Below, piece after piece: positions 1 through 64,000 of a stretch of 64,000 nucleotides of DNA. The stretch's first letter is position 1. Each line of letters begins with the position of its first letter. This DNA comes from Alphaproteobacteria bacterium (GTDB lineage Bacteria > Pseudomonadota > Alphaproteobacteria > UBA11136): positions 35,064 through 99,063 of the forward strand of contig JADHSZ010000001.1 of NCBI GenBank assembly GCA_016776635.1. Direction: 5' to 3'. A program made the translations under genes and the position numbers. Below the pieces are notes generated by a model. The model was given only the letters and a program-made list of their open reading frames with translations, had not been told where the DNA came from and searched no databases.

Positions 1-36
1 CTCCCAGATTTCACCTCTTTGATCCCGGACGGGAAG

Positions 37-76
37 GCCAAAAGAAAACACCGGCGCCCCGAGGGACGCCGGTGTT
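37..76 (-). terminator. Rho-independent terminator downstream of pal
   Basis: Perfect 10-bp inverted repeat aacaccggcg/cgccggtgtt (47-56 and 67-76) with a 10-nt loop. On the minus-strand transcript it is followed by a U-rich tract (revcomp of 37-46 = tttcttttgg), about 30 nt after the pal stop. Confidence 0.6.
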
Positions 77-104
77 AACTGAACCCGAAAGGGGTTAAAT
101 GCTG

Positions 105-617
105 CTAGTAAACAACCGTCTGGGCGTTTCGGTTCTGAGCCCAGGCTTCTTCATTGGAACCGAGAGCCGTCGGCTTTTCCTTGCCGAAGCTGATGGTGTT
201 GATACGTGAAGAATCCACACCCAGGGCGGCCAGGTAATTCTTGACCGCATTGGCCCGGCGTTCGCCGAGGCCGAGGTTATATTCGCGGGTGCCGCGCTCG
301 TCACAATTTCCCTCAATGGTGATAGTCACTCCGGGGTTATCCTTGAGCCAGGCGGCCTGTCTTTCAAGGCGCGTGGCGGAGGCCTGATCGATATTATATT
401 TGTCGAAGCCGAAATAGACGCGATCTCCGATATTCGTCGACAGATATTTCTGAATTTCCACATTGGGAACGGGATCGGAAATAACGTCAACCGACGACAT
501 GGGAGTTGTCGTCATGGTTTCGCCCTCACCACCGGACATCATGGTATCGGCGGGTTTGGTTTGGCAGGCGGCAACCAGGAGAACCGCGGCGAATAAGCTT
601 AAAATCCTGAAATGCAT
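105..617 (-). CDS. pal: Peptidoglycan-associated lipoprotein Pal (OmpA-like C-terminal domain)
   Basis: Lipoprotein signal with lipobox LLVAAC. The C-terminal OmpA-family motif NCDERGTREYNLGLGERRANAV is present. It is the last gene of the tolQRAB-pal operon. Start chosen at the internal ATG (MHFRIL); the ORF-track start at 710 is probably an upstream artefact. Confidence 0.9.
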   Translation of the reverse strand: MHFRILSLFAAVLLVAACQTKPADTMMSGGEGETMTTTPMSSVDVISDPVPNVEIQKYLSTNIGDRVYFGFDKYNIDQASATRLERQAAWLKDNPGVTITIEGNCDERGTREYNLGLGERRANAVKNYLAALGVDSSRINTISFGKEKPTALGSNEEAWAQNRNAQTVVY

Positions 618-777
618 TGTTTTAACTCCCCCTTTAAAAGCAGCTTTCGGGCATAGACAATTGCGGACACATAGTCCGAATCTCGCCATTACCTTGAGCG
701 ATTCAAGCAAAAATTACAACCTTTACTCAAAAAAGGGAATAATTTCCGAGGCGACAATGACTTATATCGCCGGAATC

Positions 778-2160
778 CTAGGGAATCAAGGGGGACCAAG
801 CCGGATCGGAGGCGTCCAACGGGGTTACGATTTCCCGTTCGTTATGGCCGGTAATATCAATCACATGGAGCCGGCTTTCCCCGCCACGGCCTTTCTTGTC
901 CCGTTTTCCCTGTTTGAAGAAAGACAGAACCCGTCCGTTGGGCGCCCAGGTCGGACCCTCCACCAGGAATCCCCGCGCCAGCTGGCGCTCGCCGCTGCCG
1001 TCGGGATGCATGACGCCGATGAAGAATTCCTTACCCTTTATCTTGGTAAAGGCGATGTAATCACCGCGCGGTGACCACACCGGCGTGGCATAGCGTCCCT
1101 TGCCGAAACTGATGCGCTGTACGTCATCGCCATCGGCGTCCATGATGTAAATCTGTTGGGTTCCACCACGGTCGGAATTGAAGGTGACCCGTTGGGAATC
1201 CGGGGAATAGGAAGGTGAGGTATCAATGGCCGGATTATTGGTAAGCCGCTGTGCGGTGCGGGTGCGGATATCCATGGAATAGATCTCCGAATTGCCGTCC
1301 GTGGCCAGACTCATGATCACCTTGTTGCCGTCGGGCGAAAAGCGCGGGGCATAGGTCATGCCGGGGAAATCACCGAGAACTTCCTGTTGTCCCGTGTCGA
1401 TGTTGAAAATGTATACCCGCGGCTTGTTGCCGATGTAGGAAAGGTAAGTGATTTCCTGTGCCGTGGGTGAAAAACGCGGGGTCAGAACAAGATACTGGCC
1501 GTCGGTGAGAAAGCGGTGGTTGGCCCCGTCCTGGTCCATGATGGCCAGCCGCTTGATGCGTTTGTTGGCGGGCCCGCTTTCCGCGATGTAGACCATGCGG
1601 GTGTCGAAATAACCGTCCTCTCCGGTCATCCGCTTGTAAATAACGTCGGCAATGATATGGGCTACCCGGCGCCAGTTCTTGGCTACCGTGAAATAAGCCT
1701 GGCCCGCCATCTGCCGCTCCGCGAACACGTCCCAGAGACGGAATTCGATACGCAGCTTTCCATTTTCCTGAATCTCAATGCGCCCCTGTACCAGGGCCTG
1801 GGCATTAATGATACGCCAGTCGCCGAACCGGGGACGTACCGCAAGGGAGGCCCCGGTCTGGATGAATGCTTTGTGAGGGATGGGCCGGAACAGGCCGGAG
1901 CGCTCAAGATCGGCAGACAGCACGGCGGAGATATCCTTGCCGATTTGCGCCTCCTTCGATGTCTCGCCCATGAAGGGAGTAACGGCGATAGGCAGGGGGT
2001 CGATATTGCCCCGGGTAATGTCGATCACCAGTTCGGCCGCAGCCGGAGAGGCGCGCAGCACAATCAGGGCCGCCACTGCCAGCGGAAAAATCAGGCTGCG
2101 CAGGGGCAGCCCGATCCCCGAAAGAATGCCGCGAAACGTCGTCATGCTACACCTCTTCAT
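778..2160 (-). CDS. tolB: Tol-Pal system beta-propeller protein TolB
   Basis: About 440 aa periplasmic protein with a signal peptide and the repeated beta-propeller motifs (SPDG, FSPDG, WSP) typical of TolB. It lies between tolA and pal. The exact start is uncertain (2160 or 2145). Confidence 0.9.
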
Positions 2161-2196
2161 CGTCACGTCCTTGTTATGCGCCATGAAATGACCTGT

Positions 2197-2271
2197 CAAA
2201 CATGGCTCTGTTTATCTTTCTCCGCCAAACATGGCTCTGTTTTATCTTTCTCCGCCAAACATGGCTCGGGG
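2197..2271. repeat. Tandem direct repeat of about 30 bp (2 full copies plus a partial one) at the tolA 3' end / tolA-tolB junction
   Basis: caaacatggctctgtttatctttctccgc / caaacatggctctgttttatctttctccgc / caaacatggctcgg. The last copy encodes the tolA C-terminus (..AMFGGER stop) on the minus strand. Confidence 0.8.
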
Positions 2272-3138
2272 ATCAAACTTGAGCCGCATGGTCTTCCAGC
2301 GCTCGTATTTTTCCGGCGGCAGCTTCAACGGACTGCAAATGGGGTTGAGCACCGCCCGCAGCGCGCTTTCCGCCGCCGTGCGATAGAAGGGATCGCTGCG
2401 CATGCGGCCCTGATTAAGAATTTGCGCCCGGCGGATGGTGCCGTCGGGATTGGCCTGTACGGAGATTTCCACCAACAGGTTTTTGGCATCGCGGGCGCCC
2501 GCTGGTACGTTCCAGCATTTAAGAAACTGCCGCGCCACCGCATCCAACTCGCTGATGGTCATGGGCGCCGATTTGTCATAGGGTCGCTGTGCCGACTGTC
2601 TCAGTTTTTCGGGAATCTTGTACTTCTTCGGTTTTTCTTCCTTTTTTTCGGGTTCGAGCTGCGTTTTCTGCTTCAGTTTTTCCACGGTTTTCAGCACCGA
2701 AGTCATGAGGTTGTTCTCACGGGGCTTTTCCACCTTCTTTTTGGGCGGTTTCGGTTTGGTGGAAGGTTTCGGCGCCGGCTTTGGTTTTGGCGGCGGCGGC
2801 ACGGCTTTCTTCGGCGGTTCCGGTTCGGGCTCTTTCGGTTCGGGTATCGGCTCGGGCTCGGGCTCCGGCTCCGCTACGGGCGTGGGCGCTGGCGCGGGTT
2901 CCGGCACAGGTGGTGGTGGGGGCAGAGGTTTCTCGGGCTCCGGGGGCGGTGTGGGCTCTTCCGGCTCGGGCTCGGGCATCGGCGGCGGCGCATTGGTCAT
3001 CTCGGCGACGGTGACGATTTCCACCGGAATTGGCGCATCGAGCATGGGCAGATCACGGCGCAGCTCGGGCAGGCCGAACCAGGCCACCAGAAAGGCCACC
3101 ACATGAAGAAGCGCCGAATAGGTTGTGCCGCGGATCAT
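2242..3138 (-). CDS. tolA: Tol-Pal system protein TolA (Pro/Glu/Lys-rich linker)
   Basis: N-terminal TM anchor, a long low-complexity PEPEPEP / KPKPAPKP region and a C-terminal TolA domain. It sits between tolR and tolB. Confidence 0.8.
   Translation of the reverse strand: MIRGTTYSALLHVVAFLVAWFGLPELRRDLPMLDAPIPVEIVTVAEMTNAPPPMPEPEPEEPTPPPEPEKPLPPPPPVPEPAPAPTPVAEPEPEPEPIPEPKEPEPEPPKKAVPPPPKPKPAPKPSTKPKPPKKKVEKPRENNLMTSVLKTVEKLKQKTQLEPEKKEEKPKKYKIPEKLRQSAQRPYDKSAPMTISELDAVARQFLKCWNVPAGARDAKNLLVEISVQANPDGTIRRAQILNQGRMRSDPFYRTAAESALRAVLNPICSPLKLPPEKYERWKTMRLKFDPRAMFGGER
2760..3000. repeat. GC-rich low-complexity coding repeat (TolA Pro/Glu-rich linker)
   Basis: Periodic ggctc/gggttc/ggcgg units encoding PEPEPEPxP. 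This explains the spurious Gly-rich and Ala/Arg-rich antisense ORFs in the track. Confidence 0.7.
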
Positions 3139-3142
3139 GGCT

Positions 3143-3628
3143 CTAACGTTTCTTCCCTTTCTTGCCCTTTCTCTTTTTCGCGGCGGGTGCGGGCGAGGGG
3201 TTCTCGGCGATCAGCGCGACCCGGCTGAATCCCGCGCTGGCGACCCTGCCCATGAGCTCCATGACCCGGCCATAGGCGATGGCCTTGTCGCCACGCACGA
3301 AGATGCGGGTGTCGGCCTTGTTCTCGGTAATGGCCTGTAGGCGTGGCACCAGGCCTTCGAGGTCGGTTTCCGTTTCCTGGAGAAAAATCTTGCCTTCGGC
3401 GTTGAGGGAAATCACCAACGGCTCGTCGGCTTCGGTGAGCACCTTGGCCTTGGTCTTGGGCAGGTCCACCGGCACCCCCACAGTCAGAAGGGGCGCGGTT
3501 ACCATGAAGATAACCAGCAACACCAGCATCACATCCACCATGGGTGTGACGTTGATTTCCGACATGGGCTGGAAGACGCGACGCCTGCCCAGGCCGGGCT
3601 GTGACCGCATTGCCGGACCGAAGGCCAT
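3143..3628 (-). CDS. tolR: Tol-Pal system protein TolR (ExbD family)
   Basis: ExbD/TolR signature ..INVTPMVDVMLVLLVIFMVTAPL and a single TM. The ATG overlaps the tolQ stop (tgacatgg). An alternative start lies at 3565 (MSEIN). Confidence 0.85.
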   Translation of the reverse strand: MAFGPAMRSQPGLGRRRVFQPMSEINVTPMVDVMLVLLVIFMVTAPLLTVGVPVDLPKTKAKVLTEADEPLVISLNAEGKIFLQETETDLEGLVPRLQAITENKADTRIFVRGDKAIAYGRVMELMGRVASAGFSRVALIAENPSPAPAAKKRKGKKGKKR

Positions 3629-3629
3629 G

Positions 3630-4361
3630 TCAGTGGGACTCCTCGAGCTGGCGCGACAACACGGCGCTGAATTCACCGGCGAAGGATTCAAGGCGGTTGG
3701 CGTAGCGGCCGAGATCGTTGGATATCTTGTTATAGGCCACCACCGCGGGGATCGCCGCCACCAGCCCCAAGGCAGTGGCGAACAGGGCTTCGGCGATTCC
3801 CGGCGCGACTATGGCAAGACTCGTGTTCTTGCTCAGTCCGATGGCCTCGAAGCTGTTCATGATTCCCCATACGGTGCCAAACAGGCCGATGAAAGGGGCG
3901 GTGGAGCCGACCGAGGCCAGGAACACCATATGGCGCTCGAGAAAATCCATCTCGCGGCCCAGCGATACCTGCATCACCCGCTCGATACGCTGTTGCAGGC
4001 TTTCGCGCAGGCCCTCACTGCCGCGTATTCCCTGAGCCGTGGAGCGCCGCCATTCACGCATGGCCGCTGCGAACAGGGCGGCCATGGGATGCAGGGGGTG
4101 GTTGCCCACACGGTCGTAGAGGTCGTCGAGCGATCCCCCCGACCAGAAGGAATCCTCGAATTCCGTGGTCTGGGCGTTGAGGCGGCGCATGCGCATGACC
4201 TTGTCGAAGATAATGGCCCATGACCAGAACGAGGCCAGTATCAGGACCACGATGACCGTCTTGACCACCAGGTCGGCCTCCATGAACAGACCGAAGATGG
4301 AAAGGTCCGTTGCGGCCATGGAGGCGCCCACGGTGACAGTATCAATGACGTTTTCTTCCAT
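3630..4361 (-). CDS. tolQ: Tol-Pal system protein TolQ (MotA/TolQ/ExbB proton channel)
   Basis: 243 aa with three TM segments. A conserved TolQ C-terminal region (GLFGTVWGIMNSF..AIVAPGIAEALFATALGL) is present. Confidence 0.9.
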   Translation of the reverse strand: MEENVIDTVTVGASMAATDLSIFGLFMEADLVVKTVIVVLILASFWSWAIIFDKVMRMRRLNAQTTEFEDSFWSGGSLDDLYDRVGNHPLHPMAALFAAAMREWRRSTAQGIRGSEGLRESLQQRIERVMQVSLGREMDFLERHMVFLASVGSTAPFIGLFGTVWGIMNSFEAIGLSKNTSLAIVAPGIAEALFATALGLVAAIPAVVAYNKISNDLGRYANRLESFAGEFSAVLSRQLEESH

Positions 4362-4374
4362 GTTTTTCTAACCG

Positions 4375-4839
4375 TTATGATGAAGGGAGAGTCAGGGATT
4401 GAAGAGCGTTTTTCAAATCTTGAGGGATTCGCGCGGGGCGGCCGTCGCGGTTGAGGCAGACCAGCTCCACTTCCATCCGTGTTAATTCCTCGTCGCCGCG
4501 AGTGACCACCTGATGGCCGCTTAAGGAGGCACCCCGTATCCGTGACAGGGTAGTGCGAACCTCCAGAACATCGTCGAGACGGGCTGGGGCAAGGTAATCC
4601 ACCTCGCAGCGCCGAACCGTGAAGGCGATTTCGCCGCTGGTGACACCTTCGGCGTATCCGGCTTCCAGAAGATGCATCATCTCGGTGCGCGCCCGTTCAG
4701 CGAATTTGAGGTAATTGGCGTAATAAACGATGCCGCCGGCGTCGGTGTCCTCGTAATAGACCCGCAGGGGATAGCGATGGACGCCACCGTCGATGACCCC
4801 GCGCGCGGGCGCGGTGGAAGGGGCTGTCTCGGCATGCAT
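4375..4839 (-). CDS. ybgC: Tol-Pal-associated acyl-CoA thioesterase YbgC (4HBT family)
   Basis: Hotdog-fold thioesterase motif YYEDTDAGGIVYYANYLKF. It occupies the first position of the tol-pal operon. Confidence 0.85.
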   Translation of the reverse strand: MHAETAPSTAPARGVIDGGVHRYPLRVYYEDTDAGGIVYYANYLKFAERARTEMMHLLEAGYAEGVTSGEIAFTVRRCEVDYLAPARLDDVLEVRTTLSRIRGASLSGHQVVTRGDEELTRMEVELVCLNRDGRPARIPQDLKNALQSLTLPSS

Positions 4840-4843
4840 GGCG

Positions 4844-5944
4844 TCACGCTTCCTCCTCGTCCGTGCCGAGATCAAGCTGGCCTTCGTTGAGGTTTGGCGG
4901 TGGCGTCAGGCCGAGATGACGGAAGGCGAGATCGCCCAGTGAGCGTCCCCGCGGCGTGCGGCGCAGGAATCCCTGCTGGATGAGGTAGGGTTCGATCACG
5001 TCCTCGATCACGTCGCGCTGTTCCGACAGCGCCGCCGCCATGGCTTCCACCCCCACCGGGCCGCCGCCGTAATGTTCGGCGATACAGCGCAGATAGCGGC
5101 GGTCCATGGAATCGAGTCCGCTGCCGTCCACCTCAAGCCGGGTCAGCGCCTTGTCGGCCACCTCGGCATTGATATGCGCGGTTCCGTCGACGGCGGCGAA
5201 ATCCCGCACCCGCCGCAACAGCCGCGCCGCCACCCGCGGCGTTCCCCGGGACCGGCGGGCGATTTCCTCTGCCCCGTCCTCGCCCAGATCCATGTTGAAA
5301 ATATTGCCGCCACGAATGACGATCTCTTTCAGTTCCGCTACCTCGTAAAAGGCCAGCCGCAGGGGAATACCGAATCTCTCTCGCAGGGGGTTGGTGATGA
5401 GTCCCGAACGGGTGGTGGCCCCGATCAGGGTAAAAGGCGGAAGGTCGATACGCACCGAGCGCGCCGCCGGACCCTCGCCGATAATAAGATCGAGCTGAAA
5501 ATCCTCCATGGCCGGGTAAAGGATTTCCTCCACCGCCGGGTTAAGGCGGTGAATCTCGTCTATGAACAATACGTCGTGGGGCTGAAGGTTGGTGAGCAGG
5601 GCCGCCAGATCTCCGGCCTTGGCGATAACCGGACCCGAGGTGGCGCGGAACCCCGTGCCCGCCTCGCGGGCGACGATCTGGGCCAGGGTCGTCTTGCCCA
5701 GCCCCGGGGGGCCGTGGAAAAGAACATGGTCCAGCGCCTCGGCGCGGCCACGGGCGGCTTCGATGAAGACCCGGAGATTGTCGCGCAACAGGTTCTGGCC
5801 GATGAAGTCATCGAGGGCCTGGGGCCGTAGCGAAACCTCAACCTCATCGCCGCTTTGTCCGCTGTCGCCGGAATCGAAGGCGCCATCCACAACGCGGCCG
5901 TCCTCTGTGGTCTCTGTGGCGGGATCGGTTGCCGGCTTGCTCAT
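4844..5944 (-). CDS. ruvB: Holliday junction branch migration ATPase RuvB
   Basis: Walker A motif [11 protein letters not shown] and a DEIHRL box, with strong overall RuvB similarity. It follows ruvA. Confidence 0.95.
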
Positions 5945-5954
5945 GGGCTCACCC

Positions 5955-6566
5955 TCATGATGCCAGTTCCTTCAGAGCTTCGGGGATCAACGTTTCCACC
6001 GGGGCGTCGGCGCCGAGCCGGCGCGCCGCCCTGGCGGCGGCGGAATAGGCGTCGGTCTGGCGATAGCCGAGATGGGCCAGGGCCGAGGCGGCATCGACTA
6101 CGGGGCTGGCCTCCTCTTTCGCGCCGTCTTCGGCTATGGGAATGACGGTGCCTTCGGGGGCGATGGCGGCGATCTTGTCCTTGAGTTCGTTGATGATGCG
6201 CCCGGCGAGCTTGGGTCCGACGCCATTGGCCTGGGAGATGGCCGCCTGGTCGCGGGCGGCGATGGCCTGGGTGATTTCGTCGGAGCCGAGCACCGAAAGA
6301 ATGGCCAGCGCCACCTTTGCCCCCACCCCCTGTACCGACAGCAGCAAGCGGAAGGCATCGCGTTCCGCGGTTTCGGAAAATCCGTAAAGATGGATGTGAT
6401 CCTCGCGCACATGGGTGTCGATGAGAAGGCTCGCCACTTCTCCCTGGGCGGGCAGGCGCGAGAGCATGCGTCCCGAGGCGAAAACCAGATAGCCCACCCC
6501 GGCCACGTCAAGCACCAGCCAGTCGCTGCCGGTGGAATCGAGAACGCCTGTCAGCTTGGCGATCAT
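5955..6566 (-). CDS. ruvA: Holliday junction DNA helicase RuvA
   Basis: 203 aa with the N-terminal OB-fold MIAKLTGVL.. and helix-hairpin-helix regions. It lies in ruvCAB order. Confidence 0.9.
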
Positions 6567-7072
6567 GACCGTCCTCCGGCCACGTTACGTTCCTGCCACA
6601 GCGCCGTGGTGGCCCCATGGTGGGCATGGCAGATGGCCACCGCCAGGGCATCGGCGGCATCGGCCGTGGCGCCACAGCCGGGAAGCAGGGTGTTCACCAT
6701 CATGGCCACCTGTTCCTTGGCGGCGTGGCCACTTCCCACCACCGATTTCTTCACCAGATTGGGGGCGTATTCGGCCACCGCGAGTCCAGCCTGTGCCGGG
6801 GCCAGCATGGCGATTCCGCGGGCCTGGCCGAGCTTCAGGGTCGAGGCGGGGTTGCGGTTGACGAAGGTTTCCTCCACCGCCGCCTGTTCGGGCGCGTATT
6901 GGGAAATCACCGTGGCCACGCCCTCGAAAATCTGCAACAGGCGCTGCGCCATTTCCCGCGAGGAATCGGAATCCACCACACCGTCCGCCACATGGCTCAG
7001 ATGTGATCCGGCCACGTCGATGACGCCCCAGCCGGTATGCCGCAGCCCCGGGTCCAGTCCTAGGATGCGCAT
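6563..7072 (-). CDS. ruvC: Crossover junction endodeoxyribonuclease RuvC
   Basis: [19 protein letters not shown].. is the RNase H-like RuvC N-terminus. Its stop is 4 bp overlapped with ruvA. Confidence 0.9.
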
Positions 7073-7147
7073 GGAAACCGCCTTTTATGGAAAATCATTT
7101 TCAAGGATATGCGCCCTCCGCCTTTGCGGTTTCTAAGGTTCCGCCGC

Positions 7148-7897
7148 TCAGGCGGTCAGTTTCGCCATGACGTCTTCGGGGATGTCGTAATTGGCGAAGA
7201 CCGTCTGCACGTCGTCATTGTCGTCGAGAACATCGATCAGCTTGATCAGCGTTGATGCCGGTCCTTCCTCTACCGCCACCAGATTTTGCGGCCGCCATAC
7301 CAGCCCGGCTTCCCCGGGGTCGCCGAATCGTGTCTCCAGGGCGTCGCGCACGTCATTGAATTCGTCAATTCCACAGGTGATTTCGTGGCCGTCTTCGGTG
7401 GAATTCACATCCCCGGCCCCGGCTTCGAGCGCTGCCTCGAACATGGTGTCGGCATCGGCGACGCCGGCGGGGTAGTTGATGGCGCCCATATGATCGAAGA
7501 GATAGCTGACGCTGCCCGGTTCACCCAGGTTGCCACCATATTTGACGAAGGCGGAGCGGATTTCCGAGGCTGCCCGGTTGCGGTTGTCGGTGAGTGCCTC
7601 GACGATGACCGAAATGCCGCCGGGGCCGAAACCCTCGTAGCGGATTTCCTCGTAATTGACGCCGTCCTCGTCGCCGCTGCCGCGTTTGATGGCGCGTTCG
7701 ATGGTGTCCTTGGGCATATTGGCGGCCCGTGCCGTGCTGATAGCCCCGCGCAGGCGTGGATTCTGGTCGGGATCGGGCATGCCGCTGCGGGTCGCCACCG
7801 TGATCTCGCGGATCAGCTTGGAGAATATCTTGGCACGCTTTTTATCCTGCCTGCCCTTGCGGTGCATGATGTTCTTGAATTGCGAATGTCCGGCCAT
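7148..7897 (-). CDS. yebC: YebC/PmpR family DNA-binding transcriptional regulator
   Basis: [28 protein letters not shown].. is the canonical YebC N-terminus. It sits upstream of ruvC, as in many bacteria. Confidence 0.9.
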
Positions 7898-8326
7898 GCG
7901 GAAAACGACCCCACTAAATGTATTTAATGCGTTAGCTTATACCATATCTTGTATGGAAAGGGAGGAAGAGACTGAGCCTTTTCTGCTACCAGTTCAATAT
8001 GGCAAGAATGGGGCGTCTCTGGGGGATGTGGGCAGAATATGGACGGGATGCGGTGACTCCGTCCTGCCCTAAAATGGAAACATGGGATGAAAAAAGCGGC
8101 GTTGTCCTGGTGCGTCCCGGCTCTGCTATGAGGGGTGCCTTAATTTCTCCAAAATTCGCGCCTAGCTTGACCGTCATGCCGAACGTTCGGACGCGCTCGG
8201 CAGTGAGTCGTGTGACGTCACCCTTGCTGGACACGGGCCTTTTGAACATCATTCTTCATGAAGATTATTCTTTATGAAAACCATTCCGGCACTCTCTTGC
8301 GCGGGGCGGAATCGGAGGAGCGCATT

Positions 8327-9418
8327 ATGACGGGATCGGGAACACATCCCATTTCCCCTGACACTGTTCGGCCCTTGCGGCGGCGGGCGTGGGTATTCTT
8401 TCCCGGCCTTCTCGCCCTTGCCGTTTCCCTTATCCTGTCCGGTCTTCCGGTACAGGCCCAGGATAACGGTCTGCGGCCGCTTGTGGAGCGTCTCGGACGC
8501 TTGGAACGGGACATCAACCTCCTGCAGCGCCAGGTCTATACCGAGGGCGCCAAGGGGGTTCCTGGCAAAGTCCTTAAGCAGGCCGCGCCCCCAGCCACCG
8601 GCAATCCAACAGGCGTTGCCGGTGCCGGTGGCACGCCGTCCAATCTGGCGGTGCGGGTGGAGACCCGGTTTACCGAACTCGAGGATGAACTGCGCAAGGT
8701 GACGGGTCAGTTCGAGGAACTGACTTTCAAGATCAACCAGGTGCAGACCCGCCTCGACAAGCTGGTGGGCGATATTGATTTCCGCCTCACCACTCTGGAA
8801 GGGGCAACGCCACAGGCCTATGGCGGCACACCCGGAGCCGAAGGCGGCGGGGTTGCGGGGCCGGACGGAATCATCGCCGGACGCTCCGGAGAGGAAGGGG
8901 TTCTTGGCATCCTCAAGGTTCCCGTGGACAAGGACGGCAACCCCATAGAGGGGGCGGTGGCAAGCGAGAATGTTCAGGATCAACAACAGGACCGGCAGGC
9001 CGAGCCGCAGCAGGCGCTGTTGCCCGAAGGCACGCCGGAGGAGCAGTACAAATACGCCCTCGGCCTGTTGCGCCAGGCCGATTATCCCATGGCGGAAAAA
9101 TCATTCCGCGCCTTCATCGCGGCCAATGGTGAGCATGAGTTGGTGGCCAATGCCCAGTACTGGCTCGGCGAAACCTTCTATGTGCGTAAGGACTACACCA
9201 ATGCCGCGGTCATCTTCGCCGAAGGCTACGAAAAGTTCGCCGACAGCCCCAAGGCTCCGGACAATCTGTTGAAGCTGGGCCTGTCCCTGGCCAACATCGA
9301 CGAGCAACAACAGGCCTGTAAGGCCTTTTTCGAGTTGGAGCGGCGTTTCATCAATGCGCCCTCGGTTATCATGAACCGGGCCTTAAAGGAGCGCAAAGCA
9401 ATCGGTTGCGCCGAGTGA
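8327..9418 (+). CDS. cpoB: Tol-Pal system protein CpoB/YbgF (coiled coil + TPR)
   Basis: Signal peptide, then a coiled-coil region (LERDINLLQRQVY). The C-terminal TPR block (YWLGETFYVRKDYTNAAVIFAEGYEKFADSPKAPDNLLKLGLSL) is typical of YbgF. RBS ggaggag precedes the ATG at 8327. It is followed by tilS-ftsH, as in alphaproteobacteria. Confidence 0.8.
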   Translation: MTGSGTHPISPDTVRPLRRRAWVFFPGLLALAVSLILSGLPVQAQDNGLRPLVERLGRLERDINLLQRQVYTEGAKGVPGKVLKQAAPPATGNPTGVAGAGGTPSNLAVRVETRFTELEDELRKVTGQFEELTFKINQVQTRLDKLVGDIDFRLTTLEGATPQAYGGTPGAEGGGVAGPDGIIAGRSGEEGVLGILKVPVDKDGNPIEGAVASENVQDQQQDRQAEPQQALLPEGTPEEQYKYALGLLRQADYPMAEKSFRAFIAANGEHELVANAQYWLGETFYVRKDYTNAAVIFAEGYEKFADSPKAPDNLLKLGLSLANIDEQQQACKAFFELERRFINAPSVIMNRALKERKAIGCAE

Positions 9419-10818
9419 CATCGCCCGGCCATCCGCCCTCCGCCGTTGTCCCACCCCTTAAGGGTAAGCCCCTCAAGGCCAGAGAATTTTCCGCCCTGAT
9501 GAAGGCCCTCGGGCCGTTCGAGCCCGACCCATGCGTGGCTGTGGCCGTTTCCGGAGGCTGTGACAGCATGGCCCTGGCCCTGTTGGCCCATGACTGGGTA
9601 CAAGGACTGGGCGGCCGTTCCCTGGCCTTGACCGTGGATCACCGGCTGAGGCGGGAGTCCGGGGTCGAGGCCCGGCAGGCGGGAGGATGGCTGAAGGCGC
9701 GGGGGCTGACCCATCATATTCTTCCCTGGACCGGCGACAAACCAAAGCGGGGTATCCAGGCGGCGGCGCGCGAGGCGCGCTACGGGTTGCTTTTTGACTG
9801 GTGCCGCGGCCACGGCATTCTTCATCTTTTGCTGGCCCATCATCAGGAGGACCAGGCCGAGACATTTTTGATGCGGCTCGGCCGTGGCAGCGGCATTGAC
9901 GGTCTGGCGGGCATGGCGCCCTTGTCCGAAGTTCCCGCCCTGCGCCTGCTGCGCCCCCTGCTCGACGTACCCAAGGCGCGACTCGCCGCCACCTTGCGGT
10001 CCCGTGGTCAGGAATGGGCGGAGGATCCTTCCAACCGCGATCTTGCCTATGCCCGGGTGCGGATGCGCGCCCTGATTCCGGACCTTGCCCGTGAGGGACT
10101 CGGCGCGTCGCGGCTGGCCGCCACGGCGGGACTGATGGCGCGGGCGCGCCAGGCATTGGGAGAAGAGGTGGCGGAACTGTTGTCGCGGGCGGTGGAGATT
10201 TATCCTCAGGGCTATGTGCGGCTGGACCGGGCGGCGCTGGCGGCGGCGGAGACGGAAATCTCCCTGCGCGCTCTCTCAAGGATTCTCACCTGTGTGGGCG
10301 GAAGGGCCTATCCCCCGCGTTCGGAACGTCTGGCGAGACTCCATGGGGAACTCTTCTCGAAAAAAGAAAGCCGGGCCCGCACCCTTCACGGCTGCCGCCT
10401 GATTCCCGAAAAGACAAAAAAAGGCGGGGGCACCACCAAGACCATGTTTGTCTGCCGCGAGCCCGCTGCCGCCGGGGAGCGTCTGGCGTTGCGAGCGGGG
10501 ATGCGGGAGGTCTGGGACGGACGTTTCCTGTTCGAAACCGACAGGGCCGGGGAAACGGGCCGGGTCCGGACCGGCAAGACGAAACGGACGCCGGTTCTCG
10601 CCCGGCTCGGCCGCGAGGGCTGGTCCCGGATCGTGGGGCGGGCACCCGAATTGCGTGATTCAACGATTCCCTGGCCGGTGCGCCTTTCTCTGCCGGCGCT
10701 GTGGTGCGGAAAAAAAGTGGGGGCGGTGCCGCATCTGGATTATGTTGACGAAACCGTTATCCAGCCCGGATTCGGGCTCCGTCTGAAGGGCTTCTGTCCG
10801 GCCAATTCCCTTGCATAA
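9406..10818 (+). CDS. tilS: tRNA(Ile)-lysidine synthetase TilS
   Basis: PP-loop motif AVSGGCDSMAL and conserved cpoB-tilS-ftsH synteny. The true start may be the ATG at 9499. Confidence 0.85.
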   Translation: MRRVTSPGHPPSAVVPPLKGKPLKAREFSALMKALGPFEPDPCVAVAVSGGCDSMALALLAHDWVQGLGGRSLALTVDHRLRRESGVEARQAGGWLKARGLTHHILPWTGDKPKRGIQAAAREARYGLLFDWCRGHGILHLLLAHHQEDQAETFLMRLGRGSGIDGLAGMAPLSEVPALRLLRPLLDVPKARLAATLRSRGQEWAEDPSNRDLAYARVRMRALIPDLAREGLGASRLAATAGLMARARQALGEEVAELLSRAVEIYPQGYVRLDRAALAAAETEISLRALSRILTCVGGRAYPPRSERLARLHGELFSKKESRARTLHGCRLIPEKTKKGGGTTKTMFVCREPAAAGERLALRAGMREVWDGRFLFETDRAGETGRVRTGKTKRTPVLARLGREGWSRIVGRAPELRDSTIPWPVRLSLPALWCGKKVGAVPHLDYVDETVIQPGFGLRLKGFCPANSLA

Positions 10819-10928
10819 TCGGGGTTTTTGGAGTTGCGTAGGCGAAATTGCGCATTATCTGTTATCCTGAACCATAGAGCAGTGAAATAACGTCTCGCGG
10901 TGAATGCGGGCGCACAAGGAAAGACAAC

Positions 10929-12869
<1,941 letters not shown>

Positions 12870-12914
12870 GCTTTTCGTCCGGCTCTGGTGTGACGCCTCT
12901 ATGATGGTTCCCAC

Positions 12915-14036
<1,122 letters not shown>

Positions 14037-14137
14037 ATAAGAGGGAACGGGCTGGTGACGGAGGAAAACAATTTCCCCCCTGTGTGGAAGATGAATCTGG
14101 TATAACCCTTAACGGCAGCTTTTTTTTCGGGGCGCCC

Positions 14138-15484
14138 ATGACTCGTGACATCTTTGGCACCGACGGTATCCGCGGTACCGCCAATATAGAACCCATGACC
14201 GCCGCCACCGCTCTGCGCGTGGCTATGGCTACGGGTCACCGATTCCTGCGCGGGGATCACCGCCATCTTGTGGTCATCGGCAAGGACACGCGGCTTTCGG
14301 GCTATATGCTGGAACCGGCCATGACCGCGGGCTTTATCTCCATGGGTATGGACGTGGTGCTGGTGGGGCCGTTACCCACCCCGGCGGTGGCCATGTTGAC
14401 GCGGAGCCTGCGTGCCGATCTCGGCGTGGTGCTGTCGGCCTCCCACAACCCCTACCAGGATAACGGCATCAAGCTGTTTGGCCCCGAAGGCTACAAGCTC
14501 TCCGATACGGTGGAGCGCGAGATCGAAGAGCGCATGGATAACGGGGTGGAAGAGCACCTTGCCGCATCCGGCCAGCTGGGCAAGGCCATGCGCCTCGACG
14601 ATGCCCAGGGCCGTTATATCGAATATGTGAAGAACACCTTTCCCAAGGGACTGCGCCTGGACGGCATGAAGGTGGTCATCGACTGTGCCCACGGCGCCGC
14701 ATACCGGGTGGCGCCGCTGGTGCTCTGGGAACTGGGCGCCGAGGTGATTCCCATGGGAACCCAGCCTGACGGCTTTAACATCAACCACGACTGTGGCGCC
14801 ACGGAGCCCCAGGCCATGTGCGCCAAGGTGGTGGATAGCAAGGCGGATATTGGTATTGCGCTCGATGGCGACGCCGACCGCCTGATTATCTCCGACGAGA
14901 AAGGCAAGGTCATTGACGGCGACCAGATCATGGCCTTGGTGGCCATGGACTGGAAGAATGCCGGCCATCTCAGGGGCGACGCCCTGGTGGCCACCGTCAT
15001 GTCCAATATGGGGCTGGAGCGCTATCTGGCCAGTCTCGATCTGGGGCTGGTGCGGGCTCAGGTGGGCGACCGTTATGTGGTGGAAACCATGCGCAGCGGC
15101 GGCCACAATGTGGGCGGCGAACAGTCGGGGCATATTATACTCAGCGACTACAGCACCACCGGGGACGGTCTCATCGCCGCCCTCCAGGTGCTTTCCGTTC
15201 TCGTCAAGACAGGCCGCCCCGCAAGCGAGGTGGCGCGCTGTTTTGATCCCTTCCCCCAGATGCTGCGCTCGGTCAGTTTCAACGGCACGGAGCCGCTGGA
15301 AAACAGCGAGGTCAAGGCAGCCATCGCCGAAGGCGAGGCGAAGTTGGCCGGTAACGGCCGGCTCGTCATCCGCAAGTCGGGGACCGAGCCCCTCGTCCGG
15401 GTCATGGCCGAAGCCGAGGACGAAGCTGTTGTCGGTGGCGTGGTGAACCGCATCGTCGAGGTCATCGAACGGGTGTCGGGTTAG
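14138..15484 (+). CDS. glmM: Phosphoglucosamine mutase GlmM
   Basis: [14 protein letters not shown]-terminus and the active-site phosphoserine loop SASHNP. It lies downstream of folP. Confidence 0.95.
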
Positions 15485-15489
15485 CTGTC

Positions 15490-16302
15490 ATGAGCGACAT
15501 CAGAGGCCGCGTTCTTATCGTCGCCGGGAGTGACTCCGGCGGTGGGGCGGGGATTCAGGGAGACATCAAGACGGTAACGGCACTGGGTGGCTATGCGGCC
15601 ACGGCGGTGACGGCTCTTACCGCCCAGAATACCGAGGGCGTGGCCGAAATTCAGCCCGTGGACGCCGGTTTCGTGGCCCGCCAGATGCGCCTGGTTCTCG
15701 ACGATATCGGCGCCGACTGCATCAAGCTGGGCATGCTGTACAGCGCCGAAACCATTGCCGCGGTGTGCGATGTCATAGAGGAAGCGGGGCAAGGCATTCC
15801 CCTGGTGGTGGACCCGGTGATGGCGGCCAAGGACGGACGCCCCCTGTTGGAAGACGCGGCCCTGGATATGCTGAAACAACGGCTGATTCCTCTTACCACC
15901 CTATTCATGCCCAACATTCCCGAAGCCGAGATCCTCACTGGCATGACCCTGCGCGATGTGGATCACATGCGTCACGCCGCGAGTATGCTGATTACACTGG
16001 GAGCCCGGGTGGTGATGCTAAAGGGTGGTCATATGGGAGGCGATGTTCTGACCGACCTGTTGCGCTGGGACGGCGGTGAAGAGGTATTCGAGGACCAGAG
16101 GCTGGACCGTTCCGATACCCATGGCACCGGATGCGCCCTGGCTTCGGCCGTGGCCGTGGGGCTGGCCCAGGGCATGGGGATCCATGCCGCCGTAGTGCGC
16201 GCGCGTAATTACCTGAGAGAAGCCATCCGCACCGCCCCCGATTTGGGTCATGGCCAGGGTCCGCTCAACCACGTCCACAATATCCCGTACTATACGGGGT
16301 AA
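15490..16302 (+). CDS. thiD: Hydroxymethylpyrimidine/phosphomethylpyrimidine kinase ThiD
   Basis: Ribokinase-like fold with VLIVAGSDSGGGAGIQGDIKT and a GTGCALASAVA anion hole. Confidence 0.9.
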   Translation: MSDIRGRVLIVAGSDSGGGAGIQGDIKTVTALGGYAATAVTALTAQNTEGVAEIQPVDAGFVARQMRLVLDDIGADCIKLGMLYSAETIAAVCDVIEEAGQGIPLVVDPVMAAKDGRPLLEDAALDMLKQRLIPLTTLFMPNIPEAEILTGMTLRDVDHMRHAASMLITLGARVVMLKGGHMGGDVLTDLLRWDGGEEVFEDQRLDRSDTHGTGCALASAVAVGLAQGMGIHAAVVRARNYLREAIRTAPDLGHGQGPLNHVHNIPYYTG

Positions 16303-16350
16303 TTTTGAAGCCTCAGGGCTTCCCAGCCGGAGAGTATTCCGCCTTGCCGC

Positions 16351-16749
16351 CTAGAAGGTGCCGTAAGCAGCCTGGGTCAGGGCAATCCCGAAGAGGAGGG
16401 CAATCAGGCCGCCAACGCGGAGATTTTTTTCGTTGCGGGTGAGGGCGCCGGAAAATTTTTCGAACATATCCGGGCGGATAATGAGAAAGGCCCCCTTGGC
16501 CGTGGCCAGCCAGCCTATGACACCGACGATAATGTTGAGCGCGCCCTGCCATTCATCATGAAGGGCGAGGATCACCAGTCCAAACAGCAGGGCCATAATA
16601 CCGCCGGTATAACAAAGGGCGGGGCTGGCGAAAAATTCCGCGGCCATGTCACGGTATGCCCCGGGCCGGAAGAACATGCTGAGTCCGACAACCAGATAGA
16701 ACACGCCCAGAAGATGAGCGATGGTTTCCACGGTGGACATGGTTTCCAT
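16351..16749 (-). CDS. Small 4-TM membrane protein of unknown function, apparently co-transcribed with thiC
   Basis: 132 aa with four hydrophobic segments. It begins 22 bp after the thiC stop on the same strand. No family confidently recognised. Confidence 0.5.
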   Translation of the reverse strand: METMSTVETIAHLLGVFYLVVGLSMFFRPGAYRDMAAEFFASPALCYTGGIMALLFGLVILALHDEWQGALNIIVGVIGWLATAKGAFLIIRPDMFEKFSGALTRNEKNLRVGGLIALLFGIALTQAAYGTF

Positions 16750-16771
16750 GATTTCCTCCGGTGTTTAGTCC

Positions 16772-18640
<1,869 letters not shown>

Positions 18641-18699
18641 CTACATCAGGAGATCCGGAAAGCGTCGGGATGGTATGGAGGCGAAGCTGCGATGCGCCG

Positions 18700-18830
18700 G
18701 TCTGTTCCATTCCCTACGCCGGTATAAACCGGATCAGGTTCAAAGGGTTATCTCGCGGATGGTCGTTAAAAGGCAGCACCGGCGATATCTCAGCCCCGCG
18801 ATGGGTGGGGCACCCCTAGAAACAGGACCA
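18700..18830 (-). promoter_or_regulatory. TPP (THI-box) riboswitch in the thiC leader
   Basis: The minus-strand sequence reads ..ctaggggtgcccc..ggggctgagata..accctttgaacctgatccggtttataccggcgtagggaa.. These are the conserved GGGGUGCCC, CUGAGA and ACCCUUUGAACCUGAUCCGGUUAAUACCGGCGUAGGGA elements of the THI element, 85-215 nt upstream of thiC. Confidence 0.85.
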
Positions 18831-19222
18831 TGCTGTTACATGCGGGTCGCCGGGTCAAGCCTCTCGGGATTGCTGGCTCGTGGCTCTTATGGTTATTGGC
18901 TCAAGGCTGTTTGGTCTCTAGCTCAAGGCTACCTTTAAACACAATTAAATTGTTATTATTTTTTTATAACAAATTATATAAGGAAAATACTTGCGTCCGA
19001 CGCTCTGATGCCTTATTTCCACCGGTTCCGGACCACAGGAGTCCGGGAGGGGAGACAGGATGTTACGTGAAAAATTGCTTCTGTTGATTCATCGGATTGC
19101 AATGCGGCTATCGCCGGGGCTGGTCCGGTGGTAGTCTGTCTCCTCCTGTCGGAAACGCCGTTCCGGCATGCCTTTTCCCCCACATTTCAACTGTATCCTG
19201 GGAACCAAACCGTCGAGTCGTC

Positions 19223-21073
19223 ATGTTTGCCATAGACCCTGATATACAAATCTGGATGACGCTGTTTTTCGTCGTCGGGGCCATCGGCCTCTACATGGTA
19301 GAGAAACTGCCCATGGAATACGTCTCCATCGCGTTGATGGGGGTGTTACTCCTGTTCTTCCAGATTTTCCCGGTGCTGGGCCCTGATGGCCGTAATCTTC
19401 TTGATGCGGCACGGATACTTGAGGGCTTCGCCAATCCGGCGCTGATCGCGGTGCTGGCGCTTCTGGTGGTGGGCCAGGGGATGGTGAATACGCGGGCGCT
19501 GACCCATGTGGTCCAGTCGGTTTTCCTGCTTGGCGGGACACAGCCTGCGCTGACCCGGATTCTGGCCCTGATCTTCGTTCTCGTCATCAGCGCCTTTCTC
19601 AACAACACGCCGGTTGTGGTGATCTTCATTCCTATCATGCAGGCCCTGTCGGACCGTCTCGGCGCGTCGGCCAGTTCGGTGATGATGCCCCTGTCTTTTG
19701 CGGCGATTCTTGGCGGGATGACCACCCTGATCGGGTCGAGCACCAATCTTCTGGTTTCCAGTTCCCTGATCGAGCTGGGGGAAACCCCTTTTACTTTCTT
19801 TGAATTCACCCTGCCGGGTCTCTTCCTGGCCTCGGTGGGGCTGGTCTATGTGCTGTTCGTGGCGCCGCGGATTCTGCCGGACCGGGCCACACTGGCAAAT
19901 ACGCTGATCGGTGAAGGCGGCAAACAATTCATTGCCCAGATCACTGTTCTTGAGGATTCAAAACTGGTGGGAGAAGAATCCGCCGCCGGTATTTTCCCCA
20001 GCTTGCGCGATATGACGGTGCGCCTGATTCTGCGCGGCGAGCACGCCGAACTGCCGCCCTTTGACGGCTTTGCTCTGCGCCCGGGAGACGTTCTGGTGGT
20101 GGCGGCCACGCGCAAGGCCCTGACCGATGCCCTGGGGCGCGGCGCTGGGGTGATGCATACGGAATTCAGGGCCCCCGATGACGAGGAGGAGGCCAAAGAG
20201 CTTGGCCTCGGTGAAGGTGATCAGGTTCTCGCCGAGGTGATGGTGACGCCGGCTTCGAGGCTGATCGGCCAGAACCTCGAACAGATCGGCTTCCGCTACA
20301 AGTTCAGCAGTATCGTGCTTGGCCTGCAACGGCGCTCACGCATGATCCGCACGCGCATGACCGAGATTCCTCTCGAAGCAGGCGATGTGCTGTTGGTCCA
20401 GGGTGGTTCCGAAGCCGTCCAGGCCCTGCGCGGCCATCGCGATCTTCTGCCGATGGAATGGTCGGCGATGGAACTGCCCGCGCCCAATCTGGCGCGCCGC
20501 GCCAATCTGATTTTTCTGGGTGTGGTCGGTCTGGCCGCGACCGGCACTCTTCCGATCGTGGTTTCCGCGTTGCTTGGCGCCGCAGTGATGATTTTCACCG
20601 GCGTACTCAATATCCGCCAGGCGGCTCGCGCCGTGGACCGCAATCTGGTGCTCATGGTGGCTACGGCCTTGGCCTTGGGAAGCGCCATGCAGGAAACCGG
20701 CGCCGCGGCATTTATCGCCGACAACATCATCGGGTTTTTGGGGCTCTCCCACCCGGCGGTGGTGCTGTCGGTCTTTTTCCTGATGGTAGCCGTTATCTCC
20801 AACGTCATCAGCAACAATGCCTGTGCTGTTCTTTTCACGCCGATTGCCGTGGGGATTGCGGTTGGACTTGGCGTGGATCCGAAAATTTTTGCCGTGGCCG
20901 TGGTGTTCGCCGCCAACTGTTCATTCGCTACGCCGGTGGGCTACCAGACCAACCTTCTCGTCATGGGGCCGGGCCATTACCGTTTTTCCGATTTCGTGCG
21001 CGCAGGATTCCCGCTGACCGTGATCCTGTGGCTGGTGTTTTCCTTCTTCGCCCCCTGGTACTATGGTTTGTAG
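19223..21073 (+). CDS. DASS/SLC13-family (CitT/YfbS-like) anion transporter with two internal TrkA-C (RCK C-terminal) domains
   Basis: About 12 TM segments are split by a soluble central region of about 200 aa with two TrkA-C-like repeats (..LVGEESAAGIFPSLRD.. and ..LIGQNLEQIGFRYKF..). An internal duplication of the permease halves is present. Confidence 0.75.
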   Translation: MFAIDPDIQIWMTLFFVVGAIGLYMVEKLPMEYVSIALMGVLLLFFQIFPVLGPDGRNLLDAARILEGFANPALIAVLALLVVGQGMVNTRALTHVVQSVFLLGGTQPALTRILALIFVLVISAFLNNTPVVVIFIPIMQALSDRLGASASSVMMPLSFAAILGGMTTLIGSSTNLLVSSSLIELGETPFTFFEFTLPGLFLASVGLVYVLFVAPRILPDRATLANTLIGEGGKQFIAQITVLEDSKLVGEESAAGIFPSLRDMTVRLILRGEHAELPPFDGFALRPGDVLVVAATRKALTDALGRGAGVMHTEFRAPDDEEEAKELGLGEGDQVLAEVMVTPASRLIGQNLEQIGFRYKFSSIVLGLQRRSRMIRTRMTEIPLEAGDVLLVQGGSEAVQALRGHRDLLPMEWSAMELPAPNLARRANLIFLGVVGLAATGTLPIVVSALLGAAVMIFTGVLNIRQAARAVDRNLVLMVATALALGSAMQETGAAAFIADNIIGFLGLSHPAVVLSVFFLMVAVISNVISNNACAVLFTPIAVGIAVGLGVDPKIFAVAVVFAANCSFATPVGYQTNLLVMGPGHYRFSDFVRAGFPLTVILWLVFSFFAPWYYGL

Positions 21074-21234
21074 GCGGGGCTCCGCCCAAGGCGTCCGCCG
21101 CACAGCCGGTGCTTTCCGTTTGCCGTATGGCGTCAAAAGGAGTACTTAACCAGCGCTTGTCCGGAACGCGTTTCCCGTCTCGGGGGACAAAGGCGGCTCC
21201 GTCCATGTAGTGCCAACGGAAACTTGTCAGGTCC

Positions 21235-22404
21235 ATGAACGAACTTCCCAACAAAGGTCTTTTGCCGGAAGGTCTGCGCGATGTACTGCCGCCGGATGCC
21301 GCCTTCGAAGCCGAGGTGACGAGCGGCCTCATGGCTTGTTTCGCCGGCCATGGCTACGAGCGCGTCAAACCGCCCCTCATCGAATTCGAGAAAAGCCTCC
21401 TTTCCGGCGTGGGCGAGGCCACGGCGCGCGACACCTTTCGCCTGATGGACCCGGTTTCACAACATATGATGGGCGTACGGCCGGACATGACGGTCCAGGT
21501 GGCGCGTATTGCCGCCACCCGCCTTAGCCAGGCGCCACGGCCCCTGCGTCTGTGTTACGCGGGGCAGGTGTTGCGTGCCCGGGGCAATCAGATTCAGCCC
21601 GAACGTCAACTCGGACAGGCCGGGGCGGAACTGATAGGTTCCCCTGCGGCTGCGGCGGATGTGGAGGTGGTGCGTCTGGCCGTGGAAGCTTTGGACGGTG
21701 TCGGTATCGAAGAAATTACGGTGGACCTCAACATGCCGACGCTGATTGCGGCGTTGATGGATGATCTCGAACTGGATGAGGCCGCCGCCGATGCCTTGCG
21801 CGCTGCGCTGGACCGCAAGGATGCCGCCGCCGTAGCGGCGGCGGGCGGTGAAGCGGCGGAGATATTGCAGCATCTCCTCGGCGTTGCGGGGCCTGCTGAC
21901 AATGCCCTGGCGGCAATCGAGAATCTGGCGCTTCCCGCTGGTGCGGCGCGGGAACGTGACGCATTGCTGGAGACGGCCCGCCTGATCGCCGGGGAACTTT
22001 CCGATATACGGTTGACGGTGGACCCGGTGGAGACCCGCGGGTTCGAATACCATTGCGGCGTTACCTTTACTTTATTCGCCCGCAGCGAACGCGGGGAACT
22101 GGGCTGGGGCGGCCGCTATACGGTTGATCGCGGGGATGGCGGTAAGGATGTGGCAGAACCGGCGACAGGATTCACCCTGTTCATGGGCGCTGTTATGGGC
22201 GCGTTGCCTGGGCCGCAGCCCGCCAATCGTGTCTATCTTCCCTTCGGGACTCCGCCCGCGACCACCGCCGGACTTCGGGGCGAGGGCTGGGTCGTGGTCG
22301 GAGGGCTGGAGGAAGTGGCGGATATATGTACCGAGGCGCAGCGGATGAATTGTCCCTATGTTCTTCAGGACGATGATGTGGTGGCCGTGGACAAGCTGTC
22401 CTGA
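21235..22404 (+). CDS. hisZ: ATP phosphoribosyltransferase regulatory subunit HisZ
   Basis: Class II aaRS-like (HisRS paralogue) fold without an anticodon-binding domain. Motifs GLRD..PPLIEFE..FRLMD match HisZ. It lies immediately upstream of purA, as in many alphaproteobacteria. Confidence 0.8.
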   Translation: MNELPNKGLLPEGLRDVLPPDAAFEAEVTSGLMACFAGHGYERVKPPLIEFEKSLLSGVGEATARDTFRLMDPVSQHMMGVRPDMTVQVARIAATRLSQAPRPLRLCYAGQVLRARGNQIQPERQLGQAGAELIGSPAAAADVEVVRLAVEALDGVGIEEITVDLNMPTLIAALMDDLELDEAAADALRAALDRKDAAAVAAAGGEAAEILQHLLGVAGPADNALAAIENLALPAGAARERDALLETARLIAGELSDIRLTVDPVETRGFEYHCGVTFTLFARSERGELGWGGRYTVDRGDGGKDVAEPATGFTLFMGAVMGALPGPQPANRVYLPFGTPPATTAGLRGEGWVVVGGLEEVADICTEAQRMNCPYVLQDDDVVAVDKLS

Positions 22405-22438
22405 CGACGGCTCGTTACGGATTTTTTCAATCGATTAA

Positions 22439-23740
<1,302 letters not shown>

Positions 23741-23935
23741 TCGTCTCGCGGTCTGCCCTGGTATATGGGGGCATGATGGGATGCTGCCACGTTCAGTGAA
23801 TGGGCTCATTTTCTTTCCACTTTGGCGGTAACGTCATAAAATGCACCGTGGCGGAACATATATAACATTCGGGTAGAGACAACTTGGGTAAAGCTCTGGC
23901 ATTCTCTGGTCTGGTAAGAGGAGACAACTGCTCCC

Positions 23936-25960
23936 ATGTCGGCTGAAGAACTTATTGCTGGTGAGTCGGGTCAGGGCGGCATTGAAGTCGAGGGTCGCTT
24001 CATCCTCTTCCCCAACAAGCCGCTGCCGGAATTGGATTCGCCTTCTTCCAGGGCCTATCAGGTTCAGGATCTTCAGGATTCGGACGGAAAACGTCCCCTG
24101 TTTGTGCTTGTTTCCGATCATCCTTTCCCCCCGCGCCTGGATTCCCTCCTCGCCATGCGCAATATGGAGCATCCCAATCTGTTGAGGCCCATATTCTGGC
24201 AGGTGGTTTTTTGGCCGCCGCTGGAGCGAGGGGCTTTCACCGCGATTTTCGAGAAGCCTCAGGGCGGGAAGCTGATGGACTCCCTGACTTCGGTCATCAA
24301 GCCGGTTCACGAGGAAGGTCTGGTGGAGACCTATATCACTCCGCTTGTGGGGGTGCTGAAGGAATACAACGCCCGTGGCTTATCACACCGTTGTATTCGT
24401 CCCGACAATCTGTTTTTTGCCGACAAGGAACGTAATCATGTGCTTCTCGGCGAAGGGTTCATGGTGCCGCCGGGATATGTCCAGAACGTCATGTTCGAGA
24501 CCATCGAAAATGGCATGTGTCATCCCTTGGGGAGGAGCACGGGCGCTGTCGATGAGGATTTTTACGCCCTTGGCGTGACGTTGCTTTTTCTGGTTTCCGG
24601 TCGTGCTCCGGCGGTGGGGACGGATGATGATATACTGATAATCAATAAGATCGAACAAAGCAGCTATGCGGCTTTGGCGCGAAAAGAGCGGGTTCCAAAA
24701 TCGGTTAAGGAATTCCTGCGCGGCGTCATTTCAGATGATCCCGTAGACAGCTGGTCTCTGGAAGATATTGCCTTTTGGCTCGATGGCCGCCGCGTCAGTC
24801 CCCAGCAGCCCGTTATGCCACCGCGCGCCAACCGCCCCATCAAGATCGCCGGAAAAGATTATTTTACGGGACGTTCTCTGGCCCACGGTTTGTTCCGGAA
24901 CTGGGACGTAGCGCTTAAAGTTATCCAGGAAACAGACTTGGAAACCTGGGCTATGCGAAGCGTCGGTGACGACGTTCTGGCCACGGCCATATCCACTGTC
25001 ATGGCCAGGGCAGCTCTGGCGGAAGGGGGTGAGACGTCGGAAATGGCGATCTCTTGGCTATGCATGGTTATGGACCCTAAAGGACCGGTGCGGTATCGGA
25101 CTTTCGCAGCCATGATTGATGGTTTTGGCCGTTACATGATGCAGGCACACAAGGATGAGGCCGAGGCAAAACTTTTCACCGATATTGTTTTCAGCGAGCT
25201 GCCCGTCATGTGGATTCATAACCGGTATGGCGATGATACGGAGGGGGCGCCTTTCCTCAGGGGGATCGAGCGGCTGCGTTACCTCCTTAAACAGACCACC
25301 TACGGATTTGGGTTCGAACGCTGTCTTTACGAGCTTAATCCCTCCATGCCCTGTGGCAGCCCGCTGATAGCCGATTTTTATGTAGAGGAGCCCAATGATC
25401 TTCTGCCGGCCCTGGAAAAGGTTCCGCCCGAGCTCCAGGAAAAAACACTGCCCATGGACCGCCATATTGCGGCTTTTATAGCCGGTCGTTTCAAACATGA
25501 TACCGATTCCATGCTCAAGGATCTTTCCAACAGAGGAGATCCCAACATGGTGGTGCTGGCTACATTGAGGATGTTTGCCGTGATGCAGTGGAAAATGGGG
25601 CCGAACAAGCTGCCGGCCATATCACAATGGATCGGCCGTTTTCTGGGCCCCATCATGAACAACTACCATAATCTGAAGACACGGGAGATGATCCAGGAGT
25701 TTCTGCCCCAGATGATTAAAAAGGGAAGTCTGGTGGAAATTCTCAATCTTCTGGACGACCCGGCAAGGCGACAGGGGGATGCTAATGGCTATTGGCATGC
25801 CGTGGATGAATACGCGGCGGCGAAAGTAGAGGTTGAGATGCTGACGATGGAAATGGAAACCCAAGGGCCACGGACCATCCTTGCCGGTCACCGCATCTCG
25901 GCCATGGTTGCTTTTTTTATCGCGGTTCTGATTATCGCCACCATGGCGGTAACTTTATAA
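23936..25960 (+). CDS. Membrane-anchored protein-kinase-like protein, predicted pseudokinase (Hanks-type fold with degenerate catalytic motifs; C-terminal TM helix)
   Basis: Subdomain VIb-like GLSHRCIRPDNLFF (HRD becomes HRC). The DFG position reads LGEGF (Asp lost). Subdomain IX-like DFYALGVTLLFLVSG is present and there is no Gly-rich loop. The C-terminal hydrophobic segment is ISAMVAFFIAVLIIATMAV. Good RBS aagaggag. Confidence 0.6.
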   Translation: MSAEELIAGESGQGGIEVEGRFILFPNKPLPELDSPSSRAYQVQDLQDSDGKRPLFVLVSDHPFPPRLDSLLAMRNMEHPNLLRPIFWQVVFWPPLERGAFTAIFEKPQGGKLMDSLTSVIKPVHEEGLVETYITPLVGVLKEYNARGLSHRCIRPDNLFFADKERNHVLLGEGFMVPPGYVQNVMFETIENGMCHPLGRSTGAVDEDFYALGVTLLFLVSGRAPAVGTDDDILIINKIEQSSYAALARKERVPKSVKEFLRGVISDDPVDSWSLEDIAFWLDGRRVSPQQPVMPPRANRPIKIAGKDYFTGRSLAHGLFRNWDVALKVIQETDLETWAMRSVGDDVLATAISTVMARAALAEGGETSEMAISWLCMVMDPKGPVRYRTFAAMIDGFGRYMMQAHKDEAEAKLFTDIVFSELPVMWIHNRYGDDTEGAPFLRGIERLRYLLKQTTYGFGFERCLYELNPSMPCGSPLIADFYVEEPNDLLPALEKVPPELQEKTLPMDRHIAAFIAGRFKHDTDSMLKDLSNRGDPNMVVLATLRMFAVMQWKMGPNKLPAISQWIGRFLGPIMNNYHNLKTREMIQEFLPQMIKKGSLVEILNLLDDPARRQGDANGYWHAVDEYAAAKVEVEMLTMEMETQGPRTILAGHRISAMVAFFIAVLIIATMAVTL

Positions 25961-25975
25961 ACCCGGAGGATGTGA

Positions 25976-26446
25976 ATGGCGGATCCGGCAGGAGACCAGC
26001 CCGAAGCGAAGTCCAATATAAAGCTGGTGGGTTTTTTCGTGGTTATTGCGGCGGCGGTGGTTGCCCTGCCTACAATCATATTGCTTGGCCTGGGCCTGAT
26101 CCCCACCTTCGTTGCTTTTAAAATTGATCCCTACCGCCGGCTCAGATACGCCACACGTTGTGTCGGTTCCATGAACCTGACCGCGGCCATGCCGTACGTG
26201 CTGCAACTATGGGGGGGGCGCAACGATGTGGATGCGGCTTTTGCCATTCTGGGTGATCCCATGAGCTGGATGGTAATGTTCGGTGGTGCAGCGGTGGGTT
26301 GGGGGTTTTATCTCGGCCTGCCTTCCGTTGTGCAGATTTTCCTCACCATGCAGGCGGAGCAGCGGGTTATCTTCCTTACGGAACGTCAGCAGAAACTGGT
26401 GGAGGAATGGGGGGAGGTAATCACAACCCAGCAAAGGCCCACCTGA
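25976..26446 (+). CDS. Small multi-pass membrane protein (hypothetical), 16 bp downstream of the kinase-like gene
   Basis: 156 aa with three or four hydrophobic segments and an RBS ggagg. It is likely co-transcribed with 23936..25960. Confidence 0.5.
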   Translation: MADPAGDQPEAKSNIKLVGFFVVIAAAVVALPTIILLGLGLIPTFVAFKIDPYRRLRYATRCVGSMNLTAAMPYVLQLWGGRNDVDAAFAILGDPMSWMVMFGGAAVGWGFYLGLPSVVQIFLTMQAEQRVIFLTERQQKLVEEWGEVITTQQRPT

Positions 26447-26452
26447 ACCGCT

Positions 26453-27337
26453 CTAGTTTGCCAGGCGTTGTTCCATGGCGTGGTTGCGTACGGATTTCTG
26501 CAGCTTTTCAAAGGCACGGGCCTCTACCTGGCGAACCCGTTCCCGGGAAATTCCATAGCGTTGGCTGAGTTCCTCAAGGGTGCGGGGCTTGTCGCTGAGC
26601 CGCCGCTCGGTAAGGATATGGCGCTCTCTTTCGTTGAGGCTGCCCATACCCTTTTGCAGAAGCTGGCGCCGGTTATCCAGTTCTTCCATGGCGGCCAGAG
26701 AAGTTTCCTGGGACTCACGGTCGTCGGCAAGCCATTCCAGCCACTCGCCTTCGCTGTCGGCTTTCAGCGGGGTGTTGAGGGAACGGTCGGGAAAGGTCAT
26801 GCGCATGTTCATGCTGATGACGTCGCGCTCCGGCACGTTCAGACTCTCGGCAATTTTGGTTACGTTCTCGGGGTATAAATCGCCTTCTTCGAAGGCCTTC
26901 AGCTTCCCTTTCAGGGATCGCAGGTTAAAGAAGAGCTTTTTCTGAGCCGCCGTGGTTCCGATCTTTACCAGCGACCAGGAATGCAGAATATATTCCTGGA
27001 TGGCGGCTCTGATCCACCACATGGCATAGGTGGAAAGCCTGAACCCACGGTCGGGATCGAAGCGTTTTACCGCCTGCATCATGCCCACATTTCCTTCGGA
27101 GATAAGCTCGCTCAGCGGCAGGCCATAGCCGCGATAACCCATGGCAATCTTGGCCACGAGCCTGAGATGGCTGTTGACCAGTTGATGGACGGCATCGTCA
27201 TCCTGGTTTTTCTGCCAGCGCTTGGCCAGATCGAACTCTTCATCCCGCTCAAGCATGGGGTATTTACGAATTTCCCGGAGAAACCGGGAGAGACCCGCCT
27301 CATCACCCACTTGCGGAAACTGTGCTGCCGATGCCAT
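26453..27337 (-). CDS. rpoH: RNA polymerase sigma-32 factor RpoH
   Basis: The RpoH box QRKLFFNLR and sigma-70 regions 2 and 4 (ISRERVRQVEARAFEKL) are present. Start at the internal ATG (MASAAQFPQ..). The rluD-rpoH arrangement is typical of alphaproteobacteria. Confidence 0.9.
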   Translation of the reverse strand: MASAAQFPQVGDEAGLSRFLREIRKYPMLERDEEFDLAKRWQKNQDDDAVHQLVNSHLRLVAKIAMGYRGYGLPLSELISEGNVGMMQAVKRFDPDRGFRLSTYAMWWIRAAIQEYILHSWSLVKIGTTAAQKKLFFNLRSLKGKLKAFEEGDLYPENVTKIAESLNVPERDVISMNMRMTFPDRSLNTPLKADSEGEWLEWLADDRESQETSLAAMEELDNRRQLLQKGMGSLNERERHILTERRLSDKPRTLEELSQRYGISRERVRQVEARAFEKLQKSVRNHAMEQRLAN

Positions 27338-27456
27338 TGCAAAACTCCTGAATTTCTGGTTCCCGAGATCATGGTTTCCGATTTCAGAGAAAGGAAACAA
27401 CGACCCCCACTGGGAACAGATAATAACCAAGTGTTTCGCTCAGGTATAGTGGTTTA

Positions 27457-28443
27457 TTATATATTGTCTAGATAAAAGATTAACTCATTCATATCTAAAG
27501 GAATTTTTTGTTCAAATTTTAGATTTTTGGTACTTGTGGGATGCTTAAAGCCAATCATGGTGGCATGGAGGGCCTGGCGTTTGAAGGCAGCGATGGCGGC
27601 GGCGGCGTCACCGGAAACGCCTGCCGGGCGCCAGGCCCGCCCGTAAAGCTGGTCGCCCACCAAGGGATGCCCAAGATTCGTCATATGTACTCGGATTTGG
27701 TGGGTGCGTCCGGTAGCGAGCCGGCATTCCACGAGACTGGCCACCGGTGGATCGCTTTTGCCCAGGGTGCGGATGAGGCGATAACGGGTGATGGCGGACT
27801 TTCCTCCCCGTGGCAGGACTGCCATCTTCTTCCGGTTTTTCGGATTGCGGCCGATATTGCTGCTGATTTCACCCTGCGAGGGGTTGGGAACGCCACGCAC
27901 CACGGCCAGATAGGCGCGTTCCATACTGTGATTGGCAAACTGTTTGGCCAGGGCGGCATGGGCGATGTCAGTCTTGGCGGCCACCATAAGGCCACTGGTA
28001 TCCTTATCGAGACGGTGGACGATGCCGGGCCGCTTGACTCCGCCGATGCCCGACAGGGAATCGCCGCAATGAGCGAGAAGAGCATTGACCAGAGTGCGGT
28101 CAGGGTTGCCGGGTGCGGGATGCACAACCAGCCCCGGCGGTTTGTTGATGACGATGAGTTGGTCATCTTCGTAAACCACATGAAGGGGAATGTCCTGGGG
28201 CCGGGGCGTCGCCTCTTCGGGCTCCGGCACGATAATATGGAATTCCTGGCTGGATTTGACTTTGAATGCGGGGTCTTTGACAGGGTTCTCACCACATGTC
28301 ACATGACCGTCGGTGATGAGCTTCTTCAACCGTGATCGGGAAAGCCCGGACACGGCTTGGGCCAGGAAAGAATCCAGCCGCGTCCCGCTATGGTCTTCGC
28401 CGGCCCGGACGTGGTATCGGTTTATTTCGCTATTCGCCGTCAT
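27457..28443 (-). CDS. rluD: 23S rRNA pseudouridine synthase RluD (RluA family, S4 domain)
   Basis: S4 domain (RLDSFLA..SRSRLKKLI) and the catalytic motif HRLDKDTSGLMVAAKT. Confidence 0.9.
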   Translation of the reverse strand: MTANSEINRYHVRAGEDHSGTRLDSFLAQAVSGLSRSRLKKLITDGHVTCGENPVKDPAFKVKSSQEFHIIVPEPEEATPRPQDIPLHVVYEDDQLIVINKPPGLVVHPAPGNPDRTLVNALLAHCGDSLSGIGGVKRPGIVHRLDKDTSGLMVAAKTDIAHAALAKQFANHSMERAYLAVVRGVPNPSQGEISSNIGRNPKNRKKMAVLPRGGKSAITRYRLIRTLGKSDPPVASLVECRLATGRTHQIRVHMTNLGHPLVGDQLYGRAWRPAGVSGDAAAAIAAFKRQALHATMIGFKHPTSTKNLKFEQKIPLDMNELIFYLDNI

Positions 28444-28469
28444 TATGCAACAGAGACTGGACCTAAAAC

Positions 28470-28811
28470 ATGCAGGCGCTCAAGGCCCTCGTTATCGGTA
28501 TGGGAGTTTTAATTCTGGTGGCCATGGCGGTGCTTGCCGTCACCATATACAAACGGGCCACGACACCAGGCGATGAAACGGCGGAGGCGGAGGCCGGTCT
28601 GCGGGCTGGGGCTGCATCGGGTATTTCTTCCGACACTTTTGGTTCCGTGGATTTACCCATTCCCGAGGGCGCTACTGTGGAGGCGATGGAGGCCGAAGAC
28701 GACCGTCTCATACTGAGACTTCGTCTTAACGATGGCAGCACCAGCATCATGGTGGTGGATATTGCCAGCGGAGCTCTGATCGGTAATTTTCTTCTTCAGC
28801 CCAGGCCGTAA
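28470..28811 (+). CDS. Small N-terminally anchored hypothetical protein
   Basis: 113 aa with a single N-terminal TM (ALVIGMGVLILVAMAVLAVTIY) and an acidic central region. No recognised domain. Confidence 0.4.
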   Translation: MQALKALVIGMGVLILVAMAVLAVTIYKRATTPGDETAEAEAGLRAGAASGISSDTFGSVDLPIPEGATVEAMEAEDDRLILRLRLNDGSTSIMVVDIASGALIGNFLLQPRP

Positions 28812-28842
28812 TCCGGCGTATTTAACGGAACATTCGTCACGG

Positions 28843-30882
28843 TCATCCTGCCCGAGGTGATTCTCTTCCACCCACGAAAAACTGGGGATCGTGATAAAAA
28901 TCCTTGTAAGCCGAGACCATGCGCTGGAGTGAAAATTCCTCGGTGATTCTTTGCCGACTCCGGCGGCCCAGATCGTGCCGTAGTGCCGGGTCTCGCTGTA
29001 GCTTTTTGATGGCCTCGGCCAAGGCGTTGGAATTCTTTTGCCTAACGATAATCCCGCAATCACCGACGATCCGGCTTGAATCACCCACATTGGTGGCGAT
29101 CACGGGAAGTTCACAGGACATGGCCTCGGCGATGGCGTTGGAAAACCCCTCGCCATAGGCCGAGGCGGAGATGAATACGTCCATGGCATGGAGGATGCGA
29201 AGCGCATCCTGGCGCTCTCCCAGGCAAATCAATCCGGGCTTCTTGGGAAGTTTTTTGGTTCCGCGGCCGGCAACGATACAAACAACCCCATCAAGTTTTT
29301 CCAGTGCGGCAAGAAGGTTGGGGTAATCCTTCATGGGGTCATTGCGGGCCAGGGCGCCGATGACAAACGCATCCCTGTCGATACCGAGCTCGGCGCGGGC
29401 TTCATGGCGCAGGGACAGGGTGGCCTGGTACAGGGAAACGTTGAGGCCATTGTCGATGACGGTAAACAGTTTCGGTTTGTAGCCGATACGGAGATGCCAG
29501 CTTCTTCCTTCCATGGAGTTGGCGACGATGCCGTCGGGAAGAAAAGACAGCCAGGCACATACCCTGATGACCACTCTCAGGGTAAGACCGTACTGGGCGG
29601 TGTCCATGTTCGAGCAGCGGATTCCCCAGTAAAGGCGGGTTTGGCGCCGCCGGCCGGATACCATGAGGGCGATCAGGCTGTAAAGATCGGCATGGTACAT
29701 CCAGCTCTGGATGATGTCGGGTTTCTCGACGCGAATCAGGTCCACGAGACGGAAAAGCCCACGCAGACCAGGCCTGCCGCGCACAAGACCCACCTCTTTC
29801 ACCTGGACCCCGGCCTTGACCAGATTGTCATGACGCGCGCCTCCGGGCAGTAGGCTCACCAGAAGTGGAGACTCGCCGGCGTGGTGGTTGGCGATGGCGA
29901 GATCGGTGAGCATTTTCTCCGCGCCGCCGGTATCGAGACCGGTGATTACATGCATGATCCTCGGCCGCTCTGACAGGGACGTTGATACCGCCTTAGCGGA
30001 GGGGATCAGCGCCATTCTGCGAATGGCATTGTTATAGAAGGCGAGATTCCTGAAGGGCCAGGCCACCACGGCGCGACTCAGGAACCACATGGCCCGGAAA
30101 TATTTTCTTTCATAGAAGGCGGATGCCGACCCCTCCACCAACAGGCTGGAAAGAAATTTCAGGGAATCGACTATGCTGTTTTGCATAATCCAGGCCCGAT
30201 GTTTCCTGAAGAGCCGTCTGGTACTGTCCTGAACCATGTCCAGCGGCGGCCGCGGGGAGAGGTGAATCCGCACCAGGGGTTCGGGGACGACACTAACCTG
30301 ACCGGTTTTCAGGTATCTCAACAGCCAGTCCCAGTCCTCCAGCCGTTCCAGCGTCTCGTCGAAAAGGCCGTATTCGTCGAAGACACGGCGTGCGGCGAAG
30401 AGCGTGGAGCCGGGGCTGAGATCACAGCCCATGAGCAGACGTCTGTAGGTGGCGCAGGGTTGCGGGATGCGGGATTCCTGCCTTCCCGTTTCATCCCAGG
30501 TCAGGATATAGCCCGAGCACAGAAGGCGCGCGTCACTTTTTCCCGAACGCAAGAGGGTGATCTGGTGGTCGAGCTTCCCCGGCAGCCATTCATCATCGGA
30601 ATCCAGAAGCGCGATATACTCTCCTTTAGCGGCCCTAATCCCCGTATTGCGGGCCGCTCCGGCGCCCTGGCGGGTTTCATGGTGCAACAGGGTGATGGGC
30701 ATATCCCGGAAGTGGGAGAGCCCGCCTTTGAGATCGTCGTTGGAGCCGTCATCGACGACGATGATTTCAAGGTTGGGATAGGCTTGAACACGCACGCTCT
30801 CCAGCGCCCGGCCAATCTCGTGAGCCCTGTTGTAGACCGGGATAATGACACTTATCAGGGGGTTCTGTTGGGCTTCAGGCAC
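28843..30882 (-). CDS. Bifunctional glycosyltransferase (N-terminal GT2 domain fused to C-terminal GT4 domain)
   Basis: N-terminus: ISVIIPVYNRAHEIGRALESV..IIVVDDGSND (GT-A DxD). C-terminus: ..IMHVITGLDTGGAEKM.. and the GT4 EX7E region GEGFSNAIAEAMSCELPVIATNVGD. Confidence 0.8.
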   Translation of the reverse strand: MPEAQQNPLISVIIPVYNRAHEIGRALESVRVQAYPNLEIIVVDDGSNDDLKGGLSHFRDMPITLLHHETRQGAGAARNTGIRAAKGEYIALLDSDDEWLPGKLDHQITLLRSGKSDARLLCSGYILTWDETGRQESRIPQPCATYRRLLMGCDLSPGSTLFAARRVFDEYGLFDETLERLEDWDWLLRYLKTGQVSVVPEPLVRIHLSPRPPLDMVQDSTRRLFRKHRAWIMQNSIVDSLKFLSSLLVEGSASAFYERKYFRAMWFLSRAVVAWPFRNLAFYNNAIRRMALIPSAKAVSTSLSERPRIMHVITGLDTGGAEKMLTDLAIANHHAGESPLLVSLLPGGARHDNLVKAGVQVKEVGLVRGRPGLRGLFRLVDLIRVEKPDIIQSWMYHADLYSLIALMVSGRRRQTRLYWGIRCSNMDTAQYGLTLRVVIRVCAWLSFLPDGIVANSMEGRSWHLRIGYKPKLFTVIDNGLNVSLYQATLSLRHEARAELGIDRDAFVIGALARNDPMKDYPNLLAALEKLDGVVCIVAGRGTKKLPKKPGLICLGERQDALRILHAMDVFISASAYGEGFSNAIAEAMSCELPVIATNVGDSSRIVGDCGIIVRQKNSNALAEAIKKLQRDPALRHDLGRRSRQRITEEFSLQRMVSAYKDFYHDPQFFVGGRESPRAG

Positions 30883-30934
30883 CTATTTTTCCCCGGCAAG
30901 ATTTATCAGCAGCGCCACTTTTATCGGCACACTT

Positions 30935-32428
30935 TTAATGCAGTGTCTGTGGGGCGGGGAGAGGCTTGGAGCGGGGTCTGTAGACTTCGGCGGCCAGCAT
31001 CAGTCCCAGCTTGGTCTTTCTCCGAAGTTCGGAAAGGGACGTGAAACTCCGTAGCTCCCTGACAATGCGGCGTGGTTGGAAATAAAGCTGGCGTGTTCCC
31101 AAATTACGCATCTGTACTAGCATCTCTCGGTCCATATGCTCTTCCACAAGATGGGGGATACGATAATCCGGAACTGGATTTTTCGTAAATTCCCGCCAGA
31201 AATCATGAGGAATAACCCCTCGTTCCAGCCCCTGAGTGTAGATTTCCGTGCCGGGATAGGGAATGAGAATGACAAAAACAGGATAGTCAGGATCCAGTTT
31301 CTTCGCAAAATCAATGGTCATTCTGGCATCGGCAACGGTCTCGTCAAGAAACCCAAACATGAAATAGGCCATGACGGTCATGCCTGTTTCCTTGGCAATG
31401 GCGATGCCCGTTTCCACCTGTTCCATGGTCAGGAATTTACCCGATTTCTCAAGGATGCGTGGCGAGCCCGTTTCCACGCCGAAATGCACCCTGTTGCATC
31501 CGGCTTGTTTGAGAAGCCGGTAAAGTTCGGGTGTTACCCGGTTGGCGCGGTCTCGGATGGCCCAGTTGATCTTGATGCCGCGATCAATGATGCCCTGGCA
31601 GATATCCATTGCCCGGGCGATGCCCCAGGTAAAGGTGTCGTCGTAAACCTGGACGTCGGTGATTCCGAGATTGGCGATTTGCTCAAATTCATCCACTACT
31701 TGGGCGGCAGTTCGAGCGTAGACCTTCTGGACGTCCATCTTGCAGAATACGCATTTATAGGGGCACCCCCTGGAGGTAATCATGGTGGTCTCGTAATCGG
31801 CGGGGCTCAGAACGGAACTGTAACGTTGGTAGGGAAGCAGATTACGGTCGGGGGGGGGCACCTTGGTAATGTCATCTATCATTGCCAGGGGGTCCACCGG
31901 CGCAATGACACTGCCCTTCTCTTTGCGCCAGAGACCAGGTTGTTCGGCGATGGGACGGCCATAGACGAGATCTGACACCAGACTAAGCATCACGTCCTCA
32001 CCATCGCCCACTACAAGGAAATCGGCTTCGGAATATGTCAGGGATTCTTCGGGGTAAACGCCGCAATGGGGGCCGCCCAGAATGATGGCGCAATGGGGCA
32101 GCCTTTTTCGCAGCAGCCTCATGGTTTCCCAGGCGGGGTGCCAGAAATCTGTCCAGGCAGTGAAGCCGACAATATCCGGCTTCATGGCCACCAGCCGGTC
32201 CACGGTCTGTTGCGGCGAAAGTTCCTCCAACTGAGCGTCGAGGCACTGGACGTCGCTAAACCCGTTGGCCCGCAGATACGTGGCAAGAATCATGATCCCC
32301 AACGGCGGCTTGTGGCCGATGGCGTGATCATTGTGATAGGTGAACAGGGATTGCACGCACTGGTCGCTGGAAGGCTGGGCCAGGACGATCTTGCTGTTCT
32401 TCACGGGGCTTGTTGCGGTATCGGTCAT
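30935..32428 (-). CDS. Cobalamin(B12)-binding radical SAM protein (class B rSAM) #1
   Basis: N-terminal B12-binding Rossmann-like domain (..LGIMILATYLRANGF..KPDIVGFTAW..). The CX3CX2C motif is SRGCPYKCVFC, followed by a radical SAM TIM barrel. Confidence 0.8.
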   Translation of the reverse strand: MTDTATSPVKNSKIVLAQPSSDQCVQSLFTYHNDHAIGHKPPLGIMILATYLRANGFSDVQCLDAQLEELSPQQTVDRLVAMKPDIVGFTAWTDFWHPAWETMRLLRKRLPHCAIILGGPHCGVYPEESLTYSEADFLVVGDGEDVMLSLVSDLVYGRPIAEQPGLWRKEKGSVIAPVDPLAMIDDITKVPPPDRNLLPYQRYSSVLSPADYETTMITSRGCPYKCVFCKMDVQKVYARTAAQVVDEFEQIANLGITDVQVYDDTFTWGIARAMDICQGIIDRGIKINWAIRDRANRVTPELYRLLKQAGCNRVHFGVETGSPRILEKSGKFLTMEQVETGIAIAKETGMTVMAYFMFGFLDETVADARMTIDFAKKLDPDYPVFVILIPYPGTEIYTQGLERGVIPHDFWREFTKNPVPDYRIPHLVEEHMDREMLVQMRNLGTRQLYFQPRRIVRELRSFTSLSELRRKTKLGLMLAAEVYRPRSKPLPAPQTLH

Positions 32429-32727
32429 GAGGTCAGGATATTTCCTATAAAGCCGCCGCTATACCCATTATCCGTTCCCTAAAGGGCTGGAAAGGGGCGA
32501 TTGTGGATAAATTTATCATGCCAGAGCTGATAACTCAAAAGCAGCCATAACTTGCATCCATATGTGCGGCCAGAGGAAGTCTTTCGTGCCTTAAAATCCG
32601 ATGATGGCTCGAATGTAATATCAATCGCGCCGGACCCGACGAGCACCTTTGATATGGAGTCGTCTTTGATATAGATTCCCGGCATGTCTGCCGTCACCCT
32701 GATCCGGCCCCGGTTCGCCAGTATGAA

Positions 32728-34209
32728 ATGCCCATGACCACCGCGTTAGACTTCTACAAGACCCTTTATGGCACCATCAGTAACTCTTCCCGGAATGCCT
32801 ATGTGTATTCCGACGAAAAGTACTCCTACGCCGACATGCGCCGCGAGATGATGTGTATCAACTCGGCCCTTTCCGGGAAGTCGAGAAAACGCATTGTGTT
32901 GTTCGCCCGCAAAGGTTTCTCTACCTACAACGCCTTGTTCGCCATCTTGCTGTCAGGGAATACTTGGATTCCCATCAACCCAGACATCCCCGAGGCACGT
33001 AACCTCGACATGATTTGCCTAGCGGAACCGGAGTTGATTCTGGTCGGTGACGAGCTATCTCCCAAGATCGCCGAATACGCCGCCGCCAACGGCTGTGAGG
33101 TGATCAAACTTGAGGACCTGATCTCGACCGGAGAGGAAACAGAATTTACCTATGAGGATTTCGCCGAGGACGATATCGCAATCATCTTCTTTACCTCGGG
33201 CTCCACCGGCCTGCCCAAGGGAGTATTGATGACTCATGGCAACTACATCCCCACCGTCGGTAATATCCTCGATCTCCTTCCCTACCAAAAGGGTGAGGTT
33301 TTTGGCGACTACCACGATTTGGGTTTCGTGTTATCAGTGAGTTATTTATTCACTTGTGTCCTCACAGAGAGCGCCTTCTGCCCGGCTATCGAAGACATCG
33401 AGCGCATGGCGCCCATCACCCATATGATCAAGAACAAGGTTACGGTCCTGGTCACGGTGCCCTCGACGATGGCCCGCATCCGGACCATGAAACGCGATGG
33501 CACCGGCGACCATTCCTTGCGCATCATCTGTCTTGCCGGCGAGCCGTTGCACCTGGATATCCTCGAGTATTGCTTCGACAAGCTAGAAGTGGACGACGTT
33601 TTCGATTTCTACGGCAGCACCGAGGTTGGCTGCTGGATATTCCACCACCCCTGCAGCCGCGAAGACCTCGATAAGTATGGCGACCTGGGGGTAGTTCCCA
33701 TTGGCAAACCCTTGCCTGGGAACGGGGTCAGGTTGTCGGAACAGGACGAGTTGCTGATTTCCGGCCCCCAGATCACCCCGGGCTACCTGAGTGGTGAGAA
33801 CGCCGAAAAGTTCCTCGATATCGACGGTGAGCGCTGGTTTTCTATGGGTGACAAGGTGCTGGACCGGGATGGGGTTTACATCTGCAAGGGGCGCCTCGAC
33901 TCTCAGGTCAAGATTGACGGTTACCGCATTGAACTGATGGATACCGAGGCCCATCTGAGGAGCCTGGATGGGGTCGACCAGGCTGTATGCTTCGTCGCTA
34001 AGGTGGGTGGGCACAACGCTATTGTTGCCGGGCTGGTTGGCCCCCGGGAGATCCGGATCCAAGAGGTGCGGGAGCAGGTGAAAGAGAAGCTTCCCTCTTA
34101 TATGATCCCACGCAAGGTGTTTTTTATCGAAAAAGTGCCGCTGAACAAAAGTGGCAAGATTGATCGCATTGCCGTGCAGGCCGGCTACGAGGAGATGGAG
34201 AAGGAATGA
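32728..34209 (+). CDS. Stand-alone adenylation-domain protein (DltA / NRPS A-domain-like amino acid--carrier protein ligase)
   Basis: Adenylate-forming core motifs FTSGSTGLPKGV, YGSTE, ISGPQITPGYL, FSMGD and GRLDSQVKIDGYRIELMDTE (A8-like), and a C-terminal ..KVPLNKSGKIDR. Confidence 0.75.
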   Translation: MPMTTALDFYKTLYGTISNSSRNAYVYSDEKYSYADMRREMMCINSALSGKSRKRIVLFARKGFSTYNALFAILLSGNTWIPINPDIPEARNLDMICLAEPELILVGDELSPKIAEYAAANGCEVIKLEDLISTGEETEFTYEDFAEDDIAIIFFTSGSTGLPKGVLMTHGNYIPTVGNILDLLPYQKGEVFGDYHDLGFVLSVSYLFTCVLTESAFCPAIEDIERMAPITHMIKNKVTVLVTVPSTMARIRTMKRDGTGDHSLRIICLAGEPLHLDILEYCFDKLEVDDVFDFYGSTEVGCWIFHHPCSREDLDKYGDLGVVPIGKPLPGNGVRLSEQDELLISGPQITPGYLSGENAEKFLDIDGERWFSMGDKVLDRDGVYICKGRLDSQVKIDGYRIELMDTEAHLRSLDGVDQAVCFVAKVGGHNAIVAGLVGPREIRIQEVREQVKEKLPSYMIPRKVFFIEKVPLNKSGKIDRIAVQAGYEEMEKE

Positions 34210-34285
34210 TCTGTCAGGCGGTATTGGAGAATGCTAGTCTGGCCAAGATGTCAATGTGGGGCGAACTCACTTCCGGCGGCGGCGT

Positions 34286-35368
34286 ATGAAAGTCGTATGT
34301 ATTCTTGGCGCCCGCCCCAATTTCATCAAACATTACGCCTTCCAGAAGGCGTGTCGTAGTAAAGGTCTTGAGTGCATCGCCGTTCACACGGGGCAGCATT
34401 CCGACGTTGATATGTCGGATATCTTTTTCCGCCAACTCGGCCTGGATCCACCGGCTTATCTTGACCGGCTGGAGAGGTTGACGCCAGCACGCGATCTCGG
34501 ACGAAAAATGGTATTTATCGAGGACGCTATCAAATGCGAAAGCCCTGCCCTGGTCGTGGTCTATGGGGATGTGGCCTCGACCCGGGCAGGTGCTCTGGCT
34601 GCCTCCGGATTGGGGGTTCCCGTGGCCCATGTGGAGGCGGGAGTGAGGGCCGGCAATATGAGCAACCCCGAGGAACTCAACCGCCGCATCGCAGAGCTGT
34701 GCGCCCACACCCTGTTTCCCAATATCGAATCGGCCCGCAGCAACCTGTTGGCCGAGGGCTTTCCCGAGGATGATATCTTCCTGACGGGCGACATTATGAT
34801 GGATAGTTTACTTGCGGTCCGCAACGCGCATGGCATCGAGCCCAGCAACGGCGATTACGTGCTGGTCACTCTGCACAGGGCGGAGAACACGGACGATCCC
34901 ACCCGGCTCTCGGCCATCTGCGAGACTCTGATGGCGGGGTCGCGGAATATTCGTTTCCCGGTCCACCCGCGTACTCGCGCCGCCTTGGAGTGCACTGATT
35001 TGTGGGGGCGCCTGTTGGCCTGTGGACACATCGATTTGATGCCGCCGCAAGGTTATGTGGAGACCGTCCGACTTATCGCCGGGGCCGAGCGGGTGTTGTC
35101 GGACTCCGGTGGTGTGCGCCGGGAGGCCTATATCTTCGGTAAGCCTGTGGTGTCTCTGATCGAGTTGATCTGGGTGCCCGAGATGATAGAGGCCGGCTGG
35201 GAGTTCGTCGCTGGAGCCGATACCGAAAGGATCCGCTATGGCCTTGAGACTTTCACGCCACCGCCGGGCCGCCCGGATATCTTTGGTGATGGCGGGGCCG
35301 CTCATCGCATGGTCGATATTCTCCTGGAAAGGTATGGCGGCGAAGCGAAAAGGCAGTACGGTTCATGA
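34286..35368 (+). CDS. wecB: UDP-N-acetylglucosamine 2-epimerase (non-hydrolysing), WecB family
   Basis: MKVVCILGARPNFIK.., ..VHTGQH.. and ..VAHVEAGVR.. are hallmark WecB/MnaA motifs. Confidence 0.85.
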   Translation: MKVVCILGARPNFIKHYAFQKACRSKGLECIAVHTGQHSDVDMSDIFFRQLGLDPPAYLDRLERLTPARDLGRKMVFIEDAIKCESPALVVVYGDVASTRAGALAASGLGVPVAHVEAGVRAGNMSNPEELNRRIAELCAHTLFPNIESARSNLLAEGFPEDDIFLTGDIMMDSLLAVRNAHGIEPSNGDYVLVTLHRAENTDDPTRLSAICETLMAGSRNIRFPVHPRTRAALECTDLWGRLLACGHIDLMPPQGYVETVRLIAGAERVLSDSGGVRREAYIFGKPVVSLIELIWVPEMIEAGWEFVAGADTERIRYGLETFTPPPGRPDIFGDGGAAHRMVDILLERYGGEAKRQYGS

Positions 35369-36135
35369 GTCTGGAAATCGGTACAGAAAGTGTCTCCGTG
35401 GTTATTCCCTGCCACAACGAGGCCGAGTCCCTACCCACCCTGTTTGCCCGCGTTTCTGAGATGAGGCGCTCTCTTGATGGTGTCATGCTGGTCCTTGTGG
35501 ATGACGGCTCCAGCGACGGCACGGGGGAGCTTCTGCGGGCGGAGTTCGGGGGCGATCCTGACGTGCGGGTGGTATCCCATGACGTAAGATTGGGATACGG
35601 CGGGGCGCTCAAGGTGGGCCTGGACGCGGCGGACGGTGATATCGTGGTTACCATCGACGCCGACACTAACTACGATATCCGCAATATCAAAAAGCTTCTT
35701 GAGGCCCTCGGCAACGGTGCCGACATGGTCACGGCGTCGCCGTTCATGGATGGCGGGGCCTGGAACTATCCGTTCCGCCGCTTCGTCATGAGCCGAGTCC
35801 TGGTAACCCTCTACCGGATGGCGCTGTGGAACCAGGTTGGGGATATCATGACCTTCACCTGCGGCTTCCGTGCCTATCGCCGCACCATCCTTGCCGCCGT
35901 CAGGCCCGACGCCGACGACTTTTTGGCCAACGCCGAAATTCTGGTTCGTGCCTTGGTCTTGGGGCTGACCGTGGCCCAGGCTCCGGCCACCGTATTTGAC
36001 CGCGAGCACGGCCGTTCCAAGCTCAAGACCGTGCCTATCATCCTGCGCCATCTGGGATTTCTGTGGAAGCTGCTCCTCCGCCGGGTTGAGGCGCGACCGG
36101 TGGAGCATCCCGAAGGACAGAGGAAGGAGGCGTGA
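35365..36135 (+). CDS. GT2 glycosyltransferase, polyprenol-phosphate sugar transferase-like (DPM1/ArnC-like, soluble type)
   Basis: VSVVIPCHNEAESLPTLF..LVDDGSSDGT..TIDADTNYD (DxD), 256 aa. Its start is 4 bp overlapped with wecB. Confidence 0.75.
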   Translation: MSLEIGTESVSVVIPCHNEAESLPTLFARVSEMRRSLDGVMLVLVDDGSSDGTGELLRAEFGGDPDVRVVSHDVRLGYGGALKVGLDAADGDIVVTIDADTNYDIRNIKKLLEALGNGADMVTASPFMDGGAWNYPFRRFVMSRVLVTLYRMALWNQVGDIMTFTCGFRAYRRTILAAVRPDADDFLANAEILVRALVLGLTVAQAPATVFDREHGRSKLKTVPIILRHLGFLWKLLLRRVEARPVEHPEGQRKEA

Positions 36136-37334
36136 TTCCCCGGCTATCCGCACCCTTCGATGTGACGGACGCCGGAGCTTTGGTGAGCGGCTGGGTGCGC
36201 CCCGGCGGCGAGGTGGCCTTTGAGGCGGCGGTGGCGGAGATGACCGGAAAGCGTTTTGTTCTGGCCTTCCCCTCCGGACGTAGCGGTTTTCACGCCCTGA
36301 TCAAGGCCATGGGGTGGCAAGACCGGGAGATCGTGCTTCCCGCCTACACCTGCGCGGTGATGGGCAACACGGTGCTGGCATCCGGTAACCGTCCACGCCT
36401 GGTGGACATCGAGGATTCGGACTTCAACATGGGGTTCAGGGCCCTGGCCTCAGCGGTGGGACGGGACACGGCGGCGGTGGTCGCCACCCATATGTACGGC
36501 TTTCCCATGGACCTGGAGGGGCTGGGCAAGGTCCTTGAAGGCCGTCCAGAGGTGGTGGTGATCCAGGACTGCGCCCTTGCCCTGGGGGCGCGTTATCAGG
36601 GACGTCCAGTATGGAGAGATGGGCTGGCGGTAATGTTCTCTTTCAGCCTGGGCAAGCACTTATCAACGGTGGAGGGTGGGGTGATGGCCACCGACGATGA
36701 GGGCCTCTACGCCGCCATGAAGGATTATCGGGATGGCACCCATCATCCGGCGGGGATCGTGCGAGCCGCTCGCCAATCGGCCTTCTTTATGGCCGGATGG
36801 CTGGGACTCAGGCCCTGGCTTTACAGTCTGGTCCATGGACTGACAACACGCACCGGGGCACTCGGTTTTCTGTCCAAGCACTACGAGCCGAACCGGGTCT
36901 ATCTGCCGCCCAATTTCCGCGAGAGGCTGCCCAACTGCCTCGGTCACTTGGGGGCTAATCAGGTGGGCAAGGCCTCCGGTTTGGTGTCGCGGCGCATCGA
37001 AATATCAGAGGCCTATCGGCGTGAACTGGCCGGGGTTCCCGGATTGAGTTGGCCGTCTCCCCGCGACGGGGCCAGTTTTTCCCACTGTCCATGCCTGATC
37101 GAAGACCGCGACGGCTTCATTGCCTTCATGACCGGACAGGGCATCCACGTGGGCAAGGAAGTGTTCGACTACGCTTTACCCGATATCCCCCTGTTTGCGC
37201 CCTTCGCGGATGGGGATTGCCTCGAGGCAAAAAAAGTGGCGCGTTGGGTGGCCCTGTTGCCTAACCATCCCGGTCTGAGCGACAATGATGTGGAGCAGGT
37301 GATCGCGGCGACCAAACGATGGGGCGTCCTATGA
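36132..37334 (+). CDS. DegT/DnrJ/EryC1/StrS-family PLP-dependent sugar aminotransferase (ArnB-like)
   Basis: Aspartate-aminotransferase fold with the catalytic lysine in FSFSLGKHLSTVEGG. It is overlapped and co-oriented with the GT2 upstream. Confidence 0.85.
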   Translation: MIPRLSAPFDVTDAGALVSGWVRPGGEVAFEAAVAEMTGKRFVLAFPSGRSGFHALIKAMGWQDREIVLPAYTCAVMGNTVLASGNRPRLVDIEDSDFNMGFRALASAVGRDTAAVVATHMYGFPMDLEGLGKVLEGRPEVVVIQDCALALGARYQGRPVWRDGLAVMFSFSLGKHLSTVEGGVMATDDEGLYAAMKDYRDGTHHPAGIVRAARQSAFFMAGWLGLRPWLYSLVHGLTTRTGALGFLSKHYEPNRVYLPPNFRERLPNCLGHLGANQVGKASGLVSRRIEISEAYRRELAGVPGLSWPSPRDGASFSHCPCLIEDRDGFIAFMTGQGIHVGKEVFDYALPDIPLFAPFADGDCLEAKKVARWVALLPNHPGLSDNDVEQVIAATKRWGVL

Positions 37335-38794
37335 CCGCCATCTCGGTTATCACAGCTCCCGGAATTAAGGATTCCTGGCTCGACTATACGGTGCGGCTGA
37401 TGAGTCACCTGAGTGGTCTGAACCTGCAACTGGTTACTGCTTCTGAGACGCCCATTGAGGGGCCGAGGCTGTATTACGGCGTCCGGCCGGAGAAGTCCGG
37501 CATGCCGTTCATTCCCCGTTGTCCCGGTTATGCGCCTGGCCAAATGCGTTTCGTCCCCCTGGATTGTGGAGAGTCGGGAATGCAGGAAGTTCTAGTCTAT
37601 TCGGATACGCTTAACGAAACGGGAAACGGCATCGACCTGCTGTTCAATCTTTTCGCTTATGCCTCCTGCCTGGAGGAATGGGAACACGAGCGGCGCTCGG
37701 GACCCGTTCATTCCTACGCTTTGCGCCTTAAGGGAGACGGGCGGCGTTTCGACAGGCCCTACGCCAATTATATCGCATTGGCCCTGAGGCGGCTCATTGA
37801 CCAGGCTTTTCCAGGCGTTTGCCCTCCGGCTTCCGCGGCAGGGGCCATCTGCCTGACCCACGACATTGACGTGGTCGACAAGGCTTTAGTCACCCGACTC
37901 AAGGAAGGAGTATTCCGCCTGTTCAACGCAGGGCGCAGCATGGCGACCGGTCGGCCAAGCATGGCAGTGGATACCCTGGTCTCAGCTTGGCGTCTGGCGA
38001 CAAGCCGGGAGGGCTATTTCCACCTGGAGACCATTGCCGCCTTGGAGGCGCGCCACGGGTTTGTCTCGACCTTCAACGTTTTCACCAGGCAACGGCCCGG
38101 GAGTGTTTCCGGGTTCCTGCTTCGCGCCATTTTTGATCCTCCCTACGACCTTGCCCGTCATCCCCGGCTGGTGGCTGCCTTGAAGCGACTGGCGGCGCGG
38201 GGGCACGAAATCGGCATCCATTTTGCCTTTGATGCTTGGCGCGACGCCGAGTCCATGCAAGCGGAACGCCAGGTGGCGGAAGGAATCCTCAAGACGGGTT
38301 CTATTGTTTCCGCTCGCCAACACTGGTTCCGCTTCTCCCTAGCGGACACCTGGCAAGCTCAGCAACAGGCCGGGATTGAGGTTGACGCCACCCTTGGCTT
38401 TACTGATCGCCCGGGGTTCCGGGCCGGTCTTGCCAGTCCCTTCCACCCCTACGATCATGCCACTGGCAAGGCCCTGGATATGGTGGCTATACCAACGGTA
38501 TTAATGGACACCCACCTGTATTATTATGGCAACCTCTCGGTCGCCAAACGCCGCAAGACGGTCCGCCATCTGCTTGGTGAGGTCGGCGCGGTTGACGGCG
38601 AGGCCTGCGTCCTCTGGCACACCCATGTTTTCTCCGCCGATCACGGCTGGGGAGAGGATTACGAGGCGCTTCTGGGCATGATGGGGGTTCTGAACCTCGA
38701 ATCCCGTCTGGTCCGCGAAGGCCTAGGCGGCCCTGAGAAACTTCCGGGTCCGCCTGGAAGTTGCGAGGTACAAGCTGCCCTGGGGGCGGCTTGA
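37319..38794 (+). CDS. CE4 (NodB-type) polysaccharide deacetylase-family protein with an N-terminal extension of about 180 aa
   Basis: CE4 motif-1-like CLTHDIDVVD and motif-2 GHEIGIHFAF (compare the GHEIGNH NodB box). Confidence 0.55.
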   Translation: MGRPMTAISVITAPGIKDSWLDYTVRLMSHLSGLNLQLVTASETPIEGPRLYYGVRPEKSGMPFIPRCPGYAPGQMRFVPLDCGESGMQEVLVYSDTLNETGNGIDLLFNLFAYASCLEEWEHERRSGPVHSYALRLKGDGRRFDRPYANYIALALRRLIDQAFPGVCPPASAAGAICLTHDIDVVDKALVTRLKEGVFRLFNAGRSMATGRPSMAVDTLVSAWRLATSREGYFHLETIAALEARHGFVSTFNVFTRQRPGSVSGFLLRAIFDPPYDLARHPRLVAALKRLAARGHEIGIHFAFDAWRDAESMQAERQVAEGILKTGSIVSARQHWFRFSLADTWQAQQQAGIEVDATLGFTDRPGFRAGLASPFHPYDHATGKALDMVAIPTVLMDTHLYYYGNLSVAKRRKTVRHLLGEVGAVDGEACVLWHTHVFSADHGWGEDYEALLGMMGVLNLESRLVREGLGGPEKLPGPPGSCEVQAALGAA

Positions 38795-39010
38795 AAAACC
38801 CTACCTACGACATAAGCCGTCTGGTGCGATCAAAGCGTATTGCCACGGCTGATTTTCTGTGAATTTTATTAGAGGAACCTGTCATGAGTAGGGGATTTAG
38901 CGGAAAATTATTCTGCACAAGCGTGGTAGCCTCAAAATTCTGGTTAAAGAGTTCATGTTGAGCCAGAATCAGCCTACTTTGTGTCAGTGGCGTAAAGCCT
39001 CTTGGCCGCG

Positions 39011-39352
39011 ATGGGTGAAAATAGTCAAAAACACGAGAATGGTCCTGTGGAAAACATGCGCAAGAAGATTGAAAGTCTAGTCATACAGGCCTTGGCCGAC
39101 TGTTACGAAGAATTCGGCACAGAACTTGAGGCGAACCCCCAGAGCTTCATCTTTGGAGGAGATTCGCCTCTGGATTCCACAGCCGTGGTCTCCCTTCTGG
39201 TAGACTTGGAGGCGCGCATGGAGGACGAGATGAAAATAGTGGTTTCGTTTACTGATGAACGCGCCTTCTCCCAAGAGCAAAGCCCGTTTCACGACGTGAC
39301 CAGCATGACCGACTATATCATGGTTCTGTATGGGGAGAATCAAGGTGAGTGA
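39011..39352 (+). CDS. Acyl/peptidyl carrier protein (phosphopantetheine attachment site)
   Basis: About 100 aa acidic protein with a PCP-like motif FIFGGDSPLDSTAVVSLLVDLE (serine in GGDS). The start is ambiguous (39002 TTG, 39011 or 39056 ATG). Confidence 0.7.
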   Translation: MGENSQKHENGPVENMRKKIESLVIQALADCYEEFGTELEANPQSFIFGGDSPLDSTAVVSLLVDLEARMEDEMKIVVSFTDERAFSQEQSPFHDVTSMTDYIMVLYGENQGE

Positions 39353-40046
39353 CGATACCGTCATGCTGATCAGCGGCACCAGTCGCGGTATCGGTCGTCA
39401 TCTGGCCGAGCACTACGTTTCCCAAGGCTGGATTGTCGCCGGATGCAGCCGGGGCGAATGCGATCTGGAGCATCTCAACTACCATCACTCCACGGTCGAT
39501 ATCACCGATGAGGCCGAGGCCGTAGCTTGGGTGCGCGGCGCCTCAAAGGAGTTCGGGCGCATCGACGCAGCCCTCAACAACGCCGGTCTGGCGAGCATGA
39601 ATCACGCCCTCCTGACCCCGGTTGAGACCGTGGAAAATCTGTTCGACGCCAACTTCAAGGGCACTTTTGTGATCTGTCGTGAGGCTGCCAAGATCATGCA
39701 GCGACGCAAGTTCGGTCGTATCGTGAATTTTGGCTCTATCGCCGTGTCCATGGCCCTGGAGGGGGAATCAATCTATGCCGCGACTAAAGCCGCAGTAACC
39801 ACCTATTCCCGAATTCTGGCCCACGAGTTAGCGCCGTGGAACATCACTGTAAACGTGGTTGCCCCGTCGCCTATCAAGACAGATCTAATCAAGGGTGTGT
39901 CTGAGGGCACCATGCAGAAACTGCTGGATAGAATGGCTATCAAGCGCTATGGAACCTTCGAGGACACCAGTAACGTGATTGATTTTTTTCTAAGCCCGGA
40001 AAGCTCCATGATCACTGCTCAGGTTATCACTCTCGGAGGGCGCTGA
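39330..40046 (+). CDS. Short-chain dehydrogenase/reductase (FabG-like ketoreductase)
   Basis: Cofactor motif ISGTSRGIG and catalytic S..YAATKAA (YxxxK) with NNAG. It overlaps the carrier-protein gene. Confidence 0.8.
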   Translation: MGRIKVSDDTVMLISGTSRGIGRHLAEHYVSQGWIVAGCSRGECDLEHLNYHHSTVDITDEAEAVAWVRGASKEFGRIDAALNNAGLASMNHALLTPVETVENLFDANFKGTFVICREAAKIMQRRKFGRIVNFGSIAVSMALEGESIYAATKAAVTTYSRILAHELAPWNITVNVVAPSPIKTDLIKGVSEGTMQKLLDRMAIKRYGTFEDTSNVIDFFLSPESSMITAQVITLGGR

Positions 40047-41386
40047 TGGCATTTTGGCTGCTGGACCGCATTGAAGAATACGGTGAGCGCAAGGCCATCA
40101 TCTGCGAGGGCAAAGATTACAGCTATCACAATCTCTCCAATCTCGTTGAGGCTTGGCGTAGCCGTCTTGGTGAGGCTACGATTGGGACGGGTCGAGTGGT
40201 CGCTCTGGTCGGAGATTTCTCCGCCGAGACCTGCGCCGCATTCCTGGCCCTGATTGATGGCCGCAACATCGTCGTGCCCTTGACCCCGTCTACCTACGAG
40301 AAGAATCCGGAGTTCCTGGACATTGCCGAGGTCCAGTTCATACTGCGCCCAGACGTCTCCATGGATGTGGAGGAGCGTCCGGTGAAGATTGCCAACCCTT
40401 TGAACAAGGACTTCATTAAGGCGGGCAAGTCAGGTCTGGTGCTGTTTTCGTCGGGCTCGACGGGAGCCAGCAAGGCGGCCCTGCATGATCTGACATTACT
40501 ATTGGAGAAGTTCCGTATCCGGCGTCAGGCGCTGAGGACTATGATTTTTCTAATGCTCGACCACATTGGCGGGGTCAACACCTTCTTTCACGTTATTGCC
40601 AATGGCGGTACAGTAGTTGCGATCAGCGACCGAACCCCTGGCAACGTGTGCAAGGTTATCCAGGAAACCGGGGTCGAACTCTTGCCGGTTTCGCCCACCT
40701 TTCTCAACCTGATGCTTTTTTCCGGCGAGCACCGCAACTACGATCTCGGGAGCTTGAAGAAAATCACCTACGGCACCGAGCCCATGCCCCAATCGACCCT
40801 GGATAGGATGCACAGTGAGTGTCCCGGAGTTGTCCTGCAGCAGACCTATGGACTGTCCGAGCTCGGAATCCTGCGTTCGAAAAGTCGCAATGACGATTCC
40901 CTATGGGTCAAGGTGGGTGGTGAGGACTTTGAGACCCGGGTCGTGGACGGGGTTCTGTGGATCAAGTCACGCTCAGCCATGCTGGGGTATCTCAATGCGC
41001 CGTCGCCATTTGACGAGGAAGGCTGGTTTAATACCAAGGACGTAGTTGAGGTGGACGGTGACCACATTCGTATTCTGGGCCGCGATTCAGAGATCATCAA
41101 TGTCGGCGGCGAAAAGGTCTTTCCCACCGAGGTCGAGAATCATGTCCTGGAGGTTGAGAACATCAAGGACGTTATTGTATTCGGCGAAGCTCATTCGCTG
41201 ACTGGCCAAATGGTGGTGGCTAGCGTTAACCTGTTTGAGAAAGAGCTCAATCGCGATGTCAAAAAGCGCATCCGCATGTCCCTGAGGGAAAAGGTGGCCC
41301 CCTTCAAGATTCCTCAGAAAGTGATTGTTGCCGACGACGTCCACTTCAACGAGCGATTTAAGCGTATGCGGCTGAGGCGTACATGA
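40046..41386 (+). CDS. AMP-dependent synthetase/ligase (short acyl-CoA / acyl-carrier-protein ligase type)
   Basis: AMP-binding motif LVLFSSGSTGASKAALHD with TYGLSE, 446 aa. It is adjacent to the carrier protein and the SDR. Confidence 0.75.
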   Translation: MAFWLLDRIEEYGERKAIICEGKDYSYHNLSNLVEAWRSRLGEATIGTGRVVALVGDFSAETCAAFLALIDGRNIVVPLTPSTYEKNPEFLDIAEVQFILRPDVSMDVEERPVKIANPLNKDFIKAGKSGLVLFSSGSTGASKAALHDLTLLLEKFRIRRQALRTMIFLMLDHIGGVNTFFHVIANGGTVVAISDRTPGNVCKVIQETGVELLPVSPTFLNLMLFSGEHRNYDLGSLKKITYGTEPMPQSTLDRMHSECPGVVLQQTYGLSELGILRSKSRNDDSLWVKVGGEDFETRVVDGVLWIKSRSAMLGYLNAPSPFDEEGWFNTKDVVEVDGDHIRILGRDSEIINVGGEKVFPTEVENHVLEVENIKDVIVFGEAHSLTGQMVVASVNLFEKELNRDVKKRIRMSLREKVAPFKIPQKVIVADDVHFNERFKRMRLRRT

Positions 41387-41396
41387 GGGAACATGG

Positions 41397-42002
41397 TTGA
41401 TTGAGTTTCGTGATTTAGCGCCTTGTCACCTCAACAAGCTCGTCGAGGCCCACCTCACTACCTGGAGCGGGAACGACCTGTCGGTCCGCTTGGGGGAAGG
41501 TTTTGTCAGGAGGTTCTACGAACTGGCCATTGAGGATACCACCTCCTTTGCCGTGGGAGCCGGGACATCGGAGAATGAGGAATTGAGTTGCTGGTGTCTC
41601 GGCTTCACCTGCTATGAAGATTTCAATTCCCGACTAAAAAAGTCCCTGGGACTTGGGTTCTATTTTCTAGTCCTCGGTCGGATGCTGACCGGACGTTTGC
41701 CTCTGGGCCAGATCGCTGACCAGTTCCTGCGTCCCAAGCCCTATCGCAAGGCCCAATGCCCGGACGCTCATCTCGGCGCCTTCGGATGTTTCGAGGAGGG
41801 TATGGAGGCAGTCCTGACGTTGTCCTCCCTGATTGGCCATGTGGCAGAGAGACTGGGCGAATCTCACCCGGCATGCTGGTCGGTCACCGCCAAGGACAAT
41901 CGAGGCGCCGACATGGTTATGAAACGGGCCGGTTTCAAGGTTATCGACGCAATACGTCTGAGCGGCAGTGAAACGGTGATATATGAATATACCAGCCGAT
42001 AA
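41397..42002 (+). CDS. Putative GNAT-like N-acyltransferase (hypothetical)
   Basis: 201 aa. The C-terminal ..MVMKRAGFKVID resembles GNAT motif B. It sits at the end of the carrier-protein module. Weak assignment. Confidence 0.4.
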   Translation: MIEFRDLAPCHLNKLVEAHLTTWSGNDLSVRLGEGFVRRFYELAIEDTTSFAVGAGTSENEELSCWCLGFTCYEDFNSRLKKSLGLGFYFLVLGRMLTGRLPLGQIADQFLRPKPYRKAQCPDAHLGAFGCFEEGMEAVLTLSSLIGHVAERLGESHPACWSVTAKDNRGADMVMKRAGFKVIDAIRLSGSETVIYEYTSR

Positions 42003-42996
42003 GGTCATGAATCTGCTGCGCTGTCCGGCATGTGGTCACGATCAATTGGACTTCGAGGTGCAGAGCGGTTCCTGGGCCATGTGCGGATACTGCTCGGAGG
42101 AATTCCCGGTTATCGACGGTATCCCGTTTCTGTGTATTGGGGATATTGTCGGACTTGCCAGGCAGTGCGGCCCGGAGTTTCTTGATGACGAGCAAGGCGG
42201 CAACGAGATCAAGCGGGCCAACGTAATCTATCACAACGAGTTCGCCGAATCTTACGAACAGGACGTTTCCACCTACGACATGTTCCAGGATGGTGGTCCC
42301 TGTCAGCAACGTCTCGATCATAACCTTGCCGAGGCTGCTGCGCGCACTGGCGGTGGAGTGCTGGTGGATGTCTGCTGTGGCACCGGCAATGTGCTCAGTG
42401 CTGCGCAAGAGTATTTTGACACGCGGCTCGGTATCGACCTGTCGACCAGCATGATGAAGATTGCGCATGGGCGCGGCCTGGAAGTATTGGGCGGCGACGC
42501 AACCAATCTTCCGATTAAGGATAAGAGTGCTGACTGTGTTACTGCCTTCAGCGCTCTGCACCACGTTCTCGACTATGAGGCTATGGCCGCTGAGATGGCG
42601 AGAGTCCTGAAACCGGGCGGCACTTTCTATTCGGACTGGGACCCCAATGGCCACGTTACCCACACCGGCTGGGCGGTGTCTTTGGCCACAGGAACCCTAA
42701 AAGCTCTACGTCGTCTGACCTCCAAGGTCAACATCCCCGAAACCCCGTTGCAGGATCTGGCTGAATGTCATCACCACTCCGAGGACGGATTCGACGGCAA
42801 AAAAATATGGACTGTGCTGGAGAAGGCCGGGTTCTCCAGGGTCGAGGTCTATTACCACATCAACCCGCCGAGCCTCGGCAAGACCTCGTCTTGGGGGCTC
42901 TATGGCTGGTTTATGGCGGCACTCAAGATCGTTAGTTTCATCGTCCCAACGAACAGCAAGGTTCTACCCTATGTCGCCGTAGTGGCGGTCAAATAG
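41983..42996 (+). CDS. Class I SAM-dependent methyltransferase with an N-terminal Trm112-like zinc ribbon
   Basis: N-terminal LLRCPACGHDQL..CGYCSEEFPVIDGIPFL (CxxC..CxxC). Motif I is VLVDVCCGTGNV and motif post-II is VLKPGGTF. Confidence 0.75.
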   Translation: MNIPADKVMNLLRCPACGHDQLDFEVQSGSWAMCGYCSEEFPVIDGIPFLCIGDIVGLARQCGPEFLDDEQGGNEIKRANVIYHNEFAESYEQDVSTYDMFQDGGPCQQRLDHNLAEAAARTGGGVLVDVCCGTGNVLSAAQEYFDTRLGIDLSTSMMKIAHGRGLEVLGGDATNLPIKDKSADCVTAFSALHHVLDYEAMAAEMARVLKPGGTFYSDWDPNGHVTHTGWAVSLATGTLKALRRLTSKVNIPETPLQDLAECHHHSEDGFDGKKIWTVLEKAGFSRVEVYYHINPPSLGKTSSWGLYGWFMAALKIVSFIVPTNSKVLPYVAVVAVK

Positions 42997-43002
42997 AGAT
43001 TT

Positions 43003-43893
43003 TTAGTCCGTGTAGGCGATGGGGCCGACGGCTCCGTCCCATTGGCCATACTTGACTTCCTTGATCGGCAGATCCTCCGCCTTCAGCTGCTCGGCGTAAT
43101 GGTCGCAGCGTATCCCTTTGTAGCCGTTGTCCGCCATGTGGGTGAACAGGTCACGCAGGTGATCGCGAAAGTGGACATAATCATATTCGGTGTGCAACAG
43201 CAGGCATAAAAAATCGTCACAAGCTTCGATTTGGCTGATCAGGTCATCGAGGCTTTTTTTGTGGTTACCCCGATTGCGCACAACAATGGAGAACACCGAC
43301 TCAATGTTAACCGGCACCTGGATGGTGGAGGAGACTCTATCACCAACCCTGACCTGGCACGGTTCAGGGCCTCCCACGTCTGATGCATAGAGGAATTCCA
43401 TGGGATCCTGCACATCGGCAAAAACCTGATTGTAGCGCCGCCCCGGAGAGCCGGTGCCGGCTGGGTCGTGGCCAAGGATGTCCCGGTAGGCCTCACAGGC
43501 CATATCGATCTGTTTTCGGTAGTCGACGGCGCTCATGGAATAGGCATTGTCGGAAATGGTGGCGTGATCGTAGCCGTGCAGGGCGATCTCATGGCCATGT
43601 TCCTCGATCATCCGTAGCACCTCGGGATGCCCGGCACCGATATCGCCTGTTTTGTCCACGTCCTTGTCGAACCAAGTGTAGGTCTTCCAGGGCTTCATAT
43701 AGAAACTCTGCTTCCAGAACGAGGGTCGCCAGATGCGCCAAAGCGCAGCCTTGAGCACATTGTTCTGTCCCAGGGGGATGAAGAAGGAGGCCTGGAAGTT
43801 ATGTTTCCCCAACTCCTTGAGATAAAACGGGATGGCGTTGCGGATTCCCTCCACCGAGTCCACGTCGATCCGGATAATAACGGACTTTGTCAC
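43003..43893 (-). CDS. CE4 polysaccharide deacetylase-family protein (ArnD-sized, 296 aa)
   Basis: CE4 motif 1 RIDVDS and motif 2 HGHEIALHGYDHA. Confidence 0.65.
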   Translation of the reverse strand: MTKSVIIRIDVDSVEGIRNAIPFYLKELGKHNFQASFFIPLGQNNVLKAALWRIWRPSFWKQSFYMKPWKTYTWFDKDVDKTGDIGAGHPEVLRMIEEHGHEIALHGYDHATISDNAYSMSAVDYRKQIDMACEAYRDILGHDPAGTGSPGRRYNQVFADVQDPMEFLYASDVGGPEPCQVRVGDRVSSTIQVPVNIESVFSIVVRNRGNHKKSLDDLISQIEACDDFLCLLLHTEYDYVHFRDHLRDLFTHMADNGYKGIRCDHYAEQLKAEDLPIKEVKYGQWDGAVGPIAYTD

Positions 43894-45533
43894 GGAGCAG
43901 CTTTTGTCACTTGATGGCTCGCAACGAGTTCGCCGGTTTCCTCACTGCCTTTTTCCGCCTTGGCGGTTGGGATTTTGACCGTCTTGAGAGGTGGTTCACT
44001 CTCGCGGATTCGCACTCCACCGTCGAACAGGATGCGTCTGAACCATAGCAAGTAGGTTCCCATCACGTGCTGGGACACAGGATCCGAGTTGCGAAAGGTG
44101 AGGAACAGATCGATGAAGAACATGGTTATGGTTTTGGGCATGAAGGCTAACAGCCTGACCAGATTCTTCTCGAGGATGAAGAAGCGGGCCTTTTTAGGCA
44201 GGGCTGGCATGATGCGGTAGAAAATGGCGTAGGCCCGGAACAGTCTCTTGAGCTTGATGTCGGTGGTGATGCCGTAGTCATAATAAAAGTTGGAGTGGCC
44301 TTGGTTGATCTTGTCCTCATCCTCGGGCTTGATCATCCCCCACTCGATGGCCTTCTTGACCATTGGGGTCTTGGGATAGCAGGTAAGGAAAAAAGTATTG
44401 ACCTTGTGCACCTGCTCGCACTTTGAATATTCCCAGGCGGCATTATAGAGATTTTCTTCATTGTTCTCGTCGGGCAACCCGAAGATATGGTCACAGGAGT
44501 ATTTAACCCCGTACTTGTCCAGGGAATCAAAACAGGCGCGAATCTGTTCGTTGGTCTCGGGACGGTACAGGTGCTTCTTGCGGTTTTCCTCGTTCATGGA
44601 CTGGATGCCGAGCTGCAGGCGGTAGCAACCACTTTCGCTGAGCAGCCGCGCCACCTCGTCATTCATGGGTAGCGGGTGTCCCATGCAGATGTAGGGGATG
44701 TTGATTTTCTCTTTGTACTTCTCGGCGAATTCGCGGAACCAAGCGTGGTTGGAATAGAAAACGTTATCCTCAAAGTCGATCAGGCGGATGTCGTAACGCC
44801 TCTTGGCCTCAAGCAACTCGTCGATGACTAGGTCGGGGGAGCGCCGGCGTGGGTCGCGGCTGCCGTTGAACTCTTCGTAGAATGCCTGGGAACAGAAGCT
44901 ACACGAGATGATGCAGCCCTTGGACGCATGGATGTAGTAGCGATTGCCGACATGAATATCGTCCTCGAACAGGGCCATGTCGTCGGGCTGTAGCTCGTTC
45001 AGGTCCTGTAGTGGGCGCACCGGGTTACGCACCAGCCCAGACTCCTGGCCGTCATCGGTCTTGAAAATAAGGTTGCCGATGGAGGTGTCGATTTTACCCC
45101 GGTCCAGGGAGTCGGCTAACTCGACCATGGGTTGCTCGCCCTCGCCCATGCATACGATGTCGACCCAGGGGGTGCCAAGCGGCGTCTCGGGGCAGTTGGT
45201 AGGAAAGACTCCACCAAAGATTACGGGGGTGTCGATGCGTTTTTTAACACCCTCAGCGATGGCGATGGCCCACTGATAGGTATCGGAGATAACACTGATA
45301 GCCACTATGTCGGGTTCCAGAGCGACGATTTTGTTAATCGCTTTCTTGCGCTGCGAAAACATCTTGGCAAGTACGTTGAAGGGGAAGCTACTGCCCGAGA
45401 AATAAAGGTGCTCGTCGAACAGAGAAGGATCGAAGACCAGAGCGGTCTCATGGCCGGCATGCTTGAGGGTTGCCGAGATGCTCCCGGTACCCATGTTCAT
45501 TTCGCCCATTGTCACGAATACGATTTTAGCCAA
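43890..45533 (-). CDS. Cobalamin(B12)-binding radical SAM protein (class B rSAM) #2
   Basis: N-terminal B12-binding domain (MAKIVFVTMGE..) and CX3CX2C in SKGCIISCSFCSQ. Its stop is overlapped by 4 bp with the CE4 gene. Confidence 0.8.
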   Translation of the reverse strand: MAKIVFVTMGEMNMGTGSISATLKHAGHETALVFDPSLFDEHLYFSGSSFPFNVLAKMFSQRKKAINKIVALEPDIVAISVISDTYQWAIAIAEGVKKRIDTPVIFGGVFPTNCPETPLGTPWVDIVCMGEGEQPMVELADSLDRGKIDTSIGNLIFKTDDGQESGLVRNPVRPLQDLNELQPDDMALFEDDIHVGNRYYIHASKGCIISCSFCSQAFYEEFNGSRDPRRRSPDLVIDELLEAKRRYDIRLIDFEDNVFYSNHAWFREFAEKYKEKINIPYICMGHPLPMNDEVARLLSESGCYRLQLGIQSMNEENRKKHLYRPETNEQIRACFDSLDKYGVKYSCDHIFGLPDENNEENLYNAAWEYSKCEQVHKVNTFFLTCYPKTPMVKKAIEWGMIKPEDEDKINQGHSNFYYDYGITTDIKLKRLFRAYAIFYRIMPALPKKARFFILEKNLVRLLAFMPKTITMFFIDLFLTFRNSDPVSQHVMGTYLLWFRRILFDGGVRIRESEPPLKTVKIPTAKAEKGSEETGELVASHQVTKAAP

Positions 45534-45751
45534 GGATCAACGCCTTTTTCACTCGATGGATTGAAGCTTTCAGACCTAATGCCGACACGTTATATCGAGG
45601 GTCTTCCTTCCTGGCTGGACTTTGCTGCGCAGATTTAATCCAGATAGGGTTTCACTTCAAGAACTTCAAACATATCTTTGCAAGAACTATCTTATTATCC
45701 CTTAATTATCCCTTATGACAAATTCGAACAAGCGGGATCAGGTGACGTTTA

Positions 45752-47683
45752 ATGTGTGGAATTAGTGGGGAACTGGCGCTGGAGCCGGGCCGAACAGCAA
45801 GCTCCGTTGCCCTGGCCGCCATGACAGATTCGCTGGCCCACCGCGGCCCCGACGGCGAGGGGCATTTTATCGAGGGAGTCGTCGGGCTCGGTCACCGTCT
45901 GCTTGCTATCACTGATCCAACGCCCTCGGGTCACCAGCCCATGGCTGGGACCGGGGGGCGCTATCACCTGGTCTTCGACGGCGAGATATACAACGCGCCC
46001 GACCTGCGGCGTTCCCTGGAAAATGACGGCCACGCCTTCAAGGGGCAGAGCGATACCGAGGTACTGCTGCGCCTGTTCGAGACTCGGGGCGCAGACTGCC
46101 TGAACCATCTCAACGGTATGTTCGCCTTTGCCGTTTGGGACCGCGAGGCGCAAAGCCTCTTTCTGGCTCGCGATCCCTTCGGCATTAAGCCACTCTATTA
46201 CCGCAACGATGGAAAACGACTGCTGTTTGCCTCCGAGGTTAAAGCCATCCTCGCTGCTTTGGGGCGACACGCTGAGATCGATGCCCAAGCCCTGGACGAT
46301 TATGTGACCTTCCAGTATGCCCTTGACGGCAAGACCCTGTTCAAGAGTGTGTCCAAGCTGCTTCCTGGCTGCTGGATGCGTATCGACCGCTCGGGCAAGA
46401 TTGAGACCAGGCGATACTGGAAGCCCAGCTTCGTCGACCATGGAGTCAAAGAGCACGAGGCAGCGGAGATGCTGCGCTGCCTGTTGGAGGACTCGGTGCG
46501 CCTACGAACCCGTGGCGATGCGCCGATCGGTTTCCACTTGAGCGGCGGTATCGACTCCGCCTCTATTGCCGGCCTCGCTGCGCCCCTCATGGATAATCCT
46601 TTAAAGACCTTCACCGCCGGTTTTCGGGACGGTGAGGGATTTGACGACACCGGTTTTGCCGCTCTTTCGGCCGAGTTCTTTGGAACCCGGCATTTCGAGA
46701 CCTTCCCCACCCACCATGATTTCGAGAGGGATTTCACCCATCTCATCCGCCACCTGGACGAACCGGTGGCTGCGCCTGGCGCTTTCGCCCAGTTCGCGGT
46801 CGCCCGCTTGGCCGCGCCCCATGTCAAGGTCGTTCTCGGCGGGCAGGGGGCGGACGAGTTGATCGGCGGTTACGCGCGTTATTACCTGGCTGCGGTGACG
46901 GCGGCCGCGAAGGCGGAAGCGCATGGAGCGGGCCTGTCCGGGCTGCCCCTCGCCAGCCTGCTGGAGAATCTCGGCCAATTGGAGGCCTACCGCCCCTTGA
47001 TCGCCGAGGTCTGGCCGCAAGGGATGTGTGACTCTCCGGCCGATCTCTACCTGCGCTTGATCCGACGGGGCGAGTGTGTGCGCCGAACTCTCCATGGCGA
47101 CCTATGGTCCGGGCTGTCCGGTTACAGGGCGGAGCATCGCTACCGGGAGGTTTTCTGCGAACTCGAGGGCCTGGATCTTCTCAATCGCATTTTGCACTAC
47201 GAGACCACAGCGTCGCTGCCGGCCCTGTTACAGGTGGAGGATAGGGTGTCCATGGCTTGGTCGTTGGAGGCGCGGGTGCCGTTTCTTGATGTTCGCATCG
47301 CCGAATTGATGTTCTCGTTGCCGGCAAGCGTCAAGTTCAAGGATGGACGCCTAAAGTCGATTCTGCGCGGCGCTATGAAGGATGTAGTTCCGGCGCAAAT
47401 CCTTGGACGCTCCAACAAGGTGGGTTTCCCGGTGCCTTTGAGGGCGTGGTTTGACGGACCCTTGCGCGACTGGGTGCGCGATATGCTGCTCGGGGAGCGG
47501 ACACGGCAACGCGGGCTGTTCTCACAAGCCGAGGTGTGCCGGATGCTCGATGGGGAGGGGGCATTCGGCAGGGGCGTATGGGGGCTTGTCTGTCTGGAGA
47601 CGTGGTTCCGGCTGTGGGTCGACGGTGAGGGCCTTACCGCGCAGGTTCCCAGGCGCTTTGTCCCCGAAGTTGGGGCGGCGTGA
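45752..47683 (+). CDS. Asparagine synthase (glutamine-hydrolysing) family amidotransferase (AsnB/WbpS-like)
   Basis: Ntn-hydrolase N-terminus MCGISGE and synthetase PP-loop LSGGIDSASIAG, 643 aa. Confidence 0.85.
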   Translation: MCGISGELALEPGRTASSVALAAMTDSLAHRGPDGEGHFIEGVVGLGHRLLAITDPTPSGHQPMAGTGGRYHLVFDGEIYNAPDLRRSLENDGHAFKGQSDTEVLLRLFETRGADCLNHLNGMFAFAVWDREAQSLFLARDPFGIKPLYYRNDGKRLLFASEVKAILAALGRHAEIDAQALDDYVTFQYALDGKTLFKSVSKLLPGCWMRIDRSGKIETRRYWKPSFVDHGVKEHEAAEMLRCLLEDSVRLRTRGDAPIGFHLSGGIDSASIAGLAAPLMDNPLKTFTAGFRDGEGFDDTGFAALSAEFFGTRHFETFPTHHDFERDFTHLIRHLDEPVAAPGAFAQFAVARLAAPHVKVVLGGQGADELIGGYARYYLAAVTAAAKAEAHGAGLSGLPLASLLENLGQLEAYRPLIAEVWPQGMCDSPADLYLRLIRRGECVRRTLHGDLWSGLSGYRAEHRYREVFCELEGLDLLNRILHYETTASLPALLQVEDRVSMAWSLEARVPFLDVRIAELMFSLPASVKFKDGRLKSILRGAMKDVVPAQILGRSNKVGFPVPLRAWFDGPLRDWVRDMLLGERTRQRGLFSQAEVCRMLDGEGAFGRGVWGLVCLETWFRLWVDGEGLTAQVPRRFVPEVGAA

Positions 47684-47727
47684 GGAAGGTCTCCGACAGG
47701 GGCCAAATCCACGATGTTGCCGCAGCA

Positions 47728-48333
47728 TTACCCTGTTGTTTTGGTTGAAGCGCATGGAATCACGTATAAACAATTACTTATGTCATTTCTCGCGATCTGA
47801 CGTCCTATCTTCCGGTAAAACAAATTTGGCTTTTGATTAGATTTTAACACCTGTGCAAAACACGATGAGAATCCGCGCCGGTCTATTTCTTTAAGACATT
47901 TAAAAAAAGAAAAAAAACCTGCTTGAGACCCAATCGAAGTATCCGTATCCACCACCCAACTTAAAATTTCCGCCGATATATTGAGTTTCTTTATATCTCT
48001 GGGAATTAAAAAAACATTTTCTAACAGATGGGGAATGTCTCCTGGGTGAAGGAACGCCGACCCAACAATTCTAATCGATTTACGAAAATCCACCACCCTA
48101 CGTATTCGCTCCCGTGCTGCAGTCGAATTCGTGGTTGCCGAAATAAAGCCAGCCAGATTTCCATCTTCTGGGTTTTCATAAACAACGACGAAAAAATCGT
48201 CTTCTTTCCACAAATTTTCATATATTTTCTGTATGTGAATCAGGCCAAGGCGTCCATTAATGGTCCACTTCAATTCCTGGTAATGCAATTTGGAAATTGC
48301 AGGAATATCGTCAATATTTCCTAGGCGGACCAT
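47728..48333 (-). CDS. GNAT-family N-acetyltransferase-like protein (low-GC gene)
   Basis: 201 aa with a weak GNAT pattern (..VVVYENPEDGNLAGF.. and ..RRGFSSCF..). GC is near 40% against a backbone of about 65%. Confidence 0.45.
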   Translation of the reverse strand: MVRLGNIDDIPAISKLHYQELKWTINGRLGLIHIQKIYENLWKEDDFFVVVYENPEDGNLAGFISATTNSTAARERIRRVVDFRKSIRIVGSAFLHPGDIPHLLENVFLIPRDIKKLNISAEILSWVVDTDTSIGSQAGFFSFFKCLKEIDRRGFSSCFAQVLKSNQKPNLFYRKIGRQIARNDISNCLYVIPCASTKTTG

Positions 48334-48438
48334 TTTGGAGTCTCAATGACTGTTTGTTTGAGTGGTGGGAGATTACATTTTACGATTATCGGTAGATGGC
48401 AGTCACTCCCATTCCATAATCCGTTCATACAATGAGAA

Positions 48439-50289
48439 ATGATGTCCGCTGACGAGAGAATTGCGAGGGTTATTGTCCACGCCGATGACCTTGGGTTGTC
48501 GCTGGGATTTAACGCGGGAATTTTACGGGCCGCAACTCAGGGAATTATGACCAGCACATGCCTTCGCGTGAATGGTTGCGCATATCGCGAGGCCATCGAT
48601 GATGTGTTGCCCCGTATTCCTCACATTGGGGTCGGACTTCATTTAAATATTGTTGAAGGATTTACGCGACGGCAATTGCACGGGCGGGAGACAGTGCTTT
48701 GTGATGCCGATGGGCGTTTCAAACTCACCTTTGTCCAACTCTACCTTGCCCGGAAAAACCCAGCGCTGCTGAAGGAAATCGAAGATGATTACCGTAATCA
48801 AATCGAAATTGCTTTGGCCGACATGGAAAGCCTCGACCATCTAAATTCCCACCAACATTCACATGTCATCCCGCAAATCTTCGAGATATGTTGTCGTCTT
48901 GCAAAAGAGTACGGCATACCATTTGTCCGCCTGCCCGCCGAGCGGTTTTACCTGACTGGTGGATTGGCGGAACATTTACGGTCGTGGTTTGCCTTAAACG
49001 TGATCAAACATATGGTCGTAAACGGCTTTGCAAGGACCAACCGGAGGACAGCTCGACGTTACGACGTAGCCACCAACGATACTTTCGTGGGTGTTCTGTA
49101 TACAGGACACATGAATCCGAAGACCGTAATCGAAGGGATTAAGGCGGCGCAACCATGCGGCCCGGTTGTCGAGGTGCTTATTCATCCCGCCACAGCAACG
49201 GGCCTGAAGTCAGAGGAATTTATCGACAGCGAGTTTCGCGATTATATTATTCGCGCGGAGTGCAGGACAGAACTGAGCACCTCGACGGATTCACAGCTGG
49301 GCGTAACTCTGGCCGAGCGCTACAAGCTGACCAACTATCGAGCCCTCGCCCATTCCTCCGGCAATACGGAAAACAACAACCAAACAAAACAAACTGACTT
49401 CGGCACGGCTCAGGTGGGCTCGCCCCCAGACGCCCTTGCCAACAGCCGGAAACCGCTCAGAACTTTCGTAATCATCGATGAGACACCATTTTATCATCCG
49501 GAATATCTGCGTCGCTTGATCGAAGAGTGCGAGGATGCGGAAATCATTGGGGCGGCTATTGTCGTGCTGCCACGGGGCCGTTCTTTACAAGAATATCTCC
49601 TCAAAAACTGGCGGTTGCTTGGATTATCCGAGCTGTTCCAGCTTGCACTCAAGAAAACCGGGCTTCAATTGTTGGGTGTGGCGCCCCGGTTCGTTCGTGG
49701 CCGTTTTGAATCCTCCGTAAGACGGGTGTGTGCATCGCATGGGGTGCCCACGGTTGAGGTGTCGTCCGTGAACGACGACAAGTTTCTCTCGTACATTCGC
49801 GATATCGCGCCCGATATCATTCTATCTTCCAACTCGCTCGTCTTCAGAAAGGAGCTGTTGGGCGTTCCCCGGTTCGGTTGTATCAACCGCCATTCGTCAC
49901 CCCTGCCTGCTTACGGCGGTATTCTTCCCGTGTTCAGGTCGATTCAGCATGGTGAACGTTTCGTGGCCGTTGCCGTACACAGAATGGTGGAGGGCATTGA
50001 CGAGGGGGAAGTGCTTTCACGAAAGTGGCTGCCGGTGTTCCCTGGTGACACGTTGGAGTTTCTTTACCGCAAATGCTTCATTTTGAGTTTCGATGCAACA
50101 GTGGAAGCGATTTGTATGATTCGAAATAACCCGAATTGCTCTGGCATCGGCAACGAAGGAATCAGGGCCAGTTATTTTTCTTTCCCGACGGAAAAAGATT
50201 GGGCGGAATTTCGCCACAACGGCGGTCGATTCATCTCAGCAGAAAAAGATTTGTTGGGATTTCGTCACAACGGCGGCCACTTCTTCTGA
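48439..50289 (+). CDS. Two-domain fusion: N-terminal YdjC/ChbG-family carbohydrate deacetylase, C-terminal formyltransferase (Fmt/ArnA-N-like) domain, with a C-terminal FRHNGG tandem repeat
   Basis: N-terminus RVIVHADDLGLSLGFNAGIL (YdjC signature). C-terminus INRHSSPLPAYGGILP, compare N(I/L)HxSLLPxYRG of formyltransferases. The final 28 aa are AEFRHNGGRFISAEKDLLGFRHNGGHFF. Confidence 0.65.
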   Translation: MMSADERIARVIVHADDLGLSLGFNAGILRAATQGIMTSTCLRVNGCAYREAIDDVLPRIPHIGVGLHLNIVEGFTRRQLHGRETVLCDADGRFKLTFVQLYLARKNPALLKEIEDDYRNQIEIALADMESLDHLNSHQHSHVIPQIFEICCRLAKEYGIPFVRLPAERFYLTGGLAEHLRSWFALNVIKHMVVNGFARTNRRTARRYDVATNDTFVGVLYTGHMNPKTVIEGIKAAQPCGPVVEVLIHPATATGLKSEEFIDSEFRDYIIRAECRTELSTSTDSQLGVTLAERYKLTNYRALAHSSGNTENNNQTKQTDFGTAQVGSPPDALANSRKPLRTFVIIDETPFYHPEYLRRLIEECEDAEIIGAAIVVLPRGRSLQEYLLKNWRLLGLSELFQLALKKTGLQLLGVAPRFVRGRFESSVRRVCASHGVPTVEVSSVNDDKFLSYIRDIAPDIILSSNSLVFRKELLGVPRFGCINRHSSPLPAYGGILPVFRSIQHGERFVAVAVHRMVEGIDEGEVLSRKWLPVFPGDTLEFLYRKCFILSFDATVEAICMIRNNPNCSGIGNEGIRASYFSFPTEKDWAEFRHNGGRFISAEKDLLGFRHNGGHFF

Positions 50290-50478
50290 AGATTCTCCGG
50301 GGACTCGACCGGAACACGGGCCTTACATGGGGATACCTTTGCCTTCGAACTGGCTTCTGACTTTGCCAAAGTTTCTGGTAAGATGGCTCATCTCGTCGAA
50401 GCTTTATAGATAGCTCGGGCATATTAATTCTTTGTTTGCCACGGGATTTTCCAACTTAAAAGATGCAGGGGTTAAAAG

Positions 50479-51420
50479 ATGTCACGGGACGAGATACAGC
50501 TGATCAGCCTTATCTGCCCGGTTTACAACGAAGAAGCAGCGATTCCGATCTTTCTCAAACGCTTGCGCGAGTCTATCAAGCCTTTGAGAGACCGCTATGA
50601 TTTCGAACTAATTTTCACAAATGACGGCTCCACCGACCGCACGATGGAGTTGATCAAGGCAGAATGCGCCCACGACAAGATGGTGCAGCTTGTCACATTT
50701 TCCCGCAATTTCGGTTATCAAGCCTCGGTCTTATCGGGGCTGCAGCACGCTGCTGGCGAGGCAATGATAGTAATCGCTGTGGACTGCGAGGATCCTCCTG
50801 AACTGATCCCACGTTTCATCGAGGGTTGGGAACAAGGCCACGACATCGTTTATGGTCGCCGGGGCCCCCGGCCGGAGCCATGGTTGATCCAGCTCTGCCG
50901 CAAGGTGTTCTATCGGCTTATCCATCGTATCGCAGACAGCGACTTCGTTCCTTATATGGGCGAATTTGCATTGTTCACACGCAGGGTACGCGACGTGGTT
51001 CTCTCTAATAGGTCTACCTTTATGTTCATCCGTTCGGAAATTGCCTTCGCGGGGTTCTCTCGACTGGCGATATCGTATGCGCCACAGCCGCGGGTCGGCG
51101 GGAGAAGCCATTACAACATATGGGGAATGACCAAGTTCGCCATTGGCAATATTCTCACTTCCTCCACATTTCCTCTACGGTTGGCAGCCTATTTGGGAGT
51201 GCCGCTTTTATTTCTCAACTGGCTGGTGCCGGTTATCGGAGTGCTGACTGGTGAAAACCCCTTGCCGGTTTGGCTGATTGCCCTGGATTTGAACTTCCTG
51301 GTCCTGGCGGCAATTTTTGTGGCTGTATATGTGGCGCGCATCTACAAGGACGGCATGGACAAACCTAAGTTCATCATCGACTGGGATAATACCGAGCTAC
51401 ATGCTCGAAATAAGAAATAA
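50479..51420 (+). CDS. GT2 polyprenol-phosphate glycosyltransferase (GtrB/ArnC-like, two C-terminal TM helices)
   Basis: ISLICPVYNEEAAIP..TNDGSTDRT..VDCEDPPE (DxD-like). The C-terminal hydrophobic hairpin matches GtrB/ArnC topology. Confidence 0.75.
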   Translation: MSRDEIQLISLICPVYNEEAAIPIFLKRLRESIKPLRDRYDFELIFTNDGSTDRTMELIKAECAHDKMVQLVTFSRNFGYQASVLSGLQHAAGEAMIVIAVDCEDPPELIPRFIEGWEQGHDIVYGRRGPRPEPWLIQLCRKVFYRLIHRIADSDFVPYMGEFALFTRRVRDVVLSNRSTFMFIRSEIAFAGFSRLAISYAPQPRVGGRSHYNIWGMTKFAIGNILTSSTFPLRLAAYLGVPLLFLNWLVPVIGVLTGENPLPVWLIALDLNFLVLAAIFVAVYVARIYKDGMDKPKFIIDWDNTELHARNKK

Positions 51421-51445
51421 GCAGATAACCTGAGGCGCAGCTTCA

Positions 51446-52723
51446 TTGATGGTCAACAAATGCGATAACACTGAGTGTAAGCTGTGCGGCAGCACGGCTT
51501 TAACCCTTGTCATGGACTTTGGAGAGGTTGCACTGGCAGGGGGGTTCTTGAAGCCGGAAGATTTCCCGCAAGAGCAACTCTACCGGCTGCGGCTGTGCTT
51601 TTGCAGAGAGTGTTACCTGTTGCAAATCGTCGATGTCGTGCCGTCTGAAATTTTGTTCAAGAACTATTTCTATTTTTCATCCGCGATTGCGATGTTGCGG
51701 GACCACTTTGCCGATTACGCTACCGAAGTGACCTCCCGATTCCTGACGCCGGAAAATGCAACCGTGGTTGAGATAGGTTGCAACGACGGCGTGCTTCTTA
51801 AGCCGCTTGCTGAAAAAAATATTCAGACTCTTATTGGCATCGATCCGGCCACAAACATCGTCGAGTCTATCGATGACGCGGGAATCAATATTGTTAACGA
51901 TTTCTTCTGTGAAAAAGTCGCGGAAGAAATTCTTCAGGAATACGGTCCAGCACATTTAATTTGTGCGAACAACGTCTGTGCGCACAGCGTTGATTTTAAG
52001 AATATAACTAAAGGAATTTACAAGCTGTTGGACGAAGATGGAGTGTTTGTCTTCGAAGTTCATTATCTTGGAAAACTAATTGAAGAAATACAGTATGATA
52101 TGATTTACCATGAACATATTTATTATTATTCTATTCTTTCTCTGTCGAACCATTTTGACCGGTACGACATGGAAATATTTGACATAAAGCCAATTCCTAT
52201 CCACGCCGGATCAATGCGCTATTACGTACGCAAAAAGGGCCGGCTGCAGACCGAAGAGGTATCCGAGCGCGCCGTAAATCTGTTTGCCGAGGAAAAAGAG
52301 AAGGGCTACGACCGGGAAGAAACCTTCCTTAATTATGCGGCAAGGATATCGGCATCGAAACACCAGTTGATGACTCTTCTCGATCAGTTTACAGGGCAAG
52401 GAAAATCCGTGGCCGGCTATGGTGCTTCCGGTCGGGCCAATACGATTATCCAGTATTGTGGCATCGACCACCGCCACCTTGACTATATAATCGATGATGC
52501 GCCGGCCAAGTGGGGGTATTACACGCCGGGTGAGCATTTCGAGATTCGTTCGCGTCAAGTGTTGGAGGAGCAGGCACCGGACTATCTGTTGATCTTCGCC
52601 TGGAGTTATCTCGACACGGTTACCGAACATTGCCGTGATTTCATGTCCAACGGCGGGAGTATGATCGTGCCTCTGCCAGACGTCAGGGTTATATCTCACC
52701 CGGACGCCAATAGCGCCTTGTAG
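51446..52723 (+). CDS. Sugar C-methyltransferase (zinc-ribbon Methyltransf_13 N-terminus + class I MTase + C-methyltransferase C-terminal domain; TylCIII-like) #1
   Basis: CKLCGS..CRECYLLQ zinc ribbon, motif I VVEIGCNDG, and a C-terminal YGASGRANTIIQYCGI.. region typical of NDP-hexose 3-C-methyltransferases. Confidence 0.7.
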   Translation: MMVNKCDNTECKLCGSTALTLVMDFGEVALAGGFLKPEDFPQEQLYRLRLCFCRECYLLQIVDVVPSEILFKNYFYFSSAIAMLRDHFADYATEVTSRFLTPENATVVEIGCNDGVLLKPLAEKNIQTLIGIDPATNIVESIDDAGINIVNDFFCEKVAEEILQEYGPAHLICANNVCAHSVDFKNITKGIYKLLDEDGVFVFEVHYLGKLIEEIQYDMIYHEHIYYYSILSLSNHFDRYDMEIFDIKPIPIHAGSMRYYVRKKGRLQTEEVSERAVNLFAEEKEKGYDREETFLNYAARISASKHQLMTLLDQFTGQGKSVAGYGASGRANTIIQYCGIDHRHLDYIIDDAPAKWGYYTPGEHFEIRSRQVLEEQAPDYLLIFAWSYLDTVTEHCRDFMSNGGSMIVPLPDVRVISHPDANSAL

Positions 52724-52784
52724 CATACCGGCTCAGGATGACGGACGTGTCTTTAATCATCGCCACAATAGTACTCCGGTAGTC

Positions 52785-53675
52785 ATGGCGCGGATACTGG
52801 TCCTTGGCAGTACGGGGATGCTCGGATCGGCGGTGCTGGCGGTTTTGCGGGATGCTGGCCTTGATGTCGCCGGGGCGCAGCGACGGCCCCAGGCGGGCGG
52901 CTATACCTTCGACGCCGGCCAACCCGAAACTATGGATTGGCTGAAACAACCAGAGCTTGGAATTGACACCATTATTAACTGCGTTGGCGTGGGCAGACTC
53001 GGTAACAAGTCAAGCCGCGCGGATGCCGAACTGTCCACGGTCAACGCTGTTTTCCCTCGTCTGCTTCAGGAGGCCACCGCCGATAGTGGTGCGCGCGTCA
53101 TTCACATGTCCTCGGATGGTGTATTTGCCGGTCGTTCGGCGCCTTATTATGAAGATACGCCCGCGGATGCTCATGATGCCTATGGTCAGTCGAAACGGTT
53201 GGGGGAAATTGAAGCACCAAATTTCCTGTCGGTGCGTTGTTCAATCATCGGCTCGGACCCGGACAGGCGTGGCTATCTGCTGGACTGGTTCCTGTCGCAC
53301 GAACGTGGTGCGACCGTCACGGGGTTTATCGATCATATTTGGGACGGTGTGACCACGCTCCAGTTCGCCAGGCTATGCCGCGAGATTATTGAGAAGGATC
53401 GCTTCATGGCAATCCGGGAGAGGACTCCGGTGCTGCATTTCTCACCCAATCAACCGGTTTCAAAATACGATCTTTTGTGTTTGTTCGACCGGGTCTTCGC
53501 CAGCGGCATCCGGGTCGTGCCTGGTGAATCAGAGCGCCCGGTGACACGCATCCTCGAATCCTATTACCGTGATTTACTGCGTTGTTGCGGTATGCGCCAA
53601 CCACTGGAAGAGGCGATCCGCGAGCTTCGGGATTTCATGGATTCGCGCGTCCCCCATCCAGGGGCCACACGGTAG
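52785..53675 (+). CDS. NAD(P)-dependent sugar reductase/epimerase, dTDP-4-dehydrorhamnose reductase (RmlD)-like
   Basis: Rossmann motif ILVLGSTGMLGSAV and catalytic YGQSKRLGE (YxxxK), 296 aa. Confidence 0.7.
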   Translation: MARILVLGSTGMLGSAVLAVLRDAGLDVAGAQRRPQAGGYTFDAGQPETMDWLKQPELGIDTIINCVGVGRLGNKSSRADAELSTVNAVFPRLLQEATADSGARVIHMSSDGVFAGRSAPYYEDTPADAHDAYGQSKRLGEIEAPNFLSVRCSIIGSDPDRRGYLLDWFLSHERGATVTGFIDHIWDGVTTLQFARLCREIIEKDRFMAIRERTPVLHFSPNQPVSKYDLLCLFDRVFASGIRVVPGESERPVTRILESYYRDLLRCCGMRQPLEEAIRELRDFMDSRVPHPGATR

Positions 53676-53678
53676 AGG

Positions 53679-55694
53679 TTATGGCGTCTTCAGCGCGCGG
53701 GTTATTGCCCGGCGAAGCAGTTGGAGCACTGTGTACACCGCCGCGCAGGTGGCCATGATAATGAGCGGTTGTACTCCCGGTTCGTACCTTAAGCTCATAC
53801 CATTTGCCAACGACAATCCCGCCACCATTGATAATACCGACAGAGCCATCACCACAAAGAAAATTCTTTGGCGGGAAAAGAACAGAGCCCACCACGACAG
53901 CAAGGCGACCGCACCAACGGCATTTCTAAGAAAATTTCGCACCGTGGTCTGCATATTGTGAAGAATTTTCTCAAATAGTGGCGGGCGGCCAGCAAAATAA
54001 TCCCATTTGTATTCAGCAGGCATATTGGCTGGCAGCAAGCTGGCACATCCGGAACCATTAAACGTTGAGCGAAGGGCATAAGACGGAAATGAAGACAGTG
54101 GACCAAATATTCGGTGGGTTTCGAAAGGTATGGAGCCTGTTAACATCCTCAACGTTACGAGCGAGTCTATTCCAAAATAATTTAAGGCAGTGTGTGCAAA
54201 GACTATAAAGATATCCGGATTCCTGGCGATGGCTTCCATGGCCACGTCCCGCATCAATTTGTCTGCTTGCGAAATTCCTATTTTATTGTCCAACTCTCGC
54301 CACACATGGTCAAAGTATGTCATGTTCGGGCTCTGGAAGAAATTACGCGCTAGGTCTTTAGGGCGCCCATCAAACTGCCCAAATAACAGGTCATAAACGG
54401 TCACCACTTTGTCCGTCCCGGCGTCGTCGAAATGGGCTACTCCCGCCTCGCGGTTCGAGACCTCCATAGATAGAAGGGGCTCAAGTGCGCGATAGGGTTG
54501 TGGGTCTGAATATATCTCCACGAGTAACTCATGGAACCGGCGGCTCGCGGGTCCGTTGTCTGGCTGTATCAGCGATATCTGCGGTTTCTTCTCCTGAGAA
54601 GTTCCTAAAATATTGCGATACGCGAATAGTCGGCCTGTTCGTACGTAATAGGGCTGCAGGAATAATTGCCGCCCACTCCAGTTATTCAGGCCGCCGAACA
54701 GGCTAAGATCATTCAGGTGTACACTGCGTGCACCGGAATAGGTCGCGAACATGCCGAGAACGAGGGCCAGAGAAAAGATGAAATGCAGCCCCTGGCCTTT
54801 TTCTCCCCATAGCAGTTTTTCCCGCCTCATCAGCAGGAGGATGCCACCTCCCAGAATAAAGGGAAGCAACAGCGCCTCGCCTCGCGTCATAGCTGCGAAG
54901 AAGCTGAAGAGTATCGTCAAATAGATGAACTTATGTTGTTTCGTGAAAAAATAACGCGAGAAGAAATATATGCTGCACACCACGAGAAACATGAAGAACT
55001 GTTGGGGAAGCATTGCCTTTACATAAGCGAAGGGAAGCGACGAGACGATTAAAAGCCCGGCTGCTGACAATCCAAGAATCCTGTTGATAGGAGAGAGCGC
55101 GCGATAGGCCATAAGTGGACTTAAAATTCCGATAATGGCGTGGGCAAACACTGTTCCGGCAAAGGTGTTGAAAAAAGTTTGACCTGTCAGGACGAGGAAT
55201 ACGGGGAATCCCGGCCCCCTCTGATATGAATAAGCCCCAGGCTGTCCCGATAAGGACTCTGCATAATTAAAAAACGTCAAAGCGTCGCATTCGAAGACGC
55301 CCCGGAGAGCGACCAGGTGGAAAGCTTGGAATAAAATCGCCGTAGTCAGCAGAATTTTCTGGTCGCGACGGTTGAAAGAATTCGCTGCAGAGGGCGAGGC
55401 GAAATAGGCCTGGAGCCGTTGGGACTTATCAGCCACCCAAGGCCAGCCGTTTATCAGCCGCATGATATTCTTCCGAGCCAGCATCAGCCCGGCCAGTCCT
55501 GAGAAAATGCCCAGAGAGAAGATTTCTGAGCGCGACAAGTCGGCCAGGCGGTAAAAAAGAAACTCCTCTTTCAAGCCAAGCCCAAGATAAGGGGCCGCAA
55601 CGGCGGCGAGAATGGCGCCGCATCCGAAGACAAGAAATAGAAAGGAGAAAACAGGGATAATCCTGTGCGGCCTGGGAAAATAATTCATGATCAA
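53679..55694 (-). CDS. Large polytopic membrane protein, putative GT-C-fold glycosyltransferase (ArnT/PMT/Gtr-like)
   Basis: 671 aa with at least 11 hydrophobic segments and loops. It is surrounded by polyprenol-phosphate GT2 genes. The family assignment is by architecture and context only. Confidence 0.4.
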   Translation of the reverse strand: MIMNYFPRPHRIIPVFSFLFLVFGCGAILAAVAAPYLGLGLKEEFLFYRLADLSRSEIFSLGIFSGLAGLMLARKNIMRLINGWPWVADKSQRLQAYFASPSAANSFNRRDQKILLTTAILFQAFHLVALRGVFECDALTFFNYAESLSGQPGAYSYQRGPGFPVFLVLTGQTFFNTFAGTVFAHAIIGILSPLMAYRALSPINRILGLSAAGLLIVSSLPFAYVKAMLPQQFFMFLVVCSIYFFSRYFFTKQHKFIYLTILFSFFAAMTRGEALLLPFILGGGILLLMRREKLLWGEKGQGLHFIFSLALVLGMFATYSGARSVHLNDLSLFGGLNNWSGRQLFLQPYYVRTGRLFAYRNILGTSQEKKPQISLIQPDNGPASRRFHELLVEIYSDPQPYRALEPLLSMEVSNREAGVAHFDDAGTDKVVTVYDLLFGQFDGRPKDLARNFFQSPNMTYFDHVWRELDNKIGISQADKLMRDVAMEAIARNPDIFIVFAHTALNYFGIDSLVTLRMLTGSIPFETHRIFGPLSSFPSYALRSTFNGSGCASLLPANMPAEYKWDYFAGRPPLFEKILHNMQTTVRNFLRNAVGAVALLSWWALFFSRQRIFFVVMALSVLSMVAGLSLANGMSLRYEPGVQPLIIMATCAAVYTVLQLLRRAITRALKTP

Positions 55695-56004
55695 AAATCC
55701 GATGGCGGATTGTCCCTAATGTCCTATGGCCGTCAACTTATACTATGGGGCGCCTCTAAAAAATATCTATCGCCCAGTCTTGATCGGGTGGAATCATGCT
55801 ATTATGGCGCTCATGGCACTTTGATCAGAGGTTGAGGGATATGGGCCAACCGGCACCTGCGGGTGTGATTGAGGCGTTGTTGGAAAACTTTGACGGCTAC
55901 CTTGAAAAATAAGGCTATCTGGCGATGAGTGGATAGATTATAGACACATCGATTGTCGCGGTTTCTAGACAGTATAACAGCCGTTAACTAGGTTAAGTTC
56001 TGCA

Positions 56005-56757
56005 TTGATAAAAAAGGCGGGTGAAAGGAGCGCAGGACCAATAGTATCTCAGACAAACGTCAGTGTGATCTTGCCGACGTATAACGAACAGGGGAACATT
56101 GTTCCACTTGTTCGCCAGCTCAAGGGCCTGCTCGCTGACACACCAAAAGAAATTATTGTGGTGGACGACGACAGTCCGGATGGCACTGCGCAACAGGTGC
56201 GCGATGCCTTCGCCGAGGACGGAGAGGTCAGGCTGATCGTTCGGTATGAAAACCGCGGGCTTGCCAATTCAATCCGCGAGGGCATTGAAAATGCTTCCGG
56301 CGATGTAATTATCGTCATGGACTCCGACGGGAACCACCGTCCGGAGGACGTTGTCATGCTGCTTCACGTCGCGAGCAATGTCGATATTGTGGTCGGATCG
56401 CGGTTCATATACGGCGGCGGCATGTCAAATCTGTTTCACTATTACTTGAGCTACCTGTTCAATATTTTTATCCGTCTCGTAACCGGTTCCCGACTCGATG
56501 ACAACTTGAGCGGTTTTTTCTCAATTCACAGGGAAAAGCTGTTCGCCTTGGATTTCGACAGAATATTTTGGGGTTACGGTGATTATTTCTTTCGTCTCCT
56601 CCTGCTGTGCCAGAGACATGGGTTCCGGTTTGTCGAGGTGCCGGTGTTTTACGGGGAGCGTAAGCACGACACTTCAAAGACGAGTTTTTTCCTCGTGTTC
56701 GTACGCTACACCAGCGAGGTTCTCAGGCTTATACTGCTTCGTTTGCTGAATAAGTGA
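56005..56757 (+). CDS. GT2 polyprenol-phosphate glycosyltransferase (DPM1-like, soluble type)
   Basis: VSVILPTYNEQGNIVPLV..IIVVDDDSPDGT..VMDSDGNH, 250 aa. Non-ATG (TTG) start inferred. Confidence 0.7.
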   Translation: MIKKAGERSAGPIVSQTNVSVILPTYNEQGNIVPLVRQLKGLLADTPKEIIVVDDDSPDGTAQQVRDAFAEDGEVRLIVRYENRGLANSIREGIENASGDVIIVMDSDGNHRPEDVVMLLHVASNVDIVVGSRFIYGGGMSNLFHYYLSYLFNIFIRLVTGSRLDDNLSGFFSIHREKLFALDFDRIFWGYGDYFFRLLLLCQRHGFRFVEVPVFYGERKHDTSKTSFFLVFVRYTSEVLRLILLRLLNK

Positions 56758-56767
56758 TAAAGACTCG

Positions 56768-58003
56768 ATGCTCTACCATGACATAAAAGGCTGCCGTGTT
56801 TGTGGTGGCACACACCTTACTGAAGTGTTGAATTTGGGCCGACACACTCTGTCCGGGAGGTTTCCCAAACAGGGCGACCCCGACCCATTGCACGCTCCGT
56901 TGGAACTGGTTCACTGCCACGAATGCGGGCTTCTGCAGCTCAGGCATACCGTCGTACAGAGTGAGCTCTATACCGATCACTACGGCTACCGTTCCGGTAT
57001 TAACGAAGCCATGGTCCGTCACCTTACGGGTATAAAGGACCGCGCTGTAGCCATGGCCAAGCCGAAGGCGGGAGACATAGTCCTGGATATCGGCAGTAAC
57101 GATGGCACTATGCTGAAGACTTATGCGACGCCCGGCTTGGTGCGAATAGGGATAGATCCGATCCTTGGCCATTTTCGGGACCACTATCCCGTTGATGCCA
57201 TTACCGTTGAAAATTATTTCTCCGCCACAACGTTTCAGACAGTGGGAAATGGCCGCAAGGCAAAGGTGATCACATCAATAGCCATGTTCTACGATCTTGA
57301 TGCCCCCAATGCCTTCGTTACGGACATCCGGGAGATTCTGCATCCAGAGGGGATCTGGATTTTTGAGTTGAGTTATATGCCGAAAATGCTCGAGCAAAAT
57401 GCATTTGATACTATCTGTCACGAGCACCTGGAATATTACGGCCTTCATCAGGTCGAGTGTCTGATTTCGGCTCACGGACTGCGCATTTTCGACGTCGATT
57501 TTAATGAAACCAATGGGGGCAGTTTCCAGGTTTGCGTCTGTCACGTTGACGGACCATATCCTTCAGAACAGACGAAGATCGACACTGTGTTGAGAAACGA
57601 AGCAGAGCAGGACTTTAACTCGCTTACACCTTATCATGTCTTCAATAAAGGGATTGAGGCGATTCGTGAGCGCCTGGTTGAGGTCATTCGTGACGAGAAG
57701 GCGAAGGGCAAGAAAATCTACGCCTACGGAGCGTCAACCAAGGGTAACACCATTCTCCAGTATTGTGGCCTCGACAACAAAGATATAGTGGCGGCGGCGG
57801 ACCGAAACCCGGAAAAATGGGGCTGCCGGACGCCGGGAACGGGCATTCCAATCATCTCGGAGGAAGAGGCCCGGAATGCGAATCCAGATTATTTTCTGGT
57901 CCTGCCCTGGCATTTCCGTGAGGGTTTTCTGGAGCGGGAAAAGAATTTTATCCAAAAAGGCGGCCACTTTATTTTTCCACTGCCGAATGTGGAGGTTTAT
58001 TGA
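56768..58003 (+). CDS. Sugar C-methyltransferase (zinc-ribbon + class I MTase + C-MT domain) #2, paralogue of 51446..52723
   Basis: CRVCGG..CHECGLLQ zinc ribbon, motif I IVLDIGSNDG, and a C-terminal YGASTKGNTILQYCGL.. colinear with 51446..52723. Confidence 0.7.
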   Translation: MLYHDIKGCRVCGGTHLTEVLNLGRHTLSGRFPKQGDPDPLHAPLELVHCHECGLLQLRHTVVQSELYTDHYGYRSGINEAMVRHLTGIKDRAVAMAKPKAGDIVLDIGSNDGTMLKTYATPGLVRIGIDPILGHFRDHYPVDAITVENYFSATTFQTVGNGRKAKVITSIAMFYDLDAPNAFVTDIREILHPEGIWIFELSYMPKMLEQNAFDTICHEHLEYYGLHQVECLISAHGLRIFDVDFNETNGGSFQVCVCHVDGPYPSEQTKIDTVLRNEAEQDFNSLTPYHVFNKGIEAIRERLVEVIRDEKAKGKKIYAYGASTKGNTILQYCGLDNKDIVAAADRNPEKWGCRTPGTGIPIISEEEARNANPDYFLVLPWHFREGFLEREKNFIQKGGHFIFPLPNVEVY

Positions 58004-58018
58004 AACGTTGGCTAAGAA

Positions 58019-59143
58019 ATGAAATCCGTAAAGGGTAATTCCATTCCCTGGGCGAAGCCGACCCTGTTTGGCGACGAGGAACGCTATCTGCTTGACGCCC
58101 TGAAATCCACCTGGATTTCAGGGGGGCCGTATGTGGAGCGCCTGGAGCGGATCATTCCTGACCACCTCGGTGTACGTCACGGCATCGCCGTCTCTAACGG
58201 AACATCGGCATTGCAGCTTGGATTGCTGGGCCTCGGTATTGGCCCGGGTGATGAGGTGATCGTTCCTGGATATACCTTTGTCGCCGCCATTAACATGGTT
58301 CTGGCCGTGGGTGCCACGCCCGTCTTCGCCGATATCAATCCAGACAGCTGGGATATTGATGTAAAAGAGGTTGAGCGCGCCATCACCAGAAATACCCGCG
58401 CCGTGATCCCCGTTCATCTGTATGGAAATGTGGCTGATATGCCAGCCCTCATGGAATTGGCGCGGGTCCGTGGTCTGGCCGTTATCGAAGACGCTGCGGA
58501 ATCTGCGTTCTCCCGCCTTGGGGGAAAGTTCACCGGCACCTTCGGGGATATGGGTACTCTGAGCTTTCAGGCAACAAAGACCCTCACCACAGGCGAGGGC
58601 GGAATGGTACTTACGGACGATTCCGACCTCTACCACCGCATGTTGACCATCCGCGACCACGGCATGCCTAAAGACAAAAGATACTGGCATGACGTGGTGG
58701 GCTTCAACTTCAGATTGACCAATTTGCAGGCTGCCCTTGGTTGTGCCCAGTTTGAACAACTTGACTCAATTCTGACTGAGCGGCGACGTGTCTATGAACG
58801 ATATGGCTCGGCTCTGGCCCATATACCGGGAATCGAGATGCAGCATTTTTCGGAAGACCTGGAGCCTGTCGTCTGGACGGTTGCCGTCCGGCTGCGGTCC
58901 GATCACGTCACAATCAGTCGGGATGATGTGATGCAGAGTCTGCTTGAAAAGGGAATCGAGACCCGCCCCGGTTTCTATACCCCAAGCGACATGCCGCTTT
59001 ATGACTGTCCGTTGCTGCCGGTATCTCAGCAGGTAAGTGAAAATATTTTCTGTCTGCCGGCCTATCCAACGCTTAAAGATTCCGAGGTCGATCACGTTTG
59101 CGAAATGCTGAAGCAGATTCTTGAGAGCAGCCATGCGGTTTAA
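58019..59143 (+). CDS. DegT/DnrJ/EryC1/StrS-family PLP-dependent sugar aminotransferase #2
   Basis: PLP-lysine in LSFQATKTLTTGEGG and a conserved N-terminus ..WISGGPYVERLE.. Confidence 0.85.
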   Translation: MKSVKGNSIPWAKPTLFGDEERYLLDALKSTWISGGPYVERLERIIPDHLGVRHGIAVSNGTSALQLGLLGLGIGPGDEVIVPGYTFVAAINMVLAVGATPVFADINPDSWDIDVKEVERAITRNTRAVIPVHLYGNVADMPALMELARVRGLAVIEDAAESAFSRLGGKFTGTFGDMGTLSFQATKTLTTGEGGMVLTDDSDLYHRMLTIRDHGMPKDKRYWHDVVGFNFRLTNLQAALGCAQFEQLDSILTERRRVYERYGSALAHIPGIEMQHFSEDLEPVVWTVAVRLRSDHVTISRDDVMQSLLEKGIETRPGFYTPSDMPLYDCPLLPVSQQVSENIFCLPAYPTLKDSEVDHVCEMLKQILESSHAV

Positions 59144-59930
59144 CCAAAATTTTCTTCACCACTATTTGAAGCAGGCCCCCATGGCCTTGGCGATTGAACG
59201 TTCTCTGGAATGCGAGCTTCTTTCCCAACAGAGTTTCGTGCGTCCGATTCTGGACTTGGGCTGTGGCGACGGCCTGTTTGCCAGCATTCTTTTTGCCGAG
59301 AATGTCGATACGGGTATAGATTCCAGTCAAGAAGAAGTAAAACAAGCGCTACGCTGCGCGATATACAATGAGCTGATTACATGCAGTGGAGATAAAATCC
59401 CGAAGGATGATGAATCGTATCATACTGTATTCAGCAACAGCGTCCTTGAGCACATATCGGATCTAGATTCCGTCCTGCGTGAGGTCAACCGGTTACTTGC
59501 TCCGGGTGGGTGCTTCTACGTCACTATTCCAACAGACAGGTTCGAAACTTATTCTGCCGGGGCGCGTTTCTTCCGTGGCTTTGGACTTGGTGGCCTTGCA
59601 AAGCACTACGGCGCTCTCTACAACCGGTTTTGGCGCCATTATAACGTTCATGACAGGGCAGGTTGGCAGAAACGGTTCCAAATGTCGGGATTCAAAGTAG
59701 TCGATGTACACAGCTATGACCCCCCCGCGATCTGCCTGATCAACGATCTTTTAACGCCGCTCGCTTTTCCGTCATTTCTATTTAAAAAAACTCTACACCG
59801 TTGGGTTGCGTCTGCGACTTTGCGACGACTTTATTTGGGCGCGGTCTACAGCTTTGCGCAGTGGGCAACGTGGCGATTCGGCTCAGGCGAAGGGGGCGGT
59901 CTGATTTTATTTCATTTGACCAAGCCATAG
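59121..59930 (+). CDS. Class I SAM-dependent methyltransferase
   Basis: Motif I ILDLGCGDGLFA and post-II LLAPGGCFYV. Its 3' end is the template of the direct repeat at 59901-59995. Confidence 0.75.
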   Translation: MRAAMRFNQNFLHHYLKQAPMALAIERSLECELLSQQSFVRPILDLGCGDGLFASILFAENVDTGIDSSQEEVKQALRCAIYNELITCSGDKIPKDDESYHTVFSNSVLEHISDLDSVLREVNRLLAPGGCFYVTIPTDRFETYSAGARFFRGFGLGGLAKHYGALYNRFWRHYNVHDRAGWQKRFQMSGFKVVDVHSYDPPAICLINDLLTPLAFPSFLFKKTLHRWVASATLRRLYLGAVYSFAQWATWRFGSGEGGGLILFHLTKP

Positions 59931-59995
59931 CTGGCTAACAGCCTCCAAACTGTCCGAACAAGGGAGAGTTTCTCGGATATTGAAAGGTGTTATGA
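59901..59995. repeat. Left copy of an imperfect direct repeat of about 95 bp flanking the low-GC cassette
   Basis: ctgattttatttcatttgaccaagccatagctggctaacagcctccaaactgtccgaacaagggagagtttctcggatattgaaaggtgttatg, aligned by eye to 62085-62178 at about 78% identity. Confidence 0.7.
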
Positions 59996-60016
59996 TAAAA
60001 ATTATTTAATATATTT

Positions 60017-61057
60017 ATGAATAATAGTATTAATACAGCAATTAGAGTAATTAGGTCTCTAATATTTAATGAAAAGCCCAATTACGTAATTGCCTTTATC
60101 GATGGCAGGTGCAACATGCACTGCTCATTCTGTTGTCACGCGGCAAAGGTGGTCAGGGCATCGCCTGAAATGTCCGCGGAACAATGGGGTTATATATTTG
60201 AAGGCTGCAAATCCCTTTTACAACTTACTATCACCGGCGGAGAACCATTTGTAAGAAATGATGTGAAGGAAGTAATAGAATCCATAATAAGATCTTCAGG
60301 CGTCCCAAGAGTAAGCATCAGGACGAATGGATATTATAAAGAACGAACTAAAGAAGCTGTCGTCTATCTGCTGGAAGAATTTCCCCAAACGAACTTTACG
60401 CTCTGTATATCGCTGGACGGTCCTGAAGAAATCCATGATCAGGTAAGGAATTTTGAAGGGGGGTATGCAAAAGCTCTTGAAACCATTGATGAATTGGTGG
60501 AATCAAGAGATACGAATAATAATTTTATTCTAAGGCTGGATTCCGTATTAACGGATGATAACAGGGAATATATGGAAGATTTTCTGGTGGAAACGGAATC
60601 ATGGCCGATTGATTACCATGGAATAATTTTGGTCAGGGATGTTCCGTCAAAGATTCAAGAGGGACTAAAGGGTTTATATTCAAAACTTTCAGATCAGCAA
60701 GCGAATCGTGCATCCAAAAAATGGTCAAATGCGATTGATGGTAAGCTCTTTCGCGCCCTCAGAATCGACACACTGGATAAAATTGGAAACGATGAGGCCA
60801 TAACGCCGTGTCACGCTGGCGGCCGGCTTGTGGAAGTTTTCCCCGATGGCGTTGTCAGGGGGTGCGAGATGGAAAAGCTCTGGGGTATTTCTGAAATCGG
60901 AAACGTGAATTCCGATAAAATAAGACTGATTGATGTTATGAAAAGTCGGGAAGCCGAAGATTTCAGAAAGTTTGCGCAAACCTGCACCTGTACATTTGAA
61001 TGCGCCAATGCGGTTAATGCCGCATATAACATATCAAAGTGGAAAAACTTAATATAA
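60017..61057 (+). CDS. Radical SAM protein with a Cys-rich C-terminal region (possible SPASM/twitch-type auxiliary cluster), low-GC
   Basis: CX3CX2C motif in DGRCNMHCSFCCH. The C-terminus has CHAGG..GCEME..CTCTFEC. GC is about 38%. Confidence 0.7.
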   Translation: MNNSINTAIRVIRSLIFNEKPNYVIAFIDGRCNMHCSFCCHAAKVVRASPEMSAEQWGYIFEGCKSLLQLTITGGEPFVRNDVKEVIESIIRSSGVPRVSIRTNGYYKERTKEAVVYLLEEFPQTNFTLCISLDGPEEIHDQVRNFEGGYAKALETIDELVESRDTNNNFILRLDSVLTDDNREYMEDFLVETESWPIDYHGIILVRDVPSKIQEGLKGLYSKLSDQQANRASKKWSNAIDGKLFRALRIDTLDKIGNDEAITPCHAGGRLVEVFPDGVVRGCEMEKLWGISEIGNVNSDKIRLIDVMKSREAEDFRKFAQTCTCTFECANAVNAAYNISKWKNLI

Positions 61058-61069
61058 TGCGTATTAATT

Positions 61070-62086
61070 ATGTCAGTTAATATAAATGGCAAGGCATCGA
61101 TTGTAATTCCGGTATATAACGATAAGTATAATCTGAAAACCTGCCTTGAAGTCATAGAACCTGTTGCGATCAGACATAATTGGGAAGTCATCGTTGTTGA
61201 TGACGCGAGCACTGATGGTTCGACTCAGGGCTGGGATGAAACGCATGTCAGGCTGGTAAAATTAGATAAAAACAAAGGCGTTTCCAATGCGAGGAATATG
61301 GGCGCAGAGCTGTCTAATAATGAAATAATTGTGTTTGTCGACGCAGACATCCTCCCCAACAAAGATTGCTTGGAGAACCTGGTTTCCTTTCTTCTTGAAA
61401 GAAATGACATCCATTCCGTGGGTGCATGGGAGGTTCCCGTTAATTTAAATACGGAAAGCTGGAGTTCAAATTTTGTCTGCCTGAGGTCTTGCTGGGGATT
61501 CGAATGGAAGGAAAATGAAAACGAAAGATTTTTCTCCTGTTTTAAATCCGAATGCAGTGCCATCAGAAAAGAAGTGTTTATGGAAGTCGGAAAATTCGAT
61601 TTAAAATTCAGCGGTGCGGGGATGGAGGAATTTCAACTGGGCCACAGGCTTGAAGAGTCTGGGAAAAAGAATGTCGTTATTAAAAATGCCACTTTTGAGC
61701 ACTATTACAAACCTCTACTGCCCAGATGCAGAAATCTCATCCATAGGACCGCCAGGTGGGTTCCGTTGCTGCTCGGCAGAAGGAAACTTGAATCTCAGGG
61801 GGCTGTTGGTACTTCCGGTGCAGCAGTCTCCGTATTTTTATCAATAGTTTTAGCATCTTCTTTAATATTAAGCCTGATATCTCAAATATTTTTGTACGCA
61901 TCATTGGTGGCTATAATCATACAATTAATTGTCGAAATGAAATTTCTGAAATTCAGCCACAGAATATTCGGTATAAAAATGTTGTTTTTCGCAATCCCCG
62001 CAACTCAATTAATGAATCTATCCATTTTTATCGGTTTTTTACTTGGTGTTCTGAAATTATTGGACCGTGAACAAGCGGCGGCCTGA
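61070..62086 (+). CDS. GT2 glycosyltransferase with C-terminal TM helices, low-GC
   Basis: ASIVIPVYNDKYNLKTCLE..VIVVDDASTDGS..FVDADI (DxD), with C-terminal hydrophobic segments. Confidence 0.75.
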   Translation: MSVNINGKASIVIPVYNDKYNLKTCLEVIEPVAIRHNWEVIVVDDASTDGSTQGWDETHVRLVKLDKNKGVSNARNMGAELSNNEIIVFVDADILPNKDCLENLVSFLLERNDIHSVGAWEVPVNLNTESWSSNFVCLRSCWGFEWKENENERFFSCFKSECSAIRKEVFMEVGKFDLKFSGAGMEEFQLGHRLEESGKKNVVIKNATFEHYYKPLLPRCRNLIHRTARWVPLLLGRRKLESQGAVGTSGAAVSVFLSIVLASSLILSLISQIFLYASLVAIIIQLIVEMKFLKFSHRIFGIKMLFFAIPATQLMNLSIFIGFLLGVLKLLDREQAAA

Positions 62087-62178
62087 TCTTGTTTCATTGG
62101 ATCAAGCCATAGCCGGTCGACAGCTTCCAAGCTGCCCGAATGGGGGAGAGTTTTTGATCCTGAAAAGTATAATGTATA
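62085..62178. repeat. Right copy of the imperfect direct repeat of about 95 bp
   Basis: ctgatcttgtttcattggatcaagccatagccggtcgacagcttccaagctgcccgaatgggggagagtttttgatcctgaaaagtataatg. It begins at the stop codon of the GT2 gene. Confidence 0.7.
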
Positions 62179-62182
62179 CAAA

Positions 62183-62207
62183 TCCCCACCTAATCCCCAC
62201 CTAATCA
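62183..62207. repeat. Short tandem repeat (ccccacctaat x2)
   Basis: atccccacctaatccccacctaatc. Confidence 0.6.
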
Positions 62208-62291
62208 GAAACCGTTCTCTGATAAGGGGGGGCGTGGAATCGAGTAGACTCGGTAGGGTCTGTTTCTGAAGACGGGTTCAGAGGTGGTCAA

Positions 62292-63875
62292 ATGAGCACT
62301 AATAAGAGAACGCTGGGGGAAATTACGAGCCGCGATATGACGGTAGCGCTCGTCCGGGGCCCCGTGGCGATGGCTACGACTTTCATTAGCAACCTCGCGA
62401 CCCCGAGCATTGCCTTTGCCTATTTGGCGGGATCCGCGCGCGCCCATGGATATGAGTGCCACATCGTTGATGCCCTTGCCCTCGGGCCTGACTCTTGCTG
62501 GCAGGGCGACAGTTACTCCGGATTCTTTTTTCAGGGCCTTGGTGTCGAGGAAACGATCGACAGAATCCCGCCCGACACGTCGGTGATAGGCTTCTCCATT
62601 AAGTTCTCCGCAGAGTGGCCATTCCAACGCGATTTCATCACGGAAGTCAGGAAGCGCTTCCCTCACGCGCTATTCGTGGCGGGCGGCGAGCACATCACTG
62701 CCCTCACCGAATTCAGTCTTCGTGACTGCCCTGCTCTTGATGTCTGCGTCCGGGGTGAGGGCGAACATACGTTTGTCGAGGTTTTGGAGGCTCATCGCCA
62801 GGGGAAGGATATGGGGGCCACGGTGGGGCATATCGGCTACCGTGCGGCCGATGGTGAGATTCACAGTAACGATTCGTTACCCCGCATCCGGGAGATAGAT
62901 ACCATTCCGTGGCCCCATTGGCCCGAAGGTTACCTGGAAGGCTTCTGGCAATCCGGCCAGGCCTTTGGCATCCAGTCCCCCCGCGATATTCCAATGCTGG
63001 CCACTCGCGGCTGCCCGTACCAATGTACCTTTTGTTCCAGTCCTCAGATGTGGACGACGCGCTACATAATGCGCGAGCCCAACGACGTGGTGGCCGAGAT
63101 CAAGCATTACGTTGAGCGCTTCGATATCACAGCGGTCCAGTTCTACGACCTTACGGCGCTCATGAAAAAGCAATGGACGCTTGAATTTTGCCAAGGGCTT
63201 CTGGACAGCGGCATCAGCTTGAAGTGGTCACTTCCAAGTGGGACACGGAGCGAGGTTCTCGACGAAGAAGTAATCAGAATGATGCAGAAGACCGGGTGCA
63301 ATTTCATTTCCTACGCCCCCGAGAGCGGTGACGAGACCACACTCAAGGCCATTAAGAAAAGGATAGATTTGGACCGGATGAACGAGTCTATCGCGGTGGC
63401 AATACGGCTGGGACTTAAGGTGAGGACGAATCTCGTAATAGGATTTCCCCACGAGACACGACGCCAGATTCTGCGGACGCTCTGCTACGGCCTCTCCCTC
63501 TCATGGCGCGGTGTCGACGATGTACTGCTCTCGCTCTTCGCGCCTTATCCAGGTTCCGAGCTTTTCGACGACCTCGTCGCACGCCAGGTTATCTCGATAG
63601 ACGATGACTATTTTCTGAGCCTTAATTCACGGTGGGGGGTTAACAAACTCCGGATTAATCCTCGAGTGACGCCGTGGGAGCTGGCCGTCTATCGGCTGGG
63701 TGGGATGCTGCTCAATTACATGGTGGGGTACGTACGCTACCCCTCCAGGATATGGCGCACGTTTCGCAATTTGCTGTTTCGTGACGAGTCATCCACCAAC
63801 TTCGAGCACTTTCTTAAAGTCTCATTCCAGCGATGGATTCCAAGCAGGGCACCGACGGCGACATCGAAACGGTAG
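62292..63875 (+). CDS. Cobalamin(B12)-binding radical SAM protein (class B rSAM) #3
   Basis: N-terminal B12-binding domain (..IAFAYLAGSARAHGYECHIVDAL..) and CX3CX2C in ATRGCPYQCTFCSS. Confidence 0.8.
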   Translation: MSTNKRTLGEITSRDMTVALVRGPVAMATTFISNLATPSIAFAYLAGSARAHGYECHIVDALALGPDSCWQGDSYSGFFFQGLGVEETIDRIPPDTSVIGFSIKFSAEWPFQRDFITEVRKRFPHALFVAGGEHITALTEFSLRDCPALDVCVRGEGEHTFVEVLEAHRQGKDMGATVGHIGYRAADGEIHSNDSLPRIREIDTIPWPHWPEGYLEGFWQSGQAFGIQSPRDIPMLATRGCPYQCTFCSSPQMWTTRYIMREPNDVVAEIKHYVERFDITAVQFYDLTALMKKQWTLEFCQGLLDSGISLKWSLPSGTRSEVLDEEVIRMMQKTGCNFISYAPESGDETTLKAIKKRIDLDRMNESIAVAIRLGLKVRTNLVIGFPHETRRQILRTLCYGLSLSWRGVDDVLLSLFAPYPGSELFDDLVARQVISIDDDYFLSLNSRWGVNKLRINPRVTPWELAVYRLGGMLLNYMVGYVRYPSRIWRTFRNLLFRDESSTNFEHFLKVSFQRWIPSRAPTATSKR

Positions 63876-64000
63876 AGGATGCGTAGATCAACGCGTGTTC
63901 AGCATATCCCGCTTACAAAGACCCGTCTTTTTCAAAAACCCCTTCAAATGCCCTTTCATGGTTTCAGCGCATTTTGGCTTTTTGCGCCCAACTTTTGGAA

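What the first reader, a model, noticed from the sequence alone, without database searches (positions are those of the whole stretch)
59901..62178. Low-GC two-gene cassette (radical SAM + GT2) bracketed by imperfect direct repeats of about 95 bp copied from the 3' end of the upstream methyltransferase gene
The segment 60017-62086 is about 38% GC against a backbone of about 65%. It encodes a radical SAM/Cys-rich protein and a membrane GT2. It is flanked by two copies of a sequence (about 95 bp, about 78% identical). The left copy is the genuine 3' end of the methyltransferase gene 59121-59930 (..HLTKP stop). The right copy starts exactly at the GT2 stop codon and still reads ..LFHWIKP stop in the same relative frame. 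This looks like the footprint of a cassette insertion or replacement by recombination at the end of the methyltransferase gene. Gene-cassette shuffling of this kind occurs in O-antigen and glycosylation islands. A short tandem repeat (ccccacctaat x2) follows the right copy.
Basis: seen in the sequence. Interest (0 to 1): 0.65.

Follow-up and report, generated by a model that had tools for sequence, protein, structure and literature searches.

The report
Shuffled sugar-gene cassette with orphan gene-end
A foreign, low-GC pair of genes (a radical SAM enzyme and a membrane glycosyltransferase) sits in a surface-sugar gene cluster of a marine alphaproteobacterium, followed by a leftover copy of the neighbouring methyltransferase gene's end; this is a clear but ordinary footprint of recombination that shuffles sugar-gene modules between bacteria.

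Summary
Segments 59895-60002 and 62077-62183 are a direct repeat: 77% identity over 109 nt, E = 2e-17, with only two copies in the window. They bracket a two-gene module (radical SAM/SPASM-like 60017-61057; membrane GT2 61070-62086) of 40.7% GC. The flanks are 50-56% GC, not 65%. The left copy is the real 3' end of the methyltransferase (MT) gene plus about 70 nt of spacer. The right copy still reads GGLILFHWIKP-stop.

Related metagenome contigs support the recombination-footprint reading:
- One relative has DegT-MT and a single copy, with no module.
- Another has DegT-module-MT remnant, with no MT gene.
- A third lineage has the module at a different locus, carrying fossil 3' ends of DegT and MT. 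There it is bracketed by a 174- or 65-nt duplication of the end of an asparagine-synthase gene, and its right copy is a mosaic with strain-specific crossover points.

The GT2 stop codon lies at the same place inside the MT remnant in every copy, so that joint formed once. No integrase, att core, attC-like fold, terminal inverted repeat or Rfam match is present.

Best reading: an orphaned gene end left by homologous-plus-illegitimate recombination, or by a single-crossover insertion. This is a new member of a known kind, of moderate interest.

The parts
59133..59930 (+). Class I SAM-dependent methyltransferase (MT) gene. The ATG at 59133 overlaps the DegT stop. Alternative starts are TTG 59121 and ATG 59181.
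   Evidence: Pfam Methyltransf_11/23/25. Homologues of 80-83% aa identity end ...GGGLILFHLTKP, and more distant ones keep a GG(L/I)xFFxLxK C-terminus, so this end is native to the MT family.
59895..60002 (+). Left repeat copy. T = last 11 codons plus TAG of MT (59895-59930). U = 72 nt of post-stop spacer (59931-60002).
   Evidence: blastn 77% over 109 nt, E 1.8e-17. Alignments. Translation.
60003..60016 (+). AT-rich 14-nt joint between the repeat and the rSAM start codon. Homology to other copies of the module begins at 60005-60013.
   Evidence: blastn of window against L015 and L016. Alignment A4.
60017..61057 (+). Radical SAM enzyme, 346 aa, with a CX3CX2C motif and a C-terminal Cys cluster (SPASM/twitch-like).
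   Evidence: Pfam Radical_SAM 50 bits; SPASM 20.4 bits against a cut-off of 21.5. Invariant C32/C36/C39 and C265/C283/C323/C325/C329. AF2 pLDDT 84.6; best folds SkfB, anSME, BlsE, DesII at TM about 0.6. GC 41.5%, GC3 0.40.
61070..62086 (+). Membrane-anchored family-2 glycosyltransferase, 338 aa: a GT-A domain plus four C-terminal helices.
   Evidence: Pfam Glycos_transf_2 93 bits. AF2 pLDDT 89.6 with helices 249-337; best solved match PcManGT 6yv7, TM 0.55-0.58. GC 41.0%. Identical to MBL6933865.1, from a MAG labelled Alphaproteobacteria bacterium.
62077..62183 (+). Right repeat copy. T' = orphaned MT 3' end reading GGLILFHWIKP* (62077-62112). U' = 71 nt of spacer (62113-62183). The GT2 stop codon (62084-62086) lies inside T'.
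   Evidence: T' also follows the GT2 stop at the same position in L015, L016 and L025.
62181..62206 (+). Tandem 11-mer AATCCCCACCT x2.4, at the point where homology to L025 ends.
   Evidence: TRF. Alignment A5.
62184..63949 (+). A further inserted segment carrying the B12-binding radical SAM gene (62292-63875). It is absent in L025 and is flanked by a 5-nt CAAAT on each side.
   Evidence: L025 joins U' directly to the 3' end of the convergent gene. Pfam B12-binding plus Radical_SAM.
63956..64000 (-). 3' end of the convergent 684-aa membrane protein gene Y, cut by the window end. It is the native downstream neighbour of the MT gene in relatives.
   Evidence: L001 gene 13940-15994 on the minus strand. 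Homologous to the gene after MT in L005 and after the remnant in L015 and L025.

Best explanation
The rSAM-GT2 pair is a horizontally shuffled accessory module of a surface-glycan gene cluster. The cluster looks Arn-like; it encodes DegT, a YdjC-formyltransferase fusion, GtrB/ArnC-like GT2s, a GT-C/PMT_2-like protein, C-methyltransferases and a B12-rSAM.

The right-hand repeat is an orphan. It consists of the last 11 codons, the stop codon and the downstream spacer of a methyltransferase allele that was displaced when the module was joined to the end of an MT gene. The joint between the GT2 end and that remnant formed once (shown). The module has since moved or been exchanged between genomes together with fragments of its former neighbours (shown).

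The window's arrangement is MT, T-U, module, T'-U'. I infer that it arose when DNA carrying the module plus its remnant recombined with a chromosome that had an intact MT gene. One crossover would have been in the shared downstream sequence. The other would have been an illegitimate joint just upstream of the rSAM start codon. This is homology-facilitated illegitimate recombination. Single-crossover insertion of a circularised fragment gives the same product. No dedicated recombinase is involved.

I also infer function. The two genes are intact and under purifying selection. They probably add one variable step, a radical-SAM modification plus a glycosyl transfer at the membrane, to the glycan that the cluster builds.
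For: Repeat and composition:
- The repeat is significant and unique in the window.
- GC and GC3 of the module are far below its flanks here and in L015 and L016.

The left copy is native to MT:
- The MT family C-terminus is conserved.

Presence/absence polymorphism:
- L005-L008 have DegT-MT-Y with a single copy.
- L015 has DegT-module-T' remnant followed by sequence 71% identical to that downstream of MT in L005 (E 5e-22).
- L025 has module-T'U'-Y.
- The GT2 stop sits at the same position inside T' in the window, L015, L016 and L025.

Second locus (L016, L018-L023, L032-L041):
- The order is AsnB, R1, truncated GT2_260, a 63-nt DegT 3' remnant, module, T' remnant, R2, B12-rSAM.
- There are two different left joints. 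One has a 174-nt R1. The other has a 65-nt R1 with AGCGGC microhomology.
- A further variant has the complete GT2_260 upstream (L020, L036, L041).
- R2 copies are mosaics of an AT-rich version and an R1-like version, with three different switch points.

No recombinase gene:
- No integrase or transposase family among the precomputed Pfam hits for genes called within 10 kb either side; several large ORFs there have no Pfam hit.

The module is functional:
- Both genes have the same length as their homologues, and codon-position identities are 0.96 / 0.96 / 0.82.
- The pair is also adjacent at 44-48% aa identity in a distant genome.

A known mechanism with the same signature is described in PMC5361080 and PMC3240628.
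Against: - No empty-site allele (MT-T-U-Y) was found in the same spacer lineage as the window. The only module-free relative has a different post-stop spacer.
- The window's own left joint shows no diagnostic microhomology.
- The four U-type copies (winL, winR, L010L, L025R) are roughly equidistant, 61-70% in U. The order of events is therefore not resolved: MT plus module first with later MT loss, or module replacing MT first.
- Support for an allelic origin of T' over in-situ decay is weak. Three of five differences are synonymous, and T is 86% identical against 73% for U, with Fisher p = 0.10.
- The mechanism is inferred from end products only.
- No biochemical function is established. No NCBIfam model reaches its cut-off.
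Confidence: 0.75

Rival explanations
1. In-situ duplication. A roughly 105-nt stretch (MT end plus spacer) was duplicated in this genome, for example by slippage or repair synthesis during a single illegitimate insertion of the module, and the two copies then diverged in place. Arrangements without MT (L015) or without the module (L005) would be later deletions.
For: L010/L029, whose MT is only 82% identical at the amino-acid level, share the same left junction, so the arrangement is old. The copies are about as diverged as the lineages. Deletion between direct repeats would readily give a single-copy state.
Against: The remnant after the module in L015 is followed by that lineage's own spacer type, not U. 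The orphan still reads a full C-terminus with stop, and three of five changes are synonymous. At the second locus the right copy exists in an AT-rich, donor-like form with variable crossover points. That fits incoming DNA rather than local duplication.
Confidence: 0.15
2. The repeats are attachment sites of a site-specific recombination system: an integron-like cassette, or a decayed integrative element that targets the 3' end of the MT gene and restores it.
For: Integrative elements typically insert in gene 3' ends and duplicate them. The module is compositionally foreign.
Against: The segment holds only two biosynthetic genes. No integrase or transposase family appears among the precomputed Pfam hits for genes called within 10 kb. 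The longest identical run between the copies is 11 nt. There is no significant fold or inverted repeat in either copy (z = -1.65 and 0.31). There is no tRNA. At the second locus the duplicated sequence is unrelated and comes in two lengths.
Confidence: 0.03
3. The repeated spacer is a functional regulatory element (terminator, promoter or leader) kept in front of each of two radical SAM genes. On this view its similarity reflects selection rather than history.
For: Each copy lies upstream of a radical SAM gene (60017 and 62292). The first ~15 nt after the stop codon (TAGCCGGTCGAC...) are fairly conserved across lineages.
Against: There is no Rfam match at E <= 1. No promoter-like or terminator-like site lies on the + strand in either copy, and there is no fold signal. 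The repeat includes 36 nt of MT coding sequence in frame with its stop. In L025 the copy is followed by the end of a convergent gene, not by a radical SAM gene.
Confidence: 0.05
4. Assembly or binning artefact: a chimeric contig joining DNA of a low-GC organism to this genome.
For: The source is a metagenome-assembled genome, and the GC shift is sharp.
Against: The same arrangement is recovered in independent assemblies with different assemblers and samples: both junctions identical in L001 and L002, the left junction also in L003. Repeats only 77% identical cannot mislead an assembler. The related lineage L010/L029 shows the same left junction in two samples.
Confidence: 0.01

Closest known systems
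Orphaned 3' ends and displaced modules in Rhs, CDI and T6SS effector-immunity arrays, attributed to homology-facilitated illegitimate recombination (Kirchberger et al. 2017, PMC5361080, and references therein)
   Same: A new module enters next to a conserved gene, and the old 3' end is pushed downstream and kept as a fossil. Successive events leave nested remnants. No integrase is involved. One side relies on homology and the other is illegitimate.
   Different: Here the genes are glycan-biosynthesis enzymes, not toxin/immunity pairs. The upstream gene stays whole because a second, complete 3' end is present. The orphan is tiny (36 nt of coding sequence plus spacer), not a toxin domain with an immunity gene.
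Homology-facilitated illegitimate recombination in transformation and conjugation (de Vries & Wackernagel 2002; Prudhomme et al. 2002; Meier & Wackernagel 2003, as cited in PMC5361080; E. coli conjugation, PMC3240628)
   Same: The predicted product matches: foreign DNA anchored by one homologous flank, with an illegitimate joint at short microhomology on the other side. AGCGGC is seen at the second-locus joint. Crossover points in the anchor vary between strains.
   Different: Those are laboratory events, observed directly. Here only old natural end products are seen, and a single-crossover insertion of a circular fragment cannot be told apart.
Module exchange in O-antigen, capsule and other glycosylation loci (general knowledge, not tested here)
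   Same: Low-GC biosynthetic genes sit inside a conserved glycan cluster. There is presence/absence variation between relatives, and gene remnants lie at the junctions.
   Different: Classic cases exchange whole loci through conserved flanking genes such as galF/gnd. Here a two-gene unit moves within and between loci, carrying fossils of three former neighbours (DegT, MT, AsnB).
Integron gene cassettes
   Same: A small, promoter-less gene unit is found in several contexts.
   Different: There is no attC-like imperfect palindrome, no integron integrase, and no shared recombination core. The flanking repeats differ between loci and derive from the local upstream gene.

Membership tests
Orphan-3'-end displacement by homologous plus illegitimate recombination (HFIR-type footprint) | A fragment of the 3' end of the upstream gene lies downstream of the inserted DNA, in the same orientation | tested here: met
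   T' reads GGLILFHWIKP* against the MT end GGLILFHLTKP*. Repeat E = 1.8e-17.
Orphan-3'-end displacement by homologous plus illegitimate recombination (HFIR-type footprint) | Relatives differ in presence or absence of the inserted DNA at the same site | tested here: met
   L005-L008 have MT only. L015 has the module only, plus the remnant. The window and L010/L029 have both. No empty site was found in the window's own spacer lineage.
Orphan-3'-end displacement by homologous plus illegitimate recombination (HFIR-type footprint) | One junction lies in homologous sequence with variable crossover points; the other is illegitimate, at short microhomology | tested here: inconclusive
   Met at the second locus: R2 is a mosaic with three switch points, and the left joints lie inside two genes with AGCGGC microhomology. 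Not resolvable at the window's own junctions.
Orphan-3'-end displacement by homologous plus illegitimate recombination (HFIR-type footprint) | The inserted DNA is compositionally foreign | tested here: met
   Module GC 40.7% and GC3 0.40-0.43, against 50-56% and 0.53-0.68 for the flanks. The same contrast holds in L015 and L016.
Integron cassette | attC site (imperfect inverted repeat that folds as a hairpin) at the cassette end | tested here: not met
   No local inverted repeat. Fold z-scores are -1.65 and 0.31. No Rfam hit.
Integron cassette | Integron integrase and attI nearby | tested here: not met
   No integrase family among the precomputed Pfam hits for genes called within 10 kb either side; several large ORFs there have no Pfam hit. 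The rest of the window was not scanned protein by protein.
Integrative element with attL/attR at a gene 3' end | An integrase gene inside the element and an identical core sequence in both att sites | tested here: not met
   There are only two biosynthetic genes between the repeats. The longest identical run is 11 nt.
Insertion sequence / composite transposon / MITE | Terminal inverted repeats, a short target-site duplication, and a transposase | tested here: not met
   There are no terminal inverted repeats at 60003-62076. The flanking repeat is 105 nt, direct and imperfect. There is no transposase.
Radical SAM superfamily, SPASM/twitch subgroup | CX3CX2C cluster motif and the radical SAM core | tested here: met
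   C32-N-M-H-C36-S-F-C39 is invariant in 29 homologues. PF04055 scores 50.3 bits against a cut-off of 29.5.
Radical SAM superfamily, SPASM/twitch subgroup | C-terminal auxiliary Fe-S domain (7-Cys SPASM or partial twitch) | tested here: inconclusive
   PF13186 scores 20.4 bits, just below its 21.5 cut-off. There are five invariant C-terminal Cys. The fold is closest to SkfB, anSME, BlsE and DesII at TM about 0.6. No NCBIfam equivalog reaches its cut-off.
GT2 polyprenyl-phosphate glycosyltransferases (DPMS / GtrB / ArnC type) | GT-A domain with a DXD motif followed by C-terminal transmembrane helices | tested here: met
   PF00535 scores 93 bits. D91 and D93 are invariant. The AF2 model has a GT-A domain plus helices 249-337. 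The best solved match is the membrane GT2 PcManGT, with DPMS, GtrB and ArnC among sequence hits to the N-terminal 110 residues only.
GT2 polyprenyl-phosphate glycosyltransferases (DPMS / GtrB / ArnC type) | Transfers a sugar from a nucleotide sugar to polyprenyl phosphate | not testable with these tools
   TM-scores of 0.55-0.58 and sub-threshold NCBIfam hits (MftF, EpsD, ArnC) do not fix the acceptor.

The most novel reading that the evidence does not exclude
The rSAM-GT2 pair may behave as a recombinase-free mobile module. On this reading its collected fossil gene ends (DegT, MT and AsnB remnants) act as portable homology arms that let host recombination re-insert it next to homologous genes in unrelated genomes. 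Contigs carrying near-identical copies are labelled Alphaproteobacteria and Nitrospinaceae, and the closest further rSAM relatives are abundant in low-GC marine bacteria such as Pelagibacter. If so, the remnants would be selected as part of the module's means of spread rather than being passive scars.
Probability: 0.12. Interest if true: 0.6.

Novelty: new member of a known kind. Interest (0 to 1): 0.35.

Why it matters
This is a clean natural example of how small biosynthetic modules are shuffled within and between surface-glycan loci of uncultured marine bacteria without any mobile-element machinery.

The nested remnants give a readable history of at least three former genomic contexts. The second locus shows strain-level variation in crossover points, which is rarely visible in natural data.

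In practice, it flags a conserved but uncharacterised rSAM-GT2 enzyme pair as a variable step in cell-surface glycan synthesis, possibly relevant to phage or grazer evasion.

It does not reveal a new mechanism or a new class of element.

Tried and rejected
- **Rfam scan** of 59700-62500 at E <= 1: nothing.
- **Folding** of both copies and the L010 copy: no signal.
- **Promoter/terminator scan:** counts at or below shuffled expectation, and no + strand site in either copy.
- **tRNA scan** of the window: none.
- **Genome-contig scan** with the GT2: only remote hits of 29-34% identity to the N-terminal domain, so no species-representative genome carries the module.
- **Exact look-up of the 269-aa MT ORF** failed, because gene callers use a later start.
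- **NCBIfam:** no protein of the module or its neighbours reaches a curated cut-off, so no equivalog name can be given.
- **Sliding identity** of the window against L005 and L010 across DegT-MT: no recombination breakpoint inside MT.
- **L009/P0001:** its MT is identical to the window for 1123 nt and then diverges inside T, 33 nt before the contig end. The tail matches nothing held, so it could be an alternative junction or a chimera.
- **Pfam on the 32-aa fragment** that interrupts the rSAM gene in L010: no hit. tblastn against plasmids then identified it as the end of an IS5-family transposase.
- **Allelic origin versus in-situ decay of T':** synonymous/non-synonymous counts and the T-versus-U identity give only p about 0.1.
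- **Structure searches** narrowed neither enzyme's substrate.
Full report
**1. What is in the window**

The window carries a run of + strand genes:

| Coordinates | Gene |
|---|---|
| 56005-56757 | GtrB/ArnC-like GT2 |
| 56768-58003 | sugar C-methyltransferase (Methyltransf_13/14) |
| 58019-59143 | DegT-type aminotransferase |
| 59133-59930 | class I SAM methyltransferase (MT) |
| 60017-61057 | radical SAM protein |
| 61070-62086 | GT2 with a hydrophobic C-terminus |
| 62292-63875 | B12-binding radical SAM protein |

Upstream lie a YdjC-formyltransferase fusion, another ArnC/PgfS-like GT2, a second C-methyltransferase, an RmlD-like reductase and a 671-aa PMT_2-like membrane protein. This is a cell-surface glycan cluster with an Arn-like logic. 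No protein reaches an NCBIfam equivalog cut-off. The GT2 is identical to MBL6933865.1 from a MAG labelled Alphaproteobacteria bacterium, on a contig of up to 519 kb.

**2. The observation**

Segments 59895-60002 and 62077-62183 align at 77% identity over 109 columns, with E = 1.8e-17 against the whole 64-kb window and no third copy. The ungapped core is 81% identical over 77 nt.

The left copy is the last 11 codons and TAG of the MT gene (GGLILFHLTKP*), followed by 72 nt of spacer. The right copy reads GGLILFHWIKP* in the same register. It begins 7 nt before the GT2 stop codon, so the GT2 ends inside it.

The enclosed 2.07 kb is 40.7% GC (GC3 0.40-0.43). Its neighbours are 50-56% GC (GC3 0.53-0.68) and the window as a whole is 56.5%.

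The 11-mer tandem repeat after the right copy is confirmed.

Both repeat copies are base-identical in two independent assemblies (L001, L002), and the left copy also in a third (L003), so this is not an assembly artefact.

**3. Which copy is native**

MT homologues from many bacteria end with GG(L/I)xFFxLxK-like sequences, and the closest ones end ...GGGLILFHLTKP. The motif therefore belongs to the MT family, and the copy after the GT2 is derived from an MT gene, not the reverse.

**4. Relatives at the same locus**

Four arrangements were recovered. Y is the convergent 675/684-aa membrane protein gene downstream.

| State | Contigs | Arrangement |
|---|---|---|
| A | L005-L008 (MT 80% aa identity) | C-MT, B12-rSAM, GNAT, DegT, MT, then 55 nt, then Y. 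One copy, no module. |
| B | L015 | DegT, then 9 nt, rSAM, GT2 (89% DNA identity to the window's module), then a decayed MT 3' remnant |
| C | window; L010 and L029 (MT 82% aa) | MT, T-U, then the rSAM start, with the same left joint as the window |
| B or C | L025 | rSAM, GT2, T'-U', then directly the end of Y |

In L015 the remnant is followed by sequence 71% identical (E 5e-22) to what follows MT in L005, including the end of Y.

In all four module copies the GT2 stop codon sits at the same position inside the remnant. That joint was therefore made once and has been inherited or transferred with the module.

The post-stop spacer comes in two flavours. The U type is found in winL, winR, L010L and L025R. 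The other type is found in L005 and L015R. In each lineage the remnant after the module is followed by that lineage's own flavour.

**5. A second locus with the same architecture**

In L016 and sixteen further contigs from many marine samples, the module (83-86% identical to the window's) lies between an asparagine-synthase gene and a B12-rSAM gene.

To its left it carries the 3' 246-290 bp of a GtrB-like GT2 and a 63-nt remnant of a DegT 3' end that matches L015. To its right it carries a further-decayed MT remnant. These are fossils of earlier contexts.

The whole insert is bracketed by a direct duplication. This consists of the last 40 nt of AsnB, the 57-nt spacer and the first 77 nt of the B12-rSAM gene.

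Three structural variants exist:
- a 174-nt left copy;
- a 65-nt left copy joined 45 nt further into the truncated GT2, at an AGCGGC microhomology;
- contigs with the complete GT2 gene upstream instead.

The right copy is a mosaic. In L018 it is an AT-rich version (42% GC, 80% identical to the left copy) for about 95 nt and then identical to the left copy. In L039 the switch comes about 35 nt earlier. In the other contigs almost the whole copy is left-copy-like.

Variable switch points within a homologous flank, together with a joint inside two unrelated genes on the other side, are what homologous-plus-illegitimate recombination produces.

**6. Age and selection**

Third-codon-position identity of the module between lineages is 0.72-0.82. 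For the flanking DegT and MT genes among the window, L005 and L010 it is 0.66-0.74. The two window copies differ by 14% in T and 27% in U, and the four U-type copies are about equidistant. The event is therefore old, roughly as old as the split between the window and L010 lineages.

First and second codon positions of both module genes are 92-96% conserved between the window and L015. Gene lengths are constant. The pair is also adjacent at 44-48% aa identity in a distant genome, next to a SPASM rSAM, sulfatase-family and PMT genes. The module is a functional two-gene unit. In the L010/L029 lineage, however, its rSAM gene is broken by an IS5-family element.

**7. Mechanism**

The following are absent:
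- any integrase or transposase family among the precomputed Pfam hits within 10 kb of the module;
- any shared core longer than 11 nt between the copies;
- any inverted repeat or significant fold;
- any Rfam family;
- any tRNA.

The duplicated sequence is different at the two loci and is always the end of the local upstream gene. Site-specific systems are therefore excluded as far as these tools can test.

The best-supported mechanism is recombination by the host's own machinery. DNA carrying the module and its downstream remnant pairs with the resident chromosome through the shared downstream sequence. The other end joins illegitimately just beyond the resident gene's end. The resident gene stays intact, and a second, diverged copy of its end is left behind the module. 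This is homology-facilitated illegitimate recombination, as invoked for orphan 3' ends in Rhs, CDI and T6SS arrays (PMC5361080; PMC3240628). Single-crossover insertion of a circularised fragment gives the same structure and cannot be excluded.

Shown: the orphan nature of the right copy, the polymorphism between relatives, the nested fossils, and the mosaic flank at the second locus.

Inferred: the exact pathway and the order of states at the window's locus.

**8. Function of the module**

The rSAM has the CX3CX2C motif and five invariant C-terminal cysteines. Its model (pLDDT 84.6) is closest to SPASM/twitch enzymes, including peptide maturases (SkfB, anSME) and sugar-modifying enzymes (BlsE, DesII, BtrN), at TM about 0.6.

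The GT2 model (pLDDT 89.6) is a GT-A domain followed by four long C-terminal helices. Its best solved match is the membrane mannosyltransferase PcManGT.

From the gene context, I infer that the pair adds a variable decoration step to a lipid-linked or surface glycan. The substrate is unknown.

**9. Verdict**

There is one refinement: the right copy is an orphan that travels with the module, not a fresh copy of this genome's MT end.

This is a well-documented new instance of a known process, recombinational module shuffling in glycan loci. It has unusually legible fossils and an independent second locus. It is not a new kind of element.

Interest is moderate (0.35). The more novel reading, that the remnants serve as portable homology arms promoting spread across distant taxa, is possible but unsupported beyond uncertain bin labels.

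Noticed in passing
window 62184-63949 (gene 62292-63875): The B12-binding radical SAM gene lies in a 1766-bp segment that is absent from relative L025, where the right repeat abuts the end of the convergent gene. The segment is flanked by a 5-nt CAAAT (62179-62183 and 63945-63949) and starts at the 11-mer tandem repeat AATCCCCACCT x2.4. It looks like a second, independent insertion by illegitimate recombination.
   Followed up: partly
L010:1187-1282 and L029:1187-1239: In the lineage whose MT is 82% identical, the module's rSAM gene is interrupted after about 214 nt. The interrupting sequence encodes, on the minus strand, the C-terminus of an IS5-family transposase (75-80% identical to annotated alphaproteobacterial IS5 transposases). 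The same break is seen in two samples.
   Followed up: yes
L009:1124-1156 (window equivalent 59918): A low-coverage contig from the same study is 100% identical to the window for 1123 nt and then diverges inside the MT 3' end, 13 nt before the stop, giving a different C-terminus (…LILFHFYGKNFTA). It could be another junction in the same hot spot or an assembly chimera. The 33-nt tail matches nothing held.
   Followed up: partly
L016:1416-1589 and 4141-4314; L018, L039, L032-L041: At a second locus the same module is bracketed by a 174-nt or 65-nt duplication of the AsnB 3' end, spacer and B12-rSAM 5' end. The right copy is a mosaic of an AT-rich and a resident-like version, with at least three switch points among strains.
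   Followed up: yes
L005:1634-3241: In the module-free relative, the B12-rSAM gene of the cluster is itself only 38% GC (GC3 0.37), while its neighbours are 52-57% GC. This is another compositionally foreign gene in the same kind of locus.
   Followed up: no
proteins P0137, P0150; P0242: Taxon labels are inconsistent. Near-identical L016-type GT2 proteins include one from a Nitrospinaceae-labelled MAG, and the L005-type MT cluster includes a Latescibacterota-labelled fragment. These are short contigs, so binning is doubtful. rSAM homologues of 50-57% identity are very abundant in marine metagenomes, and one is labelled Candidatus Pelagibacter. That hints at a low-GC marine origin for the module.
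   Followed up: no
L031:1347-1409: In a more distant relative (MT 68% identical), the sequence right after the MT stop reads ...RRWIVERAFGWVGRC in one frame. From memory this resembles the conserved motif of IS5-type transposases. It was not tested.
   Followed up: no
window 47000-64000: GC falls from about 59% (1-47000) to about 50% across the whole glycan cluster (48000-60000). The cluster as a whole is compositionally distinct from the rest of the window, and the module is a still lower-GC island within it.
   Followed up: partly
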